A stretch of 64,000 nucleotides of DNA from Acetofilamentum sp. (GCA_020721805.1 DYMB01000006.1:24688-88687); one strand, 5' to 3'; shown: positions 1-64,000, numbered from the stretch's first letter. Numbers and translations are program-made. The notes: a model not told the origin generated them from the sequence alone.

Positions 1-230
1 ATCGATACAACTCCCTTATCTCCATCATATCCTATCCAGACATGAGATAGATTTTTTGTTTCGATTTTCTTTGCTGCAAGAGCGTTTGGTAAATCTATCC
101 TCAATCCCTGTTCTGTTCTAAAAACTGTTGTAACCATAAAGAATATTAAGAGAAGAAATACTATATCAGAGGTAGTTGTTGTTTGTATGGCTGGAGAACT
201 CTCTTCAACTTTTTCAAAATGTTTTTTCAT
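1..230 (-). CDS. exbD: ExbD/TolR family biopolymer transport protein (3' end runs off the window)
   Basis: Not in the ORF track. Hand translation from ATG at 230 (GGAGG RBS upstream): MKKHFEKVEESSPAIQTTTTSDIVFLLLIFFMVTTVFRTEQGLRIDLP, containing the ExbD D-IxFLLLIFFMV transmembrane signature. Confidence 0.88.
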   Translation of the reverse strand, partial: MKKHFEKVEESSPAIQTTTTSDIVFLLLIFFMVTTVFRTEQGLRIDLPNALAAKKIETKNLSHVWIGYDGDKGVVS

Positions 231-242
231 TACCAATCCTCC

Positions 243-692
243 TTACATCTCATCATCTTCCGCGGGAGATAGAGATATTTTTTCCTTTTTCTGTGTCTTT
301 TCAAACGCTATTTTAAGTTGGTCAAAAACTCTTATCATATAGTCATATTTTGCGGATCTTGTTGGTATGATAGAGAAAATAAGTGAATCACCTCTTGATT
401 GATTCAAAAGTTCTATAGCCTTTTCTGAAACCGCATTCCATTCTACCGGATCATTTTCAATTCTAACATCTCCAAACCTGTTTATCCTTACATGGACTAT
501 ATTCTTTGATAGAACCGAAATAGTCTCTTTGGATTCTTCAGGAAGAACAATCTGGAGACCCATTTCGGTATTAAAACTTGAAGTAACAAGGAAAAATATC
601 AACATTAAAAATGTTATATCTCCAAGTGATGCTGTCGGAATTTCAGGTTTCCGGAGAGTCTTTTTTCTTTTAAATAACATATTATCTCCCAA
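243..692 (-). CDS. exbD: ExbD/TolR family protein
   Basis: IPTASLGDITFLMLIFFLVT single TM with the conserved Asp, followed by a periplasmic domain; directly downstream of ExbB. Confidence 0.88.
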   Translation of the reverse strand: MGDNMLFKRKKTLRKPEIPTASLGDITFLMLIFFLVTSSFNTEMGLQIVLPEESKETISVLSKNIVHVRINRFGDVRIENDPVEWNAVSEKAIELLNQSRGDSLIFSIIPTRSAKYDYMIRVFDQLKIAFEKTQKKEKISLSPAEDDEM

Positions 693-1319
693 TTATGCTT
701 CTTCTATCTCCAGGTTCATTAAAATTTCAACAATTTTGTTTGATGCATCTTCAAGTGTTCTTGAATAGTTATTTATTATAGTCTGGAAGTATGTGTAAGC
801 GGCAGAGACTGGTATCGCTATAACAAGACCGGTAAGAGTTGTTATCAAAGCTTCTGAAATACCACTCGCTACAAGTTTAGGTTCAACAGTTCCCGCGAGT
901 GCTATAGCATCAAAAGCATTGATCATTCCAGAAACTGTTCCCAAAAAGCCAAGCATCGGTGCAAGTGTTATAACTACTGCAAGAAATGGCATTCCTCTAT
1001 CAAGAAATGCAAGTTCGGTTACACCTGCTTTTTCTATTGCATCTTCAATCGCTCCCTTATCCTTTCCAACATACTGGAACTCTGTTAAGGCTGATTCAAT
1101 AACTCTTGCAAAAGGACTCGGATTTTTCGCACAATGCTGTATGGCTGATTCTATCCCTTCCTTTTCGATCTTTTCCTTCAACTCTTCAATAAATTTCTTT
1201 GGGTTTTTATTCATCACAAAAAGCGTTACAAATCTTTCAATTATAAATACAACTCCAATTATGGCCAAAGCGAGTAATGGCCACATAGTCCATCCACCTC
1301 TTTGAAATAGATCTAACAC
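693..1319 (-). CDS. exbB: MotA/TolQ/ExbB proton channel family protein
   Basis: GGWTMWPL, APMLGFLGTVSGMINAF and GISEALITTLTGLVIAIP motifs; GTG start with AGGAGG RBS. Confidence 0.92.
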   Translation of the reverse strand: MLDLFQRGGWTMWPLLALAIIGVVFIIERFVTLFVMNKNPKKFIEELKEKIEKEGIESAIQHCAKNPSPFARVIESALTEFQYVGKDKGAIEDAIEKAGVTELAFLDRGMPFLAVVITLAPMLGFLGTVSGMINAFDAIALAGTVEPKLVASGISEALITTLTGLVIAIPVSAAYTYFQTIINNYSRTLEDASNKIVEILMNLEIEEA

Positions 1320-1367
1320 AAAATCCTCCTGGTTGGTTTGTTTTTTTATCTAAATAACTTAAAAAAA

Positions 1368-1395
1368 ATTATACTTTTCAAAGATTCTTTGTCAA
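1368..1395 (-). promoter_or_regulatory. Sigma70-type promoter for exbB-exbD-exbD
   Basis: Minus strand TTGACA-16 nt-TATAAT, both hexamers perfect consensus, in the intergenic gap. Confidence 0.75.
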
Positions 1396-1398
1396 TAG

Positions 1399-1749
1399 TT
1401 ATCTTGTTGACCAGATATAGTAAATAAATGCTGCAACAATAGCAAAAAAACCTGCAAGAAGAATCATTACACCTTCCAGTGCTCCCACCTGCATAGTTTT
1501 TGCTATCTGTGGAAGAAGATCATAAGGGTTGGATCTTGCCAGTGCAGGAAAATAAACGGTTAATTTCAATATATGGACAACAACTCCAGCAAGAAGCAAC
1601 AAAGTTCCAAGAATTTCAAGAATCCATATCGCTGGTTTCTTTATTATTTTAAGAAGTCTTCTTAAAATTAAAGATGAAATGAAAAGTGATACTGAAAAAA
1701 GAATTATTCCGATGGCAAGTATTATTTCAGCGGTAAAAAGAACCTTCAT
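1399..1749 (-). CDS. Small ~3-TM membrane protein, unknown function
   Basis: Three hydrophobic segments; ATGA overlap with the upstream gene; resembles neighbour 1746-2135. Confidence 0.75.
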   Translation of the reverse strand: MKVLFTAEIILAIGIILFSVSLFISSLILRRLLKIIKKPAIWILEILGTLLLLAGVVVHILKLTVYFPALARSNPYDLLPQIAKTMQVGALEGVMILLAGFFAIVAAFIYYIWSTR

Positions 1750-2135
1750 TTTGTTCCTCCCTTGTGTGGTTTTACAACATTATAAAATCTTAATACTCCT
1801 ATAAGAGAAAGAACACCGGAAAGGAAGAAAAAGAGATATCCTATCCATGTCTGGGAATCGGTCATTTTCAAATTACCAACGATTATCAAACTGTAAGCCT
1901 GAACGAACGCATAAACTATTATCCCTGTTGGTGAAACCATAATAAACTGCCAGTCCGTCTTCCTGTGTAAAACCTTTTCATACCTGTGTGCTATTATTCC
2001 TATAAGAAACAAAGCAAGCCATAGAAGAAGAGCACCAACGATGGTTAAAATACTTGAGACCATTTTTGAATCGGTTACATATTTAGGGATTCCAGTTTGA
2101 GATAAGAGTATTAAATCGAAAAGTTTTAAAATCAT
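1746..2135 (-). CDS. Small ~3-TM membrane protein, unknown function
   Basis: Three hydrophobic segments, GGAGG RBS, operonic spacing. Confidence 0.75.
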   Translation of the reverse strand: MILKLFDLILLSQTGIPKYVTDSKMVSSILTIVGALLLWLALFLIGIIAHRYEKVLHRKTDWQFIMVSPTGIIVYAFVQAYSLIIVGNLKMTDSQTWIGYLFFFLSGVLSLIGVLRFYNVVKPHKGGTK

Positions 2136-2145
2136 ATTTCCTCCA

Positions 2146-2823
2146 TCATTTTAAAATTTCAATTATTCTGTTAATCATCTTCTGCGATTGACTTGGACCT
2201 ATAATCATTGATGAAGATTTTGAAAATCTTTTCAAAAAATCATCAAGTTTACTTTGAGTAAGATTGTTTAAATCGAGTTTCATCTCATTTATGATATTTG
2301 TAATAATATCATCGGAAAAATCTTCTAAAAACTCTTGTGCTATCTTTTTCACATTGTTAAAGGTGTTTGAATCTATTTTATAAACAGGTTCCTTTTTTAT
2401 GGGGATTTCCTCTTTTTCAACTTTTTCCTCTTTTGGTGAACCTTTTACAACTATCTTCTTTTTATCTTTTAAAACAACCTTAACTTTACCAGTCTTATCC
2501 TCTGCTTCTTCCTTTACGAAAGGCTTTTCTGAAACTATGGCAAAATCGATACCATCAACATTTATACTTTTGTCAACTAAAATACCATAAAAAGAATTAT
2601 CCTTTAAAAAAAAGACCATTTTTTTCTTATCGTTTTGATATTCTATCCTGTCCATATTTGAAATACCGGCAGCATCAAGTGATTGTTTTAAAACAACAAC
2701 GGTCTGCTTTATAATTTCATCTGTATATCCGATTACACCAGTTTTGGATATATTTTCATTTTCCGTTGAAAAGACAAAATCCGCGTTGTATCTATCTCTT
2801 ATCTTCTCAATGTTATAACCCAT
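2146..2823 (-). CDS. Hypothetical cytoplasmic protein (possible degenerate Roadblock-like N-domain, Lys/Glu linker, helical C-domain)
   Basis: 225-aa ORF with RBS, operonic; charged low-complexity linker between two domains. Confidence 0.65.
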   Translation of the reverse strand: MGYNIEKIRDRYNADFVFSTENENISKTGVIGYTDEIIKQTVVVLKQSLDAAGISNMDRIEYQNDKKKMVFFLKDNSFYGILVDKSINVDGIDFAIVSEKPFVKEEAEDKTGKVKVVLKDKKKIVVKGSPKEEKVEKEEIPIKKEPVYKIDSNTFNNVKKIAQEFLEDFSDDIITNIINEMKLDLNNLTQSKLDDFLKRFSKSSSMIIGPSQSQKMINRIIEILK

Positions 2824-2832
2824 AATTCCCCC

Positions 2833-3591
2833 TTACCTCTTACTCAACTTTTCTATAACATTTTGAACCATCTTTTTTGCTTCGGATGCACCATAAACCT
2901 CAACAGCCTTTTTACATACTCCATCTATAACTATTTTTGTGGTTCTTTGTATTTCATCTCTATTTATCTCCACGGATACTATAGGTTTTACATTTATTCT
3001 ATCTTCAACATCAAGAGCCTTCTCAAGCATTTCAACATTTTTCAAATACTCTTTTATAAAATTGTTCCAGACCTTCCTATCACCACTCTGAGAGAATTCA
3101 TCGATAAGATAATTCAACTGCAAAACTTTTGAAAGTAAAAGTTTTCTCTCTATCTCTCCGAGTTTGTCTTCTTCCTTAACCTGCTTAAACTCTTTAACAG
3201 ATTTCTCAATGTCCATCTTTTGATAGACCTTTTCTTCAACCTTTGGAGATTCGACTTTAACGCTCTCTTCTTTAATAGTTTGATATAAATCATAAAAACT
3301 GTTCAAATCAATATCACCGTTGACTTTGAAAAGTATAAATTCGTTCTTTTCGGATATCAAAACAATATCATGACCATTCATTTTTAAAAAGGATATAACA
3401 GGATTGTTCAATTGAAACTTTTTAAAAATAACATCTCCTGCTGAACCAAGAAAGGCTCCAATGTCGGATATATTATCGGAAGATTTCAAAAGATCCTCTA
3501 AAACTGAACCATCCTCCTTGTTCAATCTCATCGCACCAAGAATGGGGAATGTTTCTTTAATTTTCTCAACCATTTGATTAAGATTCATCAC
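2833..3591 (-). CDS. Roadblock/LC7-like N-terminal domain protein with helical C-domain
   Basis: N-terminus ILGAMRLNKEDGSVLE...DIGAFLGSAG follows the Roadblock helix-strand-strand-helix pattern (by eye). Confidence 0.55.
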   Translation of the reverse strand: MMNLNQMVEKIKETFPILGAMRLNKEDGSVLEDLLKSSDNISDIGAFLGSAGDVIFKKFQLNNPVISFLKMNGHDIVLISEKNEFILFKVNGDIDLNSFYDLYQTIKEESVKVESPKVEEKVYQKMDIEKSVKEFKQVKEEDKLGEIERKLLLSKVLQLNYLIDEFSQSGDRKVWNNFIKEYLKNVEMLEKALDVEDRINVKPIVSVEINRDEIQRTTKIVIDGVCKKAVEVYGASEAKKMVQNVIEKLSKR

Positions 3592-4471
3592 TTACTCCCT
3601 CTTTACTTAAAAATTCTTTATATTTTTTTCTCGCGATCATCGAACCAACCTCTTCATTCGCTTTTTCAAATATCTTTTCATAAAGGATTTTTTTTATGTT
3701 TTTTATTTTCACATCATCTATGAATCTATCAACGGTTTCGTCAAACTCTATCTGTTCGTTATTGAATCTTATCAAACCTGCGACCGTTTCAAATCCAGAG
3801 TTCGTTAAAACATCAACTATGAATCCAGCCCAATCCTTTGTATTCGTATTTTTCACAGCAAATACTTCAAGAATGTTGTTTAGACTTTTTTGAAATTCCT
3901 TTCTTAATTTTTCTGAAAATGATTTATCAAAGAGAAAACCTTTAGATAACAGATATTCAAGTGATTTATACGATTCGAGAAGTGGAAGATTGGATTCTTT
4001 TATTATCAGTTTTATACTCTTTTTACCATCAACCAGTCTAAGTATAACCCAATCGGTCTTCCTCAAACTTATATTCTCTCCAAGACCTTCAGCTCTTTTT
4101 TCAAGTATGGAATCAAAGGGGGGTAATCTTTTCAAAATATCATCAAACTCAATTCTTCTTTTTTCAATCTGTTCTATCAAAACATCGGTGTTTGGTTGCG
4201 AGATCGTTGATTTATCAGTCTTTTCGCCATTTTTATAAATCACCCATCCAATCTTTTCTATAGAAAGATTATATAGAGCCTCTTCACCGGTAAAAGATTC
4301 GTATTCAGCATGTTTTGGAACCCCATTCTCAAAATAAATATCTCCAGTTTTATTTTCTATCTCAAATTTCAAAACTCCTGTTCTATTATAATTTGAAATT
4401 AGTGTTATAAATTCAATTGGACTGAAAATCTCAAGATTTGCTTTTAGATCTATTATCTTTTCTTTATCCAT
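3578..4471 (-). CDS. DUF4388 (PATAN-like) domain protein
   Basis: ANLEIFSPIEFITLISNYNRTGVLKF...GDIYFENGVPKHAEY...GEEALY, then W-x-ILRLVDGKKSI winged-helix-like segment. Confidence 0.8.
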   Translation of the reverse strand: MDKEKIIDLKANLEIFSPIEFITLISNYNRTGVLKFEIENKTGDIYFENGVPKHAEYESFTGEEALYNLSIEKIGWVIYKNGEKTDKSTISQPNTDVLIEQIEKRRIEFDDILKRLPPFDSILEKRAEGLGENISLRKTDWVILRLVDGKKSIKLIIKESNLPLLESYKSLEYLLSKGFLFDKSFSEKLRKEFQKSLNNILEVFAVKNTNTKDWAGFIVDVLTNSGFETVAGLIRFNNEQIEFDETVDRFIDDVKIKNIKKILYEKIFEKANEEVGSMIARKKYKEFLSKEGVSDES

Positions 4472-5199
4472 CCCTCATCCCTATATTTTTGAACTAAACT
4501 TTTAAATCCAGTATCGTTAAAATCTATTCTTAATTTTTCCCACTGGTAATTTAAACTGTTAAAAAAAACTTCATAGAAAATTTTTGACATATTTTTAGTA
4601 TTATAAGTTATACCTGTTAAATTTTCAATATTGTTAGTATAAATTTTACCGTAAATTTTTTCCTGTGGTATTAAACTTTTTTTTACAAGAATCGAACCCT
4701 GCTGTAAAAAATTTGTTTCGGAAAATGTTTGTGCACTTCCAACGATCTTTTCTCCTTTAAGATTTATTTCAAATATTGATGTGGAAGCGAAACAATTCGC
4801 TGAAAAACTTTCCTTTTTTTCACCACCACTCAAAGAAGCATCTATTCCCATCTTTCTAAAAGATTTAACAAATATCTCTGAAATTTTTTTATACCTTTCT
4901 ATAAGTCCCATACCACCTGTAAAAATTTTGTTATTACCACAGAAAGAATATGTGAGATCCCCCGAATGGATTACAGCCCTTCCGCCTGTGATCCTTCTTG
5001 TTATATCTATACCGTTTTTAACAACATAATCGAAATCTATTCCAAAATTATATCTCTGGTTGTAACCTATCGTTATCGAAGGTTTTGAAAAAGTGTAGAA
5101 TCTAAAAAAAAGTGTTTCTATATTATTGTATGCCCACTCATCTATAGCCATATTTGTCCAAACATCGAAATTTGAATGATCCATAAAGAAAGCTTTCAT
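4453..5199 (-). CDS. Lipoate-protein ligase / LipM-like octanoyltransferase (BPL/LplA/LipB family)
   Basis: NMAIDE, RRITGGRAVIHSGDLTYS, CF and KIVGSAQ...QQGSI motifs; start placed at ATG 5199 (ATGA overlap with the upstream stop). Confidence 0.88.
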   Translation of the reverse strand: MKAFFMDHSNFDVWTNMAIDEWAYNNIETLFFRFYTFSKPSITIGYNQRYNFGIDFDYVVKNGIDITRRITGGRAVIHSGDLTYSFCGNNKIFTGGMGLIERYKKISEIFVKSFRKMGIDASLSGGEKKESFSANCFASTSIFEINLKGEKIVGSAQTFSETNFLQQGSILVKKSLIPQEKIYGKIYTNNIENLTGITYNTKNMSKIFYEVFFNSLNYQWEKLRIDFNDTGFKSLVQKYRDEGWIKKR

Positions 5200-5816
5200 T
5201 TTAAAATCTTTAACCAATCGGATAAAAGAAAATATATTCTTCCTATAAGCAACGATATACGAGCCATAACTGTGTAGCCAAAAGAAGCACCAAATGCTAT
5301 CATTATAAAAGTAATTCCAATTTTGGAACCATATTTTAAAACACCTTTCTGTTCTTTTGAAAAATAAAAATAAATCAGAGTTGTTAATACGCCGAAAATT
5401 ATCAACAGATTGTTAAAAGTTTCAAAATTAAAACCTGATAATGGAATAAGTGTCGCTTGAACCTGAGGAAGTATGAACCCCTGAATGGCTCCTGTTACAC
5501 CGAGACCTGCACCCATACCAACCGTAAAGGCTATAGACCATCTGGATAACCAGGCTATATTTGGAAACCATCTGGTTAACATAATTATTCCAAAAAAAGC
5601 GGGGATTATAAGGATAAACTCTTTATTTTTAATTATCGGATCGAGTAGCATCGGTTGAATAACATATGCCCATGTGTAGATCAACCAGTATCCAGCAGTG
5701 ATCCCGACATAAAGATGTTCAGCAAATTTATAAAATGGATTATCCTTATAAAGAAAAGAATATATAAAAAGGGTTAAACCTGCCGCGATCCATATACCAA
5801 TGGTTGTTCCCATCAT
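5196..5816 (-). CDS. Conserved polytopic membrane protein, module gene D copy 2
   Basis: About 6 TM; IYSFLYKDNPFYKFAE and FIMIAFGASFGYTVMARISL motifs shared with 8615-9223. Confidence 0.8.
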   Translation of the reverse strand: MMGTTIGIWIAAGLTLFIYSFLYKDNPFYKFAEHLYVGITAGYWLIYTWAYVIQPMLLDPIIKNKEFILIIPAFFGIIMLTRWFPNIAWLSRWSIAFTVGMGAGLGVTGAIQGFILPQVQATLIPLSGFNFETFNNLLIIFGVLTTLIYFYFSKEQKGVLKYGSKIGITFIMIAFGASFGYTVMARISLLIGRIYFLLSDWLKILK

Positions 5817-6649
5817 TTTCCTCCTTCTTTTGCCTTTCTACTTTTCTCGACAAAATAAGCGATATTCCCCAATATGATGAAAATTATTATTACAAGATGT
5901 GAATAAGATTGTGAAGCCATTCCAGCAACAGCAAGATCAGGTTTTCCAACAAGAGCTTCATATTCCGCAGCACCCTTCATACCACCAACAAGCCCAATTA
6001 TCTGTTTTGATTGATAGAAATAATAGGCATCAGGTGCAGAAACAGCGTTTAAAGCTAAGGCGATTTTTTGTTTAAACCTTCCACCAGCATACTCTATCCA
6101 GACAAGGTATGTTGCTCCCGCCTCAAGTCCTACAAGTAGATCTATATCATTGTAATTGTGAACATTTTTCATAATCGGAAAAGAATCGAGTGGAATATTT
6201 CTATAATCAGTTTTAAAATAATCTCTTATCTCTTTTCCTATTCCAACTATCTGGGCAACATATCCCGGTCTATATCCAAGATTGATATAATCAACGCCAT
6301 AGATAGCCTGTGTTTCTCTCGCTATCTTTTCAAGTGCCGTTGTTCCAAGGGGGGCACCAAGTTGCCATTGAACGACGAGTATTGGCTTTAATTTGTTTCT
6401 AAAGAGTTGTCTCAACAATGCCTCAAGAAAGGGCTGTTGTTCTGGCATAGATGCAGCATCATAATCTATGGAAATCATAACTTTACTTCCTTCAGGTAAA
6501 TTTTCTACATAATCGTATACATCCTGAACAGGTTTTGTTGGAACAACTGGAAACTTTGGTTTTAAAATGAGTGGTAGTATAACAACCAAAGCTATAAAGA
6601 TATATATGAATCTTCTATCAACTTTTGACAGTTTTAAAAAAATGTTCAT
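5813..6649 (-). CDS. Membrane-anchored protein with soluble alpha/beta domain, module gene C copy 2
   Basis: N- and C-terminal TM; DRRFIY, DYD, GGMKGAAEYE and ILGNIAYF motifs shared with 9220-10089. Confidence 0.8.
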   Translation of the reverse strand: MNIFLKLSKVDRRFIYIFIALVVILPLILKPKFPVVPTKPVQDVYDYVENLPEGSKVMISIDYDAASMPEQQPFLEALLRQLFRNKLKPILVVQWQLGAPLGTTALEKIARETQAIYGVDYINLGYRPGYVAQIVGIGKEIRDYFKTDYRNIPLDSFPIMKNVHNYNDIDLLVGLEAGATYLVWIEYAGGRFKQKIALALNAVSAPDAYYFYQSKQIIGLVGGMKGAAEYEALVGKPDLAVAGMASQSYSHLVIIIFIILGNIAYFVEKSRKAKEGGK

Positions 6650-6658
6650 AAAAACTCC

Positions 6659-7297
6659 TTATGAAAGATAACTTCTTTCTATACCGAGAAGTATTCTTAT
6701 CGAAACACCGAGCGCCCCAAGTGATATCCCAAGTCCTATTCCTCGCTTTGCTGCCATCTGGGGAACCTGCATTATCCATTCTGTAAATTTTGGAAGATTC
6801 GGGGAAATCTGTTCTCCAAGTGGGACCCTTCCAAGCATTACTATTATAGCGGTTATAAGAAGAAGCGTGGCATCAAAATTTCTCGCTCTGAACGCTCTAT
6901 AGGCTGCAGATGCTATAAAAAAGGCAAGCAAAGAAAACATTGTTGATTGTAATGGAACGATGAAATAATTATAAATGTATGTAAAATAGGAAGCTTCGTT
7001 AAATGCTGTTCCCAACCTTATAGTTTCAATTATACCTATAACAACCGTTCCGGTAAATCCTGCTATCAGAACGATAGAGTATCCCCAGTTTCCAGTCCTT
7101 CTTGTTATCTTTCTGTAATGCATACCTATGAGTGAATCTACACCAAGTAGCATTGTGAAACCGGCGATTATCGAATACCAGTTTAAAGATATTTTTTCAA
7201 GATCACCAAAAGGTTTATGAGGAATAAAGAATGAAAAGATCATAATCGTTCCAACGATAAATGTGATAAAAACAGGTATACCTTTGCCTTTTAACAT
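6659..7297 (-). CDS. Conserved polytopic membrane protein, module gene B copy 2
   Basis: QSTMFSLLAFFIASAAYRAFRAR-x-FDATLLLITA and LGIERSYL motifs shared with 10086-10763. Confidence 0.8.
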   Translation of the reverse strand: MLKGKGIPVFITFIVGTIMIFSFFIPHKPFGDLEKISLNWYSIIAGFTMLLGVDSLIGMHYRKITRRTGNWGYSIVLIAGFTGTVVIGIIETIRLGTAFNEASYFTYIYNYFIVPLQSTMFSLLAFFIASAAYRAFRARNFDATLLLITAIIVMLGRVPLGEQISPNLPKFTEWIMQVPQMAAKRGIGLGISLGALGVSIRILLGIERSYLS

Positions 7298-7309
7298 TAC
7301 TCCTCCTGA

Positions 7310-8602
7310 TTAAACTTGTAATGCCTGATACAGGATGTCAAACAAATTTTTAAAAAATTCAATTTTCAAGCCTGACCCTAAAAATGAAAGTAAAAAACCT
7401 AGAACAAGTATAGACATTATGATAACTTTTAAAAAATCCTCAGCCGCTATGGAACCAAGCATCATCGGTTCCTTTTGCAAATATACAGATGCTGCCATCA
7501 TCTCCTCACCGATTAAAGTGTAATCGCAGGCAGCCACAAAGAATGGAAGTTGTGCGGTTTCGGTTGTTCCAGAAATCTGTATGGCACCTATCGAATGACC
7601 GGTTTCAGCAAGTATAAGTGATTCAGCAAAAAATAATCCCTGCAGGAATATAGCACCGGGTTTTTCTCTCATCATCATTCCATCAACACCGGCTGCATAT
7701 CCAAACTGATCCTGTGTTATGTACATTATATCGTTTTTATTGTAAAGATCAGGTCTTCCTGCTTCGGTGAACGCTTCCTTAACAACCTCCTGTGCGGTTG
7801 TCATAACTACGGGATCATATGAGGGAACAAGTATTTTTGTTTCATATTCAGCGACCTTTTTTGCAACCCTTCCAAGAATGGTTAAACCTGCTATCGTGGG
7901 TATATCAGTCACATAACCTATACCAAGAATATACATTATAGGTTTTCCCATTTCGGTGCTTCGTCCAACAGCCTCTTCAACAGCATCTAGTCCATTTATC
8001 TTTCTTATATAGAGATCCTTACCTTTTTTAGCAAGATTTAAATAGTATAAAAAAGTAAGCGATATAATTATTAAAGATATAAGAACCGCCAATCTTAAAA
8101 AATTAAACCATGATGCTTTTGAATAAACCATTTGGGTTTTGGATAAAACAAAAAATGTATCATCATTAAAAGAATAAAGACCCTCTTTGAAATCGAAAGT
8201 ATCAAGTAAAATTTGCAACAGTTCTTCAGTGATAAATTTTTTAGAAAGAATACCCCAATAATTGTAACCTTTAGAATCAATAACCCTATCTGGTTCTTCT
8301 TCGCTGTTCACATCTCTGACCTGTTTAGAAAGAATGGGAATATCGGTGGTTAACAATACTCTTTTACCATCCTCATCAATTCTGATGATGCTTATGAACC
8401 AATCTTTTAAAATTTCAGGAGAATCCCACTTTAACTCTATACCACCACCACCATCGTTAGGTATATCAGAAGCATCGATGGTAAAATTTTTTACAATAGA
8501 GTCTGGAGTATCTTCACCAAGAAAAGTTAAAATAGGCTTCTCTTGAGAGAAAATCAGTATAAAAAGTGAAATTGAAAGAATGAAGAAAAAAATTTTTTTC
8601 AC
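7310..8602 (-). CDS. Signal peptide + FN3-like extracytoplasmic domain + DUF6754-like domain, module gene A copy 2
   Basis: GTG start with GGAGG RBS; IRKINGLDAVEEAVGRSTEMGKP and AQLPFFVAACDYTLIGEE motifs (family name recalled as DUF6754, not searched). Confidence 0.75.
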   Translation of the reverse strand: MKKIFFFILSISLFILIFSQEKPILTFLGEDTPDSIVKNFTIDASDIPNDGGGGIELKWDSPEILKDWFISIIRIDEDGKRVLLTTDIPILSKQVRDVNSEEEPDRVIDSKGYNYWGILSKKFITEELLQILLDTFDFKEGLYSFNDDTFFVLSKTQMVYSKASWFNFLRLAVLISLIIISLTFLYYLNLAKKGKDLYIRKINGLDAVEEAVGRSTEMGKPIMYILGIGYVTDIPTIAGLTILGRVAKKVAEYETKILVPSYDPVVMTTAQEVVKEAFTEAGRPDLYNKNDIMYITQDQFGYAAGVDGMMMREKPGAIFLQGLFFAESLILAETGHSIGAIQISGTTETAQLPFFVAACDYTLIGEEMMAASVYLQKEPMMLGSIAAEDFLKVIIMSILVLGFLLSFLGSGLKIEFFKNLFDILYQALQV

Positions 8603-8614
8603 CTATCCTCCAGT

Positions 8615-9223
8615 TTATTTTATTATTCCGAGCCAGTCGGAAAGAAGAAACTGTATTCTGCCGATGAAAAGGGAGACCCTTGCCATTATCGTATAGCCGA
8701 AAGCAGCTCCAAAAGCGACCATTATGAATGTTATCCCAACCCTTGATACTCTTCCAACAAAACCTTTATGCTCAAGCGAAAAAAAGAAATAGATCAAAGT
8801 TGAAATAACACCTATGACAATGATAATTATACCAATATCAAGTTTTGTTGGCATCGTTGCATAAACCTGTTTGAACAAAAATTCAAAAGAGGATGGGACT
8901 GAAAGCCCTGTTCCTGCACCCACAACAAAAGCTATTGGTATTCTTGAAAGATATGCAACATTTTTAAAAAACCTTGAAAACATTAACAATCCAAGTAAGA
9001 GTGGAATTAAAACCAAAAAATTTTTATCGTAAACAAGTGGATTAAAAACTTTAGTGATTATGGTATTATGCCAGTAAACCGAAATACCGTATCCTATAGA
9101 GATTCCAACAAGAAGGTATTCTGCGAATTTATAAAAAGGATTATCCTTATATAAAAAAGAGTATATTGCCAAAGTTAAAATGGCTGCTATCCATATCCAG
9201 AAATTGGATGAGAGTGCCATCAT
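8615..9223 (-). CDS. Conserved polytopic membrane protein, module gene D copy 1
   Basis: Paralogue of 5196-5816 (WIAAxLTLxIYSFLYKDNPFYKFAE; FLLSDWL C-terminus). Confidence 0.8.
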   Translation of the reverse strand: MMALSSNFWIWIAAILTLAIYSFLYKDNPFYKFAEYLLVGISIGYGISVYWHNTIITKVFNPLVYDKNFLVLIPLLLGLLMFSRFFKNVAYLSRIPIAFVVGAGTGLSVPSSFEFLFKQVYATMPTKLDIGIIIIVIGVISTLIYFFFSLEHKGFVGRVSRVGITFIMVAFGAAFGYTIMARVSLFIGRIQFLLSDWLGIIK

Positions 9224-10089
9224 CTACCCCCTTTTTGTTTTTTTGAAACAAAATATGCGATGTTTCCCAGAACTATTAAAATTATGAAAAATATATGAGC
9301 GGAAGATTGTGCATCCATTCCAACGGTAGCATCCTTTCTTCCCCAATAAACACCTTTTTTACTTAAAAGATTTTCATATTCGGCAGCCCCTTTTAAACCA
9401 CCAAGCATACCTATAGCCTGCTTTGATTGCAAATAGGAATAGTATTCTGCTGCGGAAACTGCGGTTGTTCCTATACCAACATTCAACCCATACCTTCCGT
9501 TTGCATATATAAGCCATGTTAATACAACTGCACTTCCAGCAAGTTCAACCATAAGGTCAATATCATTATAATTTTTTATTTCTTTCATAACTTCGAGATC
9601 GGAAAGTTTGTTTCCATATCCATCTTCGTTGAAAGTCTCAATTATGTCCTCTCCCATCTTTAAAACTACAGCACTAACACCCGGAACATAAGCAAGAAGA
9701 GTTATATCCTTACCGAGTTCTTTTTGATTATCTGGGTTGGAATTGTTCCATTCCCTTAAAACATTTTCTATAACATCCTGAGCCATTCCAGCACCCTGTG
9801 GATATAAAGTTACGAAAAGAACACGCAGGTTGTTTGAAAGTGCATGGGTGGCTATAACTTTAGCCATAGGATGAAGTTCAGCCATAGTTGATGGATCATA
9901 ATCTGCACCGATTAAAACAACTCCCCCTTCTGGTATGGAATCTTCAATAAAATCATATATCGATTTAACGGGGGCTGTCGTTTTCATTGGAAAACCAATG
10001 GGAAATAAAAATGGTATAATTATACATAAAGCAAGGACAAGATATATCCATCTTTTATCAAGTTTATTTATAAAGTTGATAAATCTCAT
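9220..10089 (-). CDS. Membrane-anchored protein with soluble alpha/beta domain, module gene C copy 1
   Basis: Paralogue of 5813-6649 (DYDPSTMAELHP, NYNDIDL, GGLKGAAEYE). Confidence 0.8.
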   Translation of the reverse strand: MRFINFINKLDKRWIYLVLALCIIIPFLFPIGFPMKTTAPVKSIYDFIEDSIPEGGVVLIGADYDPSTMAELHPMAKVIATHALSNNLRVLFVTLYPQGAGMAQDVIENVLREWNNSNPDNQKELGKDITLLAYVPGVSAVVLKMGEDIIETFNEDGYGNKLSDLEVMKEIKNYNDIDLMVELAGSAVVLTWLIYANGRYGLNVGIGTTAVSAAEYYSYLQSKQAIGMLGGLKGAAEYENLLSKKGVYWGRKDATVGMDAQSSAHIFFIILIVLGNIAYFVSKKQKGGR

Positions 10090-10763
10090 TTCCCACCTCC
10101 CAAATATTTTCTTTCAATTCCAAGTATTATCTTAATTGAGGTAGCGATTATTCCAAGTTGAACTCCAATAAGTATTCCTCTCTGGGCAGCCATATTTGGA
10201 TATTTCAATATCCATTCGACCACATCGGGTAAACCTTTGTAAATGAACTCGCCAAGTGGAACCCTTCCTATGGTAACTATTCCAGCAGTGATCAAAAGCA
10301 ATGTCGCATCAAAACTTCTCGCTCTGAATGATCTGAAAGCAGCCGAAGCCATATAAAAGGCAAGTAGTGAGAATATAGTTGATTGCATCGGCATCTGCAT
10401 ATATAGATATGTATACATTAAAGGAGTTGTATCTGTAGGTTTAACATTGTGAAAAATTTTCATCCAGAGTGTTGTAGGCATAAAGGCACCACCAAAGATA
10501 CCAAGTAAGGCTGTTACAAAAAGTGAAACAAGGACTATTATCGAATACTGCCATCCTTCAACCTTTCTTTTTATTTTTGTGATATGAAGTTCAACGGTTG
10601 ATTGAACGGCTATAAGGTATGTAAAAGCGGAGACTATTATCAACCAATCAAGCATCATATTATAAAAACTTTTCGAAGCTGGATGGGGGATAAAAAATTG
10701 AAATATCAAAGCCACACCGAATATCGCCGAAACCAAAAGTGGTAGAGTTCTTCTTATAAACAT
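10086..10763 (-). CDS. Conserved polytopic membrane protein, module gene B copy 1
   Basis: Paralogue of 6659-7297 (FFIPH, GWQYSI, GRVPLGE, LGIERKYL). Confidence 0.8.
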   Translation of the reverse strand: MFIRRTLPLLVSAIFGVALIFQFFIPHPASKSFYNMMLDWLIIVSAFTYLIAVQSTVELHITKIKRKVEGWQYSIIVLVSLFVTALLGIFGGAFMPTTLWMKIFHNVKPTDTTPLMYTYLYMQMPMQSTIFSLLAFYMASAAFRSFRARSFDATLLLITAGIVTIGRVPLGEFIYKGLPDVVEWILKYPNMAAQRGILIGVQLGIIATSIKIILGIERKYLGGGK

Positions 10764-10771
10764 ATCAACTC

Positions 10772-11980
10772 CTAACTTTTAAATATGAATCTTAAAAATT
10801 CCATAATGTTCTTTAAAATTGTTATGTTACCACCTGTAATCAAAGATATTATAAGAATCAAAAAATATAAGGTTAGTATTATTATGATCAAACCTTTAAA
10901 ATAATCCTGTGCTTTTAAAGTTCCAAGTAAAAGAGGCTCTCTTGAAAGATAAGCACTTGCAGCATACAGTTCTTCCCCTATTATCGTATAATCACATGAT
11001 GTTATAAAAAATGGAAGTTGCGTCACAGCATCAGTTCCAGCGATTTGAATCGCCCCTGTTGTATTACCAGCTTCAGCCATTATAAGCGATTCAGCCCAGA
11101 ACATTCCGAGTAGAAGATTCGTAGCAGGTTTTTCTCTTGTCATTATTCCAGAAACCGCAGCAGCGTAACCGAATTGTGAATCAGTTAAAAAGAAAATATC
11201 ATTATCGTTGTAAGCATCAGGTCTTCCAGCTTCAGAATATGATTCCTTTACAACCTCTTTCGCAACCGTCATAACTATAGGATCTCTGTTTGGAACTATA
11301 AGTTTTGTTTCATATTCCGCGATCTTTTTTGCTACAGGTCCAAGTATGTTTAAAGAGGCTATCGTTGCAATATCGGACATCGTCGAAGAACCTGGAACAT
11401 AAAGAACAGGCCTTCCCATTTCGGTTGCCCTTCCAACAGCCTCATCGAGAGTGTCCAGTCCAGAAATTTTTCTTACGAAAAGTTCTTTGCCCTTTCTAAC
11501 ACTTTCCACAAGTAAAATTATCACTACCGTATAAATTATTATCATCAACAGAAGTATAGTTTTATCAGTTTTGAAAAGATCTGGTTTAGGGGAAATCGGT
11601 TGGTTTATAATGCACTTCTCACTCTCTCCACCCATCGAATCAACAAATGAAATATAATATTCATATTTTTTATCTGAAAAGAGTCCCTCATCAACGATTT
11701 TAAAAGGAAACGATTTAATTGTTTTTAACATCTTAAAATTTGAATCTCCAGACTCTTTTCTATAGAGTTTGAGCGTAAAATTTTTCCCATCAAACGGAAA
11801 ATTACAAAAGACTTCAATCCTTGTTCCATCATCATTTCCAACATCCCTTACGATGAAATTTTTCAAAACTGTGGAATCAACGGGGGTAAATAGCTTCTGA
11901 TCGGTTTGAGTTAAATTTTGTGAAAATATAAAGAAAAAGGAGAGAAGAATAAAAATGAAAAACAAAATTTTACTTTTCAT
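10772..11980 (-). CDS. Signal peptide + FN3-like domain + DUF6754-like domain, module gene A copy 1
   Basis: Paralogue of 7310-8602 (VRKISGLDTLDEAVGRATEMGRP; QLPFFITSCDYTIIGEELYAASAYL). Confidence 0.75.
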   Translation of the reverse strand: MKSKILFFIFILLSFFFIFSQNLTQTDQKLFTPVDSTVLKNFIVRDVGNDDGTRIEVFCNFPFDGKNFTLKLYRKESGDSNFKMLKTIKSFPFKIVDEGLFSDKKYEYYISFVDSMGGESEKCIINQPISPKPDLFKTDKTILLLMIIIYTVVIILLVESVRKGKELFVRKISGLDTLDEAVGRATEMGRPVLYVPGSSTMSDIATIASLNILGPVAKKIAEYETKLIVPNRDPIVMTVAKEVVKESYSEAGRPDAYNDNDIFFLTDSQFGYAAAVSGIMTREKPATNLLLGMFWAESLIMAEAGNTTGAIQIAGTDAVTQLPFFITSCDYTIIGEELYAASAYLSREPLLLGTLKAQDYFKGLIIIILTLYFLILIISLITGGNITILKNIMEFLRFIFKS

Positions 11981-11991
11981 TTTACTCCCTT

Positions 11992-13116
11992 TTATTCTTC
12001 TATCAACTCAACATTGGCTCTTGGAAGAATAATCTTTTTACCATCTTCAAATTCAAATTCAAGGACTCTAACATGTGCTTCGGTCTCTATCTTTTGAAGT
12101 TGTGATGGTAAACCAACAACTCTTCCTATGGAACCAAAATATGGTTGTCTTATTATTCTAACAAGTGAGTTGATATCCATACCGAGTTGATCATGTTTCG
12201 CTTCTTCAAACTTTATATTAAGATCATCATAGGTTACTATAACTTCGGGTCTCATAACTCCAGCCCTTATCTGGGTAGCACCATTTATCGATGCTCTTTT
12301 ACCATCATTTTTTGAAAGTATCTCAAAAGTTTTTTTTGCCATCGTCATCTTTCCAAAACCCTCTGTGATTATGAGTGTTATACCCTTCTCTTCATGTCCT
12401 GTTATTGCAACACCGATCTCCTCACCAAGAAAATCCTTTAAATCTTTATCATCTATACCACCAACAACAATACCTATAACCTGTTTTTTAACGCATTCTT
12501 CCAAAATTTCACTTGTAATCAGAGAACCGCCTATAACTATTTTCCCTTTCAGGTCATCCGTTATATCCTCTTTTGTTAAAACATAGTCTGGAGATTTTGC
12601 AACAAGTTTCAATTCACCTTTAGCCTCACCTCCTATACCGAATATACCCTGTATGAAAGTCGCAGGTGTTTGCACAACTATTCCTTCATTAGCGATCACT
12701 TCAACAACTTTACCATTTACATATGCATCTATTTCAACCTTTTTGGGAGGTTTTCTAAGAGTAAGCATACCTGTTATATCTGAATAATTTTCAACAGTTC
12801 CATCTATGGGTGAAATGACCGTTGTTTTAAACAATCCAAAAAATCCTTTCGATTCTGCTATGATCTGATCCTTTTTGATAGGATCACCGATTGAAACTTT
12901 TAAAAATGAGAGTGCCTCTTTTGGTGGGACACCCAGTTTTCCAGCAAGATTAAGTCTTTCAACATCTCCTGGCAGTAGAGTCCTTGCAACTATATCATCG
13001 GCTTTTACAAAATCTCCCATCTTAACAAGAACCTCACCTTTTAAAGGCAATCTTCTCTCTTTTTTTAAGATCGCTTTTTCAGTCACTTTCAAACCTGGCG
13101 TATATGAATGAGCCAT
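11992..13116 (-). CDS. Conserved hypothetical protein with barrel-sandwich hybrid motifs, swivel/PA-like core and KOW-like C-terminus
   Basis: VLVKMGDFVKADDIVA and LKVSIGDPIKKDQIIA...SPIDGTV (hybrid motifs); GKIVIGG...IGIVVGG; VRIIRQPYFGSIGRV. Confidence 0.7.
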   Translation of the reverse strand: MAHSYTPGLKVTEKAILKKERRLPLKGEVLVKMGDFVKADDIVARTLLPGDVERLNLAGKLGVPPKEALSFLKVSIGDPIKKDQIIAESKGFFGLFKTTVISPIDGTVENYSDITGMLTLRKPPKKVEIDAYVNGKVVEVIANEGIVVQTPATFIQGIFGIGGEAKGELKLVAKSPDYVLTKEDITDDLKGKIVIGGSLITSEILEECVKKQVIGIVVGGIDDKDLKDFLGEEIGVAITGHEEKGITLIITEGFGKMTMAKKTFEILSKNDGKRASINGATQIRAGVMRPEVIVTYDDLNIKFEEAKHDQLGMDINSLVRIIRQPYFGSIGRVVGLPSQLQKIETEAHVRVLEFEFEDGKKIILPRANVELIEE

Positions 13117-13126
13117 AATTCCTCCA

Positions 13127-14920
13127 TTATTTTTCAGGATATACTTTCAGTTCCTTCATCCACTTTGATAATTTTTCAACTCTATCCTTATCGTTTTCAG
13201 GTAGTATGAAGGGTCTTCTTCCTCTGGTATCAACAATAACTCCAACAACACCACCTTCAAGTTCAGTTTCTATCTCCTTTCCTCGTCCGATCCCCATATC
13301 AAGTCCTTTTGCTGGTGTTATTACCGCCTTAACTTTTTGATTCAAACCAAGAGGAATTATATTCATTTCTCCAAAATTGAACCTGTATTCATTCCCATCA
13401 AATTTTATTCTAACAGCTTCCTGTCCCTCTTTTATATTCCCTATAGGTGCAACACATGAACCAAGTCTTATCAAACAATCTTTTTCAAAAACCTCTGTAG
13501 CAGCCTTTTCATGAACTGTTGACAGAACACCGAGTTGAGGCATCATAAATATTGAATCCACTGTAAGCATTGTTACACCTTCAGGTAAGAATGCATCTAT
13601 CATCATAATCGCTGATTGAACCCTTCTGGGTGCATGAGAAAGAACCCCACCTGAACCAACAACGAGATTTAAAGTTAACATATTTACAAGAGTTTCACCG
13701 GTGCTCGTTTGATCGAAAGCGTCTGAAATCGTCCTCTCCTTTTGAACACCTTTTAAACCGACAGCCATAGTCTTATGTTGTTCGAGAGCAAGTCTTAGAG
13801 CCTCTCTTGATATCGCCTGTTCTATCTGAAGCTCATCCACGGTTGAAGGTATGGTTGTTGGTCTTATCATTTTATTTCTAATTCTGTTTCTTAAATCTTT
13901 TTCATCCATATGAAATGGAACCCATCTCATTATATTTTTCAATCCGGCTTCCTTTACAACATTTGAAATGGAATAACTCATTCCTAAATTTGCTGAAACT
14001 GTTCTGTTGAAAGTATTTTGAAAATATGAGAACACATCGGTTGTAGCTCCTCCTATATCAACACCAAGAACTTCTATTTTGTCCCTCTTTCCTATCGTTT
14101 CTATCAAAAGTCCAACGGCACCGGGAGTGGGCATTATCGGAACATCAGTCATATCCATCAATTTTCTGTATCCTGGAGCCTGCGCCATAACATGTTCCAT
14201 AAAAAGATCGTGTATTTTATCTCTCGCAGGTTTCAAATTCTCTTTTTCAAGAGTTGGTCTTAAATTTTCAACAACATAAAGAGCGGTCTTTTTTTCAAGT
14301 CTTTCCGTTATCTCGTTGACGGCTTTATTATTTCCAGCATAGATGACTGGCAATTTGTATCCCACACCGAATCTTGGTTTTGGATCGGCAGCCTGTATTA
14401 TCTCTGCAAGTTGAACGACATGAGTTATTGTTCCACCATCGGTCCCGCCTGAAAGAAGTATCATATCGGGTCTTAAAGTCCTTATTCTTTTTATCCTTTC
14501 ATGGTCAAGTCTTTTATCATTTGTGGCTATAACATCCATAACAATTGAACCTGCACCCAAAGCCGCCCTTGCGGCTGATTCGGCTGACATTTTATCAACT
14601 ACACCGGCAACCATCATCTGTAAACCACCTCCAGCAGACGATGTTGATATGTAAAGATCCACTCCATCTCCTTCGGGGTTTATTCTTTTTATTATTTTAT
14701 CATTATCAAGAATCTTTATATTGGCAAGTTCTTCAACCTCTCTTATAGCGTTCAAAACACCTTTTGTCACATCCTCGTATGGAGCCTCAACGGTTGTAGG
14801 TGCTTCCCCTCTTACGATCAAACGATATTCATTTTCCCTTTTCTCTATAAGTATAGCCTTTGTTGTTGTGGAACCACAATCGGTTGCAAGAATCCTTGTA
14901 ATTTGATCCTTCCGTTTCAT
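13127..14920 (-). CDS. Glutamate mutase L (GlmL/MutL-type) ASKHA-family ATPase, long form
   Basis: ATDCGSTTTKA (phosphate 1), SSAGGGLQM, LSGGTDGG, IMPTPGAV, VDIGGATTDVFS (phosphate 2), RTVSANLGM, GSGGVL. Confidence 0.85.
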   Translation of the reverse strand: MKRKDQITRILATDCGSTTTKAILIEKRENEYRLIVRGEAPTTVEAPYEDVTKGVLNAIREVEELANIKILDNDKIIKRINPEGDGVDLYISTSSAGGGLQMMVAGVVDKMSAESAARAALGAGSIVMDVIATNDKRLDHERIKRIRTLRPDMILLSGGTDGGTITHVVQLAEIIQAADPKPRFGVGYKLPVIYAGNNKAVNEITERLEKKTALYVVENLRPTLEKENLKPARDKIHDLFMEHVMAQAPGYRKLMDMTDVPIMPTPGAVGLLIETIGKRDKIEVLGVDIGGATTDVFSYFQNTFNRTVSANLGMSYSISNVVKEAGLKNIMRWVPFHMDEKDLRNRIRNKMIRPTTIPSTVDELQIEQAISREALRLALEQHKTMAVGLKGVQKERTISDAFDQTSTGETLVNMLTLNLVVGSGGVLSHAPRRVQSAIMMIDAFLPEGVTMLTVDSIFMMPQLGVLSTVHEKAATEVFEKDCLIRLGSCVAPIGNIKEGQEAVRIKFDGNEYRFNFGEMNIIPLGLNQKVKAVITPAKGLDMGIGRGKEIETELEGGVVGVIVDTRGRRPFILPENDKDRVEKLSKWMKELKVYPEK

Positions 14921-15258
14921 TCATCCTCCTTAAGATTCTTCTTTTTACTCTTTTTAGCATTTTCAAAATCTTCAATAAATGAAATCAATTTTTCAACAGA
15001 TTCTCTCTCTTCAAAAATAAGTGATGCCTCCCTGTATTCTTTTATATTGAAAAAAGTGAGAACGATCGGTTCAAGGAAAATCATAATCTGAGAACTTATA
15101 AAATTCATAGGTTTTATAGTTTCAAGAAACATTACCGCTGGAGCTGTTAATCCTCTGTTAACTATATTTTCTGCGATTTTCTTTAATATCCCTTCTTTCC
15201 TTTCACCTGATATCTCTTTTGCAGCAACAGGTTTAAAATCGTTATTTTGATTGTCCAT
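14917..15258 (-). CDS. Small conserved hypothetical protein
   Basis: 113 aa, translationally coupled between gcvPB and the glmL-like gene; KIAENIVNRGLTAPAVMFLETIKPMNFISSQ motif. Confidence 0.7.
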   Translation of the reverse strand: MDNQNNDFKPVAAKEISGERKEGILKKIAENIVNRGLTAPAVMFLETIKPMNFISSQIMIFLEPIVLTFFNIKEYREASLIFEERESVEKLISFIEDFENAKKSKKKNLKEDE

Positions 15259-16693
15259 AATAATTTACATCGAGTTTTTTCAAAGCATATATATCATCAG
15301 GCCTTGATACGGGAGTATTTACGGGAGAATTTTTGACTTTCTCCGGTTTATTCTTAGCCTCATCATTTATTCTGATCATAGCATCTATAAAACTATCCAG
15401 TGTTTTCTTTGATTCGGTTTCAGTCGGTTCTATCATCATCGCCTCAGAAACTATAAGAGGAAAATAAACTGTTGGAGCATGAAAACCATAATCAAGTAAT
15501 CTTTTTGCTATATCAAGTGTTGTTACATTATACTCCTTTTTATATTTTCTTCCACTGAAAACAACCTCATGCATTGTTTCAGTTTTATATGGAAGTTCAT
15601 AATAGTTTTCAAGTTTTTTCTTTATATAGTTGGCATTGATTATCGCCATCTGGCTCGCTTCCTTCAATCCATCTTTCCCCATAACTTTTATGTAAGCCCA
15701 TGCTCTTATCATTATGTTAACATTCCCATAAAATGAATGCAATGAACCTATCGAATTTGAAGGATAATCAAGAAAATATTTACCATCTTTGAATCCAACA
15801 ACATATGGAGGTAGAAAATCTTTTAATTTTTCAACAACAGCTATCGCACCAGCCCCAGGACCACCTCCACCATGTGGTGTTGAAAATGTTTTGTGAAGAT
15901 TTATATGGAGAATATCAAAACCTATTTTACCGGGTTTTACTAAACCCATAAGTGCATTAAGGTTCGCTCCATCCATATAGATCAAGCCACCATTTTTATG
16001 AACTATTTGAGATATTTCTTCAATCTTACTTTCAAAAATCCCAAGAGTATTTGGATTGGTTAGCATAATTCCAGCGGTGTCGGAATCCATTTTGTTTTTC
16101 AGATCCTCAATATCTATCTCTCCATTTTCATCTGATTTTAACTCCACTGTTTTAAAACCTGCAAGAGTTGCTGATGCTGGATTGGTTCCATGAGCGGAAT
16201 CAGGTATCAACATTTTCTTCCTGTTCTCACCTTTACTTCTTAAATAATCCCTTATTATCAACATACCTGCAAATTCACCATGTGCACCGGCAACCGGTTG
16301 TAATGAGATTCCTGAAAACCCTGTTATCCTTAAAAGCATCTCTTGTAATTCATACATTATTTCAAGCATACCCTGAACATCTTCCTCATCCTGATAAGGA
16401 TGCAAATTTGTGAAACCCGGTTCCTGTGCTATATCCTCATTTATAACTGGATTATATTTCATAGTACAGGAACCTAAAGGATAAAACCCTTTTTGAAGAT
16501 GGTGATTCTTCAATGAGAGATGGATAAAATGTCTTAAAAGATCTATTTCTGAAACAACAGGTAAAGAGAGATTCTCATCTCTTCTATTTTCATTTTTTAA
16601 ACATTCTTTTAATGAAATTGGAAAATTGTTTTCTGGAAGAGAGACTATGTTTGAATCTTCATCTGAAAGATTAAAAATCAATCTATCATACAT
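15242..16693 (-). CDS. gcvPB: Glycine dehydrogenase (decarboxylating) subunit 2
   Basis: YPLGSCTMKYNP, LQPVAGAHGE, PDSAHGTNPASA, NLHKTFSTPHGGGGPG (PLP Lys), MIEPTETES. Confidence 0.96.
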   Translation of the reverse strand: MYDRLIFNLSDEDSNIVSLPENNFPISLKECLKNENRRDENLSLPVVSEIDLLRHFIHLSLKNHHLQKGFYPLGSCTMKYNPVINEDIAQEPGFTNLHPYQDEEDVQGMLEIMYELQEMLLRITGFSGISLQPVAGAHGEFAGMLIIRDYLRSKGENRKKMLIPDSAHGTNPASATLAGFKTVELKSDENGEIDIEDLKNKMDSDTAGIMLTNPNTLGIFESKIEEISQIVHKNGGLIYMDGANLNALMGLVKPGKIGFDILHINLHKTFSTPHGGGGPGAGAIAVVEKLKDFLPPYVVGFKDGKYFLDYPSNSIGSLHSFYGNVNIMIRAWAYIKVMGKDGLKEASQMAIINANYIKKKLENYYELPYKTETMHEVVFSGRKYKKEYNVTTLDIAKRLLDYGFHAPTVYFPLIVSEAMMIEPTETESKKTLDSFIDAMIRINDEAKNKPEKVKNSPVNTPVSRPDDIYALKKLDVNYYGQSK

Positions 16694-16732
16694 TTTAAAC
16701 TCCTTGAATTTTTAACCAATATTTAATAGATT

Positions 16733-16761
16733 ATTTTATATTATTATAGTTTTTATGTCAA
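16733..16761 (-). promoter_or_regulatory. Sigma70-type promoter upstream of gcvPB
   Basis: Minus strand TTGACA-17 nt-TAAAAT, downstream of the terminator hairpin. Confidence 0.6.
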
Positions 16762-16782
16762 CTATAAATCTTTATTTAAAAG

Positions 16783-16809
16783 AAACGTCCTCCTTAAAGG
16801 AGGACGTTT
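16783..16809 (-). terminator. Intrinsic terminator after the S8 protease gene
   Basis: Inverted repeat AAACGTCCTCCTT/AAGGAGGACGTTT followed on the minus strand by a U-rich tract. Confidence 0.8.
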
Positions 16810-16833
16810 AGGGAGGGGTTGAGAAAGATAGAA

Positions 16834-18747
16834 TTAGGGAATTATCATTACCTTTTTAATACTCTTTTCAAAACCTGTTTGAAGTATTACAAGATATAAG
16901 CCTGGTGAGACTTTATTACCATTCGGATTAACATTTGACGAATATGAAGAACTTTTTACGGAAGTAACTCCATTCCATATGAATCCATCGTTATATATTC
17001 CGGGAAGAACATCATCTTTAGAATCGGTATAGACGAGTTTACCATCAAGTGTGTATATATACAAAATGAGTCTTGTTACTTTTCTTTTTATTTCAAATGG
17101 AAATTTTAAATTACCATTTTTAAGAGAATATGGATTTGGATAGGGAGAAAGAAGTCTGTTTGAAACTATTTCAAAAATTTCCTGTGTATCCTTATACATA
17201 ATAGCTTTATAAAAATCAGGCACCCCATAACCAACGGTTTGATTTGGATATTTAGAAAAATATGTTGTATCTGGTATCAAAGAAATAAAAGGCTTTTTAG
17301 CTGTTTTTGTTAAGGATTCGATAACATCCTGTGGAGTCCAATCTGGATGAGCCTGTAAAACAAGTGCACACCCTGCACTCACAAGTGCTGTTGAGCCACT
17401 AGTTCCAAGAATGTAGTTGAAAGAGTTTGAACTATCGGAAACGGTGTATGGCCACTCAGCAAGCGCACATACTTCAGGTTTAAACCTTTGAATCGTAGAA
17501 TCAAGATAAACATCATATGTTGGACCTGTCACAGAATAATGAGAATATACCATAGAATCATCAACACCTCCAACGGTTAAAACATAATTACCATCAGCAG
17601 GCGCTATTATCGATGTATCGGCACGATCTATTCCAACATTTTTAATATTACCGATAGCGTTAACAACAAGTATTCCCATATCTCTTGCGGCTATATTTGC
17701 AACTTTTGTTATTTTTGTTGAATCACCTGTCATCACCGAGTAAGGATACCAATCCTTGTAACCGAGTGAACTTGAAATTATATCGGCACCAAGGGAATCA
17801 GCCCACTGCACAGCGCTTATCCAATTATCTTCCTCTGATACCATTTCAGAATCGGCTATTTCAGTCTTAGCGATAATATAGGATGCTCCAAAAGCAGGAG
17901 AAATAAGTTCTCCAGAGTAATATGATGCCATAAGACCAAGCATCTTGGTACCGTGACTTAACTGATTAACCTCATCGGGTGTACCACCGGAAACTATTCC
18001 AGCAAAATCTCTTTTTTCGATAAAATCATACGATGTTAAAATATCAACATCTTTCAACGCTCTATGGATGGGAATATTTTTATATACAAAAGTTGTTTCG
18101 TAGGGTGTGCTTGAAGAATCGATAACCATAGTTGAATCTTTTAACATTAAAACACCTGTATCAAAAAGAGCGATCAAAACTCCCCTACCCGTGTATCCCT
18201 TATTATGTAATGTGTTTATGTTCAACATCTTTATCTGATTGAATGAATAATCTCCATAGTTATATAGATCATCATCTTTTGTTTCATTTTTACTTTTCTT
18301 TTCAATAACTTTTTTAACTATATAATCCTTCTTTTTCCTCATAATGGCAACAGGTGAAATAGATTTTACAAAATGTAATTTAGAAATTTTTTCTATATCA
18401 TCCCTAGAAGCATAGATCGTTACACCGTTCAACCATTTTGAAACATTTACAATTTTAAATCCCTGTTCTTCAAGAACGGAAATATATTTTTTATTCACTG
18501 GAAGATCGAAATATGTTGCAACAGGCAGATTTTTGTTTCTTCTTCTTTCTTTTGATCTTTCGGAAATATATGTTGGGTTGTTTTTAAAAAAGTTAAGTAT
18601 TTCAGATTTGTTTGTAAACCCCTTATCCTTAAAGATTACCCAAACTTTCAAGGTGTTTCCATCTAACATTTTTTCAAATCCAGTGGCTGAAAATAAAAAG
18701 ATTGAAATTATAAAAAGTGATAAAAATATTAAGGAAATTTTTTTCAT
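16834..18747 (-). CDS. Secreted subtilisin-like S8 serine peptidase with propeptide and C-terminal FlgD-Ig/sorting-type domain
   Basis: Signal peptide; SKWLNGV propeptide motif; triad ALFDTG / HGTKMLG / GTSGS; NAIGN oxyanion; tail PYPNPY...IYTLDGKLV...WNG...GLYLV...KKVMI. Confidence 0.9.
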   Translation of the reverse strand: MKKISLIFLSLFIISIFLFSATGFEKMLDGNTLKVWVIFKDKGFTNKSEILNFFKNNPTYISERSKERRRNKNLPVATYFDLPVNKKYISVLEEQGFKIVNVSKWLNGVTIYASRDDIEKISKLHFVKSISPVAIMRKKKDYIVKKVIEKKSKNETKDDDLYNYGDYSFNQIKMLNINTLHNKGYTGRGVLIALFDTGVLMLKDSTMVIDSSSTPYETTFVYKNIPIHRALKDVDILTSYDFIEKRDFAGIVSGGTPDEVNQLSHGTKMLGLMASYYSGELISPAFGASYIIAKTEIADSEMVSEEDNWISAVQWADSLGADIISSSLGYKDWYPYSVMTGDSTKITKVANIAARDMGILVVNAIGNIKNVGIDRADTSIIAPADGNYVLTVGGVDDSMVYSHYSVTGPTYDVYLDSTIQRFKPEVCALAEWPYTVSDSSNSFNYILGTSGSTALVSAGCALVLQAHPDWTPQDVIESLTKTAKKPFISLIPDTTYFSKYPNQTVGYGVPDFYKAIMYKDTQEIFEIVSNRLLSPYPNPYSLKNGNLKFPFEIKRKVTRLILYIYTLDGKLVYTDSKDDVLPGIYNDGFIWNGVTSVKSSSYSSNVNPNGNKVSPGLYLVILQTGFEKSIKKVMIIP

Positions 18748-18805
18748 CCTCTTCTCCTTATATAGTAAAGATCATAACAGAAGATTGATACTTTTTCAAG
18801 TAAAA

Positions 18806-20077
18806 TCACTTTTGAACTATTCTCAGAATGTCGTTAAATGTAACCAGAAAGGTTAAAAAGAAAAGAACAGATAAACCTATATACTGATAAACCTGCATAA
18901 ATTTTCTGTTTGCCTTTATCCCTGTTACCAACTCGAAAAGGTATATTAGAATGTATGAGCCATCGAGTGGTGGAAACGGTATCAGATTGAAAATAAAAAG
19001 ATTTATTGAAAAGAAAGCAAGAAAAGATAAAAATGTTTCAAAACCAATTTTAAGTGTCTGATCTGTTATGGTGTAAATGGAAACTGGACCACCAAGGTTT
19101 TTTAAAGACATTCTTCCAGTAAAAAGTTGTTTGATAAATTTTAAAATCGAAAAAGATATCTGCCAGATTCTCTCAAAAGATATTTTCAAAGATTTGATAA
19201 ATCCAACTTTCTGAATTTCATAGGAAAATCCTACTCCCAGAAAACCATATTCAACAACTTTTCCATCCACTGTATCTTTTCTGATATCTGGTTTAACGGT
19301 TATCGTTAAAGTATCATTATCCCTTAAAATAAGAAAATTCATTTTTTCTCTATAATTTTCTTTTATTATATTTGAGATATCCTGCCAGGCAAAAATATTG
19401 AAACTATCTATCATCAAGATAAGATCACCCTTTAAAATTCCAGATCTCATTGCTGCAGAATTATTTTCAACAATACCTATCTTTGGAGGAAAAGCGGGTA
19501 TTATGGATAAAGATTCAGGTTTCGTGAGTTTAAATGTAAACTCTCTTTTCTCTTCCTTATTTATAACTTCAAACCTGTTTTCTTCGTTTGGAATCAGATT
19601 TAAAAAAATATCGTTGAAATCCTTAATCTTTACACCGTTGACAATGGTTATCAGATCATTCTTTTTAAAATAATCTTTGTAAGTTCCCTCAACACTGTAT
19701 AATGGTCTATTCTCAACTTTAGCGATACCAAAAAAAAATATCATAAAGAATACTAGAAAGAAAGCAAAAATGAAATTTGCAAATGGACCGGAAAAAATAA
19801 CAAGAATTCTTTTAATGGGAGATTTGTTCATGAAATCATCTTCATCCCTGTTCTGGTTTTCAAAATCTTCCATACCTTTTAATTTAACATAACCACCAAA
19901 TGGAAGAATGGAAAAGATATAATCGGTTTCATTTTTTTTAAATCCGAAAAGTTTTTTACCAAGACCCACCGAGAATGTCAAAACACCTATTTTAAAAAAT
20001 TTTGCAACTATAAAATGTCCAAACTCATGGATAATAACCATTATTCCGAGAATCAAAACCATTACTAAAAAACTCAT
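18806..20077 (-). CDS. rseP: RIP metalloprotease RseP
   Basis: HEFGH, two PDZ-like segments, NLIPFPPLDG. Confidence 0.95.
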   Translation of the reverse strand: MSFLVMVLILGIMVIIHEFGHFIVAKFFKIGVLTFSVGLGKKLFGFKKNETDYIFSILPFGGYVKLKGMEDFENQNRDEDDFMNKSPIKRILVIFSGPFANFIFAFFLVFFMIFFFGIAKVENRPLYSVEGTYKDYFKKNDLITIVNGVKIKDFNDIFLNLIPNEENRFEVINKEEKREFTFKLTKPESLSIIPAFPPKIGIVENNSAAMRSGILKGDLILMIDSFNIFAWQDISNIIKENYREKMNFLILRDNDTLTITVKPDIRKDTVDGKVVEYGFLGVGFSYEIQKVGFIKSLKISFERIWQISFSILKFIKQLFTGRMSLKNLGGPVSIYTITDQTLKIGFETFLSFLAFFSINLFIFNLIPFPPLDGSYILIYLFELVTGIKANRKFMQVYQYIGLSVLFFLTFLVTFNDILRIVQK

Positions 20078-21207
20078 AATTTTTCTCCAATTTTTGTAGC
20101 AAGAATTTTTGCTTTTTCTTCGCTCTCTTTTATATTTTCTATTGTCACTTTTTCAATAAATTTTACAGATCTCATAACCTTTTCGATAAGGGGAACTATC
20201 AAATTAAATTTTATCCTACCATTCAAAAAGAGTTCAACACTCTTTTCGTTTGCGGCATTGAATATTGCTGGCATGTTTCCACCCTTTTCGATCGCTTTGT
20301 AAGCCAATTTTAAAGAAGTATATTTTTCAAGTGGGGCTGGATAAAAGGATATATCGTTTCTATAATCTTCGTTTAACAATTTTAAGGATGGAGAATCACC
20401 TCTATCTGGATGTAAAAGGGCATATTCTATAGGAAGAACCATATCGGGATAAGCCATATGACATATATATGTTCCATCGTTCAACATAACCATTGCATGT
20501 ACTAAAGATTGGGGATGTATCAATACCCCAACCATTTCGGGAGGAAGATCGAACAATCTACACGCTTCTATAATTTCAAGTCCCTTGTTTACCATTGTTG
20601 ATGAATCTATTGTCACTTTTATGCCCATATTCCATATGGGATGTTTGATAACTTCATCATAAGAAAGGTCGGTTTTATTCAGTTTAAAAGGAACTCCACC
20701 GGATGCGGTTATATAACATTTTTTTATCTGCTTTCTATCAATAAAGGAGAGTAACTGCCACAAAGCGGAATGTTCCGAATCAACAGGTTTTATTAAAGCC
20801 CTTTTATTTTTTTTCAACTCTTTTTTTATTATTTCACCATATGAAACTATCGTTTCCTTATTAGCAAGTGCAATAATTTTCCCTCTTTTTATAGCATAGT
20901 AAGTTGGTAAAAAACCTACCGAACCTACAAGAGAATTTAAAACAAGATCGTATTCAAGATTCTTTACAAAATATGTGTTTACATCCCCATCCTGTAACCT
21001 TTTCGATTTATTATTACAAATGATCGTTGAACCATCCTGAATACCTATATTTTTAACTGAAAATTCTCTGGATATTTCAATTAATTTTTCCTTTTTTGTG
21101 TTGGCAGTGATTCCAACAATTTTGAATCTTTTGGGATATTTTCTTATAACCTTTAATGCGCTTGTTCCAATGGAGCCTGTTGCTCCAAGAATTAAAATTT
21201 TTTTCAT
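20074..21207 (-). CDS. dxr: 1-deoxy-D-xylulose 5-phosphate reductoisomerase
   Basis: LGATGSIG, ALANKET, PVDSEHSAL, HPIWNMG, NKGLEIIEA. Confidence 0.97.
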   Translation of the reverse strand: MKKILILGATGSIGTSALKVIRKYPKRFKIVGITANTKKEKLIEISREFSVKNIGIQDGSTIICNNKSKRLQDGDVNTYFVKNLEYDLVLNSLVGSVGFLPTYYAIKRGKIIALANKETIVSYGEIIKKELKKNKRALIKPVDSEHSALWQLLSFIDRKQIKKCYITASGGVPFKLNKTDLSYDEVIKHPIWNMGIKVTIDSSTMVNKGLEIIEACRLFDLPPEMVGVLIHPQSLVHAMVMLNDGTYICHMAYPDMVLPIEYALLHPDRGDSPSLKLLNEDYRNDISFYPAPLEKYTSLKLAYKAIEKGGNMPAIFNAANEKSVELFLNGRIKFNLIVPLIEKVMRSVKFIEKVTIENIKESEEKAKILATKIGEKL

Positions 21208-22043
21208 AAAATTCTATAGTTTATAACAAATATAGTATAGTAATAAATCAATGGAAGTGCAAATAGTACGGAATCGAATCTATCCAGGACACCACCATGT
21301 CCTGGTAAAAATGAAGAAATATCTTTCAACTGTGCATCCCTTTTCATAGCGGATTCTATCAGATCTCCACTCAGTCCACCTATGGATGATATTATCGAAA
21401 GGATAAAGATATCAACAAATAATAATTCTTTAAAATAGAATAGAGAATAGATTGATCCTGAAAGTAATGAAAAAATAAAACCCCCGATAAGACCCTCATA
21501 AGATTTTGATGGACTTATTCTTGGAAGAATTTTATGTTTCCCAAACCTTGAACCAACAAAAAATGCTCCCGTATCGGACATCCAGATCATCAAAAAGGAC
21601 AATACAACAAGTTTTGGGGAATCAAAAAGTGAAAAACTTAATCTTTCTATAAGTATCATATGTCCACCAAGCCAACCGCTGTAGAGAACTCCAAAAGTTG
21701 TCGCGGAGATATATACGATTGATTTATCAGTATCGTTCCTTCTAAGTTCTCTTATGGAAACGAATATTATCAAAACGGTTATAAGAAAATATGTGAAAAT
21801 TGCAGAAGAATAGTTCATTATAAAACTTATCACAATCGATGATAATATTCCAGTTCTCAAATAAGGCTGTAAACCCTTCTCTTTTAAAAGTGTGAAAAAT
21901 TCATATGACATTATACCGATTATTCCAAGGATCATAAAAAGATATGGATACGATCCATAACTAAAGATTGCTAAAAAAAATGGTATGAAAAGAAAAGAAA
22001 CAAATAATCTGTAAGAGAGTTCTTTATTTTTAAATTTTACCAA
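21204..22043 (-). CDS. cdsA: Phosphatidate cytidylyltransferase
   Basis: SDTGAFFVG, ISPSKSYEG, KD...LPGHGGVLDRFDS; start moved to TTG at 22043 (GGGAG RBS). Confidence 0.93.
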   Translation of the reverse strand: MVKFKNKELSYRLFVSFLFIPFFLAIFSYGSYPYLFMILGIIGIMSYEFFTLLKEKGLQPYLRTGILSSIVISFIMNYSSAIFTYFLITVLIIFVSIRELRRNDTDKSIVYISATTFGVLYSGWLGGHMILIERLSFSLFDSPKLVVLSFLMIWMSDTGAFFVGSRFGKHKILPRISPSKSYEGLIGGFIFSLLSGSIYSLFYFKELLFVDIFILSIISSIGGLSGDLIESAMKRDAQLKDISSFLPGHGGVLDRFDSVLFALPLIYYYTIFVINYRIL

Positions 22044-22758
22044 ATCTTCTCTCCCTTTTTGAATAATCCTGAATCGCTTTATCAAACTCTTTTTCGTTAA
22101 AATCAGGCCAAAGAACATAGGTAAAATAGAACTCCGAATAGGCTGTCTGCCATAGTAAAAAATTGGATATTCTAAATTCTCCACTCGTTCTTATAACCAG
22201 ATCAGGATCCGGGACATCAGGGAGATATAAGAACTTTGAAAATTCAATATTATCAAGTTGTTTGATCTGGTTTGTTTTCATCTTCTGACATATACTCTTA
22301 CAGGCATCAACTATCTCCTGCCTTCCCCCATAATCTACTGCGAGTATGAGTTTTAAACCAGTATTTTCTCTTGTAACCTCTTCAGCGTTTTTAATGTTGT
22401 CAATCAATTCCTTTGAGATTTTATCCTTTCTTCCAATGAAATAAACTTTAACATTATTTTTATACAATTCTGGGAGTTCTTGCTTTAAAAGCATTGAAAA
22501 CATTTTCATCAAACTATTGACTTCTCTTTTGGGTCGATCCCAATTTTCAGTTGAAAAAGTGAAGAGTGTAAGATATTTTACTCCGATCTTTGAGGAATAT
22601 TTTACAATTTTTCTAACAGTTTCGACACCCTTTTTATGCCCGTAAATTCTATTTTTTCCTCTCAATCTTGCCCATCTACCATTCCCATCCATTATTATGG
22701 CAACATGAGTGGGAATTTTAATATCATTTTCACCCTTTTTAGTGTTCAAGGATCTCAT
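22030..22758 (-). CDS. uppS: Undecaprenyl diphosphate synthase
   Basis: HVAIIMDGNGRWA, FSTENW, IRTSGEFRISNFLLWQ, RERRFG. Confidence 0.97.
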   Translation of the reverse strand: MRSLNTKKGENDIKIPTHVAIIMDGNGRWARLRGKNRIYGHKKGVETVRKIVKYSSKIGVKYLTLFTFSTENWDRPKREVNSLMKMFSMLLKQELPELYKNNVKVYFIGRKDKISKELIDNIKNAEEVTRENTGLKLILAVDYGGRQEIVDACKSICQKMKTNQIKQLDNIEFSKFLYLPDVPDPDLVIRTSGEFRISNFLLWQTAYSEFYFTYVLWPDFNEKEFDKAIQDYSKRERRFGKI

Positions 22759-23296
22759 TTTCCTTCTTTAAAAGTATTTCATCAACCAGAGAGACATATT
22801 TTTCAGTAATTTTTTGAATCTCTTTTTCCAATCTTTCCTCATCATCCTCGGATGTTTTTCCATCCTTTTTCATCTCTTTCAATTTTTCGATATTATCCCT
22901 TCTTATCTGTCTTATACCTATTTTAATATCTTCTGCTAACTTTTTTAAAGTTTTGATTATCTCTTTTCTTCTTTCTTCAGTTAAAGGTGGAATTGCCATC
23001 CTTATAACATTTCCATCATTTGATGGAGTGAGTCCTATATTTGCTTTTAAAATTTCCTTTTCAATTACAGAAAGAACAGTTTTGTCCCAGGGTTGAACAA
23101 CTATCATTTTTGGATCGGGAGTTGAAATCGTAGCCACCTGATTCAGAGGGGATTTGACACCATAATATTCAACTGTTATTCCATCAAGTAATGAGGGGGT
23201 TGCTTTACCTGTTCTTATCTTTGAAAGTTCACTTTTAAACACTTCTATACTTTTTTTCATAGAATTTTCTGCTTCCAATAAAAGTTTTTCAGGCAT
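22739..23296 (-). CDS. frr: Ribosome recycling factor
   Basis: IRTGKATP, QPWD, PPLTEERRKE. Confidence 0.97.
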   Translation of the reverse strand: MPEKLLLEAENSMKKSIEVFKSELSKIRTGKATPSLLDGITVEYYGVKSPLNQVATISTPDPKMIVVQPWDKTVLSVIEKEILKANIGLTPSNDGNVIRMAIPPLTEERRKEIIKTLKKLAEDIKIGIRQIRRDNIEKLKEMKKDGKTSEDDEERLEKEIQKITEKYVSLVDEILLKKENEILEH

Positions 23297-23305
23297 ATTT
23301 CCTCC

Positions 23306-24022
23306 TTAATTTACAAGAGTACCAATTTTTTCACCTTTGATTATTTTTATCAGATTACCATAGTTTAAAATATTAAAAACGATTATGGGTAATTTATTTT
23401 CCTTACTTAAAGATATAGCTGTCATATCCATCACATTCAATTCTTTTACCAGTACGGAAGAATATTTGATGTTTTTATACATTTTTGCATTTTTATTTTT
23501 AACAGGATCAAAATTGAAGACACCATCAACCTTTGTCCCTTTCAGAAGAACATCGGCTTCTATCTCGGATGCCCTTAACACAGCTGCGGTATCAGTGGTA
23601 AAGAAGGGATTTCCAGTTCCACCGGTAAAGATCACTATTCTTTTCTTTTCAAGATGAGAAATCGCTTTTCTTCTAATATACGGTTCCGCTATCTGTTTTA
23701 TCTCTATAGCCGTCATCATCCTTGTTGAGATTCCCTCTTTTTCTATCATAGATTGTAACACCATGCCATTTATTATAGTTGAAAGCATTCCGGTATAATC
23801 GGCGCTAACCTTGTCAAGATGCAACTGCTTTACCAGATTCGATCCCCTTATAATATTTCCACCACCTATTACAATACCAATTTCCACACCATAATTGTAA
23901 ACCTGAATTATCTCTTTAACAAGAGTTAATAATGATTTTTCAGAAAAAACAGAATTTTTGTCTCCAAGAATTTCACCTGAAAGTTTCAACAGGATCCTTT
24001 TGTATCCTTTAAAATCTTTCAT
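23306..24022 (-). CDS. pyrH: Uridylate kinase
   Basis: RILLKLSGE, GGGNIIRG, GTGNPFFTTDTAA. Confidence 0.97.
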   Translation of the reverse strand: MKDFKGYKRILLKLSGEILGDKNSVFSEKSLLTLVKEIIQVYNYGVEIGIVIGGGNIIRGSNLVKQLHLDKVSADYTGMLSTIINGMVLQSMIEKEGISTRMMTAIEIKQIAEPYIRRKAISHLEKKRIVIFTGGTGNPFFTTDTAAVLRASEIEADVLLKGTKVDGVFNFDPVKNKNAKMYKNIKYSSVLVKELNVMDMTAISLSKENKLPIIVFNILNYGNLIKIIKGEKIGTLVN

Positions 24023-24619
24023 CTACTCTCCGATTTTAAATAAAGAGAATCTTCTCACTATTATGTTTTCTCCAAATTTTGCAATATTTTCTTTTATATA
24101 ATCTTCAACCGTTTTCTTATCTTCGCTACCAAAAAACTGCTGTTTGTAAAGACAGTTATCCTCATAAAATTTTTGAAGTTTATTCTCTATTATCTTTTTA
24201 ATAACATTTTCAGGTTTTTTTGAATCCTTTAACTGCTCTCTGTATATCTCTTTTTCTTTTTCAATAATTTCCGTTGGAACATCATTCTCATTTACAAATT
24301 GTGGCTCCATTGCACCTATGTGTATTGATATCTGATGAGCCATATCAATAAAATCCTGAGTTTTTGCAACAAAATCGGTTTCACAGTTAACCTCAACAAG
24401 AACACCGAGTTTTTTGTTGTAATGTATGTATGAATCTATAACACCTTCGGATGCTACCCTTGATGATTTCTTCGCTGCTTTTAGAATCCCTTCTTTTCTT
24501 AAATAATCTATAGCTTTCTCTATATCGCCCTGACTTTTTATTAAAGCATTTTTACAATCCATTATTCCAAGTCCTGTTCTTTCTTTTAGTTCTTTAATCA
24601 TGTCCATCGATATATTCAT
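24023..24619 (-). CDS. tsf: Elongation factor Ts (short form)
   Basis: [27 protein letters not shown]; 198 aa. Confidence 0.96.
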
Positions 24620-24638
24620 AATAAAATCTCCTTTTAAA

Positions 24639-25451
24639 TTATTCTATCCTTTTTTTTCTTTTTATTCTTTCAATTTTAGTATCATCGGAATCTATTTCTT
24701 CCTCATCCGTTTCACCTGGGACTCTTGTTTGAGAAACTTCCTCAACTTTCTTTTTATCCAGATAATCTTTTCTTTCAAGCAAACCCTGATTTACAGCATC
24801 ACTTATGACCCTTGTTATTATTTCTATAGATTTTATAGCATCATCGTTACCAGGTATCGGTATGGTTATATTATCCGGATCAGAGTTAGTATCGACTATC
24901 GCAACTATTGGTATTCCCATAAGGTTTGCCTCATTTATAGCGATTTTATGTTTCTTTGTGTCAACAACATATATCAGGTCTGGTAATCTCGTCATCTCTT
25001 TTATTCCAGAAAAGATCTTTGAAAGTTTCTCTATTTCCCTTTCCTTCATTCTTCTTTCCTTTTTGGTCAGACCTTCATATTCACCCTTCTTAAGACGATT
25101 TTCACTATCTTTCAGTTTATCGATAGTCTTTTTTACGGTAGAGAAATTGGTTAAAAGTCCTCCAAGCCATCTCTCATTCACATAAAAAGAGTTACAATTT
25201 TTTCCCTCCTGTTCAATTATATCCTTTGCCTGTTTCTTTGTTCCTACAAAAAGAATGTTACCACCCTCTGCCATCTTATTTTTAACAAAAGAATGTGCGA
25301 TTTTTAACTGTTCTAAGGTTTTTACAAGATCGATTATGTGAATATTGTTTCTTGATGAAAAGATGAATCTCTTCATCTTTGGGTTCCATCTTTCAATCTT
25401 ATGACCGAAATGAACGCCACACTTTAAAAGTTCCTCAATTGTTACCTTCAT
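24639..25451 (-). CDS. rpsB: 30S ribosomal protein S2
   Basis: [32 protein letters not shown]. Confidence 0.98.
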
Positions 25452-25467
25452 TGAAAACTCCTCCTTC

Positions 25468-25537
25468 GGTTATACTTCCACTGAACCTATGGGAACGGAT
25501 TGACCCGCACCGCCCATAAGATTTTGATCAGTGTGTT
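25468..25537 (-). promoter_or_regulatory. rpsB 5' leader (S2 autoregulatory, t44-like RNA)
   Basis: Minus strand ACACACUGA...CUUAUGGGCGGUGC...CCGUUCCCAUAGG-UUCAGUGGAAGUAUAACC matches the layout of the t44/S2 leader (ACACAC...GGUGC...GUGGA...UAACC) with nested stems. Confidence 0.8.
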
Positions 25538-25548
25538 TAGTTTTTTTA

Positions 25549-25938
25549 TTATCTCTTTGAGAATTGATATCTCTTTCTTGCTTTTGAGAGCCCGTATTTT
25601 CTTCTTTCCTTTTCTCTCGGATCCCTTGTTAAGAATCCATTATCCTTTAAAAGGTTTTTTAAATCTGGATATCTTTTTGCTATGGATCTTGCAATTCCAA
25701 GTTTTATAGCATCTTTCTGCCCGGTTATTCCACCACCATTTACCTTAGCGTAAACAGATATCTTTTTTTCAAGACCACACAATTTTAAAATATTTAAAAG
25801 TTCTTCCCTATGATCAAACCTTTTTATAAAATCTTCAAGTTTTTTACCATTTATCAAAAATTTTCCTTTACCTTCTACCAGCCTAACTCTTGCAACAGAT
25901 TCTTTTCTTCTACCCACAAAAAGATTATTCTCCGCCAA
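25549..25938 (-). CDS. rpsI: 30S ribosomal protein S9
   Basis: GRRKESVARV, GGGITGQ, ERRKYGL..ARKRYQFSKR; TTG start with AGGAGG RBS. Confidence 0.98.
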   Translation of the reverse strand: MAENNLFVGRRKESVARVRLVEGKGKFLINGKKLEDFIKRFDHREELLNILKLCGLEKKISVYAKVNGGGITGQKDAIKLGIARSIAKRYPDLKNLLKDNGFLTRDPREKERRKYGLSKARKRYQFSKR

Positions 25939-25950
25939 AATTTCCTCCTA

Positions 25951-26379
25951 TTATAGTTTGATTTCAATCGGTTTCTGTGCTTTTTGTCTATGATTAGCAT
26001 TTTTGTAAATCTTTAATCTGGTCAACATTTTTCTTGCAAGTTTGTTTTTGGGTAACATTCTTTTTACAGCGAGTAAAAGAACCTTTGAAGGATTCTTCTC
26101 AAGAAGTTCTTTTAAAGTAATCTCTTTGAGATTGCCCATATAACCTGAATGGGAATAGTAAACTTTACTTGAAAGTTTATTACCTGTTACTTTAACCTCA
26201 CCTGCATTTATAACGACAACGCCATCCCCATTATCGAGATCGGGTTGATAGTTAACTTTATTTTTACCCATAAGAATAATGGCGATTCTGCTTGCAAGTC
26301 TTCCCAAATTCTTATCTCTGGCATCGATAAGATACCAGTTGTGTTTTACATCTTCTTTTCTCGTTATAGTTGTTCTCAT
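25951..26379 (-). CDS. rplM: 50S ribosomal protein L13
   Basis: WYLIDA..LGRLAS, HSGYMG, RMLPKN. Confidence 0.98.
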   Translation of the reverse strand: MRTTITRKEDVKHNWYLIDARDKNLGRLASRIAIILMGKNKVNYQPDLDNGDGVVVINAGEVKVTGNKLSSKVYYSHSGYMGNLKEITLKELLEKNPSKVLLLAVKRMLPKNKLARKMLTRLKIYKNANHRQKAQKPIEIKL

Positions 26380-26389
26380 CAGAATCTCC

Positions 26390-27469
26390 TTATTTTCCTT
26401 TTTTCTTTAAATCCTCATATTTTTTATACGCTTCGACAGATTTCTCATTCATCTTCATCCTTGAATAACTATCAGCAAGAATAAGATAGAGATCACTTAT
26501 TTCAACACCGGCTTTTTTTATATAATCTTCAAGCGTTTTAACCGCATCAGCGTAATCTTTATTCTTGTAATAAGCGAAACCAAGGTTAAGAAGAGATTCC
26601 AGATCTTCGCTGTTATCGGTTATTGCTAATAAAAAATATTTTATAGCATTTTTATATTCCTTTTTTTCTTCAAGATAAATTTTACCCAGTTTATAATCCA
26701 CATCGTTCTTATAGGTTATAAGTTTTGTTTTCATTAAAGAATCGGAATTTTCAAAAATCTGATCGAATTTTACAAAATTATCGATAGCATTATTAAAATC
26801 TTTTCCAGCAAAAGCAACTTCTCCCAACCAGTATAGTATCTGTGGATTTTCAAAATCTATCTCTTTTGCCTGGTCTAAATATTTTTTAGCCTCCTGAAGG
26901 TTATTACTTTCGATATAATATTTTGCAACATTAAAAAGTAATGATAGATTTTTGGGATTCTTCGATAGGGATTTATCCATAATCTTTTTCATATTGATCT
27001 CATCCTGATTTTCAAGATAAAGTAAAACAAGATAATCATAATTAACTGTGGTATCTTTAATCTCTTCTGCCTTTAAAAGGTAATTCTCATACTTTGTCCT
27101 GTTTTCTTTTCCATCTTTGTTTCTTAAAAATCCGGTACCCGCGTTGAAAAGTACTGGCCAGTAAAATTCTACATTCTCTTTCATTTCTTTCAAAACCTGT
27201 TTTGTTGTATCCTTTTCAACTGCAATCAAAAAATTCTCAGCTGCCAGATCAAACTCACTCTTTGATCCATAGGCTTTACCAAGCCATAGGTAAGCCTGAG
27301 GATTATTAGGCTCTATTTTTATCGCCTCTTTGAACTGGACAATCGCTTTATCAAAATCACTCTGTTGCATATATATTATACCCGAGGACATATATTGATT
27401 ATTACATCCTGTCAAAAGTATAATAAAAAAAATAACAGAAAAAGATATTTTAAATAACAATTTTAACAT
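26390..27469 (-). CDS. TPR-repeat lipoprotein
   Basis: Start moved to ATG 27469 (GGAGGT RBS); lipobox LTGC; multiple TPR repeats. Confidence 0.82.
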   Translation of the reverse strand: MLKLLFKISFSVIFFIILLTGCNNQYMSSGIIYMQQSDFDKAIVQFKEAIKIEPNNPQAYLWLGKAYGSKSEFDLAAENFLIAVEKDTTKQVLKEMKENVEFYWPVLFNAGTGFLRNKDGKENRTKYENYLLKAEEIKDTTVNYDYLVLLYLENQDEINMKKIMDKSLSKNPKNLSLLFNVAKYYIESNNLQEAKKYLDQAKEIDFENPQILYWLGEVAFAGKDFNNAIDNFVKFDQIFENSDSLMKTKLITYKNDVDYKLGKIYLEEKKEYKNAIKYFLLAITDNSEDLESLLNLGFAYYKNKDYADAVKTLEDYIKKAGVEISDLYLILADSYSRMKMNEKSVEAYKKYEDLKKKGK

Positions 27470-27503
27470 TAGTACCTCCAGATAAAGATAAAATTGGTTT
27501 ATT

Positions 27504-27531
27504 ATTTTATCAAAAAATATTTTTTTGTCAA
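27504..27531 (-). promoter_or_regulatory. Sigma70-type promoter upstream of the TPR lipoprotein/rplM operon
   Basis: Minus strand TTGACA-16 nt-TAAAAT. Confidence 0.6.
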
Positions 27532-27595
27532 TATATGTGATTCTTCTCATAATTCAGAATGAATACTATAAGAAAAAAATAGAGTTATTATTTTA

Positions 27596-28066
27596 TTATT
27601 TATTAAATATATCGTTCAAAATGTTCTCGATTTCGTTTTTAAACTGAGCATCAAAGGTTATATTCTCTTCTTCTTCCTTCATAAGTGATAAAATATTCTG
27701 ACATACTTTTTGGGACATAACCTGTATAACTCCAATGATCGCATTTTTTGTAAAGATGGAGATAAGAATTAAATCGTCAGTGATAGCATAATAAAAAAAA
27801 GAATATTTTTTACCTTCCTGAAAGAGAGTTAAAAAATAATCCTCTTTTAATAGTTTTGCTATACTTCTTGTAGCGTTGAATATTCCAGAACAGAGTGCTC
27901 CGATAGATTGGTTAAAATAATCATCATTTTTTTGACCATTTTGAAAAAGAATCTGTCCTGAGGTGTTTATGACCAAAACACTCGTTACTCTTGTCTCGAT
28001 TGTAAATGCCCTCAATAACCGTTCAACATTTTTAACGGTAATTTCATCAAGAACAAGTTTTTTCAT
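27596..28066 (-). CDS. Roadblock/LC7 domain protein, MglB-like
   Basis: VLVINTSGQIL...IGALCSGIFNATRSIAKLLKEDYFLTLFQEG resembles the MglB core; acidic C-terminal helix. Confidence 0.8.
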   Translation of the reverse strand: MKKLVLDEITVKNVERLLRAFTIETRVTSVLVINTSGQILFQNGQKNDDYFNQSIGALCSGIFNATRSIAKLLKEDYFLTLFQEGKKYSFFYYAITDDLILISIFTKNAIIGVIQVMSQKVCQNILSLMKEEEENITFDAQFKNEIENILNDIFNK

Positions 28067-28076
28067 ATAATTTAAA

Positions 28077-28421
28077 TTAAATTAATTCCTGTAATGATGT
28101 TGCAATATTTTTAATCTGGATTATAAGAGATCCTATGTTAACATTCTTTTCAGCAAGTGTAAAAAGAATAAACTTTTCTTTTGAAATGAATAAAATTTCT
28201 CCCTTATCGGTATATATGGTTGAAAATATTGGAAGAGGATCCGTGCTCTTTCCAAGACTCTTTTCCATCTCAATATTTATCTTTGCGACCATCGCACCCA
28301 GAAGTTCAGCCAGATCAGTTTCGTAGAACAACTTTTCAACTATCAGTCCATCCTTTGTTAAAACCGCGACACCTTTTACCCCTCCTATTTCCATCACTTT
28401 TTCGATCTTTTCTTTTATCAT
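28077..28421 (-). CDS. Roadblock/LC7 domain protein
   Basis: IGGVKGVAVLTKDGLIVE...ELLGAM...NVNIGSL, canonical Roadblock pattern. Confidence 0.85.
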   Translation of the reverse strand: MIKEKIEKVMEIGGVKGVAVLTKDGLIVEKLFYETDLAELLGAMVAKINIEMEKSLGKSTDPLPIFSTIYTDKGEILFISKEKFILFTLAEKNVNIGSLIIQIKNIATSLQELI

Positions 28422-29149
28422 TGTTCAAGCACCTGTTTTATATTTTTTAAAAGTTGTTTTGCCTTTATCAGTATCAATCCAATTTTTACAATCTCTTCTG
28501 TAAATATTCCAAGTATGTATCCATTACCTTTAAAAAGATATATTCTCACCTTGCCAATTTCTATAAATATTCTATCTATGGGTCCAAGATCTGTTTTCCC
28601 TATAGAATCTTCACAGACCAGAAAAATTGTAGAGAATAAGGCTGAGGTTATTTCAGGATCAAGATTCTCAATCATCTTCGATTTGACAACAAGTCCAGAT
28701 TCTTCAATTATGATACTTCCCAAAACACCGTTTACTTTATTGATCTCACCAAGTGATCTATCGAGTAAACTTTCAGTTTCATTTGCTGTTATAATATTTT
28801 CTTTTTCGATTTTTTCCATCACCTCAAGATTTACAGATGAAATGGTTTCTTCCTTTTTTTCTGGTTTATTTTCTTCCAATTTCTTCACAGGCTCAACGAA
28901 AGACTTTATCTGTTGATCATCTGGATATTCATTTAATAGTTCGTTCAGAACATTCAAAGCTGTTGGATCGTTTAACCCCTTTAAAGATTTGTAAAGAAGA
29001 ATTTTTGCATCCTTTATATCTGGAAATTCAGAAAGAATCATTTTGCAGTATGTTATCGCTTCATTGTATGCTTTATTCTTGTAAAGATCCTCAGCGATCA
29101 TTATAAAAACGGAAAGACTCTCCCTATCAACTTTCATCCCCTCATTCAA
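28418..29149 (-). CDS. TPR + Roadblock/LC7 fusion protein
   Basis: N-terminal TPR pair; C-terminal VNGVLGSIIIEESGLVV...VKIGLI Roadblock domain. Confidence 0.82.
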   Translation of the reverse strand: MNEGMKVDRESLSVFIMIAEDLYKNKAYNEAITYCKMILSEFPDIKDAKILLYKSLKGLNDPTALNVLNELLNEYPDDQQIKSFVEPVKKLEENKPEKKEETISSVNLEVMEKIEKENIITANETESLLDRSLGEINKVNGVLGSIIIEESGLVVKSKMIENLDPEITSALFSTIFLVCEDSIGKTDLGPIDRIFIEIGKVRIYLFKGNGYILGIFTEEIVKIGLILIKAKQLLKNIKQVLEQ

Positions 29150-30251
29150 ATTTACCTCCTAAAAATTCTTCAAAAAGTTTTTGACTTTCCTTCAAATGAT
29201 CTATGAGTTTTTCAATCTTACTCTGCTTTTCTGGAGTTTTAAGAAGATCGTAAAGAGATATCAACTCTTCTATACTCTTTTCTAACATTCCTCTTTTGAA
29301 ATAAGCAAAAGAGTTATACTTTTTTATAAAAGGATCATCCATCTGTTCTTTTTTTACAAGTGAAGCGTAATCGTTAACCTTTTCAAACTGGCCTGTAGCA
29401 AAAAAAGAGTATATTATCATTCTATAAGCATCGATATTTTTTGGATCAATTTTTAAATAGTTTTTTAGTTCTAAAATCGATTTGTCGTAAAGTCCATCAT
29501 CAAAATAATGCTTTGCAACATCAAAAGAATTTTTATCGGATTCAATATGCGATGTTTCAACAACAACGATTCCAAGGGTTATCATTCCATAAATCAATTT
29601 TGCGATTTCAAATTCATCCCCATACCTTTCAGCAATATCTTTAATACTGTTTTTTCCATTTATCATAGAAAAAATTTCCCATTCTTTGGGTTTCAAATCC
29701 AGAAGATCCATCTTATCAGGATTATCAGAGATTTTTGGCACCACAGATGAATTGGGAATCTTGGAAGATAATCTTGACCATTCGTCTATCCTTCTGGAAC
29801 CTTCCATTATCAGGGATTCAGTTTTTATTCTAAACTTTATTAAATTATCAAGTAATATACTGGTTTCCTCAAATTTGAAATAACCATCTTTCCATTCGAA
29901 AAGTTTAAAAATAGTATCTTCGATTCTTAACTGCAAGAATTTTCTTAACTCGTTTTCACTCATAATTTTCATCTTTACTACCTCTCTTGCAAACTCCAGA
30001 TCATCGTTAGGTATCCTGTTTAAGATTTTCTCTTCATAAAATTCCTTTGTTATTTTTCCCGCTTTGATCAAAAGCAAAGGTAGATTGATTCCCTCAACAT
30101 TAGCATAGACAACGTTTCCCTTTTCAAAAAAAACATTTGCTTTTTGATCATTAACAGATTTAATCCTCAGAATACCACTCTTCTGGTTGAAAGAGAGTAT
30201 TTGAAAGAGATCTATCAGGTTGAGTTCGCTTATCGGTCCTTCTATAGCCAA
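29142..30251 (-). CDS. DUF4388 domain protein with C-terminal TPRs
   Basis: MAIEGPISELNLIDLFQILSFNQKSGIL, LFEWKDGYFKF, LIMEGSRRIDEW. Confidence 0.85.
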   Translation of the reverse strand: MAIEGPISELNLIDLFQILSFNQKSGILRIKSVNDQKANVFFEKGNVVYANVEGINLPLLLIKAGKITKEFYEEKILNRIPNDDLEFAREVVKMKIMSENELRKFLQLRIEDTIFKLFEWKDGYFKFEETSILLDNLIKFRIKTESLIMEGSRRIDEWSRLSSKIPNSSVVPKISDNPDKMDLLDLKPKEWEIFSMINGKNSIKDIAERYGDEFEIAKLIYGMITLGIVVVETSHIESDKNSFDVAKHYFDDGLYDKSILELKNYLKIDPKNIDAYRMIIYSFFATGQFEKVNDYASLVKKEQMDDPFIKKYNSFAYFKRGMLEKSIEELISLYDLLKTPEKQSKIEKLIDHLKESQKLFEEFLGGKFE

Positions 30252-30259
30252 TTTGACTC

Positions 30260-32968
30260 CTATTCAAATATCGATATCCAATTTCTTGCTGCCTCTATCG
30301 CTTTCTGACTTTTGATAGCGAATTCAGAACCGGGAGCATTTTTTGTGACACTGTTCCATCTTTCAATCGCTTCCTTTATATAACCTTCTTTGGCTATAAG
30401 TTTAGCATAATTAAAATTCGCTTCAGCATTATTGTTATCGAGTTTTAGAATATTTTGATACGCATCCTTTGCCACTTCAAAATTATCGATTTCCTGACAT
30501 ATAGCCCCTATCTTTAAAAACGCTTTTATGTTTGCAGGATCTATCTGAACTATTCTTGTGTAAATTTGAATCGTTTTGTCAAAATCTTCATCAAGTTCAT
30601 ATAACATACCAAGTTCCCAGAGATAATCTAAGTTATTATAATCTTTGCTGACAAGAGATTCCAGTATCTTTATCGATTCATCATAAATTTTCATTTTTCT
30701 TAAAAGATTTGCCTTTTTAAACAGGATTTCAAAATTCTCAGGGAAGATCTTCAGTATACGGTCATAGATTTCAAGAACATCTTTATCCCTGTTCTGAGAA
30801 AAATATATTTCTGCAAGATTTGAAAGAGCATCAACATTTTCTGGTTCCTTTATAAGGATATCTCCAATTATTTTGATCGCATCATCAAGTTTATTGTTCT
30901 TCCATAAAAGCATGGCATAGAGGTTCATAATTTCAGTTGGAGAATTATCTTTTTGAATTATTTTGGATAAATATTCAAGAGGTTCATTGTAAACACCTTT
31001 ACCGTATAATAATTTTGAAAGTTTGAAGACCGCACTTCTATTTAAAGGTGAAATGTTAACGATCTTTTTATAATACTCTTCAGCCTCACCATAAATATTT
31101 TTAATATTGTAAACATCCGCGATCAATTCAAGCATTTCAATATCATTTTCATCTTTTCTCACCACTTCCAGTGCTAACTGTAAAGCTGCGTCGTATTCAC
31201 TTTTATCAAAAGATTCCTTCGCTTTTTTTCTCTTATCATCAATTACATCTATCTCTTTTAATTTATCATCCTCTTTTTCAAAAGTATCCTCAGTTTCCTC
31301 TTCAAAAACAGCTGTAAAAATATCTGCACTTTTTTGTTCATCCATCAAAAATCCTTCAAGCTGCTCAGAAGATGTTACCTGATAATCCTTGGACAATGTT
31401 CCACTTATAAGGACATCAACCTTATCGGCATAGTAATCGAGTCCAAGTTTATATCTCGTTTCAACATAATATGGATTCAACTTTAAAGCCTCTTTGGTAT
31501 ACTTTAAAGCCTCTTCGTACTTTCCAATTTTAGATAATGTAAATGCAAGATTATAATATGCTTCAGCAAATTTTTCATCATATTGAATCGCTTTTTCGAA
31601 AACTTTTATGGCATCCTCATATTTACCATTTTCTCTATAAATTATTCCGAGATAGTTATAGGTGAGAGGATAATCTCCCTTTACCTCCAGAACCCTATCT
31701 ATAAATTTTTTTGCCTGTTCAAAATTTTTTCTCTCGATGTTTAAAATCGAAAGGTTGATAAGAGCATCAACATAGTCATCTCTGATCTCGAGAGATTTTA
31801 AAAACAACTTTTCACCTTCATCATTCTTGTTGAGATGCACCATCGCTATACCGATATTGTTGTATGCCATAACATACATCGGATCAATTTTGATGGACTG
31901 ATTGTAACATTCAACAGCCTTACTCAATTCTCCTTTTCTGTGAAAGGCTATACCCATATCGTTATAAGCCTTTGCGGCAAACGATTCATCTTTTAACGCG
32001 AGTTTGTATTCATCTATCGCTTTATCATTTTCTCCAAGAAGAAGATATATCTCTCCAATCTGTATATGAATTATGGATCTTTCAGGTTCAACTGATTCGG
32101 CTTTTCTGAATTCCTTTAAAGCTTCGTTGAATAATCCTTTATTTCTGAAACCTATACCCAGAGTAAAATAGGTCAAAAAACTGTTTGGCTGGAACGAAAC
32201 ATTAGACTCCTCGTTGAGAAAAGATTGATACGCTCCCTGTTGGTAAAATTCTATCCCGAGATTAGCCTGCGTTTTTCCATATGCTGGATTGAGTTTTATA
32301 GCCTTTTTCGTCTCTTTTATCGCATCATCGAAAAGCCCTTTTTCACCATAAACAAAACCTAAAAGAAAATGCGCTTCGGCAAGGTTTACATCAAGTTCAA
32401 GTGCCTTCTGGAACTCTTTTATCGCTGAATCAAGTATTCCCTTATTGTAATAAACTTCTCCAAGCATTGAATGTATCTGAGCAGATTCGGGTTGAAACTT
32501 TAAAGATTTTCTGTATTCCTCTATAGAATCATCATACATCCCTAAAGATTTATATATTTTGGCAAGATTCAATCTTGCATCGATAAAGGATGGATTCCCC
32601 TTTAAAATCTTTTTGTATTCAGCGATAGCATCAAGTGATTTACCCATATTGTTCAAAGCTTCCGCTAATTTGAATCTTGTATTCAAATCTTCTTGATCGT
32701 TTTCTAAAATATTTCTATATTCATATATTTTTTTGTCATACATTCCGGTTTCACGGTATATAAGTTCAAGGTTGTTTTTTGCAAGAGTAAATCTTGGATC
32801 TATTGATAAAGCCTTTTCTAACTCTTCTATGGCTTCATCGTAGAGTCCTTTATTGTAGTAAACAACGGCAAGATTGTTATGTGCTCCAGCATCTTTAGGA
32901 TCTATTCTCTGTGCCAGTGATTTTAAAACCTTTTTCTCCGCTTCAGAAATCTGGATCTGTTTTTTCAT
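30260..32968 (-). CDS. Large cytoplasmic TPR-repeat protein
   Basis: 902 aa of TPR repeats in two blocks separated by an acidic linker; no signal peptide. Confidence 0.88.
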   Translation of the reverse strand: MKKQIQISEAEKKVLKSLAQRIDPKDAGAHNNLAVVYYNKGLYDEAIEELEKALSIDPRFTLAKNNLELIYRETGMYDKKIYEYRNILENDQEDLNTRFKLAEALNNMGKSLDAIAEYKKILKGNPSFIDARLNLAKIYKSLGMYDDSIEEYRKSLKFQPESAQIHSMLGEVYYNKGILDSAIKEFQKALELDVNLAEAHFLLGFVYGEKGLFDDAIKETKKAIKLNPAYGKTQANLGIEFYQQGAYQSFLNEESNVSFQPNSFLTYFTLGIGFRNKGLFNEALKEFRKAESVEPERSIIHIQIGEIYLLLGENDKAIDEYKLALKDESFAAKAYNDMGIAFHRKGELSKAVECYNQSIKIDPMYVMAYNNIGIAMVHLNKNDEGEKLFLKSLEIRDDYVDALINLSILNIERKNFEQAKKFIDRVLEVKGDYPLTYNYLGIIYRENGKYEDAIKVFEKAIQYDEKFAEAYYNLAFTLSKIGKYEEALKYTKEALKLNPYYVETRYKLGLDYYADKVDVLISGTLSKDYQVTSSEQLEGFLMDEQKSADIFTAVFEEETEDTFEKEDDKLKEIDVIDDKRKKAKESFDKSEYDAALQLALEVVRKDENDIEMLELIADVYNIKNIYGEAEEYYKKIVNISPLNRSAVFKLSKLLYGKGVYNEPLEYLSKIIQKDNSPTEIMNLYAMLLWKNNKLDDAIKIIGDILIKEPENVDALSNLAEIYFSQNRDKDVLEIYDRILKIFPENFEILFKKANLLRKMKIYDESIKILESLVSKDYNNLDYLWELGMLYELDEDFDKTIQIYTRIVQIDPANIKAFLKIGAICQEIDNFEVAKDAYQNILKLDNNNAEANFNYAKLIAKEGYIKEAIERWNSVTKNAPGSEFAIKSQKAIEAARNWISIFE

Positions 32969-32973
32969 TTATC

Positions 32974-33591
32974 CTACCTGTTTAAAAAATCAAGAAGTTT
33001 TTTTAAAGATATCGGATCGGGTAAAAGTATAAGGTATCCTTTTAAAGGTTGTGGTTCATCTTCAAAGGTAAACTCTGTTTCAACACAGAAAACTATATCT
33101 TTGTTTGCGCTAAAATCTATATAGGCAGAAGTTACAACAGCGGAACCTATATCTATGACAAGGTTTGGAACAGAAGGTAGAATAAGCATGTTGAGAAAAT
33201 CACTCATCGCTGTAAGGTATGAACCTACAACTATATTGGCAACCTCCTTTATTGCGGATTGCTCTATTTCACTCAATACCGTAGTGGTTCCAACAGGTTT
33301 CCCCATAACCATATCGACAAGAAGCATGGATTCATCTCTTGGAAAAAGAAGTAATGTCCTTCCAGTAAGATCTCCAAGAAATTTCACAAGTACACCGGTT
33401 ACGATTTCATCCTGATTGTCGATTATTCTATAAATTTCCTCAGAGGAAATTAAATGAACTTTTGGAACAGATACCATAACTCTTTTGTTAACCAACTGGG
33501 AGAGAACTGTCGCTGCATGACCACCACCAATGTTTGATATTTCTTTGATACCATCGAGGTGAAAATCTTTCAGGTTCTTATAATCTATCAT
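32974..33591 (-). CDS. cheC: CheY-P phosphatase CheC
   Basis: Two ExxN motifs (KEISNIGGGHAATVLS; KEVANIVVGSYL), PSVP. Confidence 0.92.
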   Translation of the reverse strand: MIDYKNLKDFHLDGIKEISNIGGGHAATVLSQLVNKRVMVSVPKVHLISSEEIYRIIDNQDEIVTGVLVKFLGDLTGRTLLLFPRDESMLLVDMVMGKPVGTTTVLSEIEQSAIKEVANIVVGSYLTAMSDFLNMLILPSVPNLVIDIGSAVVTSAYIDFSANKDIVFCVETEFTFEDEPQPLKGYLILLPDPISLKKLLDFLNR

Positions 33592-33594
33592 AAA

Positions 33595-35457
33595 TTACCC
33601 CACTTTTGAAATCGTTACGATCCCTGGAACATCCACAATAAAAGAAGGCATCCCATTATTTAAAATTGTTACACCTGCCAGCCCAGGTATTCCAGCAAGC
33701 ATTCCCTTTAAAGGTTTTACAACGACTTCCGATTGTTCAACAAAATTTTCTACCAGTATTCCATACAGGGATTCATCAACTTCAACCAGAACTATTTGAA
33801 AATTCTCTTTTTCTCTATTATATTCGCTTTTGAAAATATCCGCAAGTCGTATCAATGGGACTATACCTTCTCTGAGAATAAATACTTCTTTCCCCATTAT
33901 TGTATAAATTTCATCCATATTTATTCTAATGGTTTCAACTATATGTGTCAAAGGTATTATGTATACCTCCGAGCCTACATTTACAAGCAAAGCTTTTATT
34001 ATCGCGAGTGTTAAAGGAACTTTTAAAATAAATGTGGTTCCTCTACCCGTCTGCGAAGAGATCTCAAGTGTCCCACCTATATGTTTTAAAACATTATAGA
34101 CCGCATCAACACCAACACCCCTTCCTGATATATCTGTGACCTCCTCCTTGGTTGAAAATCCACTATTTAAGATAAGGGAGAATACCTCATGATCACTCAT
34201 CCTTGTAGATTCATCCTCGGAAATCAAATTTAAAGATATCGCTTTTGAAATGATCTTGTTTTTGTCCAATCCCTTTCCATCATCTGAAACAATAATTAAA
34301 ACTCCATTCTTTACCCTTTTCGTCTCAAGCAAGATATAACCTTCTGGAGATTTTTTATTTTTTATTCTTTCATCGGGTGTTTCAATACCGTGATCCACAG
34401 CATTTTTTAAAAGATGAAGTAATGGATCCGCAAGAGCGTTCAGTATGGCTCTATCAAGTTCTATATCACTTCCTTTTATTTCAAATTTTATTTTTTTGTT
34501 TAATCTGTTTGAAAGATCCCTCATAAATCTTGGATATCTATCAAAAACCTGTCCTACAGGGACCATTCTGATTTTCATTATTTCATCCTGTATAGCTGAA
34601 ATTGTTTTTGATGCCGAATTCAGAGAATTTATCAAATCTTCATTTTGAATAGAATAAGCTATCTGCTGTAATCTTCCTCTTTCTATAACAAGTTCTGCTA
34701 TATAATTTTGAAGGTTATCGAGTCTTTCAAGTGATACCTTAATATCCTTTTTTTCAATAACCACATCGTTATCACTCTTTGCCTCATCTTTAACAACAAC
34801 ATCTTTTATTTCTGGAATACTTTTTATATCATCTATTAAAGGTGCAATTTCTTTTACATTTTTGATGTTTATATTAATCTCGTTACCGAATTTTTCTTTC
34901 ATTATAGAATCGAAATCAGGTTCGGTATTTATAAAAATATTTTTATCCTGTAGACTTTTTATAACCACATAGGCTCTTGCCGATTTTAAAACCACATCAT
35001 CAGCAAAGATTACTTTTAAAGTTATATTTTTTTCATTCTCTTTTTTTTCTTCAACTTTTTCGGTTTCTATTATTTTTTTAGATGTTTCAACACCCGTTTT
35101 GATCGATTCTATAACCTTTAAAAAACTTTTTATTATGTTCTCATCGATTTCCCTTTTATTGACAAGAGAGGTTAGGTAATCGGTCCCCTTCAACAAAAGA
35201 TCTATCAAATCAACCGTTATGTTGAGTTTTGAATTCCTTATAAGATCCATAATATCTTCCATGGCATGGGAAATCTTTGTTATTGAAGAATAGCCCATAG
35301 AAGCAGCCATACCTTTAAGTGTATGCATACCTCTAAAAATTGAATTGATAGCTTCAGTATCGTTCATATCCTTCTCAAGTTTGAGAATTGAATTGGATAT
35401 CTGCTCTAAATAATCTTCCGCTTCACTTATGAACAATTCTTCATAATTTGAATTCAT
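33595..35457 (-). CDS. cheA: Chemotaxis histidine kinase CheA
   Basis: P1 FRGMHTLKGMAA, HLLKNAVDHGIE, DDGKG, GFSTKEEVTDISGRGVG, C-terminal CheW-like P5. Confidence 0.96.
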   Translation of the reverse strand: MNSNYEELFISEAEDYLEQISNSILKLEKDMNDTEAINSIFRGMHTLKGMAASMGYSSITKISHAMEDIMDLIRNSKLNITVDLIDLLLKGTDYLTSLVNKREIDENIIKSFLKVIESIKTGVETSKKIIETEKVEEKKENEKNITLKVIFADDVVLKSARAYVVIKSLQDKNIFINTEPDFDSIMKEKFGNEININIKNVKEIAPLIDDIKSIPEIKDVVVKDEAKSDNDVVIEKKDIKVSLERLDNLQNYIAELVIERGRLQQIAYSIQNEDLINSLNSASKTISAIQDEIMKIRMVPVGQVFDRYPRFMRDLSNRLNKKIKFEIKGSDIELDRAILNALADPLLHLLKNAVDHGIETPDERIKNKKSPEGYILLETKRVKNGVLIIVSDDGKGLDKNKIISKAISLNLISEDESTRMSDHEVFSLILNSGFSTKEEVTDISGRGVGVDAVYNVLKHIGGTLEISSQTGRGTTFILKVPLTLAIIKALLVNVGSEVYIIPLTHIVETIRINMDEIYTIMGKEVFILREGIVPLIRLADIFKSEYNREKENFQIVLVEVDESLYGILVENFVEQSEVVVKPLKGMLAGIPGLAGVTILNNGMPSFIVDVPGIVTISKVG

Positions 35458-35463
35458 AGTTTT

Positions 35464-35832
35464 CTATTTTAAATTCAAAACTCTATTAACGGATTCAAGC
35501 ACCCTTGAAGGTTGAAAGGGTTTCACTACAAAGTCCTTCGCACCAGCCTGTATGGCTTCAACAACCAGTGATTGTTGTCCCATCGCTGATACCATTAAAA
35601 TTTTAGCATTGGGAAACTCTTTTATGATCTCTCTTACGGCATCGATACCGGACATATCTGGCATTATGATATCCATGGTTACAAGATCGGGCTGTAACTC
35701 CCTGTACATCTGAACCGCCTGTGTACCGCTTCCAGCTTCACCACAGATCTCAAATCCTTCCTTTTTTAAAATATCAGAGATCATTCTTCTCATAAAGATC
35801 GCATCATCAACAATAAGCACCCTTGTAGCCAT
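35464..35832 (-). CDS. cheY: Chemotaxis response regulator CheY (Bacillus/Thermotoga type)
   Basis: VLIVDDAIFMR, VTMDIIMP, SAMGQQ, FVVKPFQ. Confidence 0.93.
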   Translation of the reverse strand: MATRVLIVDDAIFMRRMISDILKKEGFEICGEAGSGTQAVQMYRELQPDLVTMDIIMPDMSGIDAVREIIKEFPNAKILMVSAMGQQSLVVEAIQAGAKDFVVKPFQPSRVLESVNRVLNLK

Positions 35833-35843
35833 ATCGATTCCTC

Positions 35844-36248
35844 CTAATTTTTATTTAGAATATTTTTAACATCAATAATTATTATCTCTCTTCCATCCTT
35901 TTGAATAAAACCCTTTATATAACCTTCTTCGATTTCCTCCATGTTGACAGATTCAACATTTATAATACCTTCTATCGAGTCTACAAGAAATCCATATTTT
36001 TCTTTGTTGTTCTCACATATGATTATATAATTTTCTTCAACTTTTTTGTTGATCCTTAATTTTTCTTTCAAAGAAACCAGAACAACAACCTCTCCTCTTA
36101 AATTTATAACTCCATAAAGAAAATTCTCTGCATTTGGAATTCTCACCGCTGGTAGTTTTTCATAGATATCGATAATATCTGAAATATGTATACCATAAAA
36201 CTTCTCTTCAATTTTAAAAGTGATAAACTGTTTATTTTCGTTTTTCAT
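35844..36248 (-). CDS. cheW: Chemotaxis coupling protein CheW
   Basis: RIPNAENFLYGVINLRGEVV, GFLVDSI; start moved to ATG 36248 (MKNENKQFITF). Confidence 0.92.
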   Translation of the reverse strand: MKNENKQFITFKIEEKFYGIHISDIIDIYEKLPAVRIPNAENFLYGVINLRGEVVVLVSLKEKLRINKKVEENYIIICENNKEKYGFLVDSIEGIINVESVNMEEIEEGYIKGFIQKDGREIIIIDVKNILNKN

Positions 36249-39200
36249 CCAATTCCTTCCAGCAATATTCAATGGGCAATTTATCCAAGGGATGGAGATA
36301 AAATCCATGAACTTTATTTAAAATTGCGGATTGTTTGTAATTATGTGTCAGGAAAACCCAGGGGGCATCATCCACTATCATTTCCTCTATTTTTTGATAG
36401 ATACCGTTTCTCTCTTCATAGTTTGTGGTCATCCTTGCTTTTTCGATCAAAGAATCTATTGTTTTATTTGAATAGAAAGAATTGTTTCCACCATCTCCAA
36501 AACTATAAGTATGAAATAGAGGATAGAGGAAATTATCAGGTTCTCCAGTATCACCTGCCCAGCCCATCATAAAAATATCACATTTGCCAGAATGCATTCT
36601 TTCAAGAAGTTCCAACCATTTGAGAGGAATTATTTTAATTCTTATACCTATTTCCTTCCACATCGCTAAAAGTAATTCAGCCCTTTTTATAACAGTTTCG
36701 CTATCAGAGCAGATCATTTCAAATTGATTTTTTATACCATCAGGATAACCCGATTTTATCATAAGTTCTCTTGCTTTTGCAGGATTGTAAGGATAACCTT
36801 CAAGCAATTTATTATAACAGGGTAAAGATGGTGGAAAGATGCCTTTCGCTATTATTCCAAGTCCATACATAGTTTCATTTATATACCTTGTTTTATCCGT
36901 TGCATAGTTAATCGCCTTTCTGACATCTTTTATAAATGCCAGTTCATTTCTTCTTGACAGGTTGAATCCAACATATTGAACATCGAGTGAAGAAATGGTT
37001 AAAATATTTATATCTATCCTGTTCGATTTTTTTAAAACTTCCAGGTCCTTTACATTGATCGAAGAGTAATCTATATCCCCTGATAAAAGATTTTTAAATT
37101 CCTCCTCTTCTTTTTTTAATTTTATTATGATACTCTCAACAAAAGGTTCACCCTCAAAATAATCTTTGTTGGATTCCATCTCTATCCTATCTTCCCAGAT
37201 ACCTTTTAAAACGAATGCACCACAACCGATACAATTAGATTTCATTTTTTCATCAGAAAATTTCACCATATCCTTTTTTAATATTGATAAAGGGAGAACG
37301 GCAAGGTTTGAAAGAAACGGAATATATGGATATTCAAGAATGAATTTTATAGTATGATCATCGATGATTTTTATCCCTTCAACATCCCTTACTCTTCTTT
37401 TCATATAATCTGTGGAACCTTTGATCATATTAACGAAAGAGGCGTTTGGAGTTAACAGAACATTTTTGATAGTTTCCGAAACATCTTCTGATGTAACAGG
37501 TGTGCCATCATGAAAATATGCGTTCTCTCTCAAAAAGAATATCCATTCGGTTGCATCAGAATTTATCTGCCAGGATTTTGCCAGAGCTGGTATAACACTA
37601 GTATCCTTTCCAAATTTAACAAGACCACAATGTATATGTTGTAATATAGTATTACTCGTGGAATCCCCGACAAGAGCGGGATGCCAGTGAACCGGGAAAT
37701 TGTTCATAATGAATCTGAAAACATTTCTTTCGGTATTCCGTTTTGGAAGATATTTTTGTGAAAAAGTATCCATAATGCCGGAAACCATTTTTTCAGTATC
37801 CTCATTTTTCAACAGATCGTCTTTAAACATCTTGTTCAACTCTTCAGCTTTGATCGTTATCTGTTGGAATTTTTTTATTATATCGGTATAAATTTTTACT
37901 ATCTCATCTTTTAATTTTTCCTGATTTGAAAGTGAGTTATAAATTTCTTTTAAAAGGGTTTTGTAATTTTCAGTGGATTTCTTTGTTTCGACAACAACAG
38001 AGTTACTCATCTCGATGGAAGAGATTATATCGTTTGATGATGATAATTCCCTTTCAGCTACTTTTACAACATTTTTTAAAAGTTCGTCCATATTCTTTAC
38101 AATGTCGTTGATTTCAGAAGATGCCTCAGTTGTCCTTTTTATAAGATCTTTTGTTTGTAAAACTATCACTGAAAGATTGTTTTGAAATTTTGCATCCCTT
38201 GCAGCCTCAATAGCAGCATAAAGGGATAGAAGTTTTGTTTGTTCGGAAAGATCTTTTAATTCGGAACTCGTTTTTATTATTTCCTTAAGATTATCGGAAA
38301 TCTGAGTAAAAACAATTTTCAGGTTATTTATATATTCAAGAGTTTTTTCTATTTCATTTTTCATGTTGGTTATACTTGTTGAAAATTCGTTTACCGAACC
38401 TATCAGAAGGTTTAAATTATCTTCAATTTCACCAACATTTTTCATCATCAACTGTTCACTCTCTTCTATAGATTCGACTGCACCAAAATAATTTTTTATC
38501 ACCTCTTCCTGTTGTAAATTACTTTGAATAAAATCATCTATTACACTCATCATGGAATCAACGATGTTTTTACTGTTTTCTAAAAAATATTTTATCTTTT
38601 TAAATATTTTGATTTCTGTGAAAATAGCATGGTCTAAATCTTTTTTCTCATATATAAAATTCGAAAGGGGTTCAAGTTGGTCCATCAGATGGGAAAGAAA
38701 GATTTTAACATCGGATTGGGTTTTTAATATCGATAAAAGTTTTTCAGTATTCTGCAGGGAATGATCAATAATATACTGAATTTTTTTATTAAGATCACTG
38801 ATCGAGGCTTTATTCTTGTTCTGTATGTTGCTATACTCTTTCATCCTATCCGATTTATTAACGATATCAACAAGATTCATCTCAACATTCTTTAATCTAA
38901 AATTCAAAAGATCAACATTTTTTGTTAAACTGTCTATTTTAAAATTTATTTCATCTATCATCTCAACAACTTTTTCATTTTTCTGTTGAACACCCTTTAT
39001 GTTTTCAGGTATCATCTTTGTAAGTTTAAAAGTCTTGTTTGCCAGAAGAAGCATTCTATCAGCAATAACCTCAAATCCCTTACCATTTTCACCAGCATGG
39101 TATGCTTTGATTCCAGCATTTCTGGCGGCAGATTCTGTCATCTGGGCTATGTCGATAATTATCCCTGTTATCTGATCTATATGTTTTGAATATTCGTTTA

Positions 39201-39585
39201 AAGGCTTTACATTTTGAAGAATTTCATTCGACCCTGTAGCGAACATATTCAATTTTTCAATTATCCTATCAAACTCTTTAACACTCTTTTGAATATTTTC
39301 TGATGATTTTTTTGAATAATCTATTAAAACATCCGCGGCTTCCGAAACTATCTGGATGGAAGCGTAGAGTTGGTTACCTTTATTATCAATCTTTTGAATC
39401 TGACCGACAACATCTTTTTCATCTCTTGAAATTTCAGAAAGAACTCCTGTTGCATTATTATTTATTTCAAGAAGTTCCTCTTCTTCAATTTTGACTGTCT
39501 TTAAAGCATATATGAATGCCGTAGGATCAAATTCTTCTTCTTTCTTCGAATGGTTTTTCTTTAAAAAACTCAAAATTGATACCAT
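36232..39585 (-). CDS. Soluble chemoreceptor: two MCP signalling domains fused to a C-terminal family-5 (DppA/OppA-like) solute-binding domain
   Basis: Hairpin tips AQMTESAARNAGIKAYHAGENGKGFEVIADRM and SEQTKLLSLYAAIEAARD; SBP5 motifs PALAKSWQI..DATEWIFFLRENAYFHDGTPVTSEDV, VRKAINYATD, YPYNPAKARELM; no TM or signal peptide. Confidence 0.85.
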   Translation of the reverse strand: MVSILSFLKKNHSKKEEEFDPTAFIYALKTVKIEEEELLEINNNATGVLSEISRDEKDVVGQIQKIDNKGNQLYASIQIVSEAADVLIDYSKKSSENIQKSVKEFDRIIEKLNMFATGSNEILQNVKPLNEYSKHIDQITGIIIDIAQMTESAARNAGIKAYHAGENGKGFEVIADRMLLLANKTFKLTKMIPENIKGVQQKNEKVVEMIDEINFKIDSLTKNVDLLNFRLKNVEMNLVDIVNKSDRMKEYSNIQNKNKASISDLNKKIQYIIDHSLQNTEKLLSILKTQSDVKIFLSHLMDQLEPLSNFIYEKKDLDHAIFTEIKIFKKIKYFLENSKNIVDSMMSVIDDFIQSNLQQEEVIKNYFGAVESIEESEQLMMKNVGEIEDNLNLLIGSVNEFSTSITNMKNEIEKTLEYINNLKIVFTQISDNLKEIIKTSSELKDLSEQTKLLSLYAAIEAARDAKFQNNLSVIVLQTKDLIKRTTEASSEINDIVKNMDELLKNVVKVAERELSSSNDIISSIEMSNSVVVETKKSTENYKTLLKEIYNSLSNQEKLKDEIVKIYTDIIKKFQQITIKAEELNKMFKDDLLKNEDTEKMVSGIMDTFSQKYLPKRNTERNVFRFIMNNFPVHWHPALVGDSTSNTILQHIHCGLVKFGKDTSVIPALAKSWQINSDATEWIFFLRENAYFHDGTPVTSEDVSETIKNVLLTPNASFVNMIKGSTDYMKRRVRDVEGIKIIDDHTIKFILEYPYIPFLSNLAVLPLSILKKDMVKFSDEKMKSNCIGCGAFVLKGIWEDRIEMESNKDYFEGEPFVESIIIKLKKEEEEFKNLLSGDIDYSSINVKDLEVLKKSNRIDINILTISSLDVQYVGFNLSRRNELAFIKDVRKAINYATDKTRYINETMYGLGIIAKGIFPPSLPCYNKLLEGYPYNPAKARELMIKSGYPDGIKNQFEMICSDSETVIKRAELLLAMWKEIGIRIKIIPLKWLELLERMHSGKCDIFMMGWAGDTGEPDNFLYPLFHTYSFGDGGNNSFYSNKTIDSLIEKARMTTNYEERNGIYQKIEEMIVDDAPWVFLTHNYKQSAILNKVHGFYLHPLDKLPIEYCWKELDEKRK

Positions 39586-39661
39586 TTTTATCCCTTTAAA
39601 TAAAAAAAATATAACATATTATTAAAAATAAATCAATACAAAATAAAGATTGGGAATATCA

Positions 39662-40252
39662 TTATTCTATTTTTTGTCTTCTCTCTATAGAACATTGAAG
39701 GGTAAAATCATCTATATACTCAAAATCGGTTCCAAAAGGAATTCCACGTGCAACGGTAGAGATTTTTTGGACCTTATCTTTAAAAAGTTTTAAAATATAC
39801 ATAGAAGTCGTTTCACCTTCAGTTGAAGGTGGTAGAGCAAGAATTATTTCACCTATATGATTTTTTTCAACCCTTTCCAAAAGTTTATTAAAATTTAACT
39901 TTTCAGGGGTAATTCCATCAAGTGGAGAGATAACCCCTCCAAGAACATGATACAAACCTTTATATTTTTTTGTTTTCTCGAAAATGAAAACATCCCTTGC
40001 TTTTTCAACTATCATCAAAACATTTTTATCCCTCGTCTCATCATTACAAATTTTACATGGATCATTTTCATCTATAAAACCACAGATGGAGCACACTTTT
40101 GTATTTTCTACCAGATCGACTATAGAATCCGATAGTTCTCTGGAAAAAACTTTACCCTTCATTATCAAAAAAAATATTAACCTTTCAGAGGATTTATCAC
40201 CTATTCCCGGTAATTCTTTTAAATTTTTCTTTAACCTTTCAAAAAGCTCCAT
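39662..40252 (-). CDS. recR: Recombination protein RecR
   Basis: LPGIGDKSSER, C4 zinc finger CSIC...CKIC, YHVLGGVISPLDG, EGETT. Confidence 0.97.
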   Translation of the reverse strand: MELFERLKKNLKELPGIGDKSSERLIFFLIMKGKVFSRELSDSIVDLVENTKVCSICGFIDENDPCKICNDETRDKNVLMIVEKARDVFIFEKTKKYKGLYHVLGGVISPLDGITPEKLNFNKLLERVEKNHIGEIILALPPSTEGETTSMYILKLFKDKVQKISTVARGIPFGTDFEYIDDFTLQCSIERRQKIE

Positions 40253-40564
40253 TTAAAACCCCATCATATTTCGCATCTGTAAACCACCTGTAATTTTTTG
40301 CATCTCATCTTTATTGAGAGTATCAACCTTATTTTTTGCCTCGTTGAACGCTGATTTCAATAGATCTGAGATCAAAGAAGGCTCCTCTTTTAAAATATCC
40401 TCAGATATTTTTATTTCATCAACTTCATACTTTCCATTCATTTTTATGAAAACCATCCCACCTCCAACACTTACTTCAACGAATATTTTTTTGAGCCTAT
40501 CATCCATATCTTCCATCATCTTTTGCATCTGCTGTGCCTGTTTTAAAAGTTTTTTCATATCCAT
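40253..40564 (-). CDS. ybaB: YbaB/EbfC nucleoid-associated protein
   Basis: KQAQQMQ, GGGMV; located between dnaX and recR. Confidence 0.93.
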   Translation of the reverse strand: MDMKKLLKQAQQMQKMMEDMDDRLKKIFVEVSVGGGMVFIKMNGKYEVDEIKISEDILKEEPSLISDLLKSAFNEAKNKVDTLNKDEMQKITGGLQMRNMMGF

Positions 40565-40575
40565 TAAAATCCTCC

Positions 40576-42090
40576 TTAATTTACTATCTCTCCATCGAAT
40601 CTTTCCATAATGGATTTAAATTTTTTATTCTGTTTTATGGAATCTCTATTTAAAGAAACGGTTTGGTTCTTTTCTCTCTGATAGTTTATTTTAATGTTCA
40701 ACTTTTCATTAAAATGTTTCAGCATAGATTTTAAACTGCTATCGTTTAAGATATTTTCATCCTTTGATAAAACAGCAATTTCAACAAAATCATCTTTTAT
40801 TTGAATCACCCTCGCGTTTTCGATTGTTTCTCCCAATACAGGATCCTGAATTTTACAAAAATCGATAAACTTTTCATAAATCACGGATAAATCCTCATCA
40901 GGGATCATATCGGTTTCTTTTGTCTCAACTTTTAATTCTGGAGTTTCACTTTTAATATTTTTTTTTGAATTCAACAACTTTAAGATTTCATCGATATCCC
41001 TTCCATCTATCATAAATGGAATCCTCATCAACTGATTTTCAACAACAATTTTTCTATTTGAGGCAAATTTTAGTTTGTTGGAAAGTTCTATCAATTCTCT
41101 TACTATTTGGTTTAAAACTGTGTTTGAAAAATTTTTGGATTGATTTTTAGCCTTATCAATTATATCGATATGTAAGGATTCTATCTCATCGGTCTTGATA
41201 TCATTTTTTAAAAGAACGAGAATATGGAAATATAAAGCGAGTTCGAATACAAAAGTCTCTATATCAAAGCCCTTCATAAGTAAATCTTCAAAACTTTCCA
41301 TAATACCCTTTATATCCTTCTCTATAATCTTCTGAACAAATTTAACAAAAAAATAGGTATCTATTCTTCCAAAAGTTTGATTGATTTCATCGTATGTTAT
41401 TTTTTTATGCATAAGAGCTATCTGATCAAGCATTGAGAGAGCATCTCTCATCCCACCGTCTGCCATCTGGGCTATCAACTTAAGACCTTCAATCTCATAT
41501 TCTATTTTCTGATCTTTACATATGATTTCAAGTTGTTTGACTATTTCGGTTATTGATAATCTTTTAAAATCAAACCTCTGACATCTTGAAAGAATGGTGG
41601 GAAGAACATTGAAAGGTTCGGTAGTACAAAAAATAAATTTTACATGTTCGGGTGGTTCCTCGAGTATTTTCAAAAGTGCGTTGAATGCTTCCTTGGTAAG
41701 CATATGGACTTCATCTATTATGAATACTTTATTTTTTCCAGAAATCGCCACATAACCTGCTCTATCCCTTAAGTCCCTGATCTCATCGATACCTCTGTTG
41801 GATGCACCATCTATCTCTACAACATCCACATCCCTTCCATCCATGATATCTCTACAGGATCTACAGGTAAGACAGGGTTCTCCGTCTTCAACATTTTCAC
41901 AATTAAGTGCCATCGCAAGAATCCTTGCTGTTGAAGTTTTACCAACACCCCTTGGGCCCGAAAAAAGTAACGCGTGGGGAATCCTGTTTCTTTTTACAGC
42001 ATTTTTCAATACCTTAATAATGTGATCCTGACCGATAACATCATCAAATCTCTGTGGTCTGTATTTTCTTGCAAAGACTATATAAGACAT
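40576..42090 (-). CDS. dnaX: DNA polymerase III subunit gamma/tau
   Basis: ARKYRPQ, GPRGVGKT, IDEVHML, SRC. Confidence 0.97.
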   Translation of the reverse strand: MSYIVFARKYRPQRFDDVIGQDHIIKVLKNAVKRNRIPHALLFSGPRGVGKTSTARILAMALNCENVEDGEPCLTCRSCRDIMDGRDVDVVEIDGASNRGIDEIRDLRDRAGYVAISGKNKVFIIDEVHMLTKEAFNALLKILEEPPEHVKFIFCTTEPFNVLPTILSRCQRFDFKRLSITEIVKQLEIICKDQKIEYEIEGLKLIAQMADGGMRDALSMLDQIALMHKKITYDEINQTFGRIDTYFFVKFVQKIIEKDIKGIMESFEDLLMKGFDIETFVFELALYFHILVLLKNDIKTDEIESLHIDIIDKAKNQSKNFSNTVLNQIVRELIELSNKLKFASNRKIVVENQLMRIPFMIDGRDIDEILKLLNSKKNIKSETPELKVETKETDMIPDEDLSVIYEKFIDFCKIQDPVLGETIENARVIQIKDDFVEIAVLSKDENILNDSSLKSMLKHFNEKLNIKINYQREKNQTVSLNRDSIKQNKKFKSIMERFDGEIVN

Positions 42091-42108
42091 ACTTTCCTCT
42101 TTTTAAAA

Positions 42109-42180
42109 GGCGGCGGAGACATTGGCCTCTTACTGCTGCTTCTTTTCAGACCTGACAGGGTTCGAGACATATCTCCCCGC
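42109..42180 (-). ncRNA. ffs: Small signal recognition particle RNA (4.5S)
   Basis: Minus strand GAACCCUGUCAGGUCU-GAAA-AGAAGCAGCAG domain IV motif inside terminal stem GCGGGGAGAUA/UGUCUCCGCCGC; directly upstream of dnaX as in the B. subtilis scr-dnaX-yaaK-recR locus. Confidence 0.92.
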
Positions 42181-42218
42181 AATTTTTATAATAACATCAA
42201 AAAATCTAATTTCAAGAA

Positions 42219-43214
42219 TTATTTTTTATCATTTTTTCTTTGAGCTTTTAAATGATCCCTGTAATTTTTTGTAAAGGTATGGGTTCCATCTCCATTGGAT
42301 ACATAAAAAAGATAATCATGCTTTACAGGATTCAAAGCCGCATCTATTGATACGGGACCGGGAGAACATATCGGTGTTGGAGGCAAACCTGGATTTTTAT
42401 AAGTATTATAAGGTGAATTGATCTCAAGATCTTTATAAGTAAGTTTTCCCGATTCCCTTCCGAGTGCATAAAAAACCGTGGCACAGCATTGTAGATTGAT
42501 ACCTTTTTTCAATCTGTTATAATAAACACCAGATATCAAATATTTTTCACTATCAAGTTTTGCTTCCTTCTCTATCAACGAGGCGAGTATTATATATTCA
42601 TATTTTGTAAATTTTAACTCATTTGATTTAAAAATTGATTCGGGATAACTCTGGTCAAACTGTGATAACATTTTTATAATCATTTCCTCTGGTTTCATAT
42701 CATCGGTAAAAAAATATGTTTCAGGCATCAGAAAGCCTTCGCAGTTTTCTTTTGGAATATTGTATCTTTCCAAAATTTTCTTGTCGGAAACAATTTTGAA
42801 AAATTCAAGTGAGTCTATATTAAAATTTTCTTTCAATCTTCTATATATCTGTTTTAAGGTAAAACCTTCGGGTATGATTATTTTTTTTTGAAGCACCTTA
42901 CCCTTGTATATTTTATAAAATGCATCAAATTCGTTAAGATTTTCCGTTAAGAGATATATACCTGATTTAAGTTTTTTATCTGCATTATAGATCTTTACAA
43001 AAAATTTAAAAAGTTTTGGATTCTTGATTATACCACTGTCAAGAAGCATTTTTTGTATATCGTTAAGTTTCATACCCTTTTTGATATTAATTTTCTTATA
43101 TTCGTTCGGTTCCACTTTCTTTGAAGGAAGAATATAAGTGTAATTTATCTTCATAAAAAGAAAACCTGAAATTAAAAAAATCAAAAATAAAAAATATTTT
43201 TTAAAATTTTTCAT
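42219..43214 (-). CDS. mltG: Endolytic transglycosylase MltG
   Basis: IPEGFT, EGFLMPETY, LASLIEKEA, SPYNTY..PGLPPTPI, LFYVS. Confidence 0.95.
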   Translation of the reverse strand: MKNFKKYFLFLIFLISGFLFMKINYTYILPSKKVEPNEYKKINIKKGMKLNDIQKMLLDSGIIKNPKLFKFFVKIYNADKKLKSGIYLLTENLNEFDAFYKIYKGKVLQKKIIIPEGFTLKQIYRRLKENFNIDSLEFFKIVSDKKILERYNIPKENCEGFLMPETYFFTDDMKPEEMIIKMLSQFDQSYPESIFKSNELKFTKYEYIILASLIEKEAKLDSEKYLISGVYYNRLKKGINLQCCATVFYALGRESGKLTYKDLEINSPYNTYKNPGLPPTPICSPGPVSIDAALNPVKHDYLFYVSNGDGTHTFTKNYRDHLKAQRKNDKK

Positions 43215-43599
43215 TTTCCATATACTCTTTCAATATTATCATCGCTGAAACAGAATCGATGATATCCTTTTTTTTCTTCTTTAAACCTTCTTCCCTTATA
43301 AACCTTTCAGATTCTTTCGTGGTCAATCTCTCATTAAAAAAAGTTTTTTCAACATTCTGTAATCTTTTCATAGAATCTATTTTACCTCTAATCCATAAAG
43401 ACATACTATTATCATTTCCATTCTTATCAAGCGGAAGACCGATTATTATTTTTTGAATGTTGTAATCTTTTAAATATCCGAGTATAGTTTCCTCAAGATT
43501 TTCGGTTTTTATAGACTTCTGAGGGATAATTATTCCATCCAGATATAAACAGATACCTGATAATTTTTTACCCACATCAACCGATAGAAGATTCTGCAT
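43201..43599 (-). CDS. ruvX: Holliday junction resolvase-like / pre-16S rRNA nuclease YqgF
   Basis: LSVDVG, IIGLP, NERLTT, IDSVSAMIIL; adjacent to mltG. Confidence 0.9.
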   Translation of the reverse strand: MQNLLSVDVGKKLSGICLYLDGIIIPQKSIKTENLEETILGYLKDYNIQKIIIGLPLDKNGNDNSMSLWIRGKIDSMKRLQNVEKTFFNERLTTKESERFIREEGLKKKKKDIIDSVSAMIILKEYMENEKF

Positions 43600-44623
43600 A
43601 TTTCTGAACTATTCTGTTTATTTTTTTTAAAATTGAAAACCTTGAAAACTCTTTTGCTTTTTCTTTACCTTTTGTAGAATATTCATAGAGTTTTTCCCTG
43701 TTTTTGTTAAGATCTTTTAATTTCCGTATCGCTTCACCTGCATCGGGTTCAATATAGATAACTGTATCAAATAAATTTTTTTCTATATCAAAACTTTTTG
43801 TTGTTAAAACCACACAATTCGAAGCCATAGCTTCGATCATCGTCCTTCCCTGTTGTTCCTTCCATTTTTTTGAATCAATGGAGAGATTCAAAAAAATATC
43901 AACATCCCTGTAAAAATATGGCATCTCATCAGGTTTTATAAAACCACGGAATTCATATTCTATTTTTTTATCGTTTAAAAAATTTATCAGTTTTTTCTCC
44001 ATTTTACCATTACCTGCAATCTTTATTTTAAAATCTTCATTCAAATCTTTTAAAATATCCATAAAAAGTAAGACACCTTTTTGACTTTCAAGTCTTCCCG
44101 CAAAACCGAGAGTCAGTTTATCCTTTGAAAAATTTTTATCAGGATTGGAAAAGAACATATCGGGAATATGTAATGGAACTATTTCAATATTCTGTTGAAA
44201 TATTTTCTCAAGAACCATCTTTGATCCTTCACCAACAGCAACAAAAGAATCTATCCTTTTTTTAACAAAATCGAACATCAATTTTCTATATGGATCCATT
44301 TTTAAAATATTCTGAGCGCTTCTTAAAATCGCCTTTTTAAATATTATCGATTTAAGTATAAAATATGTTTGCGGTAGATATGGTTCCTCATCTATCCATA
44401 ATATATCATATTGATTTTTATCTCTGATAAAAGGAATGTATCCATTTTTCGTTTTCGGAATTTTTATCTTTTTGAAACCGCTTTCATCAAAATATTTTTC
44501 AAAAAATTCTCCACTCCATTTGGACGGATAAACTATCTTTACCTCATGTTCTTCCATAAGCATCTCAAAAATCTCCCTGTTGTATTTATTCACATACATA
44601 TGTCCAACCACGATTATTTTCAT
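43577..44623 (-). CDS. Glycosyltransferase family 4 (GT-B)
   Basis: GFAGRLESQKG, WKEQQGRTMIEAMAS (E-x7-E). Confidence 0.85.
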   Translation of the reverse strand: MKIIVVGHMYVNKYNREIFEMLMEEHEVKIVYPSKWSGEFFEKYFDESGFKKIKIPKTKNGYIPFIRDKNQYDILWIDEEPYLPQTYFILKSIIFKKAILRSAQNILKMDPYRKLMFDFVKKRIDSFVAVGEGSKMVLEKIFQQNIEIVPLHIPDMFFSNPDKNFSKDKLTLGFAGRLESQKGVLLFMDILKDLNEDFKIKIAGNGKMEKKLINFLNDKKIEYEFRGFIKPDEMPYFYRDVDIFLNLSIDSKKWKEQQGRTMIEAMASNCVVLTTKSFDIEKNLFDTVIYIEPDAGEAIRKLKDLNKNREKLYEYSTKGKEKAKEFSRFSILKKINRIVQKYAESSIG

Positions 44624-44625
44624 AA

Positions 44626-45348
44626 TTACCTCAAAAACCTGACATCCCCAGCAAGAAAATTTTTTACTCCATCCTCATTTTTTATAAGAATCGAACCATC
44701 GTCCAAAAATCCTTCAACCATACCTGTAAAATTTTTATCCAGTGTTGATATTTCCACTTTTTTTCCGATCATACCACTTTCGTTTAAAAATTTTATGATT
44801 TTACGCAAATCCTTCACACTGAATATTTCATTTAAAATTTCTAAAAGAACATCTTCCAGTTTCAATTTTTTCCCAGTCAAAATAAAAATCGAGGTTCCAA
44901 TATTTTTGATCGTATCTGAAAATTGGTTGTTGTTAACATTTATACCAATACCGGCAAGAATAATTTTTTCATAATTTTCAAGAAGTATACCAGAGATTTT
45001 TTTCCCCTCAACGAGTAAATCGTTGGGCCACCTGAAATCCACATTAAAAGAAAAATTCTTTTTTAAATATCCGTAAATTCCCATCGATGCTGATACCGAA
45101 AAGAGATGGGAAGGATAATTCAACTTTAAAGGATCCACTGTAAATGTGAAATAAAGACCACCTTCCATCGATTCCCATCTTCTGTTAAATCTACCATAAC
45201 CTTTAGTTTGTCTTTTAGCAAAGATCAAAAAATTTTTTTTCCCAGTTTTCAAAAGTTCCATTCCTTTTAAATTGGTGGAATCTATGATATCATAATAAAC
45301 ATAATCCTCAAAATCAAAGATATCTTTAAATTTTAAAAAATCAAACAT
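44626..45348 (-). CDS. birA: Biotin-protein ligase, monofunctional (no HTH)
   Basis: DSTN, QTKGYGRFNRRWES, RWPNDL, KISGILLE, GIGINV. Confidence 0.9.
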   Translation of the reverse strand: MFDFLKFKDIFDFEDYVYYDIIDSTNLKGMELLKTGKKNFLIFAKRQTKGYGRFNRRWESMEGGLYFTFTVDPLKLNYPSHLFSVSASMGIYGYLKKNFSFNVDFRWPNDLLVEGKKISGILLENYEKIILAGIGINVNNNQFSDTIKNIGTSIFILTGKKLKLEDVLLEILNEIFSVKDLRKIIKFLNESGMIGKKVEISTLDKNFTGMVEGFLDDGSILIKNEDGVKNFLAGDVRFLR

Positions 45349-46192
45349 TCTTCACCTTTAAACTTATATCAAGCGCTCTGGCGGAATGAGTTATTTTTCC
45401 AACAGAAATATAATCCGGATAAAGTTTAGCATAATTTTCAATATTTTTTTCATCTATATTTCCGGAGATCTCAACTTCACATCTGTTATTTATTATTTTT
45501 ATAGATTCTTCAACTTTCGATGGATCCATATTATCAAGTAATATTCTATCAACAGGATATTTTAATATTTTTTCTATGTCACTTTTATCCTTTATTTCAA
45601 CGATTATAATTTTATCAGGATATTTTGTCTTCATTCTCTGTATAACGGTAAAATCATCCTGAAGAAAGATTTGATGGTTGTCCTTTATCATTATCTGATC
45701 GTAAAGATCTGTCCTATGGTTTATCCCTCCACCACAGAGAACAGCATATTTGTCAAGAGATCTGAAACCGGGAATCGTTTTTCTTGTGTCAAGAATCTTA
45801 ACATTGAACTTTTCAACAAGTTTTACAAATCTGTTGGTATAGGTTGCAACACCTGAAAGATGTTGTATAAAATTTAAAATTATTCTTTCAGCGGAAAGGA
45901 TCCCCCTCAATTTTCCTGTAATCTGTGCAAGAATATCACCCTTTTTTATTATATCTCCATCCTCTTTAAAATACTCAACAACATATACACCAAAATTCTG
46001 AAGTATAACTTCAGTTATCTGTATTCCCGATAGTATGCCAGTCTCCTTTGAAATTATATTACAGACACCTTCGGTTTCTTCCGGTATACACATCTGAGTT
46101 GTTAAATCGACGAAAGCCTTATCTTCCTTTATCGCTTCCATAACAAGCATTTCAATATTTGACCTGTTAACAGATTTAAATATGTTCAACAT
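45341..46192 (-). CDS. nadC: Nicotinate-nucleotide diphosphorylase (quinolinate phosphoribosyltransferase)
   Basis: LSAERIILN, LDTRKTIPG, IKDNH, LLDNM, SVGKITHS; start moved to ATG 46192. Confidence 0.94.
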   Translation of the reverse strand: MLNIFKSVNRSNIEMLVMEAIKEDKAFVDLTTQMCIPEETEGVCNIISKETGILSGIQITEVILQNFGVYVVEYFKEDGDIIKKGDILAQITGKLRGILSAERIILNFIQHLSGVATYTNRFVKLVEKFNVKILDTRKTIPGFRSLDKYAVLCGGGINHRTDLYDQIMIKDNHQIFLQDDFTVIQRMKTKYPDKIIIVEIKDKSDIEKILKYPVDRILLDNMDPSKVEESIKIINNRCEVEISGNIDEKNIENYAKLYPDYISVGKITHSARALDISLKVKNV

Positions 46193-46865
46193 GCACCCCC
46201 TTATCATCAATGAGAATGTAACTGCCCAAATTTTTAAAGTCCCCTATAAAGAATATTCTTTCGTTTTCTGAAATATAATCCATATGAAAATGGGAAATTA
46301 TGATTTTCTTATATTTCTCATACTTTTCAGAGTTATACTCTTTTTCTACCAGTTTGATCTTTGATAATCTATCAACATTTCTTACACCCATCATTTTCGA
46401 AACAAAAATCCCAAGAGAGTATCCTATACTTTCAGGTAAAAGCGAATAGAAAAATTTATCCGATCGATTTTCAAGAACAAAATAAAAGAATTTTTTAAAG
46501 AAACTTTCATCATTGATCCTATGGCCATGAAATAAAAGTATTTCTCCAACTGAGGATTTTAAAATAAGGTTATCATAGATTTCAACTGAAGGAATCTGTT
46601 CTTTCAAATAGCCATCAATAAAAAGATCATGGTTTCCTCTAACAAAAGTGATCAAAAATCTTCTGGAAATTTTTTTAACGAAATCTATCATTCCATCATT
46701 ATGTTTATAAAAACGGTTGCCGTATTCAAAGTAAAATTCAAAAACATCACCAAGAAAAACTATATGTTCCAATTCATACATATTGAAAAGGTTGTCCATC
46801 TTCTGAATAATCTTTTTATCACTATCCGTGTAATGAATATCAGCCAGAACGAGTGTTTTCAACAT
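46176..46865 (-). CDS. Calcineurin-like metallophosphoesterase, LpxH-like (UDP-2,3-diacylglucosamine hydrolase)
   Basis: ADIH, LGDVFEF, RGNHD, FHGH, SHFH motifs. Confidence 0.65.
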   Translation of the reverse strand: MLKTLVLADIHYTDSDKKIIQKMDNLFNMYELEHIVFLGDVFEFYFEYGNRFYKHNDGMIDFVKKISRRFLITFVRGNHDLFIDGYLKEQIPSVEIYDNLILKSSVGEILLFHGHRINDESFFKKFFYFVLENRSDKFFYSLLPESIGYSLGIFVSKMMGVRNVDRLSKIKLVEKEYNSEKYEKYKKIIISHFHMDYISENERIFFIGDFKNLGSYILIDDKGVHVEHI

Positions 46866-47754
46866 AACTCTGATAGATCCAGTTTAGTGTTTCTTCAAGT
46901 GTGTATCTGTTTTTATAACCTGTCAAAGATTTAAAAAGAGCACAGGAGCCATAAAATTCATAGGGTTCATCTTTCCTTATGAGGGATGAATCCTCGTTTA
47001 GTATCAATTTTTTGTTTGAAAGTTTTAAAATGAAATCCACAATATCAAAAAGGAGAACACTTTTTTCGGAACAAATGTTATATATTCCATTTTCAAGATC
47101 CATCGCAAGACGGTATGCAAAGACCATATCCCTTACATCGGTGAAATCTCTTTTTAAATTCAAATTACCAACACTTATCGAATCCCCATCTTCCGCATTC
47201 AAGATCTTGCTTACAAGCGATGGTATAAAAAAATTTTCGCTTTGACCAAAACCGATATGGTTGAAAGCTCTTATTATGATATAACGAATATTAAAATTTC
47301 CATAGTTTTCTATAATCTCTTCACATAATTTTTTAGAGTTCGAATATGGATTCAAAGGTCTCAATTGGTGTTTTTCATCAACTGGAAGGTATTGGGGTTT
47401 TCCATAAACATCTGAGGTTGATATGAATATAAATTTTGTGTTAGTTCTGTTTAATATTTTTAAGGCTTCAAGAATGTTCAAAGTTGATATTATATTAACT
47501 TTATAGGTAAGATAGGGATCCACTAAAGAAACTTTAGTAGAGGATTGTCCTGCAAGATGGAAGATATAATCATAATTTTTTTCCTTTAAGAATGAAAAGA
47601 CCTCCTCTTTTTCTGTTAGATCGAGTTTATACGATGGATAGTCCAATTTTTTATCTAAAAATACAGTTCCTTCAACTTTATAAAAATTTTTTAGTTCTTT
47701 GAAAAGATATGATGCGACAAAACCTTCGGCACCGGTTATCAATACTTTTTTCAT
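46840..47754 (-). CDS. NAD-dependent nucleotide-sugar epimerase/reductase (Rmd/Gmd-like SDR)
   Basis: ITGAEGFV, FHLAGQS, PYSNSK (YxxxK), RAFNHIG, VGNLNLKRDFTDVRD. Confidence 0.85.
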   Translation of the reverse strand: MKKVLITGAEGFVASYLFKELKNFYKVEGTVFLDKKLDYPSYKLDLTEKEEVFSFLKEKNYDYIFHLAGQSSTKVSLVDPYLTYKVNIISTLNILEALKILNRTNTKFIFISTSDVYGKPQYLPVDEKHQLRPLNPYSNSKKLCEEIIENYGNFNIRYIIIRAFNHIGFGQSENFFIPSLVSKILNAEDGDSISVGNLNLKRDFTDVRDMVFAYRLAMDLENGIYNICSEKSVLLFDIVDFILKLSNKKLILNEDSSLIRKDEPYEFYGSCALFKSLTGYKNRYTLEETLNWIYQSYVENTRSG

Positions 47755-48482
47755 AATCCCTTCCTCAGTCTTTCGGCAAGAATCTTTGGTAGTTTCGCAT
47801 CGATAATCTTTTTCATTGCACCATCTATATCGTATTCAACACGGTTGTATTTAACCATCATCTCATCATGATCAAAAATAACATATGATGCCCTGTTATC
47901 ACCATCTCTGGGTTGTCCCACAGAACCAACATTGATTATGTACCTTTTATCATCTTCAATCTTTATGAGATCATCTTCAAGAATTCTTACCTCATCACCA
48001 TTCTTCTCATATGCTACAGGGATATGGGTATGTCCTATAAAAGATATTTTGAAATCGTCTGATAGAAATTCATCTTCAGCCTCATAAACAGATGTTATAT
48101 ATTGCCAGTATAGAGGATTCTGGAGTGTCGAGTGTGTTATTTTAAAATCGGAAAAAGAAAAACTGTATGAAAAATTTTTTATAATTTGAAAATACCTTTT
48201 ATCGATAACTCTTTTTGTCCAGAGTATCGCTTCCCTTGCCGAATAATTGAAAAAACCTATATCGGTTGAACCGATAAGTCCACTTTCATGGTTCCCCATA
48301 ACGATAGATTTTGTTCTGGAAATTACAAGGTCAATACATTCGTTTGGTTGTGCACCATATCCTATAATATCCCCAAGACATAAAATAAAAAGTTCATTTC
48401 CAAACTTTTTTGTAGCATCATCAATTACACTTTTCAAAGCCTGATAGTTTGAATGAATATCGGATATTATTAAATATTTCAT
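47751..48482 (-). CDS. Metallophosphoesterase family protein
   Basis: SDIHSN, LGDIIGYG, GNHE, GHTH, NVGSVGQPRDGD. Confidence 0.9.
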   Translation of the reverse strand: MKYLIISDIHSNYQALKSVIDDATKKFGNELFILCLGDIIGYGAQPNECIDLVISRTKSIVMGNHESGLIGSTDIGFFNYSAREAILWTKRVIDKRYFQIIKNFSYSFSFSDFKITHSTLQNPLYWQYITSVYEAEDEFLSDDFKISFIGHTHIPVAYEKNGDEVRILEDDLIKIEDDKRYIINVGSVGQPRDGDNRASYVIFDHDEMMVKYNRVEYDIDGAMKKIIDAKLPKILAERLRKGL

Positions 48483-48916
48483 TTAAAATCTGCCAAATAT
48501 TTTTCCTTGTTCTTTAATATTTTATCGAGTATACCGTTAACAAAACCACCTGAATCTGCTGTAGAGTACATCTTCGCTATATCTATAGCCTCATCTATAG
48601 CAACAACATCTGGAACATCATCCTGCATAAATATTTCAATAAGTGCTATTCTTAAAATATTTTTATCAATATGTGCCATTCTTTCTATAGACCAATTTTT
48701 TGTTACGCTATCTATAATCTGATTCAATTTATCAAAAAAGAGTACAACCTTGTTGACAAGATTCAACGAATAACTTTTTACATCATCCGTTAAAGGTGAT
48801 TCAACACTTATGATATCATCTATTCTTTTTTCAAGTTCTGAATATTCGTTCATTTCATACATATAAAGTATCTTCAAAGCGAGTATTCTTGCTCTTCTTC
48901 TTTTTCCCACCATCAT
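48479..48916 (-). CDS. nusB: Transcription antitermination factor NusB
   Basis: RRRARILAL, DKNILR, VAIDEAIDIAK, FVNGILD. Confidence 0.96.
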   Translation of the reverse strand: MMVGKRRRARILALKILYMYEMNEYSELEKRIDDIISVESPLTDDVKSYSLNLVNKVVLFFDKLNQIIDSVTKNWSIERMAHIDKNILRIALIEIFMQDDVPDVVAIDEAIDIAKMYSTADSGGFVNGILDKILKNKEKYLADFK

Positions 48917-49377
48917 ATCCTTTTGTAAAGGTTTGCAAGTTCCAGGACAGTCTCTGCAGCGTCGTATCCTTTGTTTCCTGATTTTGTTCCAGCTCTCTCT
49001 ATTGCCTGATCTGTAGAATCAGCAGTTATTATACCAAAAGATAGTGGAATATCAACATCGAGATTGAGTCTGGCTATTCCCTTTGAAACTTCAGAGGCAA
49101 TATAATCAAAATGCGGTGTTTCGCCTCTTATCACTGTTCCAAGACATATAACACCGTTTAAATCTTTATTCTTTTTTAAGACCATTTTGGCAACCTGTGG
49201 AATTTCGAAAGCACCTGGAGCAAGATATAATTTTATATCCTTCTCTTCAACATTGTGTCTCAAAAGACAATCCAAAGCACCATCTATCAAATTTTTTGTG
49301 ACGAAGTTATTAAACCTTGAACAAACGATCGCGAATCTCATTCCCTTTCCATCAAGTTTCCCTTCAAATTTTTCCAT
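48913..49377 (-). CDS. ribH: 6,7-dimethyl-8-ribityllumazine synthase
   Basis: SRFN, PGAFEIP, IRGETPHFDYI, ERAGTKSGNKG. Confidence 0.97.
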   Translation of the reverse strand: MEKFEGKLDGKGMRFAIVCSRFNNFVTKNLIDGALDCLLRHNVEEKDIKLYLAPGAFEIPQVAKMVLKKNKDLNGVICLGTVIRGETPHFDYIASEVSKGIARLNLDVDIPLSFGIITADSTDQAIERAGTKSGNKGYDAAETVLELANLYKRI

Positions 49378-49387
49378 AACTCCTCCT

Positions 49388-50587
49388 TTATATTGTTTTT
49401 AAAATATGCCCAAGTTTTTTCTTTTTTGTTAAAAGATAATTTTTATTATGTTTATTTGGACTTATCTCTATTGGAACCCTTTCCACTATTTTTATTCCAT
49501 AACCTTCCAGTCCAATTATCTTTTTTGGATTGTTGGTTAAGAGCCTTATGGTTGATAACCCAATATCTTTCAATATCTGTGCACCTATTCCATAATCCCT
49601 TAGATCGGGAGGAAATCCAAGTTCTAAATTCGCTTCAACAGTATCAAAACCTTTTTCCTGAAGGTGATAGGCTTTTATCTTGTTTACAAGTCCGATGCCT
49701 CTTCCCTCCTGTCTCAAATACAAAAGAACCCCTTCCTTTTCCCTTTCAATCATTTCAAGGGAAGTTTCGAGTTGTTTTCCACAATCACATTTTTGTGAAT
49801 GAAATATATCTCCGGTAAAACATTCTGAATGGACTCTCACTAAAACATTTTTCTTACCCTTTGGGTTACCCTTTATCAACGCAGCATGAATATGATCGTC
49901 TATATCGGTTGAGTACAACCTTATTTTGAAGTTCCCAAAATCTGTTGGAAGTTTTGCTTCAACTTCTTTATGAATGAGTTTATCAGTTTTACATCTATAT
50001 GAGATAAGATCCTTTATGGTTATTATCTTCAACTTGAATTTTTTTGATATCTTCATCAATCTTTGTAATCTTGCCATTTTACCATCTTCATCCATTATCT
50101 CGCATAAAACACCTGCCGGTTTTAAACCAGCGATTCTGGCAAGATCAGATACAGCCTCCGTATGACCTGCACGTTTTAAAACACCACCCTTTTCGGCCTT
50201 TAAAGGGAAAATATGTCCCGGTTTTGCAAAATCATCAGGGGTAGATTTTTCATCTATAAGCATTTTAATGGTATGCGCTCTATCATAAGCGGATATTCCA
50301 GTATCAACACCTTTTTTAGCATCAACGGATACGGTAAATTTTGTTCCATGAAGGGCAGAGTTGTTTTCACACATAAGTCTTAAACCAAGTCTTGAAAGCA
50401 TCTCTTCGGTCATAGAAAGACATATCAATCCCCGTCCTTCCTTAGCCATAAAATTTATCTTTTCTGGAGTAGCAAGTTCAGCAGCCATTATAAAATCACC
50501 CTCATTCTCTCTGTTTTCATCATCCACAACTATAACAATCTTTCCATTCCTTATATCCTCTACGGCATCCTCTATTCTATCAAACAT
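49388..50587 (-). CDS. ribBA: Bifunctional DHBP synthase / GTP cyclohydrolase II
   Basis: [27 protein letters not shown]...[12 protein letters not shown]. Confidence 0.97.
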
Positions 50588-50590
50588 ATT

Positions 50591-51184
50591 TTACTCCTTT
50601 AAAAATTGGTAAGTATTTTTGGTTATCTGGTTTATTTCTATATTCACTTTATCTCCCGCTTTAATTCCAGTAAAATTTGTTCGGCTTAAAGTTTCAGGTA
50701 TTATATCGAGTACAAAGATATTGTCGAATACACTCTTTATTGTCAAACTCACACCATTTACTGCAATTGAATCATTTTCAACAAGAAATTTTCCATATCT
50801 GGAAACCAGTTCTATCATAATCTCCATTTTGTTTTTATTCGGCTTTGTCACCCTTTTAACATCTCCCACTGTATCCACATGTCCGTATACAAGATGTCCA
50901 CCGATTCTATCTCCAAATTTTAAGGATCTCTCAAGATTTACGACATCTCTGTTTTTATAATACTTTATTATACTTCTCTGGGCTGATTCAAACAAAGCAT
51001 AAAAAGTGATAAAAAGCCCCTCTATTTTTTCAACAGTTAAACAAACACCATCCACTGAAATGGAATCACCATTTTTTATATCGTTTATAAAATCCTTTCC
51101 GGTCGAAATGATTATAGCATAGTCTCCGGAAACTCTTTTTATATCTTCCATTATACCTTTTTCCTCTATTAAACCTGTAAACAT
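50591..51184 (-). CDS. ribE: Riboflavin synthase (alpha chain)
   Basis: MFTGLIEE start, [23 protein letters not shown]. Confidence 0.96.
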
Positions 51185-52239
51185 CTATACCTCAAAAAAA
51201 TGTCATTTCCAATTTTTTTTTCCTCTAAAAGTTTAAAGTTTTTATATTTATCTATTATTTTTTCAATATCAAATTTTAAACCTTTTTTCAAATTTATTGT
51301 AGATCTATAAATGTTTATTTCGTCAACCATTTCACTTTTTAAAGCACTTATCAAAACTTTTTTTCCACCCTCTATCATAACTGATATTATCCCTTTATTG
51401 TAAAGATCGTTTTTTATAATATCCCAGCTTTCATTTTTATCTTTGATAAAAATGTATTTCAAATCGCTTCTATCTTTTAGAATATTACGAAATTTTTTTG
51501 AAACGAAAACATATTTTAACCTTTTAGGATCTTTCACTATATTTTTTGAATAATCGAGTTTATTTGAAAAATCAAGAATCAAAATTTTAGGTTTATAATT
51601 TTTTTTGATGTTTCTCGTATCAAGTATCGGGTTATCAACATTTATAGTGTTTGATCCGACAAGTATGGCATCAAATCCAAACCTTTTTTCGTGAAGGTCA
51701 ATTCTTGATTCTTTAGAGGTAATATACTTTTCTGGAAATTCTTTAGAATAGATGAAAGAATCTTTTGAAATGGCAACTTTTAAAAGCAGATAAGTTTTAA
51801 AAGATTTTATGAAACTTTCAAAATAGGGATTAAGTTTTTTTACTTCATTTTCACAAACTCCAACACTAACATTGTATCCTGCTTTTTTCAAAATTTTAAT
51901 CGATTTTCCATTTACTCTGGGATTGGGATCAACCGTTCCAATAACTATTCTTTCAAATGGGATCATTTTTATCGTTTCAACACAAGGCGGTGTTTTCCCC
52001 CAAAAAGAACAGGGTTCAAGAGTTATATACAACGTGCTACCAGCGAGTGATTCCGGTGCACCATTTATAGCCTCAATTTCCGCATGTGGATACCCTGGAC
52101 CTTTGTGATAACCTCTGGAAATAATTCTTTTATCTTTTACTATTACCGCACCAACCAATGGATTTGGGGAAGTGTCTCCTTTGGCTTTTAACGCTTCTCT
52201 TATCGCCTGTCTTATAAATTTTTCATCTTCCTTAAACAT
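51169..52239 (-). CDS. ribD: Diaminohydroxyphosphoribosylaminopyrimidine deaminase/reductase
   Basis: PNPLVG, HAE, TLEPC...TPPC, DAILVG, IEGG. Confidence 0.95.
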   Translation of the reverse strand: MFKEDEKFIRQAIREALKAKGDTSPNPLVGAVIVKDKRIISRGYHKGPGYPHAEIEAINGAPESLAGSTLYITLEPCSFWGKTPPCVETIKMIPFERIVIGTVDPNPRVNGKSIKILKKAGYNVSVGVCENEVKKLNPYFESFIKSFKTYLLLKVAISKDSFIYSKEFPEKYITSKESRIDLHEKRFGFDAILVGSNTINVDNPILDTRNIKKNYKPKILILDFSNKLDYSKNIVKDPKRLKYVFVSKKFRNILKDRSDLKYIFIKDKNESWDIIKNDLYNKGIISVMIEGGKKVLISALKSEMVDEINIYRSTINLKKGLKFDIEKIIDKYKNFKLLEEKKIGNDIFLRYRCLQV

Positions 52240-52264
52240 AAAAAAACCCGATTAAATAATCGGG
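52240..52264 (-). terminator. Riboswitch-associated intrinsic terminator
   Basis: CCCGAUUA/UAAUCGGG hairpin followed by U7, between the FMN aptamer and the ribD ATG. Confidence 0.85.
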
Positions 52265-52270
52265 GCAAAA

Positions 52271-52372
52271 CCTTCTTCCATCCTGACTTTACAGTCGGCA
52301 CCGTAATCTCAACGGTTCAGCTTTCGCTCGCGGGCTTTACCGCCGGTCGGGATTTGCACCCTGCCCCGAAGG
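52271..52372 (-). promoter_or_regulatory. FMN riboswitch (RFN element)
   Basis: Minus strand CCUUCGGGGCAGGGUGCAAAUCCCGACCGGCGGUAAAGCCCGCGA...CCGACUGUAAAGUCAGGAUGGAAGAAGG, upstream of ribD. Confidence 0.96.
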
Positions 52373-52379
52373 AATCTTT

Positions 52380-52407
52380 ATTATATATTAAAAAAAAACC
52401 TTGTCAA
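52380..52407 (-). promoter_or_regulatory. Sigma70 promoter of the rib operon
   Basis: TTGACA-16 nt-TATAAT ending 7 nt before the aptamer. Confidence 0.8.
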
Positions 52408-52494
52408 TAAAATTATATTTTAGTATGATGAGATAAAGAAAATCTTTAAATTAAAAATTTTTAATTTATATAACAATTCTAACTTTGAATGATA

Positions 52495-52522
52495 TTGACA
52501 GACAAAATGATTATTTTACAAT
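52495..52522 (+). promoter_or_regulatory. Sigma70-type promoter of the PEGA-like gene
   Basis: TTGACA-16 nt-TACAAT. Confidence 0.55.
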
Positions 52523-52560
52523 TTAATTAAATAAAAAATTAAACTCTCTATTAAAAATTA

Positions 52561-53359
52561 ATGAAACATAAAAAATTTTTCTTCATCTTATTAAGTTTTG
52601 TTATTTTCTTTCAGTCATTTGCACAAAATGGAACTTTAAAAATTTTTTCTGATATTGATGATATTTCAATATTCATAGATGAACTCTTTGTTGGTAAAAA
52701 TAGTAACAGTATAGATAACCTTCAAAGGGGAACCCATTATCTAAAAATCTTAAAGGATAGCGTTGTTATATATGATACTATAATTTCAATTCTGGAAGAT
52801 GCTACAACAAGTATAGTTATTAAAAATTCACCACAAATAATGGCTAAACTTATTCAGGCAAAGTCCAGACAGTTTAAAGAGTATGAATCGTTAAAGATTT
52901 CAATTGATGATAATATAAATTTTTATCAGGGGAAAAGAAATCTTACACTTTCCGAATATGCTAAAATTTTAGGAAAAGATGTTAAAAAATATGAAAAAAT
53001 AGAGAAAAAAAATCTTTTGGGAAACAAATAAAAGAAAGATAATAAAAAATGTCATCAACACAACCGGATCAATTCTCTTTATTACAGGTTTGACGACAAC
53101 AATTTTAACCTTTTCAAGTATACTTGCCAACTGGCCATCTCTTAACCAAAATATTTACGATGCCCTCCCATATATTGGAAGAGCATCTATTTGGGGATGT
53201 ATCGTTGGATATGGAATTATCACATTTCCAAATACTTCTCAAAAATCTGTGAATTTAAGGAAATATCTTTGTTATGAAGATGAAGAAAAAAGCATTAAGA
53301 TTTATAATGATAGTTTAATAAAAAAACTTGGCATCTCAGAATTCTTTAAAGTCAAATAA
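52561..53359 (+). pseudogene. Frameshifted exported PEGA-like domain membrane protein (ORFs 52561-53031 and 53090-53359)
   Basis: Signal peptide and PEGA-like GTLKIFS...IFIDELFVGK...GTHYLKI; removing one A from the A8 run at 53005-53012 gives an uninterrupted frame into the second ORF. Confidence 0.7.
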
Positions 53360-53456
53360 AATTTAAAGTCCAATTAAAAATTATATTTTTCTATAAAACA
53401 TTTTGAACAGAAAAGAAATTATGCCATTTGATGCCTATTTTTTAATGAATTAAAAT

Positions 53457-54152
53457 TTAAAATTGTAGTGATATATTTATAAAAGGATTAAAATGTTTTC
53501 GATAAAATTCTAAATCCTTATCATAAACAACTCTATATTTAAAACTTTTATAAAACCTTAACTCAAAACCAAAAGAGAATCTTATTATTTTAAATTTAAT
53601 CTCTGGCATAAAGTTTAATCCATATGTTAAAAAATCGTAAGAAAGATTATTTTCGTTAGAAAAATATTTATAATAACCAGTTTGAATTCCGGTTGTTAGA
53701 AAAATAATGTTAAAACCAGAATATGTCAAAATAAAAGGTAATTCAAAACCTACGGTTAGATTTGTATCGGAAATCTCTATATCTTTTTGATAACTATATT
53801 TAAAGTTTGGCAAAGTTGCCATTTTAAGACCAAGTTTATCAAAAAACTGGTATTTAACTCCAAATCCAAATATTGGATTAAAAGGAAATGAAAGACTTGC
53901 ATAGATGTCAATTTTCTTTGTTATCCCCAGACCTCCAAAAAGATTAACAAGTGGGAATGAGAGTCCAAGATTTTTTAAACTATCTCCAATTAAAGAAGCA
54001 TCACTCAAAAATCCAAACTGGCCTCCTGCGCCCACCCTGAAATGAAGAGGTCCAAGGGTATCGGCACTTTTATAGGTTTCTATAGATATGGCTGAACAGG
54101 AAAAAAATAGTAAAAAATAAAGAGTTATAAAAAGTAAAAGAATCTTTTCCAT
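53457..54152 (-). CDS. Putative outer-membrane beta-barrel-like lipoprotein
   Basis: Lipobox-like FFSC, alternating amphipathic strands, C-terminal aromatic (INISLQF). Confidence 0.6.
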   Translation of the reverse strand: MEKILLLFITLYFLLFFSCSAISIETYKSADTLGPLHFRVGAGGQFGFLSDASLIGDSLKNLGLSFPLVNLFGGLGITKKIDIYASLSFPFNPIFGFGVKYQFFDKLGLKMATLPNFKYSYQKDIEISDTNLTVGFELPFILTYSGFNIIFLTTGIQTGYYKYFSNENNLSYDFLTYGLNFMPEIKFKIIRFSFGFELRFYKSFKYRVVYDKDLEFYRKHFNPFINISLQF

Positions 54153-54236
54153 AAAATAATTTTAACATATAAAATATTTTTGTAAAGTAAGAAGATTTAT
54201 TGACTTTTAATATATACTTAATTATTATATATAAAC

Positions 54237-55382
54237 ATGAAAAACAGTAAAGGGAATATATTTGATTCGCAAAACAATTTTGAAAAATTTTTCTGGATTT
54301 TAAATTTAAGAAAAATCTTAATACTTTCATTGATTTCTCTATTTTTCATATTCTACATTTTTAATATACATTTAGAGAACTCTTCCTCAACTTTTTATTT
54401 ACTTGTCTGGCAATTAGTATCTCTGATGTTAAATTTTTTATTTTATTTTTATTTAAAACATCTTGAAAAAAATCAACATGCTCTTATGGATGATGAACAG
54501 TTTAAGTATATCGGTATACTGCAGATCGATTTTGATATCGTTTATACGATAATTACAATACTATTATCAGGTGGACTCAAATCGCCACTTATATTTTTGT
54601 TCACCTATAACATTCTGACTTTAACCTTTATAATACAGGATAAAAATTCATTCTTTTATATGTTGCTACTTTTTGTTTTAATGTTCATATCTGAATTTAG
54701 ATTCACTTTTAAACAATCTTTTCCATATGTCGAATATGTGCCATTAGAAAGGGTTGAAAATATTCTTTTAACTTTTTTAGTTTATATGTGTCTATTTTAT
54801 ATATCAAAATATATATACGACAGGTTGAGTAAAAAACAGAACGAATTGAATGAACTTTATAGAGAGACATATAACCTCTCTATAACCGATAGGTTGACTG
54901 GATTGTTCGACCAAACATATTTCAGGACAAGTGCAACAGATGCACTAAATATAGCAAAATTTAACGGTAACAAACTTGCACTTGTGATGTTTGATATAGA
55001 TAATTTTAAAAAGTTTAACGATACTAATGGACATCTTATGGGATCAAGAGCTTTAATTCAAATAGCTGATATTATGAGAAAGAGTTTTAGAAAAACGGAT
55101 CTTCTCGGTAAATATGGCGGAGATGAGTTTATAATACTTTTAAAGGATATCGATGAGGATTATATATTGTTCGTTCTGGAAAGATTTAAAAAGAATATTC
55201 AAAATCATAATTTTAAAGAGAAAAATTCCGGAGTTTGCAGATTAACCATATCTATGGGGGTTTCATTTTTCCCAAAAGATGGAGATGATCTTGAAACCCT
55301 TATAGATAAAGCCGATAAAGCTTTGTACATCGCCAAAAATGTTGGTAAAAACTCTTTAGCTATTTTTAACGATAGACATTAG
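54237..55382 (+). CDS. Membrane-bound diguanylate cyclase
   Basis: About 5 TM, then TDRLTGL, DIDNFKKFNDTNGH, RKTD (RxxD I-site) and an intact GGDEF. Confidence 0.93.
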   Translation: MKNSKGNIFDSQNNFEKFFWILNLRKILILSLISLFFIFYIFNIHLENSSSTFYLLVWQLVSLMLNFLFYFYLKHLEKNQHALMDDEQFKYIGILQIDFDIVYTIITILLSGGLKSPLIFLFTYNILTLTFIIQDKNSFFYMLLLFVLMFISEFRFTFKQSFPYVEYVPLERVENILLTFLVYMCLFYISKYIYDRLSKKQNELNELYRETYNLSITDRLTGLFDQTYFRTSATDALNIAKFNGNKLALVMFDIDNFKKFNDTNGHLMGSRALIQIADIMRKSFRKTDLLGKYGGDEFIILLKDIDEDYILFVLERFKKNIQNHNFKEKNSGVCRLTISMGVSFFPKDGDDLETLIDKADKALYIAKNVGKNSLAIFNDRH

Positions 55383-56846
55383 GATTTCAACGATATCAGG
55401 GTCGTATATTATACCGGTATTTTCTTTGAAGATCCCATATATGTGTTTTTCAGTTAATTTGAATATATCTTTGAAAGCACAGTATTCGGATGTGATTCTG
55501 ATGATTCTTGAACCAACAGGTATCTTTTTTCCAACCAGTTTGTTTGGTCCTGTCCCATCATAATTTTCAAAAAGAAATTTTATTATCTTCTGGGAATCAA
55601 CAAGCATAACGAGAGGTGCTATGATATCGGCTCCAGAAATTATAGCATCCCTTATCTGAATAAATTTTTCTTTATCAAAATAACTTGAAGCGTTGAGAAG
55701 AGCCGTCGATTTATTTAACAATCCAAGAAGATGAAGTAATGCCGCATACTGGATATCCCTTATCTGTTCATCAGAAAGTTCCATCTTCCTTGCTATCTTC
55801 ACAGATAATGCTGAAACTTTTTCACTGTGTTTTTTTAAACCAGGTTGAATTCTCTCTTCAAGGTATAAAAAGGCTATCAACGATTCAAGATAACTCCTTC
55901 TCGAATCCTCAAAAAACTTTGCAGAAACGAGAGAGTTTGTTAAAACGAGTCTCGCTATTTCGAATAAAATTATTTTTTCATCCTTAACCTTCTCAACTTC
56001 CATATCCAGAATGAAGAGTCCGATTATAAGGCTACCTATAAAGATTGGTAGCACAACGGTTTTATTATTTTCCATACCTTTAATTGAATTTTCAACCTGA
56101 ATTTTCGAAGTTTTAAAATACTTGCTAAACTCGTTTTTATTTATTTTTGTTCCAAATAAGAACTCTTTTTCAAAATTCTTTTCCTTCCAGACTTGGAAAT
56201 CACTACTCTTTCCATCATACAAAAATAAAACTATAGAAAATGGATTAAATATCCTATCAAGTTGTTCAAAAACATTTGTACAGGTTGATTCAAAAGATTT
56301 TATAACAGAGATCATTTCAGAAAAAGTTCTTAATTTTTCTATATTTAAAAGTATATCTTTCAGATAATTATCCAGTTTTTCCTTTTGTTGACTGACAAGT
56401 TCATTGGTTTTCATAAGATCTTCATTCATTTTCTGAATATCGTTGTTAAGTCTTTCTTTATCAAGAAGCAATTGTCTCTTCTCATAGGCATTTCTTATAA
56501 CAAGTAGCATGGTATCGGTAGTAAAAGGTTTTGATACAAAATCGTATGCGCCACTTCTTATACATGTCATTGCAAGATTTATATCTATAGTTGCTGAAAT
56601 AACTATTATTGGTGAAAAAGGATTCTTTTGTGAATAATTCGCTATAAAGTCAAAAACATCTATACCGGGTAATAAAAAATCTATTATCACCATTGAATAT
56701 TGTCCAGAATCAAGTAGATTTTTTAATTCTTTACCATCGGTTGCCACATCCACTTCAATATTTTCTCTTTTTTCGTATTCTATTATCTTTTTAAGAAAAT
56801 TGGCAACTGCCACCTCATTGTCGGCAATAATAATCCTTTCTTTCAT
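55356..56846 (-). CDS. Response regulator: REC + coiled coil + GAF-like + degenerate HD-GYP domain
   Basis: REC (IADNE, IIDFLLP, FVSKPF); HSEKVSALS...AALLHLLG, ENYDGTGP..LVGKKIPVGSRII, YDPDIV. Confidence 0.82.
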   Translation of the reverse strand: MKERIIIADNEVAVANFLKKIIEYEKRENIEVDVATDGKELKNLLDSGQYSMVIIDFLLPGIDVFDFIANYSQKNPFSPIIVISATIDINLAMTCIRSGAYDFVSKPFTTDTMLLVIRNAYEKRQLLLDKERLNNDIQKMNEDLMKTNELVSQQKEKLDNYLKDILLNIEKLRTFSEMISVIKSFESTCTNVFEQLDRIFNPFSIVLFLYDGKSSDFQVWKEKNFEKEFLFGTKINKNEFSKYFKTSKIQVENSIKGMENNKTVVLPIFIGSLIIGLFILDMEVEKVKDEKIILFEIARLVLTNSLVSAKFFEDSRRSYLESLIAFLYLEERIQPGLKKHSEKVSALSVKIARKMELSDEQIRDIQYAALLHLLGLLNKSTALLNASSYFDKEKFIQIRDAIISGADIIAPLVMLVDSQKIIKFLFENYDGTGPNKLVGKKIPVGSRIIRITSEYCAFKDIFKLTEKHIYGIFKENTGIIYDPDIVEILMSIVKNS

Positions 56847-56847
56847 T

Positions 56848-59800
56848 CTATTTCCTTATTGGCAATTTGATAACAAAGGAAACGCCATTTTCTCTGTTAA
56901 CCGCCTTTATCAAACCATTATGTTCCTTAATAATATTATAAGATATTGCCAATCCAAGTCCCGTTCCTCCACTTTTTGTTGTAAAGAATGGTGTAAAAAT
57001 TTTTGAAAGATTCTCTTCAGGTATTTTTGGACCATCATTAAAAATATCTATAACCATATACTCTTCTTCTTTTCCAACCGATATTTTTATCAAACCATTC
57101 TTACCGATCGATTGGATAGCATTTATCAAAATATTTATAAAAACCTCTATCATCTGTTCTTCGTCAAGTAAAACCGAAGGAAGATCTTTGTCTATGTTTA
57201 TTTCAAATTTTATATTGTTTTCTTCAAATCTATTTTTTATCATTTCCATTGAGTGTTCCACTACATTAAAAATGTTAACCTGGGTAAGTAATATTGTTTT
57301 TGCTTTAGCAAAAGAGGTCATATCGTTTACAAGTCTATCAAGTCTTTTAACCTCCTTTATCACAAGATCCAGTGATTCAACTACGATAGGATCGTTTTTT
57401 AATTTCATCTTCAAAAATTCCATTCCGGTCAGAATACCCGAGAGTGGATTCTTTATCTCATGTGCCATACCTGCAGCCATCTGACCAAGTAAGGCGAGAT
57501 TCTCTTTTGCTTTTAACTCGTTCTGAATTTTTTTAATTTCCGAAAGATCCTGTATTATACATACCAATTCAAGATCTTCCTGGTATTTTATAGGAGTTAT
57601 ACTTATACCACATGGGATCTCTCCCCTCTTTTTATTTATAAGATATATCTCATCCCTGAAAACAGGCTTTTGATCGTTTATAATATTTTTTATCAGTTGG
57701 TTATGATCTTTAAAAACTTCCTCATACATTTTTCCATATACATCCTCTTTTGTAAAATCACCTATTTTTAAAAAGGAATTATTATAATGTATTATTCTTC
57801 CAAACCTATCTATGTATGCAACACCTGAAGGAATGTTGTTAAGGATAAGATCGGATATCTGCAAATCTTTTATAGATCCTTGAAATCTCGATAAGGCTAT
57901 TATGGCACTATTTGAAAGGGTTTTTAGGAACTGTTCATCAAATTCTGAAAATTGACCAGATTTTTTATTATCCACTGCCAGAACACCTATGGTTTTACCA
58001 AGAAATTTTAAAGGAACATTGATCGTATTTTTTATTTTATAAATTTTATTAAGAGATTCGATTGGTTTGAAATTGGGATCATTTTGAGTATTGTTAATTA
58101 TTATAGGTGAACCTGTTTTAAAAACATTTTCAGCAACAGTTTTAGATAGATCCTTAATCTTTTCTAAAATTTCAATGTCAACACCAATCGATGCTTTAAA
58201 TTTTAATTTTTCGTTCTCTTCCAACATAAGGGTTGCGTATGTCCCATCGACTATATCAATGGCAGATTTAAGAAGTGAATTAAAGTACTCATCTATATCC
58301 TTAATGTATATCAACTTTTCAGTTAAATCACTGATAATATTATACTGCTTCAATTTTCTTTCATTCTCTTCGAAAAGCAAAGCGTTTTCGAATTTGATAT
58401 AAATTTCCTGAATTATAGCGTTAAAGGTGTAATCATAGATTTTTGTTTTTAAATCGTTATCAGTAAAAACCAATATTAGAAATTGATCTTTTTCGTTTAA
58501 AAAAATTGGTAGAACAGTTAAATATCTATATGGATTTTTAAAAAATTCTCTTGAAAGTTCATAACTGTTTCTAAAATGGCTTACCAATCCTTTATCAATT
58601 TCATGGGGAAATCTATAAATATTTTTTTTTAAAAGATTCTCTTTGGTATTTTCATTCTCAAAATAGAACTCTTTCAAAACATATCCACCATCAATTTTTT
58701 CCAGAAGTAGAGTTGCTTTAGATTTTAATAAACTTCCAAGTGTGGTAGTAACGATTTTAGAAATGAATGAAATATTTAAAGAATTTCTCAAACTTATAAA
58801 TATTTTATAAAGCAATGTCAGCTGTTCGATCTTGTTATCCGAATCCATCTGTAGTATGAGAGACTTTACAAAACTCGATGTATTGTTGGCAATTATCTTT
58901 ACAAATTCAAAATCTTTCTCTTCAAACGGTAGCCTTCCAAATCTGGTCAACATAAGAATACCAACAAGTTCATCCCTGTAGATTATTGGAACACAGATGG
59001 CAGACTGCTCTTTCTTTCTAAATCCTTTGGTATATTCAAGATAGGGAAAGTCAAGAACATTTTTAAGTAATAGAGGCTCCTTCGTTTTGGCAACCGTTCC
59101 TGATATACCCTTGCCGAATTCAAACTCTTTTTCCATCAATTCCTTTTGATCGATTCCCACCGCAGAAACAGCTCGAAGTTTCTCCTCATCGGTTCTTACA
59201 AGTATAAAACCCCTGTCAGCTTTTACTTCATCCATCAAAAGTTTTGTGAGTTTTTTAAAACCTTTATAATAATCTTTATCCAGAGATAACATTTTGGAAA
59301 CTTTTAAAATTGTTTCCAATTTTTTTAGTGTCTCATTTTTTTCTTCATTTATATATGATTTTTCAAAAATGTTACCAGCCGACTTAAAAAAGGTTTCAAT
59401 AAAATCTTTTTTTATTCTGTCATTTTTAATTTCCCGGGTAAATTCGATAACGACTTTTCCATAAATTTTTCCACTATTAGATATCGGAATATAAACGACA
59501 CTTTTAATTCTCTTTTTTAAAATCAGATCTTTTATTTCCTTATTCGTTAGATATAAAATATTTTGATCATCCAATTTTTTAAAATACTCTGTAAGTCCAA
59601 TCTGCCCCTTTTTCAAAATCTGATTCTTTGGATCGAATTTAAAAGTATTGTTTGTGTTGGAATCTATATAATAGAGTGCATCGGAATTTAAATTTTTATG
59701 GAGGTATTTTAAAACATTCAAAATGAGGGAAGATTTTTCAATATCCGTTGAAAACAATTTGTTAAGTTCGTTCACTATCTCATTCTTTTTTTGAAACAGA

Positions 59801-60795
59801 TTAAACTCATCCTCTAAAATCTTTTTTTCGGTAATATCCTCTATCAAAACAACAACACCAACACATCTACCATTTTCTATTAGAGGATATCCATAAAGAT
59901 TCTGCACAAGTTCCTTTTTCAAACGGTTGGAATATCTCTTCAGATTTAAAATCTTTTTTGTCTTCTTGGTTGCAATTATTTCTGCAAGAACTTTGTCAAG
60001 ATTATAGTTTAAAAAATCCGGGAAAAGATGAAAAATATTTTTCCCTATCATTTCAGAGTTGTTAAATTTATATTTTTCGGTTGTAAACTTGTTGAACTTT
60101 ATAATATTTCCCTCTTTATCGAGAACTATGATTCCCTGTGCGATAGCATCAAAAACCAGATTTTGAATTCTTTTTAAACCTTCTATTTCCTTTGCCCATA
60201 TTTCCTTTTCCTTCAAATCGGTTATTATCACTATAGAATACTCTTCAAATGGAAAAATATTTAATTTCACACTCAAAGTATTCCCATTTATATCATACAT
60301 CTCAACATGTAATTCCTGCCTTGTTCTGCTTTTCAATGAACCTATAACTCTTTCAAGATACTCGGGTAAAATAAATTCACTAAAATATGTTATTCTCCCC
60401 AGATAGGTTTCACTGAATTTAATGTTGAAATTTTGATTGGAAAGAATAATTTTATAGTTACCATCAAGAAAACAAACTGAAGAATCTACACTATCTATCA
60501 ATTCCGAAATTAAATATATATCCATCAAAGAGTCTGGATTTGTTGAGGATTTAAAAAAAATTACCAACTTTTCGTAGTTTGGTATATTAAAAAACCAGAA
60601 TCCATTGTAAGAATCAATATAAAATCTGTTTTTTTTTAAATTATCACTTTTCAAAAAAGAATTTAAATCAAGAGTCACATTTAAAAAATTTTCTTTTTTA
60701 TAATCCGATAATATTTTTCCACCGTATGTTATAAGTATATATGGGATTTTTTTTAACTTGATAAATTCAATAAAAGTGGTTAAAATACCTCTCAT
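56848..60795 (-). CDS. Cytoplasmic multi-PAS/GAF sensor histidine kinase (NtrB-like transmitter)
   Basis: AAGMAHEIKNPL H-box, NILINAIQ, IFTPFFTTK, GTGLGL; several PAS and GAF-like repeats; no TM. Confidence 0.92.
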   Translation of the reverse strand: MRGILTTFIEFIKLKKIPYILITYGGKILSDYKKENFLNVTLDLNSFLKSDNLKKNRFYIDSYNGFWFFNIPNYEKLVIFFKSSTNPDSLMDIYLISELIDSVDSSVCFLDGNYKIILSNQNFNIKFSETYLGRITYFSEFILPEYLERVIGSLKSRTRQELHVEMYDINGNTLSVKLNIFPFEEYSIVIITDLKEKEIWAKEIEGLKRIQNLVFDAIAQGIIVLDKEGNIIKFNKFTTEKYKFNNSEMIGKNIFHLFPDFLNYNLDKVLAEIIATKKTKKILNLKRYSNRLKKELVQNLYGYPLIENGRCVGVVVLIEDITEKKILEDEFNLFQKKNEIVNELNKLFSTDIEKSSLILNVLKYLHKNLNSDALYYIDSNTNNTFKFDPKNQILKKGQIGLTEYFKKLDDQNILYLTNKEIKDLILKKRIKSVVYIPISNSGKIYGKVVIEFTREIKNDRIKKDFIETFFKSAGNIFEKSYINEEKNETLKKLETILKVSKMLSLDKDYYKGFKKLTKLLMDEVKADRGFILVRTDEEKLRAVSAVGIDQKELMEKEFEFGKGISGTVAKTKEPLLLKNVLDFPYLEYTKGFRKKEQSAICVPIIYRDELVGILMLTRFGRLPFEEKDFEFVKIIANNTSSFVKSLILQMDSDNKIEQLTLLYKIFISLRNSLNISFISKIVTTTLGSLLKSKATLLLEKIDGGYVLKEFYFENENTKENLLKKNIYRFPHEIDKGLVSHFRNSYELSREFFKNPYRYLTVLPIFLNEKDQFLILVFTDNDLKTKIYDYTFNAIIQEIYIKFENALLFEENERKLKQYNIISDLTEKLIYIKDIDEYFNSLLKSAIDIVDGTYATLMLEENEKLKFKASIGVDIEILEKIKDLSKTVAENVFKTGSPIIINNTQNDPNFKPIESLNKIYKIKNTINVPLKFLGKTIGVLAVDNKKSGQFSEFDEQFLKTLSNSAIIALSRFQGSIKDLQISDLILNNIPSGVAYIDRFGRIIHYNNSFLKIGDFTKEDVYGKMYEEVFKDHNQLIKNIINDQKPVFRDEIYLINKKRGEIPCGISITPIKYQEDLELVCIIQDLSEIKKIQNELKAKENLALLGQMAAGMAHEIKNPLSGILTGMEFLKMKLKNDPIVVESLDLVIKEVKRLDRLVNDMTSFAKAKTILLTQVNIFNVVEHSMEMIKNRFEENNIKFEINIDKDLPSVLLDEEQMIEVFINILINAIQSIGKNGLIKISVGKEEEYMVIDIFNDGPKIPEENLSKIFTPFFTTKSGGTGLGLAISYNIIKEHNGLIKAVNRENGVSFVIKLPIRK

Positions 60796-60802
60796 ATTAT
60801 CA

Positions 60803-61060
60803 CTATCTATTGATCAATTTTTCAAGATGCTTTTTTGCATCTTCATTGTTCTTATCCAGTTCTAAAACCTTTTTAAAAAAATCCCTCGCTTTATCAAATT
60901 CGTTCACACTTTCATATAAGATGGCAAGGTTATAGAGTAAGTCAACATCATCAGGGAAGTTTATGATCTCTTTTTTTAGTATCTTTATAGCTTTTTTATA
61001 TTTTTGATTCTGGAAATAAAAATATACTGCTTCAAGAATCTTTTCTTTTTCGTTTTCCAT
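60803..61060 (-). CDS. Small TPR protein
   Basis: Two TPR motifs (LLYNLAILYE...KARDFFKKVLELDKNN). Confidence 0.8.
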   Translation of the reverse strand: MENEKEKILEAVYFYFQNQKYKKAIKILKKEIINFPDDVDLLYNLAILYESVNEFDKARDFFKKVLELDKNNEDAKKHLEKLINR

Positions 61061-61072
61061 TTTAATATAATA

Positions 61073-61771
61073 TTATAATTTCTCAATCTTTTCAAGATGT
61101 TCTTTTAAACCTAAAATTACGAGTATATCCCCCTCTATTATTCTTTCCTTTGGTGAAGGTGATATGATGGTTGTCTGTTCAAAGTTAAGTTTAAAATCTT
61201 CACCTTCGGTTGGCTGGTTTCTTTTGATCGCAATAATGTTTATGTCGAACCTTTTTCTTATATCTATCTCCTCTATCGTTTTCCCAAGAAAAGGTTCGGG
61301 TGCTTTTATTTCAACAAGATTATAAGTGGGTGAAAGTTCTATTATATCGAAAATTGAAGGGGTGATGAGTGTACTTGCAAGATGTTCTGCACTTTCGATT
61401 TCGGTATATATTATCCTATCGACACCAACCTTTTCAAGTACCTTTCCATGTTTTACATCATTTGCTTTAGCAATAACGAGTTTTATCTTTAATTCCTCTT
61501 TTAAAAAAGAACTTAAAAGTATACTAGTAGCAAGTTCTTTTATAGCAATTATAACAATATCCACATCTGTAAATCCTATCTCTTTTAAACTTTTTTCATC
61601 AAGCGCATTCAACTGTATAGCATGTGTTACTTTATTTGATATATCATCAATTTTGTTTTCATCTTTATCTATAGCCATAACTTCATAACCCTTTTCAGAA
61701 AGTTTCGTTGCTACCGTATAACCAAAACTTCCAAGTCCTATTACTGCAAAAACCTTTTTATTTTCCATCAT
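61073..61771 (-). CDS. ktrA: Ktr/Trk potassium uptake system, RCK subunit
   Basis: VIGLGSFG Rossmann motif, C-terminal TrkA-C domain. Confidence 0.92.
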   Translation of the reverse strand: MMENKKVFAVIGLGSFGYTVATKLSEKGYEVMAIDKDENKIDDISNKVTHAIQLNALDEKSLKEIGFTDVDIVIIAIKELATSILLSSFLKEELKIKLVIAKANDVKHGKVLEKVGVDRIIYTEIESAEHLASTLITPSIFDIIELSPTYNLVEIKAPEPFLGKTIEEIDIRKRFDINIIAIKRNQPTEGEDFKLNFEQTTIISPSPKERIIEGDILVILGLKEHLEKIEKL

Positions 61772-61776
61772 ACCTC

Positions 61777-63168
61777 CTATCCCACAATGACTTTTGTTTT
61801 GGAATAAAGAAAATGTTCTTTTCTATCTGCTGTAAGAAAAATGTTTATCGCTGTTAATATACCAACTCTTCCAATAAGCATTAAAAAAATTATTATAGCC
61901 TTTCCATACACTGTAAAATTTGCAGAGAGAGAAACATTTTTTAATTCACCACCCATAGAGAGACCGACCGTTCCATAGGCTGAAAAAACTTCAAAAATCA
62001 TTTTGAAAGGATTTTGATCTTCAGTTATTAAAAGTATAAAAATTGATAAAGTCAAAATCAAAATGGAAATGTTAAAAATAAAGTGTGATTTTTTTATCGC
62101 ATCCTGATCGACTCTTTTTTTAAAAATATTTAAATTTTCTCTTCCCTTTAAACTGTTTATAATATGAGAGATTAAAATATAGAATGTTGTTGTTTTTATT
62201 CCACCGGCTGTTCCTCCGGGAGAACCTCCAATAAACATAAGAATTATTATAAAAAAAATTGTTTTGTTATGTAATATACCAAAATCGATCGAGTTAAACC
62301 CTGCTGTTCTCGGAGTTATAACTTGAAAATAAGAGTTGAAAATTTTATCCACAATCGAAAATTCAGAAAGAGAGTTATTATTTTCAAAAAGTATAAAGAG
62401 TATCAATGGAACAATTATTAAAATTGAGGTCATTATAATAACGACCTTTGAATGTGTCTGAATCCTTTTTATGGAAAATAGATTCATTTTTATATCCCTT
62501 AAGGTTACAAATCCAAGTCCACCGATAACTATAAGCATCGAGAAGATAAAAAGTATCACGGGATCCTTTCTAAAATTGTAAAGGTTTGTTGAAAAAGATG
62601 AAAAACCAGCATTACAGAATGCCGAAACAGAGTGGAATATAGAATAAAAAATAGTTTTTAGAATATTTTCGCTTAAATTTTTAAACCTTAAAAACAAGAG
62701 AAAACCACCTATAAACTCAACTGAAAAAACGAATATGAATATTTTTATAATATAACTTCTTATCTGTTCACTTGAAAATTTTTGAAATTCCGAAAGTGTT
62801 TGAAACCTGATATTTGAATCGATCCTTTTTGTAATAGCGATTGTGAAAAAAGTCGCTATCATCATATAGCCGAAACCACCAATCTGGATTAGAAGAAGTA
62901 TAATGAGTTTTCCAAATGGAGAAAAAAATGTTGCAGTATCTTTTACTATGAGTCCTGTCACACAAACAGCAGAAGTTGCGGTAAAAAATGAATCGATAAA
63001 ATTCAAACTATTCTGTTCTTTAACAGATATGGGCAATAGCAAAAGAAGAGTTCCAGAAAAAATTATAACAAGATATCCAAAAACAATTATAAGTGAAGGA
63101 TTTACCTTTTTTACAATAAAATCGTTATCGAAATAATATTTTTGATGTTTCATAAATATCACCAACAA
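61777..63168 (-). CDS. ktrB: Ktr/Trk potassium uptake system, membrane subunit
   Basis: Four pore motifs: SAVCVTGL, SAFCNAGF, PRTAGF, SAYGTVGLS; exact start uncertain. Confidence 0.92.
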   Translation of the reverse strand: MLVIFMKHQKYYFDNDFIVKKVNPSLIIVFGYLVIIFSGTLLLLLPISVKEQNSLNFIDSFFTATSAVCVTGLIVKDTATFFSPFGKLIILLLIQIGGFGYMMIATFFTIAITKRIDSNIRFQTLSEFQKFSSEQIRSYIIKIFIFVFSVEFIGGFLLFLRFKNLSENILKTIFYSIFHSVSAFCNAGFSSFSTNLYNFRKDPVILFIFSMLIVIGGLGFVTLRDIKMNLFSIKRIQTHSKVVIIMTSILIIVPLILFILFENNNSLSEFSIVDKIFNSYFQVITPRTAGFNSIDFGILHNKTIFFIIILMFIGGSPGGTAGGIKTTTFYILISHIINSLKGRENLNIFKKRVDQDAIKKSHFIFNISILILTLSIFILLITEDQNPFKMIFEVFSAYGTVGLSMGGELKNVSLSANFTVYGKAIIIFLMLIGRVGILTAINIFLTADRKEHFLYSKTKVIVG

Positions 63169-64000
63169 AAAAGAAATTCAAATTTTTTTTTACATATTGA
63201 GGTATCATTGAAAAATAATTTTTATTTTTATCCGGGATAATTATATTTTTTATTCCATCGATCTGGGCAGCAACTATTTTTTCAAGTAATCCTCCAACGG
63301 GAAGAATCATTCCAGTTAAAGTTATCTCTCCAGTCATCGCAAAATCGGGACTTATAGGTTTTTCTCTTAAACTGGAAAGTATCGACATTGTGATAGTAAT
63401 ACCAGCAGAGGGTCCATCTTTTGGAATGGAACCTTCAGGGATATGAATATGTATATCATATTTTTTATAGAATTCATCATCTATACCAAAAAACTTATAA
63501 TTTTTTCTAAGAAAACTTATAGCTGTTTTTGCAGATTCTTTCATAACATCCCCAACCTGACTCGTGATCTGAATATTACCACTTCCTTTCAATAAAAGAG
63601 TCTCTATGGTTAGAACTTTTCCACCCAATGGAGTCCAGGCAAGACCATTTACAACTCCCGGAAATACTTTTTTGTTTTTTGTTCTTTCAAGATACAATTC
63701 GGGTCCAAGATATTTTAAAACTTCTTTTTCCCCGATTTTAAAATCTTTAATCTTTTGACCAAGGGCTATCTCTTTAGCCCTTTTCCCAATTATTGTCTGA
63801 ATATTTTTTTCCAATCCCCTTATACCAGGTTCAGGTGAATAATTCCTTATGATTTTTAAAATCCCATCATTTTTAAAATAGATCTGGTTAGCCTTTAATC
63901 CAGATTTTTTCATAATTTTGGGGATTAAAAATCTTTTTCCAATTTCAACTTTTTCATTTTCAAGATAACCTGAAATCTCAACTATTTCCATCCTGTCCCT
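63125..64000 (-). CDS. lon: ATP-dependent Lon protease (5' part outside the window)
   Basis: RDRMEIV at the window edge, GLAWTPLGG, PKDGPSAG (catalytic Ser), TGEITL.G.ILPVGGLLEK (catalytic Lys). Confidence 0.95.
   Translation of the reverse strand, partial: RDRMEIVEISGYLENEKVEIGKRFLIPKIMKKSGLKANQIYFKNDGILKIIRNYSPEPGIRGLEKNIQTIIGKRAKEIALGQKIKDFKIGEKEVLKYLGPELYLERTKNKKVFPGVVNGLAWTPLGGKVLTIETLLLKGSGNIQITSQVGDVMKESAKTAISFLRKNYKFFGIDDEFYKKYDIHIHIPEGSIPKDGPSAGITITMSILSSLREKPISPDFAMTGEITLTGMILPVGGLLEKIVAAQIDGIKNIIIPDKNKNYFSMIPQYVKKNLNFFFVGDIYETSKILFR

Follow-up and report, generated by a model that had tools for sequence, protein, structure and literature searches.

A conserved chemosensory operon in Acetofilamentum sp. 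suggests a link from CheA to an MglA-type polarity switch

What does a chemosensory kinase control when its gene is strung together with those of TPR, PATAN and Roadblock proteins? The question is raised by an operon in a 64-kb stretch of Acetofilamentum sp. DNA (the whole of which we call the window), for which an earlier reading (the original prediction) had proposed a non-flagellar output. Our analysis suggests that this uncultured, flagella-less bacterium steers pilus-driven surface movement by means of the operon, which links its sole CheA to helpers of a polarity switch. We consider it probable that the operon supplies the kinase half of a chemosensory system split between two loci, and that this system controls a Ras-like polarity switch, not a flagellar motor.

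Layout and proteins of the operon

Ten closely spaced minus-strand genes, identified by ORF calls and Pfam matches, span positions 27596-39585 of the window; all coordinates below refer to this strand. In order, they encode an MCP, CheW, CheY, CheA, CheC, a 902-aa TPR protein, a PATAN (DUF4388)-TPR protein, a TPR-Roadblock fusion, a short Roadblock protein and an MglB-family Roadblock protein. Every gene named in the original prediction, which had given gaps of about 11 nt or less, was recovered; from cheW to the last Roadblock gene, by the ORF coordinates, neighboring genes overlap by up to 8 nt or lie at most 11 nt apart. These overlapping or nearly touching reading frames argue for one transcript. 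The span first given (27596..36248) was said to include mcp, which lies outside it (36232-39585); its end coordinate coincides with an internal ATG of cheW at 36248. The neighbors are housekeeping genes, recR upstream and rplM downstream. A promoter-like site (TTGATT-17-TATATT with TG, 39608..39636, from a consensus scan only) sits in the 76 nt that separate recR from the start of mcp. It is a weak candidate: the same scan returned 79 such sites in the region against 65 ± 9 in shuffled sequences, an excess that is not clear.

The window was scanned using 66 of its 79 ORFs of at least 100 aa, the 13 omitted being overlapping frames on the opposite strand. As first claimed, no CheR, CheB, CheD, flagellar or pilus gene was found among these 66 ORFs. 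A GGDEF gene and a REC-HD_5 gene are present in the window. The operon of the Acetofilamentum sp. genome contains no gene for an MglA-family GTPase, and both MglA genes of the genome lie outside the window.

The chemosensory core is complete, comprising an MCP signaling domain, CheW, a five-domain CheA and CheY, with all Pfam domains above their cut-offs. The MCP (1117 aa; 36232-39585) matches MCPsignal (96 bits) and SBP_bac_5 (261 bits). It consists of two tandem signaling hairpins (residues ∼21–302 and ∼317–612) followed by a C-terminal SBP_bac_5 (DppA/Opp-like) domain, and both MCPsignal matches fall in a single frame. Each hairpin aligns over ∼300 columns to the Thermotoga maritima MCP 2ch7, both tip motifs are kept in 14 orthologues, and the AF2 model has a pLDDT of 83. 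The protein is soluble and not a membrane receptor, as no transmembrane segment, hydrophobic segment or signal peptide was detected in it (hydropathy maximum 1.28). CheW (35844-36308; Pfam CheW 96 bits) probably starts at the internal ATG at 36248, which gives 134 aa, as in its relatives (orthologue lengths 132–146 aa). CheY (35464-35832; Response_reg 108 bits) is a single receiver domain in which the phosphorylation residues D9, D10, D54, S82 and K104 are all conserved.

CheA (33595-35457) carries Hpt, P2, H-kinase_dim, HATPase_c and CheW domains, all above Pfam cut-offs, with one CheW-domain match in the 622-aa frame. Pfam finds only one Hpt and no Response_reg domain in it. It is the genome's only CheA match. 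The CheC-type CheY-P phosphatase (32974-33591) matches Pfam CheC with 76 bits. The best NCBIfam models are CheA_Halo for CheA (457 bits, below its cut-off of 950), CheY_Halo for CheY (120 bits, below 200) and CheC_Thtogales for CheC (178 bits, below 250). The Bacillus/Thermotoga type first assigned to CheY and CheC agrees with this Thermotoga/archaeal flavor, read from scores that stay below the cut-offs.

The 902-aa protein (30260-32968) matches many TPR families and has no hydrophobic segment, as expected of a cytoplasmic protein. Its orthologue directly follows cheC in all loci of this operon type (type A), and it is a candidate adaptor between CheY and a GTPase. Identification as SgmX was rejected; NCBIfam NF052243 gives 48.6 bits against a cut-off of 1800, and the likeness is only at the level of the TPR repeats. 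In the next protein (29142-30251), the PATAN domain is unambiguous (Pfam PF14332 (DUF4388), 96.9 bits against a cut-off of 25, residues 4–159), and the protein also gives a weak TPR match. The AF2 model (pLDDT 85.9) has helices 57–118 inserted between strands, as described for PATAN, and the C-terminal residues 236–369 match peptide-binding domains of three TPRs (Z 14–16.6). A PatA-type response regulator was rejected for this protein, which carries TPR repeats and no receiver.

The third protein of this group (243 aa; 28418-29149) fuses an N-terminal TPR region to a C-terminal Robl_LC7 domain (30.3 bits), an architecture that recurs in orthologues from other families and phyla. The 114-aa protein that follows (28077-28421; Robl_LC7 32.1 bits) is a short, generic Roadblock/LC7 protein. 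Its profile matches short Roadblock/LC7 proteins in the PDB best (E = 2e-13), with MglB (4e-4) and MglC (7ct3, 8e-3) behind, and a specific likeness to MglC does not emerge clearly. The last protein, termed MglB2 here (156 aa; 27596-28066; Robl_LC7 29.7 bits), had been called MglB-like, and this was borne out. A profile of 13 orthologues reaches E = 5.4e-28 to Myxococcus xanthus MglB over positions 3–155 of 156, and 8e-18 to Thermus MglB; the protein is full length and includes the C-terminal extension beyond the Roadblock core. As a single sequence it scores 45.6 bits with the NCBIfam MglB model, below the equivalog cut-off of 200, and we therefore regard it as an MglB paralogue, not a canonical MglB. 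It is 30% identical to the canonical MglB of the genome. On sequence grounds, MglB2 belongs to the MglB family, the Roadblock GAP family of MglA.

A second locus and the genomic setting

The genome is 99.8% complete, and searches for FliM and FliG_C returned no matches in it, in line with the non-flagellar output of the original prediction. The searches that had been proposed for fliM/fliG, pilB/pilT, mglA and cheR/cheB were otherwise productive. There are five T2SSE ATPases (three PilB-sized and two PilT-sized), and pilM-pilN-pilO-pilQ lie on contig C18. Two MglA-family GTPases are encoded, MglA1 on C65 (E = 5e-82 to M. xanthus MglA) and MglA2 on C18 (E = 3e-67); in alignments, both carry the TVPGQ and NKRD motifs. 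A canonical mglB-mglA pair on C65 adjoins an MCP gene. Adaptation genes comprise two for CheR (154.8 and 149.4 bits), one for CheB (182.5 bits) and one for CheD (103 bits), on contigs C18 and C44.

Several of these genes form a second locus on C18, with the order pilT-mglA2-DnaA-like ATPase-PATAN/TPR-cheR-cheD-cheB-TPR-cheW-like. In its PATAN/TPR protein, a c-di-GMP-binding motif of MshE-related type scores 48.4 bits against a cut-off of 38. Since the genome has one CheA, cheR, cheD and cheB on C18 can serve only the CheA of the operon. The suggestion that the pathway might lack methylation-based adaptation is thus not supported, all the more as these genes are contiguous with the operon in other lineages.

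Conservation in WOR-3 and beyond

Twenty WOR-3 loci were retrieved on the strength of their top matches to the TPR-Roadblock gene, and 11 of them hold all ten genes in order. The others are cut by a contig end (three), lack MCP and CheW (one), lack PATAN (one), are kinase-less (one) or are unrelated (three). The operon's flanks vary between WOR-3 families while the ten-gene order stays. Loci with a CheA match in further WOR-3 families (n = 16) fall into seven of this operon type and nine of a CheA-CheB-CheR type without Roadblock; in families f25–f27 the operon occurs without PATAN. One genome without a CheA match, G019, retains a CheY-like gene, with D54 changed to G, directly before the TPR-PATAN-TPR/Roadblock-Roadblock genes. 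Among kinase-bearing WOR-3 operons, CheY is 69–91% identical; in loci labeled as other phyla CheY identity is 61–74% and that of CheA only 31–38%.

A wider survey used 54 loci from a PATAN alignment search. CheY, CheA, CheC, the big TPR protein and PATAN are encoded on one strand in 41, and a Roadblock match accompanies them in 39 of those; the remaining 13 loci are short or cut. MglA lies within the gene string in ten of the 54, some labeled Edwardsbacteria or UBP2 and others unlabeled. A DnaA-like ATPase occurs in nine of these ten strings and in L088, the exception (L090) having MglA without the ATPase. The L094 string, for example, reads Robl180-MglA197-AAA462-PATAN/TPR535-CheR-CheD-CheB. 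In the loci labeled Edwardsbacteria/UBP2, both loci are joined as CheW-CheY-CheA-CheC-TPR-PATAN-three Roadblocks-MglA-ATPase-PATAN/TPR-CheR-CheD-CheB. An MglB-type Roadblock gene adjoins MglA or the ATPase in every joined or rearranged cluster (L094 and its kin, L088, L145, L146 and L154). Because the same gene order is found in many WOR-3 families and in genomes labeled Edwardsbacteria/UBP2, the operon is an old, conserved, inherited module and not a local assembly. The original prediction had it independently assembled, for which we find no support; the conservation survey that it called for found the Roadblock linkage preserved across families and candidate phyla. With MglA in the same string in other phyla, this agrees with the MglA/MglB-type polarity link it had proposed.

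In ten second-locus regions, pilT lies at most three genes from the mglA2/DnaA-like ATPase block in five and directly adjoins mglA2 in two, as it does in the Acetofilamentum sp. genome itself. In three of the five, other genes part pilT from the block: unrelated ones in L149 (accC and thiE by Pfam), and unlabeled ORFs of the same sizes in L150 and L152. The proximity in these three may be residual synteny. FliM scores above cut-off in five of 272 phylum genomes, none from families with this operon type; of five genomes from outside the phylum, none has FliM and all have T2SSE ATPases. MglA (167 of 272 genomes) is far commoner in the phylum than CheA of any type (114 of 272), which indicates that the MglA switch works without this type of CheA.

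Proposed mechanism and related systems

We favor a scheme in which Frz-like chemosensory signaling feeds into an MglA/MglB-type switch that directs type IV pili, with CheY probably read by the TPR, PATAN and Roadblock proteins. Downstream of CheY, we infer each step from gene order and homology. The soluble MCP would sense a cytoplasmic ligand, proposed to be peptide-like because of the SBP_bac_5 domain, and set CheA activity. CheR, CheD and CheB would adapt the receptor, and CheC would reset CheY-P. The TPR and/or PATAN proteins would read CheY-P and change how active a Roadblock complex is or where it sits. This complex, formed by the MglB2 dimer together with the short Roadblock units, would act as a GAP or regulator of MglA2 and perhaps MglA1. 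MglA-GTP, through the TPR and PATAN proteins, would send PilB/PilT to one pole, and chemosensory input would so bias the direction or reversal of twitching motility. Precedents exist for the parts. PixE binds PilB1 and PilC through its PATAN domain (10.1101/2021.06.11.447907), SgmX, a protein of 14 TPRs, binds MglA and the pseudo-receiver of FrzS and brings PilB to the pole (PMC11580455), and MglB homologues often have their genes close to those of PATAN proteins (PMC4316618). Against the scheme stand the lack of a GTPase gene in the operon of this genome, the wider spread of MglA than of CheA in the phylum, the unrelated genes beside pilT in some second-locus regions, the poor SgmX score of the 902-aa protein, a short Roadblock that is not clearly MglC-like, and the families whose operon is without PATAN.

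The proteins grouped with the Che core might instead act upstream. Directed by the polarity switch, they would position or scaffold the soluble array of receptor and kinase at a pole or other landmark, and CheY-P would have a target encoded elsewhere. A receptor without a membrane anchor implies an array in need of a positioning device, and TPR and Roadblock proteins are typical scaffolds. Nevertheless, we judge this arrangement quite unlikely: the CheA-less genome described above keeps its altered CheY-like gene before the TPR/PATAN/Roadblock genes, which ties the receiver and not the array to them, and CheY is far more conserved (69–91% identity) than CheA (31–74%), as expected if CheY has several fixed partners. 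That the che and TPR/PATAN/Roadblock genes share no function, and are neighbors through frozen gene order in small genomes, would fit the housekeeping genes on either side but is close to refuted. The ten-gene order stays constant although the flanks change, it recurs in loci labeled as other candidate phyla with CheA only 31–33% identical, and the near-touching frames suggest one transcript.

Another reading keeps the MglA-type GTPase but gives the pathway a target other than type IV pili; gliding or secretion by a type IX system, division of the cell, or a change to surface life governed by c-di-GMP are examples. The c-di-GMP-binding motif of the second-locus PATAN/TPR protein points this way, as do the GGDEF and REC-HD_5 genes of the window and a partner DnaA-like ATPase without a known role in pilus control. 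We hold such a target to be unlikely, given that pilT adjoins mglA2 in this genome and in two of ten relatives (and lies within three genes in three more), and that the published activities of the PATAN domain and SgmX all concern PilB.

The preferred reading, Frz-like control of pili through an MglA switch, has a bolder form to which we assign less than even odds. Both loci might constitute a self-contained chemosensory-GTPase machine of ∼18–20 genes, in which the TPR/PATAN/Roadblock complex reads CheY-P directly and, as a GAP/GEF under signal control, acts on a dedicated MglA paralogue, with co-regulation by the c-di-GMP-sensing PATAN protein and the DnaA-derived ATPase. The receptor would be a single-chain pseudo-dimer sensing a cytoplasmic ligand via an internalized solute-binding domain. 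Such a machine would add to the chemosensory systems an output class not described before, and would provide, in one string, a blueprint for connecting Frz to MglA.

The route from a chemosensory signal to a Ras-like polarity switch has been pieced together bit by bit in a single organism, Myxococcus, whose genes for it are scattered; the candidate wiring here is encoded in one gene string, or two in the Acetofilamentum sp. genome. Each link offers a purifiable candidate (CheY, the large TPR protein, PATAN-TPR, two short Roadblock units, the MglB and MglA paralogues and the DnaA-like ATPase). The module suggests that flagellum-free chemotaxis exists in many uncultured WOR-3 and Edwardsbacteria-type bacteria, and that a Che core of Thermotoga/archaeal flavor can couple to a GTPase output. 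It also gives a testable context for the many uncharacterized "orphan" MglB homologues mentioned in PMC4316618.

No account of an operon of this kind turned up in our literature searches, and the known systems resemble it in part. Actinobacterial conservons (histidine kinase, Roadblock, DUF and MglA-like GTPase) likewise join a histidine kinase to Roadblock and an MglA-family GTPase in an operon, but they use a membrane sensor kinase in place of CheA and are not known to have MCP, CheW, CheY, PATAN or TPR parts. The Pil-Chp system of Pseudomonas aeruginosa is also a chemosensory pathway that polarizes type IV pili, via response regulators acting on the localization of PilB/PilT. In ChpA, multiple Hpt domains are combined with a receiver at the C-terminus. 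Assignment to Pil-Chp (Tfp class) was rejected on the single Hpt and missing receiver of the operon's CheA; MglA, Roadblock and PATAN parts are not known from Pil-Chp.

MiST class F1 is defined by class-specific CheA, CheW, CheR and CheB profiles, CheC and CheD, and long (44-heptad) receptors. Shared with Thermotoga/Bacillus/archaeal-type (F1-like) systems are the CheA P2 domain, CheC, CheD, CheR and CheB, and best NCBIfam models that are archaeal for CheA and CheY and Thermotogales for CheC, all with scores below cut-offs. F1-like systems drive flagella or archaella, whereas the Acetofilamentum sp. genome has neither FliM nor FliG. Cyanobacterial Tax/Pix phototaxis systems with PatA-type (PATAN-REC) regulators have in common a chemotaxis-like kinase pathway, type IV pilus polarity and a PATAN output (binding PilB1 and PilC). 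They differ from the module in several ways: its PATAN is joined to TPR repeats and not to a receiver, its CheY stands alone as a protein, it includes Roadblock and MglA proteins, and its receptor is a soluble protein with a fused SBP domain instead of a photoreceptor.

Much is shared with the M. xanthus system of Frz, MglA/MglB(/MglC/RomR) and SgmX. In both, a cytoplasmic receptor accompanies a Che-type kinase pathway that includes CheR and CheB; the MglA-family GTPase has a Roadblock partner of the MglB family and further Roadblock proteins; a large TPR protein and a receiver domain occupy the interface; and type IV pili are the likely target. FrzE is a CheA-receiver fusion, and FrzZ is a double-receiver output protein. 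Membership in Frz was rejected, as the operon's CheA has no receiver, its sole receiver is the single-domain CheY, and no FrzZ-like protein is present. The operon's system would function as Frz does without belonging to it. It further differs in having CheC and CheD, in the integral place of PATAN proteins and the DnaA-like ATPase, and in a TPR protein that fails the SgmX model. In Myxococcus the parts are scattered, with mglA not near its partners (PMC4316618), whereas in the WOR-3 module they are operonic.

The kinase operon and its products

Open-reading-frame listing and Pfam searches identified a minus-strand run of ten genes extending from 39585 to 27596. The first gene encodes a receptor with MCPsignal and SBP_bac_5 domains (36232–39585, 1117 aa). 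It is followed by genes for CheW (35844–36308, 154 aa as listed, although translation more probably starts from the ATG at 36248), CheY (35464–35832, 122 aa), CheA with Hpt, P2, dimerisation, HATPase, and CheW domains (33595–35457, 620 aa), and CheC (32974–33591, 205 aa). The remaining genes encode a TPR protein (30260–32968, 902 aa), a DUF4388 (PATAN) protein (29142–30251, 369 aa), a TPR-Roadblock fusion (28418–29149, 243 aa), a short Roadblock protein (28077–28421, 114 aa), and a third Roadblock protein, MglB2 (27596–28066, 156 aa). From cheW to the last gene, adjacent frames overlap by no more than 8 nt or are separated by no more than 11 nt. The original prediction gave a span said to hold mcp, whose end coordinate (36248) is the cheW ATG; the receptor gene falls outside it. 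It had also reported no CheR, CheB, CheD, flagellar, or pilus gene in the window, and none was found among the 66 of 79 ORFs of at least 100 aa that were scanned, the other 13 being overlapping frames on the opposite strand. A signal peptide or membrane segment was detected in none of the ten operon products.

The 386-aa TPR gene downstream (26390–27550) was considered as a further member and rejected: its N-terminus is hydrophobic, it has its own strong promoter-like site (27531–27504), and its synteny is confined to the closest family, f1. Elsewhere in the window, a cluster at 54237–60795, ∼15 kb upstream of the operon, encodes a GGDEF diguanylate cyclase, a receiver-HD_5 protein, and a PAS/GAF histidine kinase of 1315 aa. 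A run of ∼14 minus-strand genes with almost no family matches (1399–15258) includes two DUF6754 proteins, a GlmL/MutL-like actin-fold ATPase (13127–14920), and a further PATAN protein (3578–4471); ExbB/ExbD-like genes occupy 243–1319.

The receptor is fully soluble, with a C-terminal cytoplasmic SBP_bac_5 (DppA/Opp-like) domain, and this architecture is kept in 14 orthologues. Two complete signalling tips, a canonical one at residues ∼146–185 and one with a degenerate turn at ∼448–485, are likewise kept in 14 orthologues. The receptor aligns to the Thermotoga receptor 2ch7 over ∼300 columns, and a model of residues 1–620 (pLDDT 83) contains helices at 21–302, 317–463, and 468–612. These features fit two tandem signalling hairpins in one chain, and the receptor may be a single-chain pseudo-dimer. 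A small literature search found no SBP_bac_5 domain fused to a chemoreceptor, only separate binding proteins acting on receptors.

CheY retains D9, D10, D54, S82, and K104. The closest NCBIfam models were those for archaeal CheA, archaeal CheY, and Thermotogales CheC, with all matches below the cut-offs. MglB2 is an MglB-family protein along its entire length (profile E 5.4e-28) and is 30% identical to the canonical MglB of the genome. The 114-aa Roadblock protein and the Roadblock domain of the TPR fusion are 27% identical (E 2e-5) and resemble generic LC7-type proteins; profile comparison revealed no MglC-specific likeness in either. In the model of the PATAN protein (pLDDT 85.9), helices are inserted into the PATAN domain, and the C-terminus forms a TPR domain with three repeats, of the peptide-binding kind; this TPR domain took up the lists of Foldseek and VIA-align matches. 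A single prediction of the complex between this protein and CheY gave a score of 0.00 and a mark of 0.32, values that speak neither in favour of contact nor against it.

A second locus in the same genome

The genome assembly (1.70 Mb in 74 contigs, 99.8% complete) contains the window at C3:24688–88687. The genome search proposed with the original prediction, for fliM/fliG, pilB/pilT, and mglA, returned no FliM or FliG_C match in this nearly complete assembly and found five T2SSE ATPases (three PilB-sized and two PilT-sized) and two MglA-family GTPases. Three chemoreceptors and five PATAN proteins are encoded. Because only one of the four CheW-domain matches lies in a CheA-sized frame, the operon CheA is the sole CheA of the genome.

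Both GTPases carry the TVPGQ and NKRD motifs. The gene for MglA1 (C65:72026–72613) follows a canonical mglB, whose product matches M. xanthus MglB with an E value of 8e-33, and lies beside one receptor gene. In that region (C65:71525–74290; L024:7526–10291), the mglB-mglA pair is followed by a convergent 560-aa chemoreceptor gene. The gene for MglA2 (C18:60694–61299) is part of a longer string, in which it is preceded by pilM-pilN-pilO-x-pilQ-plsY, a TPR gene, efp, and pilT. After mglA2 come genes for a DnaA/Hda-like AAA+ ATPase (C18:61296–62954; L023:11297–12955; 552 aa here and 384–891 aa in relatives) and a 537-aa PATAN/TPR protein (C18:62944–64557; L023:12945–14558), then cheR, cheD, and cheB, and, 3′ of cheB, genes for a TPR protein (283 aa) and a CheW-like protein (243 aa). 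Since the genome has one CheA, the C18 cheR, cheD, and cheB can serve only the window kinase, and with them present the earlier suggestion that the pathway possibly lacks methylation-based adaptation is not supported. Within its PATAN domain, the 537-aa protein carries an insertion that scores 48.4 bits against NF053729, an MshE-related c-di-GMP-binding motif with a cut-off of 38; this match suggests a c-di-GMP input into the module. A second cheR and a cheW occur on C44, an unplaced contig of 1804 bases that could be a fragment left by the assembly or belong to a third che locus.

Conservation of the two loci

Conservation was analyzed in 272 genomes of the WOR-3 phylum, the present one included. 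MglA matches were found in 167 genomes (E 1e-10), CheA matches in 114 (E 1e-30), and matches to the TPR-Roadblock protein in 128 (E 1e-3), a count that takes in other Roadblock proteins too. The DnaA-like ATPase matched in 80 genomes (E 1e-15), mostly in families with the operon type. FliM exceeded the Pfam cut-off in five genomes, none from such a family. A weak FliM match in genome G021 was rejected as a flagellar gene, as it sits within cheC.

Twenty regions were fetched around the best TPR-Roadblock matches. Eleven preserved the full set of ten genes, in unchanged order and of comparable size. Of the other nine, three were cut by contig ends, one lacked the upstream MCP and CheW genes, three were unrelated Roadblock contexts, one was a variant without PATAN and the third Roadblock, and one was kinase-less. 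In every kinase-bearing operon of this set, CheY was 69–91% identical, whereas identity of CheA fell to 31–38%. Among 16 more regions fetched around CheA matches in other families, seven had the operon type, and nine encoded another, longer kind of CheA alongside CheB and CheR, with Roadblock genes absent. Families f25–f27 have CheY-CheA-CheC-TPR-TPR/Roadblock-Roadblock and lack PATAN; families f10–f11 keep PATAN together with two small, barely recognisable proteins. All six CheA matches of family f6 (G022–G027) carry one in-frame TAG, which could reflect recoding, a gene split in two, or a defect common to the family.

A wider scan with an alignment of the PATAN protein, over one genome per species, yielded 54 loci. 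CheY, CheA, CheC, the large TPR protein, and PATAN were encoded on one strand in 41, with an added Roadblock match in 39 of these; the other 13 were short or cut on the side where the missing genes were expected. Labels among the loci are WOR-3, TA06, and Stahlbacteria, and also Edwardsbacteria (three), UBP2 (four), and Latescibacterota (one); one on a 3.3-kb contig is labelled Bacteroidales. The operon is real and conserved across families and in loci of other labels, and a local assembly of the circuit is not supported. None of five genomes from outside the phylum, their completeness not established, matched FliM, and T2SSE matches numbered between 4 and 15 per genome.

In ten of the 54 loci (some labelled Edwardsbacteria or UBP2, the rest unlabelled), an MglA-family GTPase gene comes next after the third Roadblock gene. 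Nine of these continue with the DnaA-like ATPase, PATAN/TPR, CheR, CheD, and CheB (checked by Pfam for L094); in the tenth, L090, the ATPase is absent and CheR follows the GTPase. In this joined string, the MglA-to-CheB stretch is the C18 locus of the present genome, linked to its C3 operon; outside the phylum the two loci form a single module. In a WOR-3 locus of family f5 (L088), the third Roadblock gene directly precedes ATPase-PATAN/TPR-CheR-CheD-CheB.

The second locus was surveyed in ten regions from other WOR-3 families, and the order ATPase-PATAN/TPR-CheR-CheD-CheB was kept in nine. MglA lay directly 5′ of the ATPase in four, MglA-MglB-like-ATPase was seen in two, and MglB-like-ATPase in one. 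The ATPase gene always lay between the gene for MglA2 or an MglB-like protein and that for PATAN/TPR. The MglB-type Roadblock gene is therefore either last in the kinase operon or adjoins those for MglA2 and the ATPase, and these alternative positions are, to us, the strongest sign that MglB2-type proteins are partners of MglA2. pilT was at most three genes from the mglA2/ATPase block in five of the ten regions. It directly adjoins mglA2 in two, as in the present genome; in the other three it is split off by unrelated genes, accC and thiE (Pfam) in L149 and unlabelled ORFs of the same sizes in L150 and L152. This closeness may in part be old synteny.

Candidate output and relation to known systems

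We propose, as the most probable mechanism, that the soluble receptor would detect a cytoplasmic ligand and set CheA activity, with CheR, CheD, and CheB adapting the receptor and CheC resetting CheY-P. CheY-P would be read out by the TPR protein, the PATAN protein, or both, which would in turn affect an MglA2-regulating assembly of MglB2 with the short Roadblock units. MglA-GTP, together with the TPR and PATAN proteins, would direct PilB and PilT. Published work makes this scheme plausible. One study describes binding of PilB1 and PilC by the PixE PATAN domain (10.1101/2021.06.11.447907). Another states that SgmX (14 TPRs) binds MglA and the FrzS pseudo-receiver and recruits PilB, and that SgmX and PATAN proteins co-occur (PMC11580455). 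Genes for MglB homologues are often near those for PATAN proteins, according to PMC4316618.

Several points count against this scheme: more genomes of the phylum have MglA than have the operon type, the operon PATAN is missing in three families, the 902-aa TPR protein fails the NCBIfam family model for SgmX, and the closeness of pilT may partly be a relic of synteny. The pathway might act on another process, which we consider doubtful given the published links to PilB. It is quite unlikely that the accessory proteins instead serve to position an array of soluble receptor and kinase. Genome G019, with no CheA match, has a CheY-like gene followed by TPR-PATAN-TPR/Roadblock-Roadblock (L061). Its CheY-like protein has D54 replaced by G and D10 by E, and is a pseudo-receiver retained with its TPR-PATAN-Roadblock partners. 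Elsewhere this genome carries ATPase-PATAN/TPR-TPR without CheR, CheD, and CheB (L153), and the two loci are a kinase-free remnant of the module. Adjacency without functional meaning is highly improbable: gene order is kept while the flanks change between families, with recR and rplM flanking the operon only in the closest one. The main line of the original prediction, a che operon tied to polarity-switch genes and having a non-flagellar output, was correct.

Searches of full-text literature, largely outside the subscription journals, turned up no account of che genes sharing an operon with those for Roadblock and PATAN proteins. PMC4316618 describes orphan MglB homologues as uncharacterised and the Myxococcus partners of mglA as not encoded near it. 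The system works like the Frz-to-MglA/MglB pathway of Myxococcus, yet is not a member of the Frz group: it has neither a CheA-receiver fusion nor a double receiver, and it possesses CheC and CheD, which go unmentioned in an account of F1 systems (PMC13747009). Nor is it Pil-Chp. It also differs from the PatA type of cyanobacteria, in which PATAN and receiver form one polypeptide, whereas here they are encoded by neighbouring genes; this fusion-type relationship hints at a contact between CheY and PATAN.

Follow-up and report, generated by a model that had tools for sequence, protein, structure and literature searches.

The 64,000 nucleotides of Acetofilamentum sp. DNA analysed here (the window) encode a soluble chemoreceptor of 1117 amino acids, in which two MCP-type signalling hairpins are followed by a complete substrate-binding protein family 5 (SBP5) domain. 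This architecture is conserved among relatives, and the gene leads the only chemotaxis operon of its host. Our best explanation of the whole is a cytoplasmic receptor that folds as a bundle within a single chain, senses a ligand through its SBP5 domain, controls CheA and thereby acts on type IV pili; we give it a probability of about one half. The parts of this explanation that we infer are how the bundle is arranged, the binding of a ligand, the control of the kinase and the action on pili. No published description of this receptor design was found.

Architecture of the receptor

The open reading frame starts with ATG and fills exactly the interval listed for the gene in Table 1. A ribosome-binding-like site, AAAGGGA, lies 7 nt upstream of the ATG, and the leader also contains the promoter-like site TTGATT-17-TATATT at 39636-39608 (minus strand). 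Around this AT-rich region, such sites are not clearly more frequent than by chance (74 versus 60.1 ± 6.2 in shuffled sequences). The stop codon, TAA at 36232-36234, overlaps cheW, as an earlier note made from the sequence had claimed. The overlap amounts to 17 nt if cheW starts at the ATG at 36248, which is preceded by GGAAGGA, and to 77 nt if it starts at 36308, the ATG of the longest cheW frame.

Table 1. Features of the receptor gene and its operon in the window
Feature	Position	Strand	Evidence
Receptor gene, 1117-aa soluble double-hairpin chemoreceptor with C-terminal SBP5	36232..39585	-	ORF, translation, Pfam, 23 relatives
Intergenic leader between recR and receptor, 76 nt	39586..39661	-	Sequence; holds AAAGGGA and one promoter-like site
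Hairpin 1, aa 35-312 (helix A 35-163, turn 164, helix B 165-312)	38650..39483	-	AF2; MCPsignal 70.1 bits alone
Tip 1, aa 155-175, RNAGIKAYHAGExGxGFEV[IV]A	39061..39123	-	Alignment blocks; Gly-rich hairpin kept
Inter-hairpin linker, aa 303-316, helix break with Pro306	38638..38679	-	AF2 breaks at 303, 313-316
Hairpin 2, aa 317-611 (helix C 317-463, turn 464, helix D 465-611)	37753..38637	-	AF2; MCPsignal 42.8 bits alone
Tip 2, aa 453-475, LSLYAxIEAARxGK.Q..L.VIV	38161..38229	-	Alignment
SBP5 domain, aa 622-1110, DppA/GbpA-like, complete	36256..37722	-	Pfam 263 bits, PDB phmmer, Foldseek
Asp1012 codon, W-x-G-D motif, aligned to DppA Asp408	36550..36552	-	HMMER alignment to 1dpp
cheW, single CheW domain, overlaps receptor stop	35844..36248	-	Pfam CheW 96 bits; sequence
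cheY, 122 aa	35464..35832	-	Response_reg 108 bits
cheA (Hpt, P2, dimerisation, HATPase, CheW-like domains)	33595..35457	-	Pfam
cheC/cheX-type phosphatase	32974..33591	-	CheC and CheX Pfam matches
TPR protein, 902 aa, operon-conserved	30260..32968	-	Pfam; synteny
DUF4388 protein	29142..30251	-	PF14332 96.9 bits
Three Roadblock/LC7 proteins: 28418-29149 (N-terminal TPR), 28077-28421, 27596-28066	27596..29149	-	Pfam Robl_LC7; PDB 7f8m 8.5e-5

A Pfam search with the entire protein returned MCPsignal with 96 bits in two stretches and SBP_bac_5 with 261 bits over residues 664-1028. The protein was also searched in pieces. Residues 1-330 and 331-620 reached 70.1 and 42.8 bits with MCPsignal (PF00015), each above the Pfam cut-off of 34.6 bits, and residues 616-1117 reached 263.1 bits with SBP_bac_5. 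The AlphaFold2 model (pLDDT 84.8) consists of four long helices, which reverse direction at residues 164 and 464, and of a full SBP fold that follows from 622 to 1110. The two signalling domains proposed earlier were thus recovered by both approaches. A membrane segment was not found in the receptor: the highest 19-residue Kyte-Doolittle mean, 1.28, lies within the SBP5 core, and the N-terminus is charged. This agrees with the claim that the protein has neither a transmembrane helix nor a signal peptide.

Based on profile comparison, the two hairpins are an ancient internal duplication, set 300 residues apart (hhalign probability 98.4%, E 4.5e-15, 246 ungapped columns, offset 300). The closest PDB sequence matches of hairpin 1 are the soluble Thermotoga MCP 3G67/3G6B (4e-10) and 2CH7. 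For the tips, the canonical MCP sequence was taken as …EAARAGExGRGFAVVA… with a Gly-rich turn. Tip 1 retains AGExGxGF, and its residues N156, G168 and G170 are invariant in 24/24 sequences. Tip 2 retains the near-canonical N-arm LSLYAxIEAAR alone; its Gly hairpin and the canonical C-arm are gone. Compared with the tips of the genome's own transmembrane MCPs, the arms of tip 1 are identical at 11/28 and 12/29 positions, the N-arm of tip 2 at 11-14/28 and its C-arm at 3-4/29. Because this C-arm is very unlike canonical tips, docking of tip 2 to CheW or CheA is uncertain. In the alignment of relatives, conservation is strong at both tips.

The genome encodes three MCPs; the receptor is the only soluble one, and the other two have transmembrane segments. 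The receptor arms measure 129-148 residues, compared with 152 and 156 residues from the tip to the C-terminus in the two transmembrane MCPs. MCP methylation sites follow the consensus [ASTG][ASTG]xx[EQ][EQ]xx[ASTG]. Residues 1-620 of the receptor contain no match to it, in contrast to six matches in each transmembrane MCP, and among 24 relatives no EE/EQ pair is kept in more than 7. The genes cheR, cheB and cheD are present in the genome, although the receptor has no methylation consensus.

Packing of the two hairpins

The two hairpins were given to complex prediction as unlinked chains (residues 30-312 and 317-612). The score was 0.63 (runs 0.63, 0.64 and 0.63), and the best of three controls reached 0.00. 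In the benchmark, the pass mark was attained by 58/80 solved complexes and 2/110 mismatched pairs. The runs agreed in at least 96% of the contacts, with a partner pLDDT of at least 81. The predicted contacts with the lowest error were 59-569, 52-576, 80-548, 132-495, 122-509 and 199-429, with sums of about 628. They set tip 164 beside tip 464 and place the linker (313-316) at the far end, even though the chains were unlinked. From these models, the hairpins most likely pack side by side into one four-helix bundle with the tips at one end. Since the predicted complex resembles solved MCP homodimers, the pass may reflect this likeness alone, and it does not discriminate against a rod.

Such a rod would be built as in DosM (Vibrio cholerae VC1403, F9 class), to which the earlier note had compared the receptor. 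Two chains would pair into a long homodimeric bundle, with tip 1 and tip 2 at opposite ends and a pair of SBP5 domains in the middle. This rod would link two CheA/CheW baseplates in a sandwich array that lies wholly in the cytoplasm. We regard this arrangement as rather unlikely. According to excerpts of PMC7534058 and PMC9321776, tandem signalling domains in one soluble chain are the hallmark of DosM, and its two-ended rod spans two baseplates in cryo-ET. The receptor shares the tandem domains and the solubility, both of its tips are strongly conserved, and its equal arm lengths would be expected in a symmetric sandwich no less than in a bundle. The comparison with DosM therefore stands for the two signalling domains, but not for the other features of that system. 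DosM has a triple-CheW partner of three concatenated domains (excerpts of PMC9321776), whereas no triple-CheW protein is present here and both CheW proteins have a single domain (134/154 aa and 243 aa). It occupies every other trimer and requires other soluble receptors (excerpts of PMC7534058), but the other MCPs of this genome are all transmembrane proteins. In the excerpts of PMC9321776, 97% of F9 hosts are flagellated and have other Che classes as well, and 98% of DosM homologues are sensorless. The host studied here has no flagellum and a sole Che system, and the receptor carries an SBP5 sensor. The inter-hairpin linker also argues against a rod, as it is a variable loop with a proline rather than a continuous helix; between family members, alignment indels change its length by as many as about 24 residues. 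In addition, the unlinked hairpins were predicted tip to tip and in register. In sequence, the receptor resembles double-domain receptors no more than it does ordinary MCPs: six sensorless double-MCPsignal proteins among the best 150 representatives, a set without V. cholerae DosM, matched it at about 65-75 bits, within the range of single-hairpin MCPs.

The SBP5 domain and its possible ligand

In a phmmer search against the PDB, the SBP5 domain matched 3m8u (6.4e-61) and 1dpp (5.5e-57). Foldseek aligned it to GbpA (HbpA), DppA, MppA and OppA with target-normalised TM scores of 0.82-0.87, at 24-27% identity and with the same W-x-G-D motif. The claim of a complete C-terminal DppA/OppA-like domain is borne out by these matches. 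The model is nearer to liganded than to open forms (0.82 for 1dpp versus 0.71 for 1dpe; 0.85 for 3o9p versus 0.70 for 4toz). The DppA equivalog model of NCBIfam (NF043070) gave 199 bits against a cut-off of 1005, and the receptor scores far below every other equivalog cut-off as well. Identity to the genome's own exported SBP5 is 25%.

DppA, GbpA, MppA and OppA are periplasmic proteins. In contrast, the SBP5 domain of the receptor is fused behind 620 cytoplasmic residues, and no hydrophobic segment that could serve as an export signal or lipobox was found. An ABC permease was not found near the receptor, as the earlier note had stated; the four BPD_transp_1 matches of the genome are all on contigs C5 and C69, while the window belongs to contig C3.

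All 24 sequences have an aspartate at Asp1012, which corresponds to DppA Asp408. We take Arg355 of DppA to be the second residue of the terminal clamp. At its position the receptor family has Asp (12/24), Lys (4) or Gly (4), and at the position of GbpA Arg33 it has Asn, Gly or Asp. As neither arginine is kept, a canonical dipeptide or glutathione is unlikely to be the ligand. In DppA, Asp408 forms a salt bridge to the charged terminus (amino group) of the ligand (excerpts of PMC3295651). A repurposed SBP that senses a cytoplasmic ligand, as proposed earlier, is still the best reading of this domain: the complete fold and the invariant aspartate speak for it, and the ligand is probably not one of the canonical ones.

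Alternatively, the SBP5 domain could dock proteins, as a scaffold or as a binder of a partner protein, instead of sensing a small molecule. The receptor would then be mainly structural or constitutive and would nucleate the array for the two transmembrane receptors. This fits the lack of methylation sites, the partly degenerate tip 2 and the only partial conservation of the DppA/GbpA ligand-contact residues. It also fits the position of the receptor as first operon gene in most genomes, as expected for a core component, and DosM itself is called a scaffold in excerpts of PMC9321776. We nevertheless consider a scaffold quite improbable. The three-lobed fold and the W-x-G-D pocket motif are invariant down to 24% identity, which is hard to account for without ligand binding, and every solved SBP5 case listed is a ligand binder.

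Conservation of the fusion

The earlier note had proposed a homologue search to confirm the fusion, whose junction lies near 37740. We found 23 full-length relatives from other assemblies, with identities of 24-71%, and the junction is in frame in all of them. The uninterrupted frame is also present at 31 public loci, and 77/272 genomes of the phylum sample, labelled WOR-3, contain a frame of 1047-1139 aa that matches across both hairpins. Therefore, an assembly artefact or a recent stop-codon loss that joined separate MCP and SBP genes is ruled out. A close homologue of residues 1-620 without SBP5 was not found, except for a 276-aa fragment on a 2.2-kb contig.

The receptor leads its operon in most of the genomes that carry it. 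CheA follows shortly downstream, on the same strand and within 8 kb, in 64/79 receptor-bearing genomes; in 14 of the 79 the receptor and CheA are apart, and one genome gave no match for CheA. At the public loci, cheW comes directly after the receptor in 19/31 cases. In NCBI, the relatives are named merely 'ABC transporter substrate-binding protein', a name that masks the receptor design.

Operon and possible output

The operon encodes the only CheA of the genome (one H-kinase_dim match). It also contains the DUF4388 gene, whose domain we take to be PATAN, and the Roadblock/LC7 genes. In the host genome, which is 99.8% complete, neither flagellin nor FlhA was found. FlhA exceeded the cut-off in only 6/272 phylum genomes, none of which carries the receptor. 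Type IV pilus genes are present (three PilB, two PilT and PilC). MglA and MglB both occur in the genome; MglA matches Myxococcus xanthus MglA at 3.4e-67, and its gene adjoins pilT, PATAN-TPR, cheR, cheD and cheB. [quoted passage not shown] Because PATAN and Roadblock genes share the operon of the receptor, pilus-based motility is the likely output. MglA is found in 166/272 phylum genomes, many of them without CheA, so that its link to Che is one of gene neighbourhood only.

Proposed mechanism

In the single-chain receptor that we favour, both tips would lie at one end of the four-helix bundle. The SBP5 domain, attached to helix D, would lie at the opposite end, together with the N-terminus and the linker between the hairpins. 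Such a bundle would replace, in one chain, the homodimer that receptors usually form, and its length would be close to that of the cytoplasmic part of the two transmembrane receptors. Its tips would bind CheW and CheA, whose genes come immediately downstream. The ligand of the SBP5 domain would be a cytoplasmic small molecule with a free amino group, perhaps a peptide-like compound that is imported or arises in metabolism. By closing like a clamp, the domain would shift helix D and alter CheA activity. As the organism has no flagellum, the target of CheY-P would be type IV pili, reached through PATAN-TPR, Roadblock/MglB-like and MglA proteins.

A broader reading that joins these points is possible, and we hold it tentatively. 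The receptor may be a natural single-chain 'dimer' with asymmetric, duplicated hairpins and one methylation-free cytoplasmic SBP5 clamp. Across the candidate phylum, it may be the main input to a Che pathway that operates without flagella and directs the polarity of type IV pili via PATAN and MglA/MglB. Three tip arms would have remained MCP-like and the arm wired to the sensor would have been remodelled; the receptor might report imported, intracellular peptide-like nutrients, a transport- or metabolism-dependent taxis.

To our knowledge, well-studied chemoreceptors are all symmetric homodimers, yet their signalling is asymmetric. If a natural receptor has two unlike halves in one chain, these halves could be mutated separately to learn how bundle asymmetry controls CheA. 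If a family-5 binding domain in the cytoplasm does serve as receptor input, this would be a new coupling of nutrient uptake or metabolism to behaviour. In this non-flagellated candidate phylum, most genomes with Che genes have the receptor at the head of the che operon, and it thus offers a route to the chemosensory role there.

Relation to known systems

Soluble class IV MCPs, such as Thermotoga maritima Tm14 (PDB 3G67), likewise have no membrane segment, and in MCPsignal+CZB proteins such as P0308 the sensor is also C-terminal to the signalling domain. However, both types are homodimeric with one hairpin per chain, and none has an SBP domain. SgrR, a transcription factor that acts in the cytoplasm, carries an SBP5-like domain at its C-terminus. 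It likewise uses the family-5 fold as an intracellular regulatory domain, but its output is DNA binding; the NCBIfam SgrR model matches receptor residues 645-728 at 9.7e-7. In the indirect peptide taxis of Escherichia coli, a family-5 binding protein feeds a chemoreceptor as well (excerpts of PMC8050422). There, DppA is a separate periplasmic protein that touches the transmembrane receptor Tap, whereas the SBP5 domain described here is cytoplasmic and covalently fused.

On the output side, the Frz system of M. xanthus resembles the host system in that a Che-type pathway is tied to the MglA/MglB polarity switch and to type IV pili (excerpts of PMC4316618). The receptor has two hairpins and an SBP5 domain, whereas FrzCD has a single hairpin and lacks an SBP domain. 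MglA, Roadblock and PATAN genes of the host are physically clustered with che genes, whereas Myxococcus mglA is not beside che in the excerpts of PMC4316618. PatA-type PATAN regulators of Synechocystis are also tied to type IV pili (excerpts of bioRxiv 2021.06.11.447907); the PATAN proteins of the host bear TPR repeats in place of the PatA-type receiver domain.

The receptor combines two signalling hairpins with a solute-binding domain

The receptor gene is a genuine feature, and what the earlier note had observed was right on every item. A hydropathy scan revealed no membrane segment, in agreement with the soluble protein proposed; the highest 19-residue mean was 1.28 and lay within the C-terminal globular domain. 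In a Pfam search with the whole protein, SBP_bac_5 was detected at aa 664-1028 (261 bits) and MCPsignal as two stretches. Each half of the coiled coil exceeded the cut-off when it was scanned separately. Thus, both signalling domains claimed from the sequence pass independently. The AlphaFold2 model was based on a 24-sequence alignment and reached a mean pLDDT of 84.8 and a pTM of 0.67. By sequence, the closest solved relatives of hairpin 1 were the soluble Thermotoga receptor Tm14 (3G67) and Tm1143. In Foldseek searches, the modelled SBP5 domain matched GbpA (3m8u), DppA (1dpp), MppA, OppA and NikZ over its full length with target-normalised TM-scores of 0.82-0.87, which bears out the description of a complete DppA/OppA-like domain. 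The model fitted the liganded forms better than the open forms. The TAA stop codon of the receptor gene overlaps cheW, as had been seen, by 17 nt, given a cheW ATG at 36248 that is preceded by GGAAGGA. The note had seen no ABC permease nearby, and all four binding-protein-dependent permease genes of the genome indeed sit on contigs other than that of the window. Promoter and terminator scans did not yield sites above chance in the AT-rich DNA around the receptor gene.

Table. Features of the receptor gene and protein. Tip-arm identities refer to the canonical tips of the two transmembrane receptors of the same genome.
Feature	Position	Strand	Detail	Source
Receptor ORF	36232..39585	-	1117 codons open; ATG start after AAAGGGA	
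MCPsignal, first half	aa 1-330		70.1 bits	Pfam, fragment scanned alone
MCPsignal, second half	aa 331-620		42.8 bits (cut-off 34.6)	Pfam, fragment scanned alone
SBP_bac_5	aa 616-1117		263.1 bits	Pfam, fragment scanned alone
Hairpin 1 (helices A and B)	aa 35-163 and 165-312			AlphaFold2
Break between hairpins	aa 313-316			AlphaFold2
Hairpin 2 (helices C and D)	aa 317-463 and 465-611			AlphaFold2
SBP5 part, alpha/beta domain	aa 622-1110			AlphaFold2
Helix A tip arm			11/28 identical	
Helix B tip arm			12/29 identical	
Helix C tip arm			11-14/28 identical	
Helix D tip arm			3-4/29 identical	

The fusion and its che operon are conserved among relatives

In a large protein collection, one protein was identical to the receptor and 23 were full-length relatives with 1046-1128 aa, an identity of 24-71% and a coverage of 91-100%. 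According to precomputed annotation, both Pfam domains are present in 22 of the 23 and SBP_bac_5 only in the remaining one. Databases name these relatives 'ABC transporter substrate-binding protein', and in IMG they are called 'ABC-type transport system substrate-binding protein/methyl-accepting chemotaxis protein'. The same layout was encoded at 31 loci (L019-L049) of a species-level genome collection, all from MAGs titled candidate division WOR-3, TA06, Stahlbacteria, Edwardsbacteria or UBP2. Within a phylum set of 272 genomes, receptor aa 1-620 was matched in 83 (E <= 1e-12). In 77 of these the match covers both hairpins in a single open frame of 1047-1139 aa, in two further genomes (G027 and G236) the frame is interrupted by contig ends, and the rest are ordinary single-hairpin MCPs or fragments. 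No close homologue of aa 1-620 without SBP5 was found in these searches, which returned only a 276-aa fragment (2.2-kb contig) and ordinary MCPs with E-values of 1e-13 or weaker. Because the layout recurs among relatives and the coiled coil has no close SBP5-less homologue, an assembly artefact or a lost stop codon was excluded, and the homologue search confirmed the fusion.

When a representative library of 1.84 billion proteins was searched with aa 1-620, only three proteins were found at E <= 1e-30. Among the best 150 matches, 14 proteins of 1048-1137 aa were matched across both hairpins. Ten of these best 150 were analyzed with Pfam: three were family members with two MCPsignal domains and SBP_bac_5, six were sensor-less double-MCPsignal proteins with scores no better than those of ordinary MCPs, and one had MCPsignal and CZB. 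The six sensor-less proteins P0289, P0275, P0277, P0288, P0255 and P0336 (635-905 aa) gave two strong MCPsignal stretches each and nothing further in Pfam; judged by this architecture they are DosM-like. A different layout was observed in P0029 of the protein collection, where HAMP, MCPsignal and SBP_bac_5 lie in one chain of 1206 aa. It is presumably membrane-bound and another fusion of a chemoreceptor with a family-5 SBP.

Downstream of the receptor gene, and on its strand, lie cheW, cheY, cheA, a cheC/cheX phosphatase gene and genes for a TPR protein of 902 aa, a PATAN protein (DUF4388) and three Roadblock/LC7 proteins. The operon lies directly downstream of dnaX-ybaB-recR (window 39662-42090, minus strand), and the same genes precede it in L019, the closest public locus. 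Immediately downstream of the receptor gene, cheW is present in 19 of the 31 public loci, 17 of which also have cheY, cheA and cheC/X. No che gene follows in the other 12, of which three have a flank shorter than 1.3 kb. These unlinked loci point to a second subfamily of the double-hairpin-SBP5 protein (L025-L027, L030, L036, L040-L047). Both subfamilies occur in some genomes, for example in records DAIRCK01 (L031, L041) and JAOZNQ01 (L039, L047). Of the 79 receptor genomes in the phylum set, 64 have a CheA match on the receptor strand no more than 8 kb downstream, and 14 have it elsewhere; the one genome in which none was found is 79% complete. In all six genomes of phylum family f6, receptor and CheA are on separate contigs. 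CheA is present in 103 of the 272 genomes, so that about three quarters of the Che-bearing genomes of the phylum carry the receptor.

The two hairpins derive from an internal duplication

Comparison of hairpin 1 with hairpin 2 by BLASTP gave nothing significant (E 0.68). An alignment of the family profiles of the two hairpins had a probability of 98.4% (E 4.5e-15) and spanned 246 columns with zero gaps, at an offset of exactly 300 residues. Judging from the profiles, the hairpins are an old internal duplication whose halves have been held at equal length. The linker between them (aa 303-316) contains a proline, is broken in the model and differs in length by up to ~24 residues across the family. 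The tips are the most conserved parts of the coiled coil, with a mean column conservation of 0.54-0.68 in the tip arms versus 0.39-0.46 in the distal parts. In the family alignment, tip 1 has the consensus RNAGIKAYHAGExGxGFEV[IV]A and retains the glycine turn; in tip 2 (LSLYAxIEAARxGK.Q..L.VIV) this turn is gone. Helix D, which runs into the SBP5 domain, is the outlier among the four tip arms. The published methylation consensus was not matched in the receptor sequence, and no conserved Glu/Gln pair was detected there; in the transmembrane receptors it was matched six times each.

The hairpins may pack as a single-chain bundle

Hairpin 1 (aa 30-312) and hairpin 2 (aa 317-612) were submitted to complex prediction as separate chains, with the family alignment for each. 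The pair scored 0.63 (runs 0.63, 0.64 and 0.63), a pass that may reflect only resemblance to solved MCP homodimers, versus 0.00 for the best of three controls, which were unrelated proteins and not other hairpins. In the calibration, 58 of 80 solved complexes scored this high, as did 2 of 110 mismatched pairs. At least 96% of the contacts were common to the runs, and the partner pLDDT was at least 81. The residue numbers of the predicted contacts (59-569, 52-576, 66-562, 80-548, 132-495, 122-509 and 199-429) total ~628 for each pair, so helix A would run antiparallel on D and helix B on C. Turns 164 and 464 are placed side by side. Helices B and C are predicted to meet with their ends at the site of the covalent linker (313-316), though the predictor was given no linker. 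The predicted packing is the normal topology of a receptor dimer, made from one chain.

Two arrangements were considered, a single-chain bundle with both tips together and a DosM-like homodimer, that is a rod with a tip at each end. The predicted pair consists of hairpins 1 and 2 only and does not tell the two apart. DosM (F9 class) is the nearest named system, and the papers found on chemoreceptors with two signalling domains all deal with DosM/F9. The parallel to DosM drawn in the earlier note holds for the two signalling domains; four of the defining features of DosM do not apply to the receptor. As described in PMC7534058, DosM occupies only every other trimer and requires other soluble receptors. 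Only three receptors are encoded in the genome, two of them, apart from the one described here, being membrane proteins, which speaks against the rod, as does the lack of a triple CheW (neither the CheW of the window operon nor the second CheW-domain protein of the genome is one). From tip to C-terminus the two transmembrane receptors measure 152 and 156 residues versus arms of 129-148 residues in the receptor. Therefore, a single-chain bundle could share an array with them. Genome content (receptor set, arm lengths, no triple CheW) thus gives independent, if indirect, support to the single-chain bundle, which we regard as roughly twice as probable as the rod.

In the literature searched, no description of a single-chain receptor bundle was found. 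The same was true for an MCP fused to a family-5 SBP, the supplementary tables of DosM homologues (S5, S6) of PMC9321776 lying outside that search. In two papers on SBP_bac_5 and chemoreceptors, the SBP acts as a protein of its own, with no mention of a receptor fused to it.

The SBP5 domain retains one of the ligand clamps

The best solved sequence relatives of the SBP5 domain were GbpA (6.4e-61) and DppA (5.5e-57), and NCBIfam scores were well under all equivalog cut-offs. The position of DppA Arg355, the carboxylate clamp, is not kept in the family: of 24 members, 12 have Asp, 4 have Lys and 4 have Gly. Asp1012, part of an invariant W-x-G-D, aligns with DppA Asp408 in the HMMER alignment to 1dpp and is kept in 24/24 members. 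Asp408 is described in PMC3295651 as strictly conserved and as forming a salt bridge with the charged terminus of the ligand; Asp432 and Arg33 of GbpA are given there as the equivalent glutathione clamps. The Arg33 position is Asn, Gly or Asp in the family. Since equivalents of both Arg33 and Arg355 are missing, glutathione or a canonical dipeptide is unlikely. Our reading is that the putative ligand would carry a free amino group and be neither a standard dipeptide nor glutathione.

A precedent for a cytoplasmic family-5 domain is SgrR, whose NCBIfam model matches the receptor at 9.7e-7; no paper on SgrR with solute binding was found in the literature searched. The only other SBP5 protein of the genome is exported. 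A recent copy of this protein was rejected as the origin of the domain, as the two are 25% identical and the exported protein lacks W-x-G-D. It is encoded on contig C5 (L100:8302-10404, minus strand) and has, in 700 aa, SBP_bac_5 (254 bits) joined to a C-terminal TonB_C domain (66.7 bits), which is unusual. Its strand also carries two BPD_transp_1 permease genes at a distance of ~4 kb; EF-G and M20 peptidase genes on the opposite strand lie in between.

Genome content points to type IV pili as the probable output

The genome (1.70 Mb, 99.8% complete) encodes one CheA, two CheR, CheB and CheD. Neither flagellin nor FlhA was found in it. Across the phylum set of 272 genomes, FlhA exceeded the cut-off in only 6, all of them lacking the receptor. 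Pilus genes encode three PilB-like and two PilT-like ATPases and PilC. A second che cluster (L016, C18:55000-72000, ORFs 4584-13401, plus strand) comprises pilT-like, mglA, AAA, PATAN-TPR, cheR, cheD, cheB, TPR and cheW-domain genes. Its MglA matches that of M. xanthus at 3.4e-67, the AAA protein has 552 aa, and the CheW-domain protein (243 aa) has one CheW domain and a Lys/Glu-rich N-terminus. On contig C65 (L018:3526-6291), the gene of a two-TM receptor (560 aa) is convergent with an mglB-like gene for a 165-aa Roadblock protein and with another mglA (195 aa). PMC4316618 places MglB in the Roadblock/LC7 superfamily and describes PATAN genes as neighbours of mglA and mglB. A Synechocystis PATAN domain binds PilB1 and PilC, according to bioRxiv 2021.06.11.447907. 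Based on the neighbouring PATAN, Roadblock and mglA genes and the lack of flagella, type IV pilus polarity or activity is the most economical output of the receptor pathway. MglA is present in 166 of the 272 phylum genomes and is not specific to Che-bearing ones.

A fifth, weak MCPsignal match was not counted as a receptor (20.1 bits, below the cut-off of 34.6); its ORF encodes 261 aa and includes a hydrophobic stretch in the N-terminal part. Upstream of the 560-aa receptor gene, PTS IIA/IIB and HPr kinase genes were found on the same strand. In the third receptor (contig C13, L017:3557-5305, plus strand, 582 aa), the N-terminal ~230 residues include several hydrophobic segments. Pfam detected no sensor domain in this region, which is possibly a membrane-embedded sensor.
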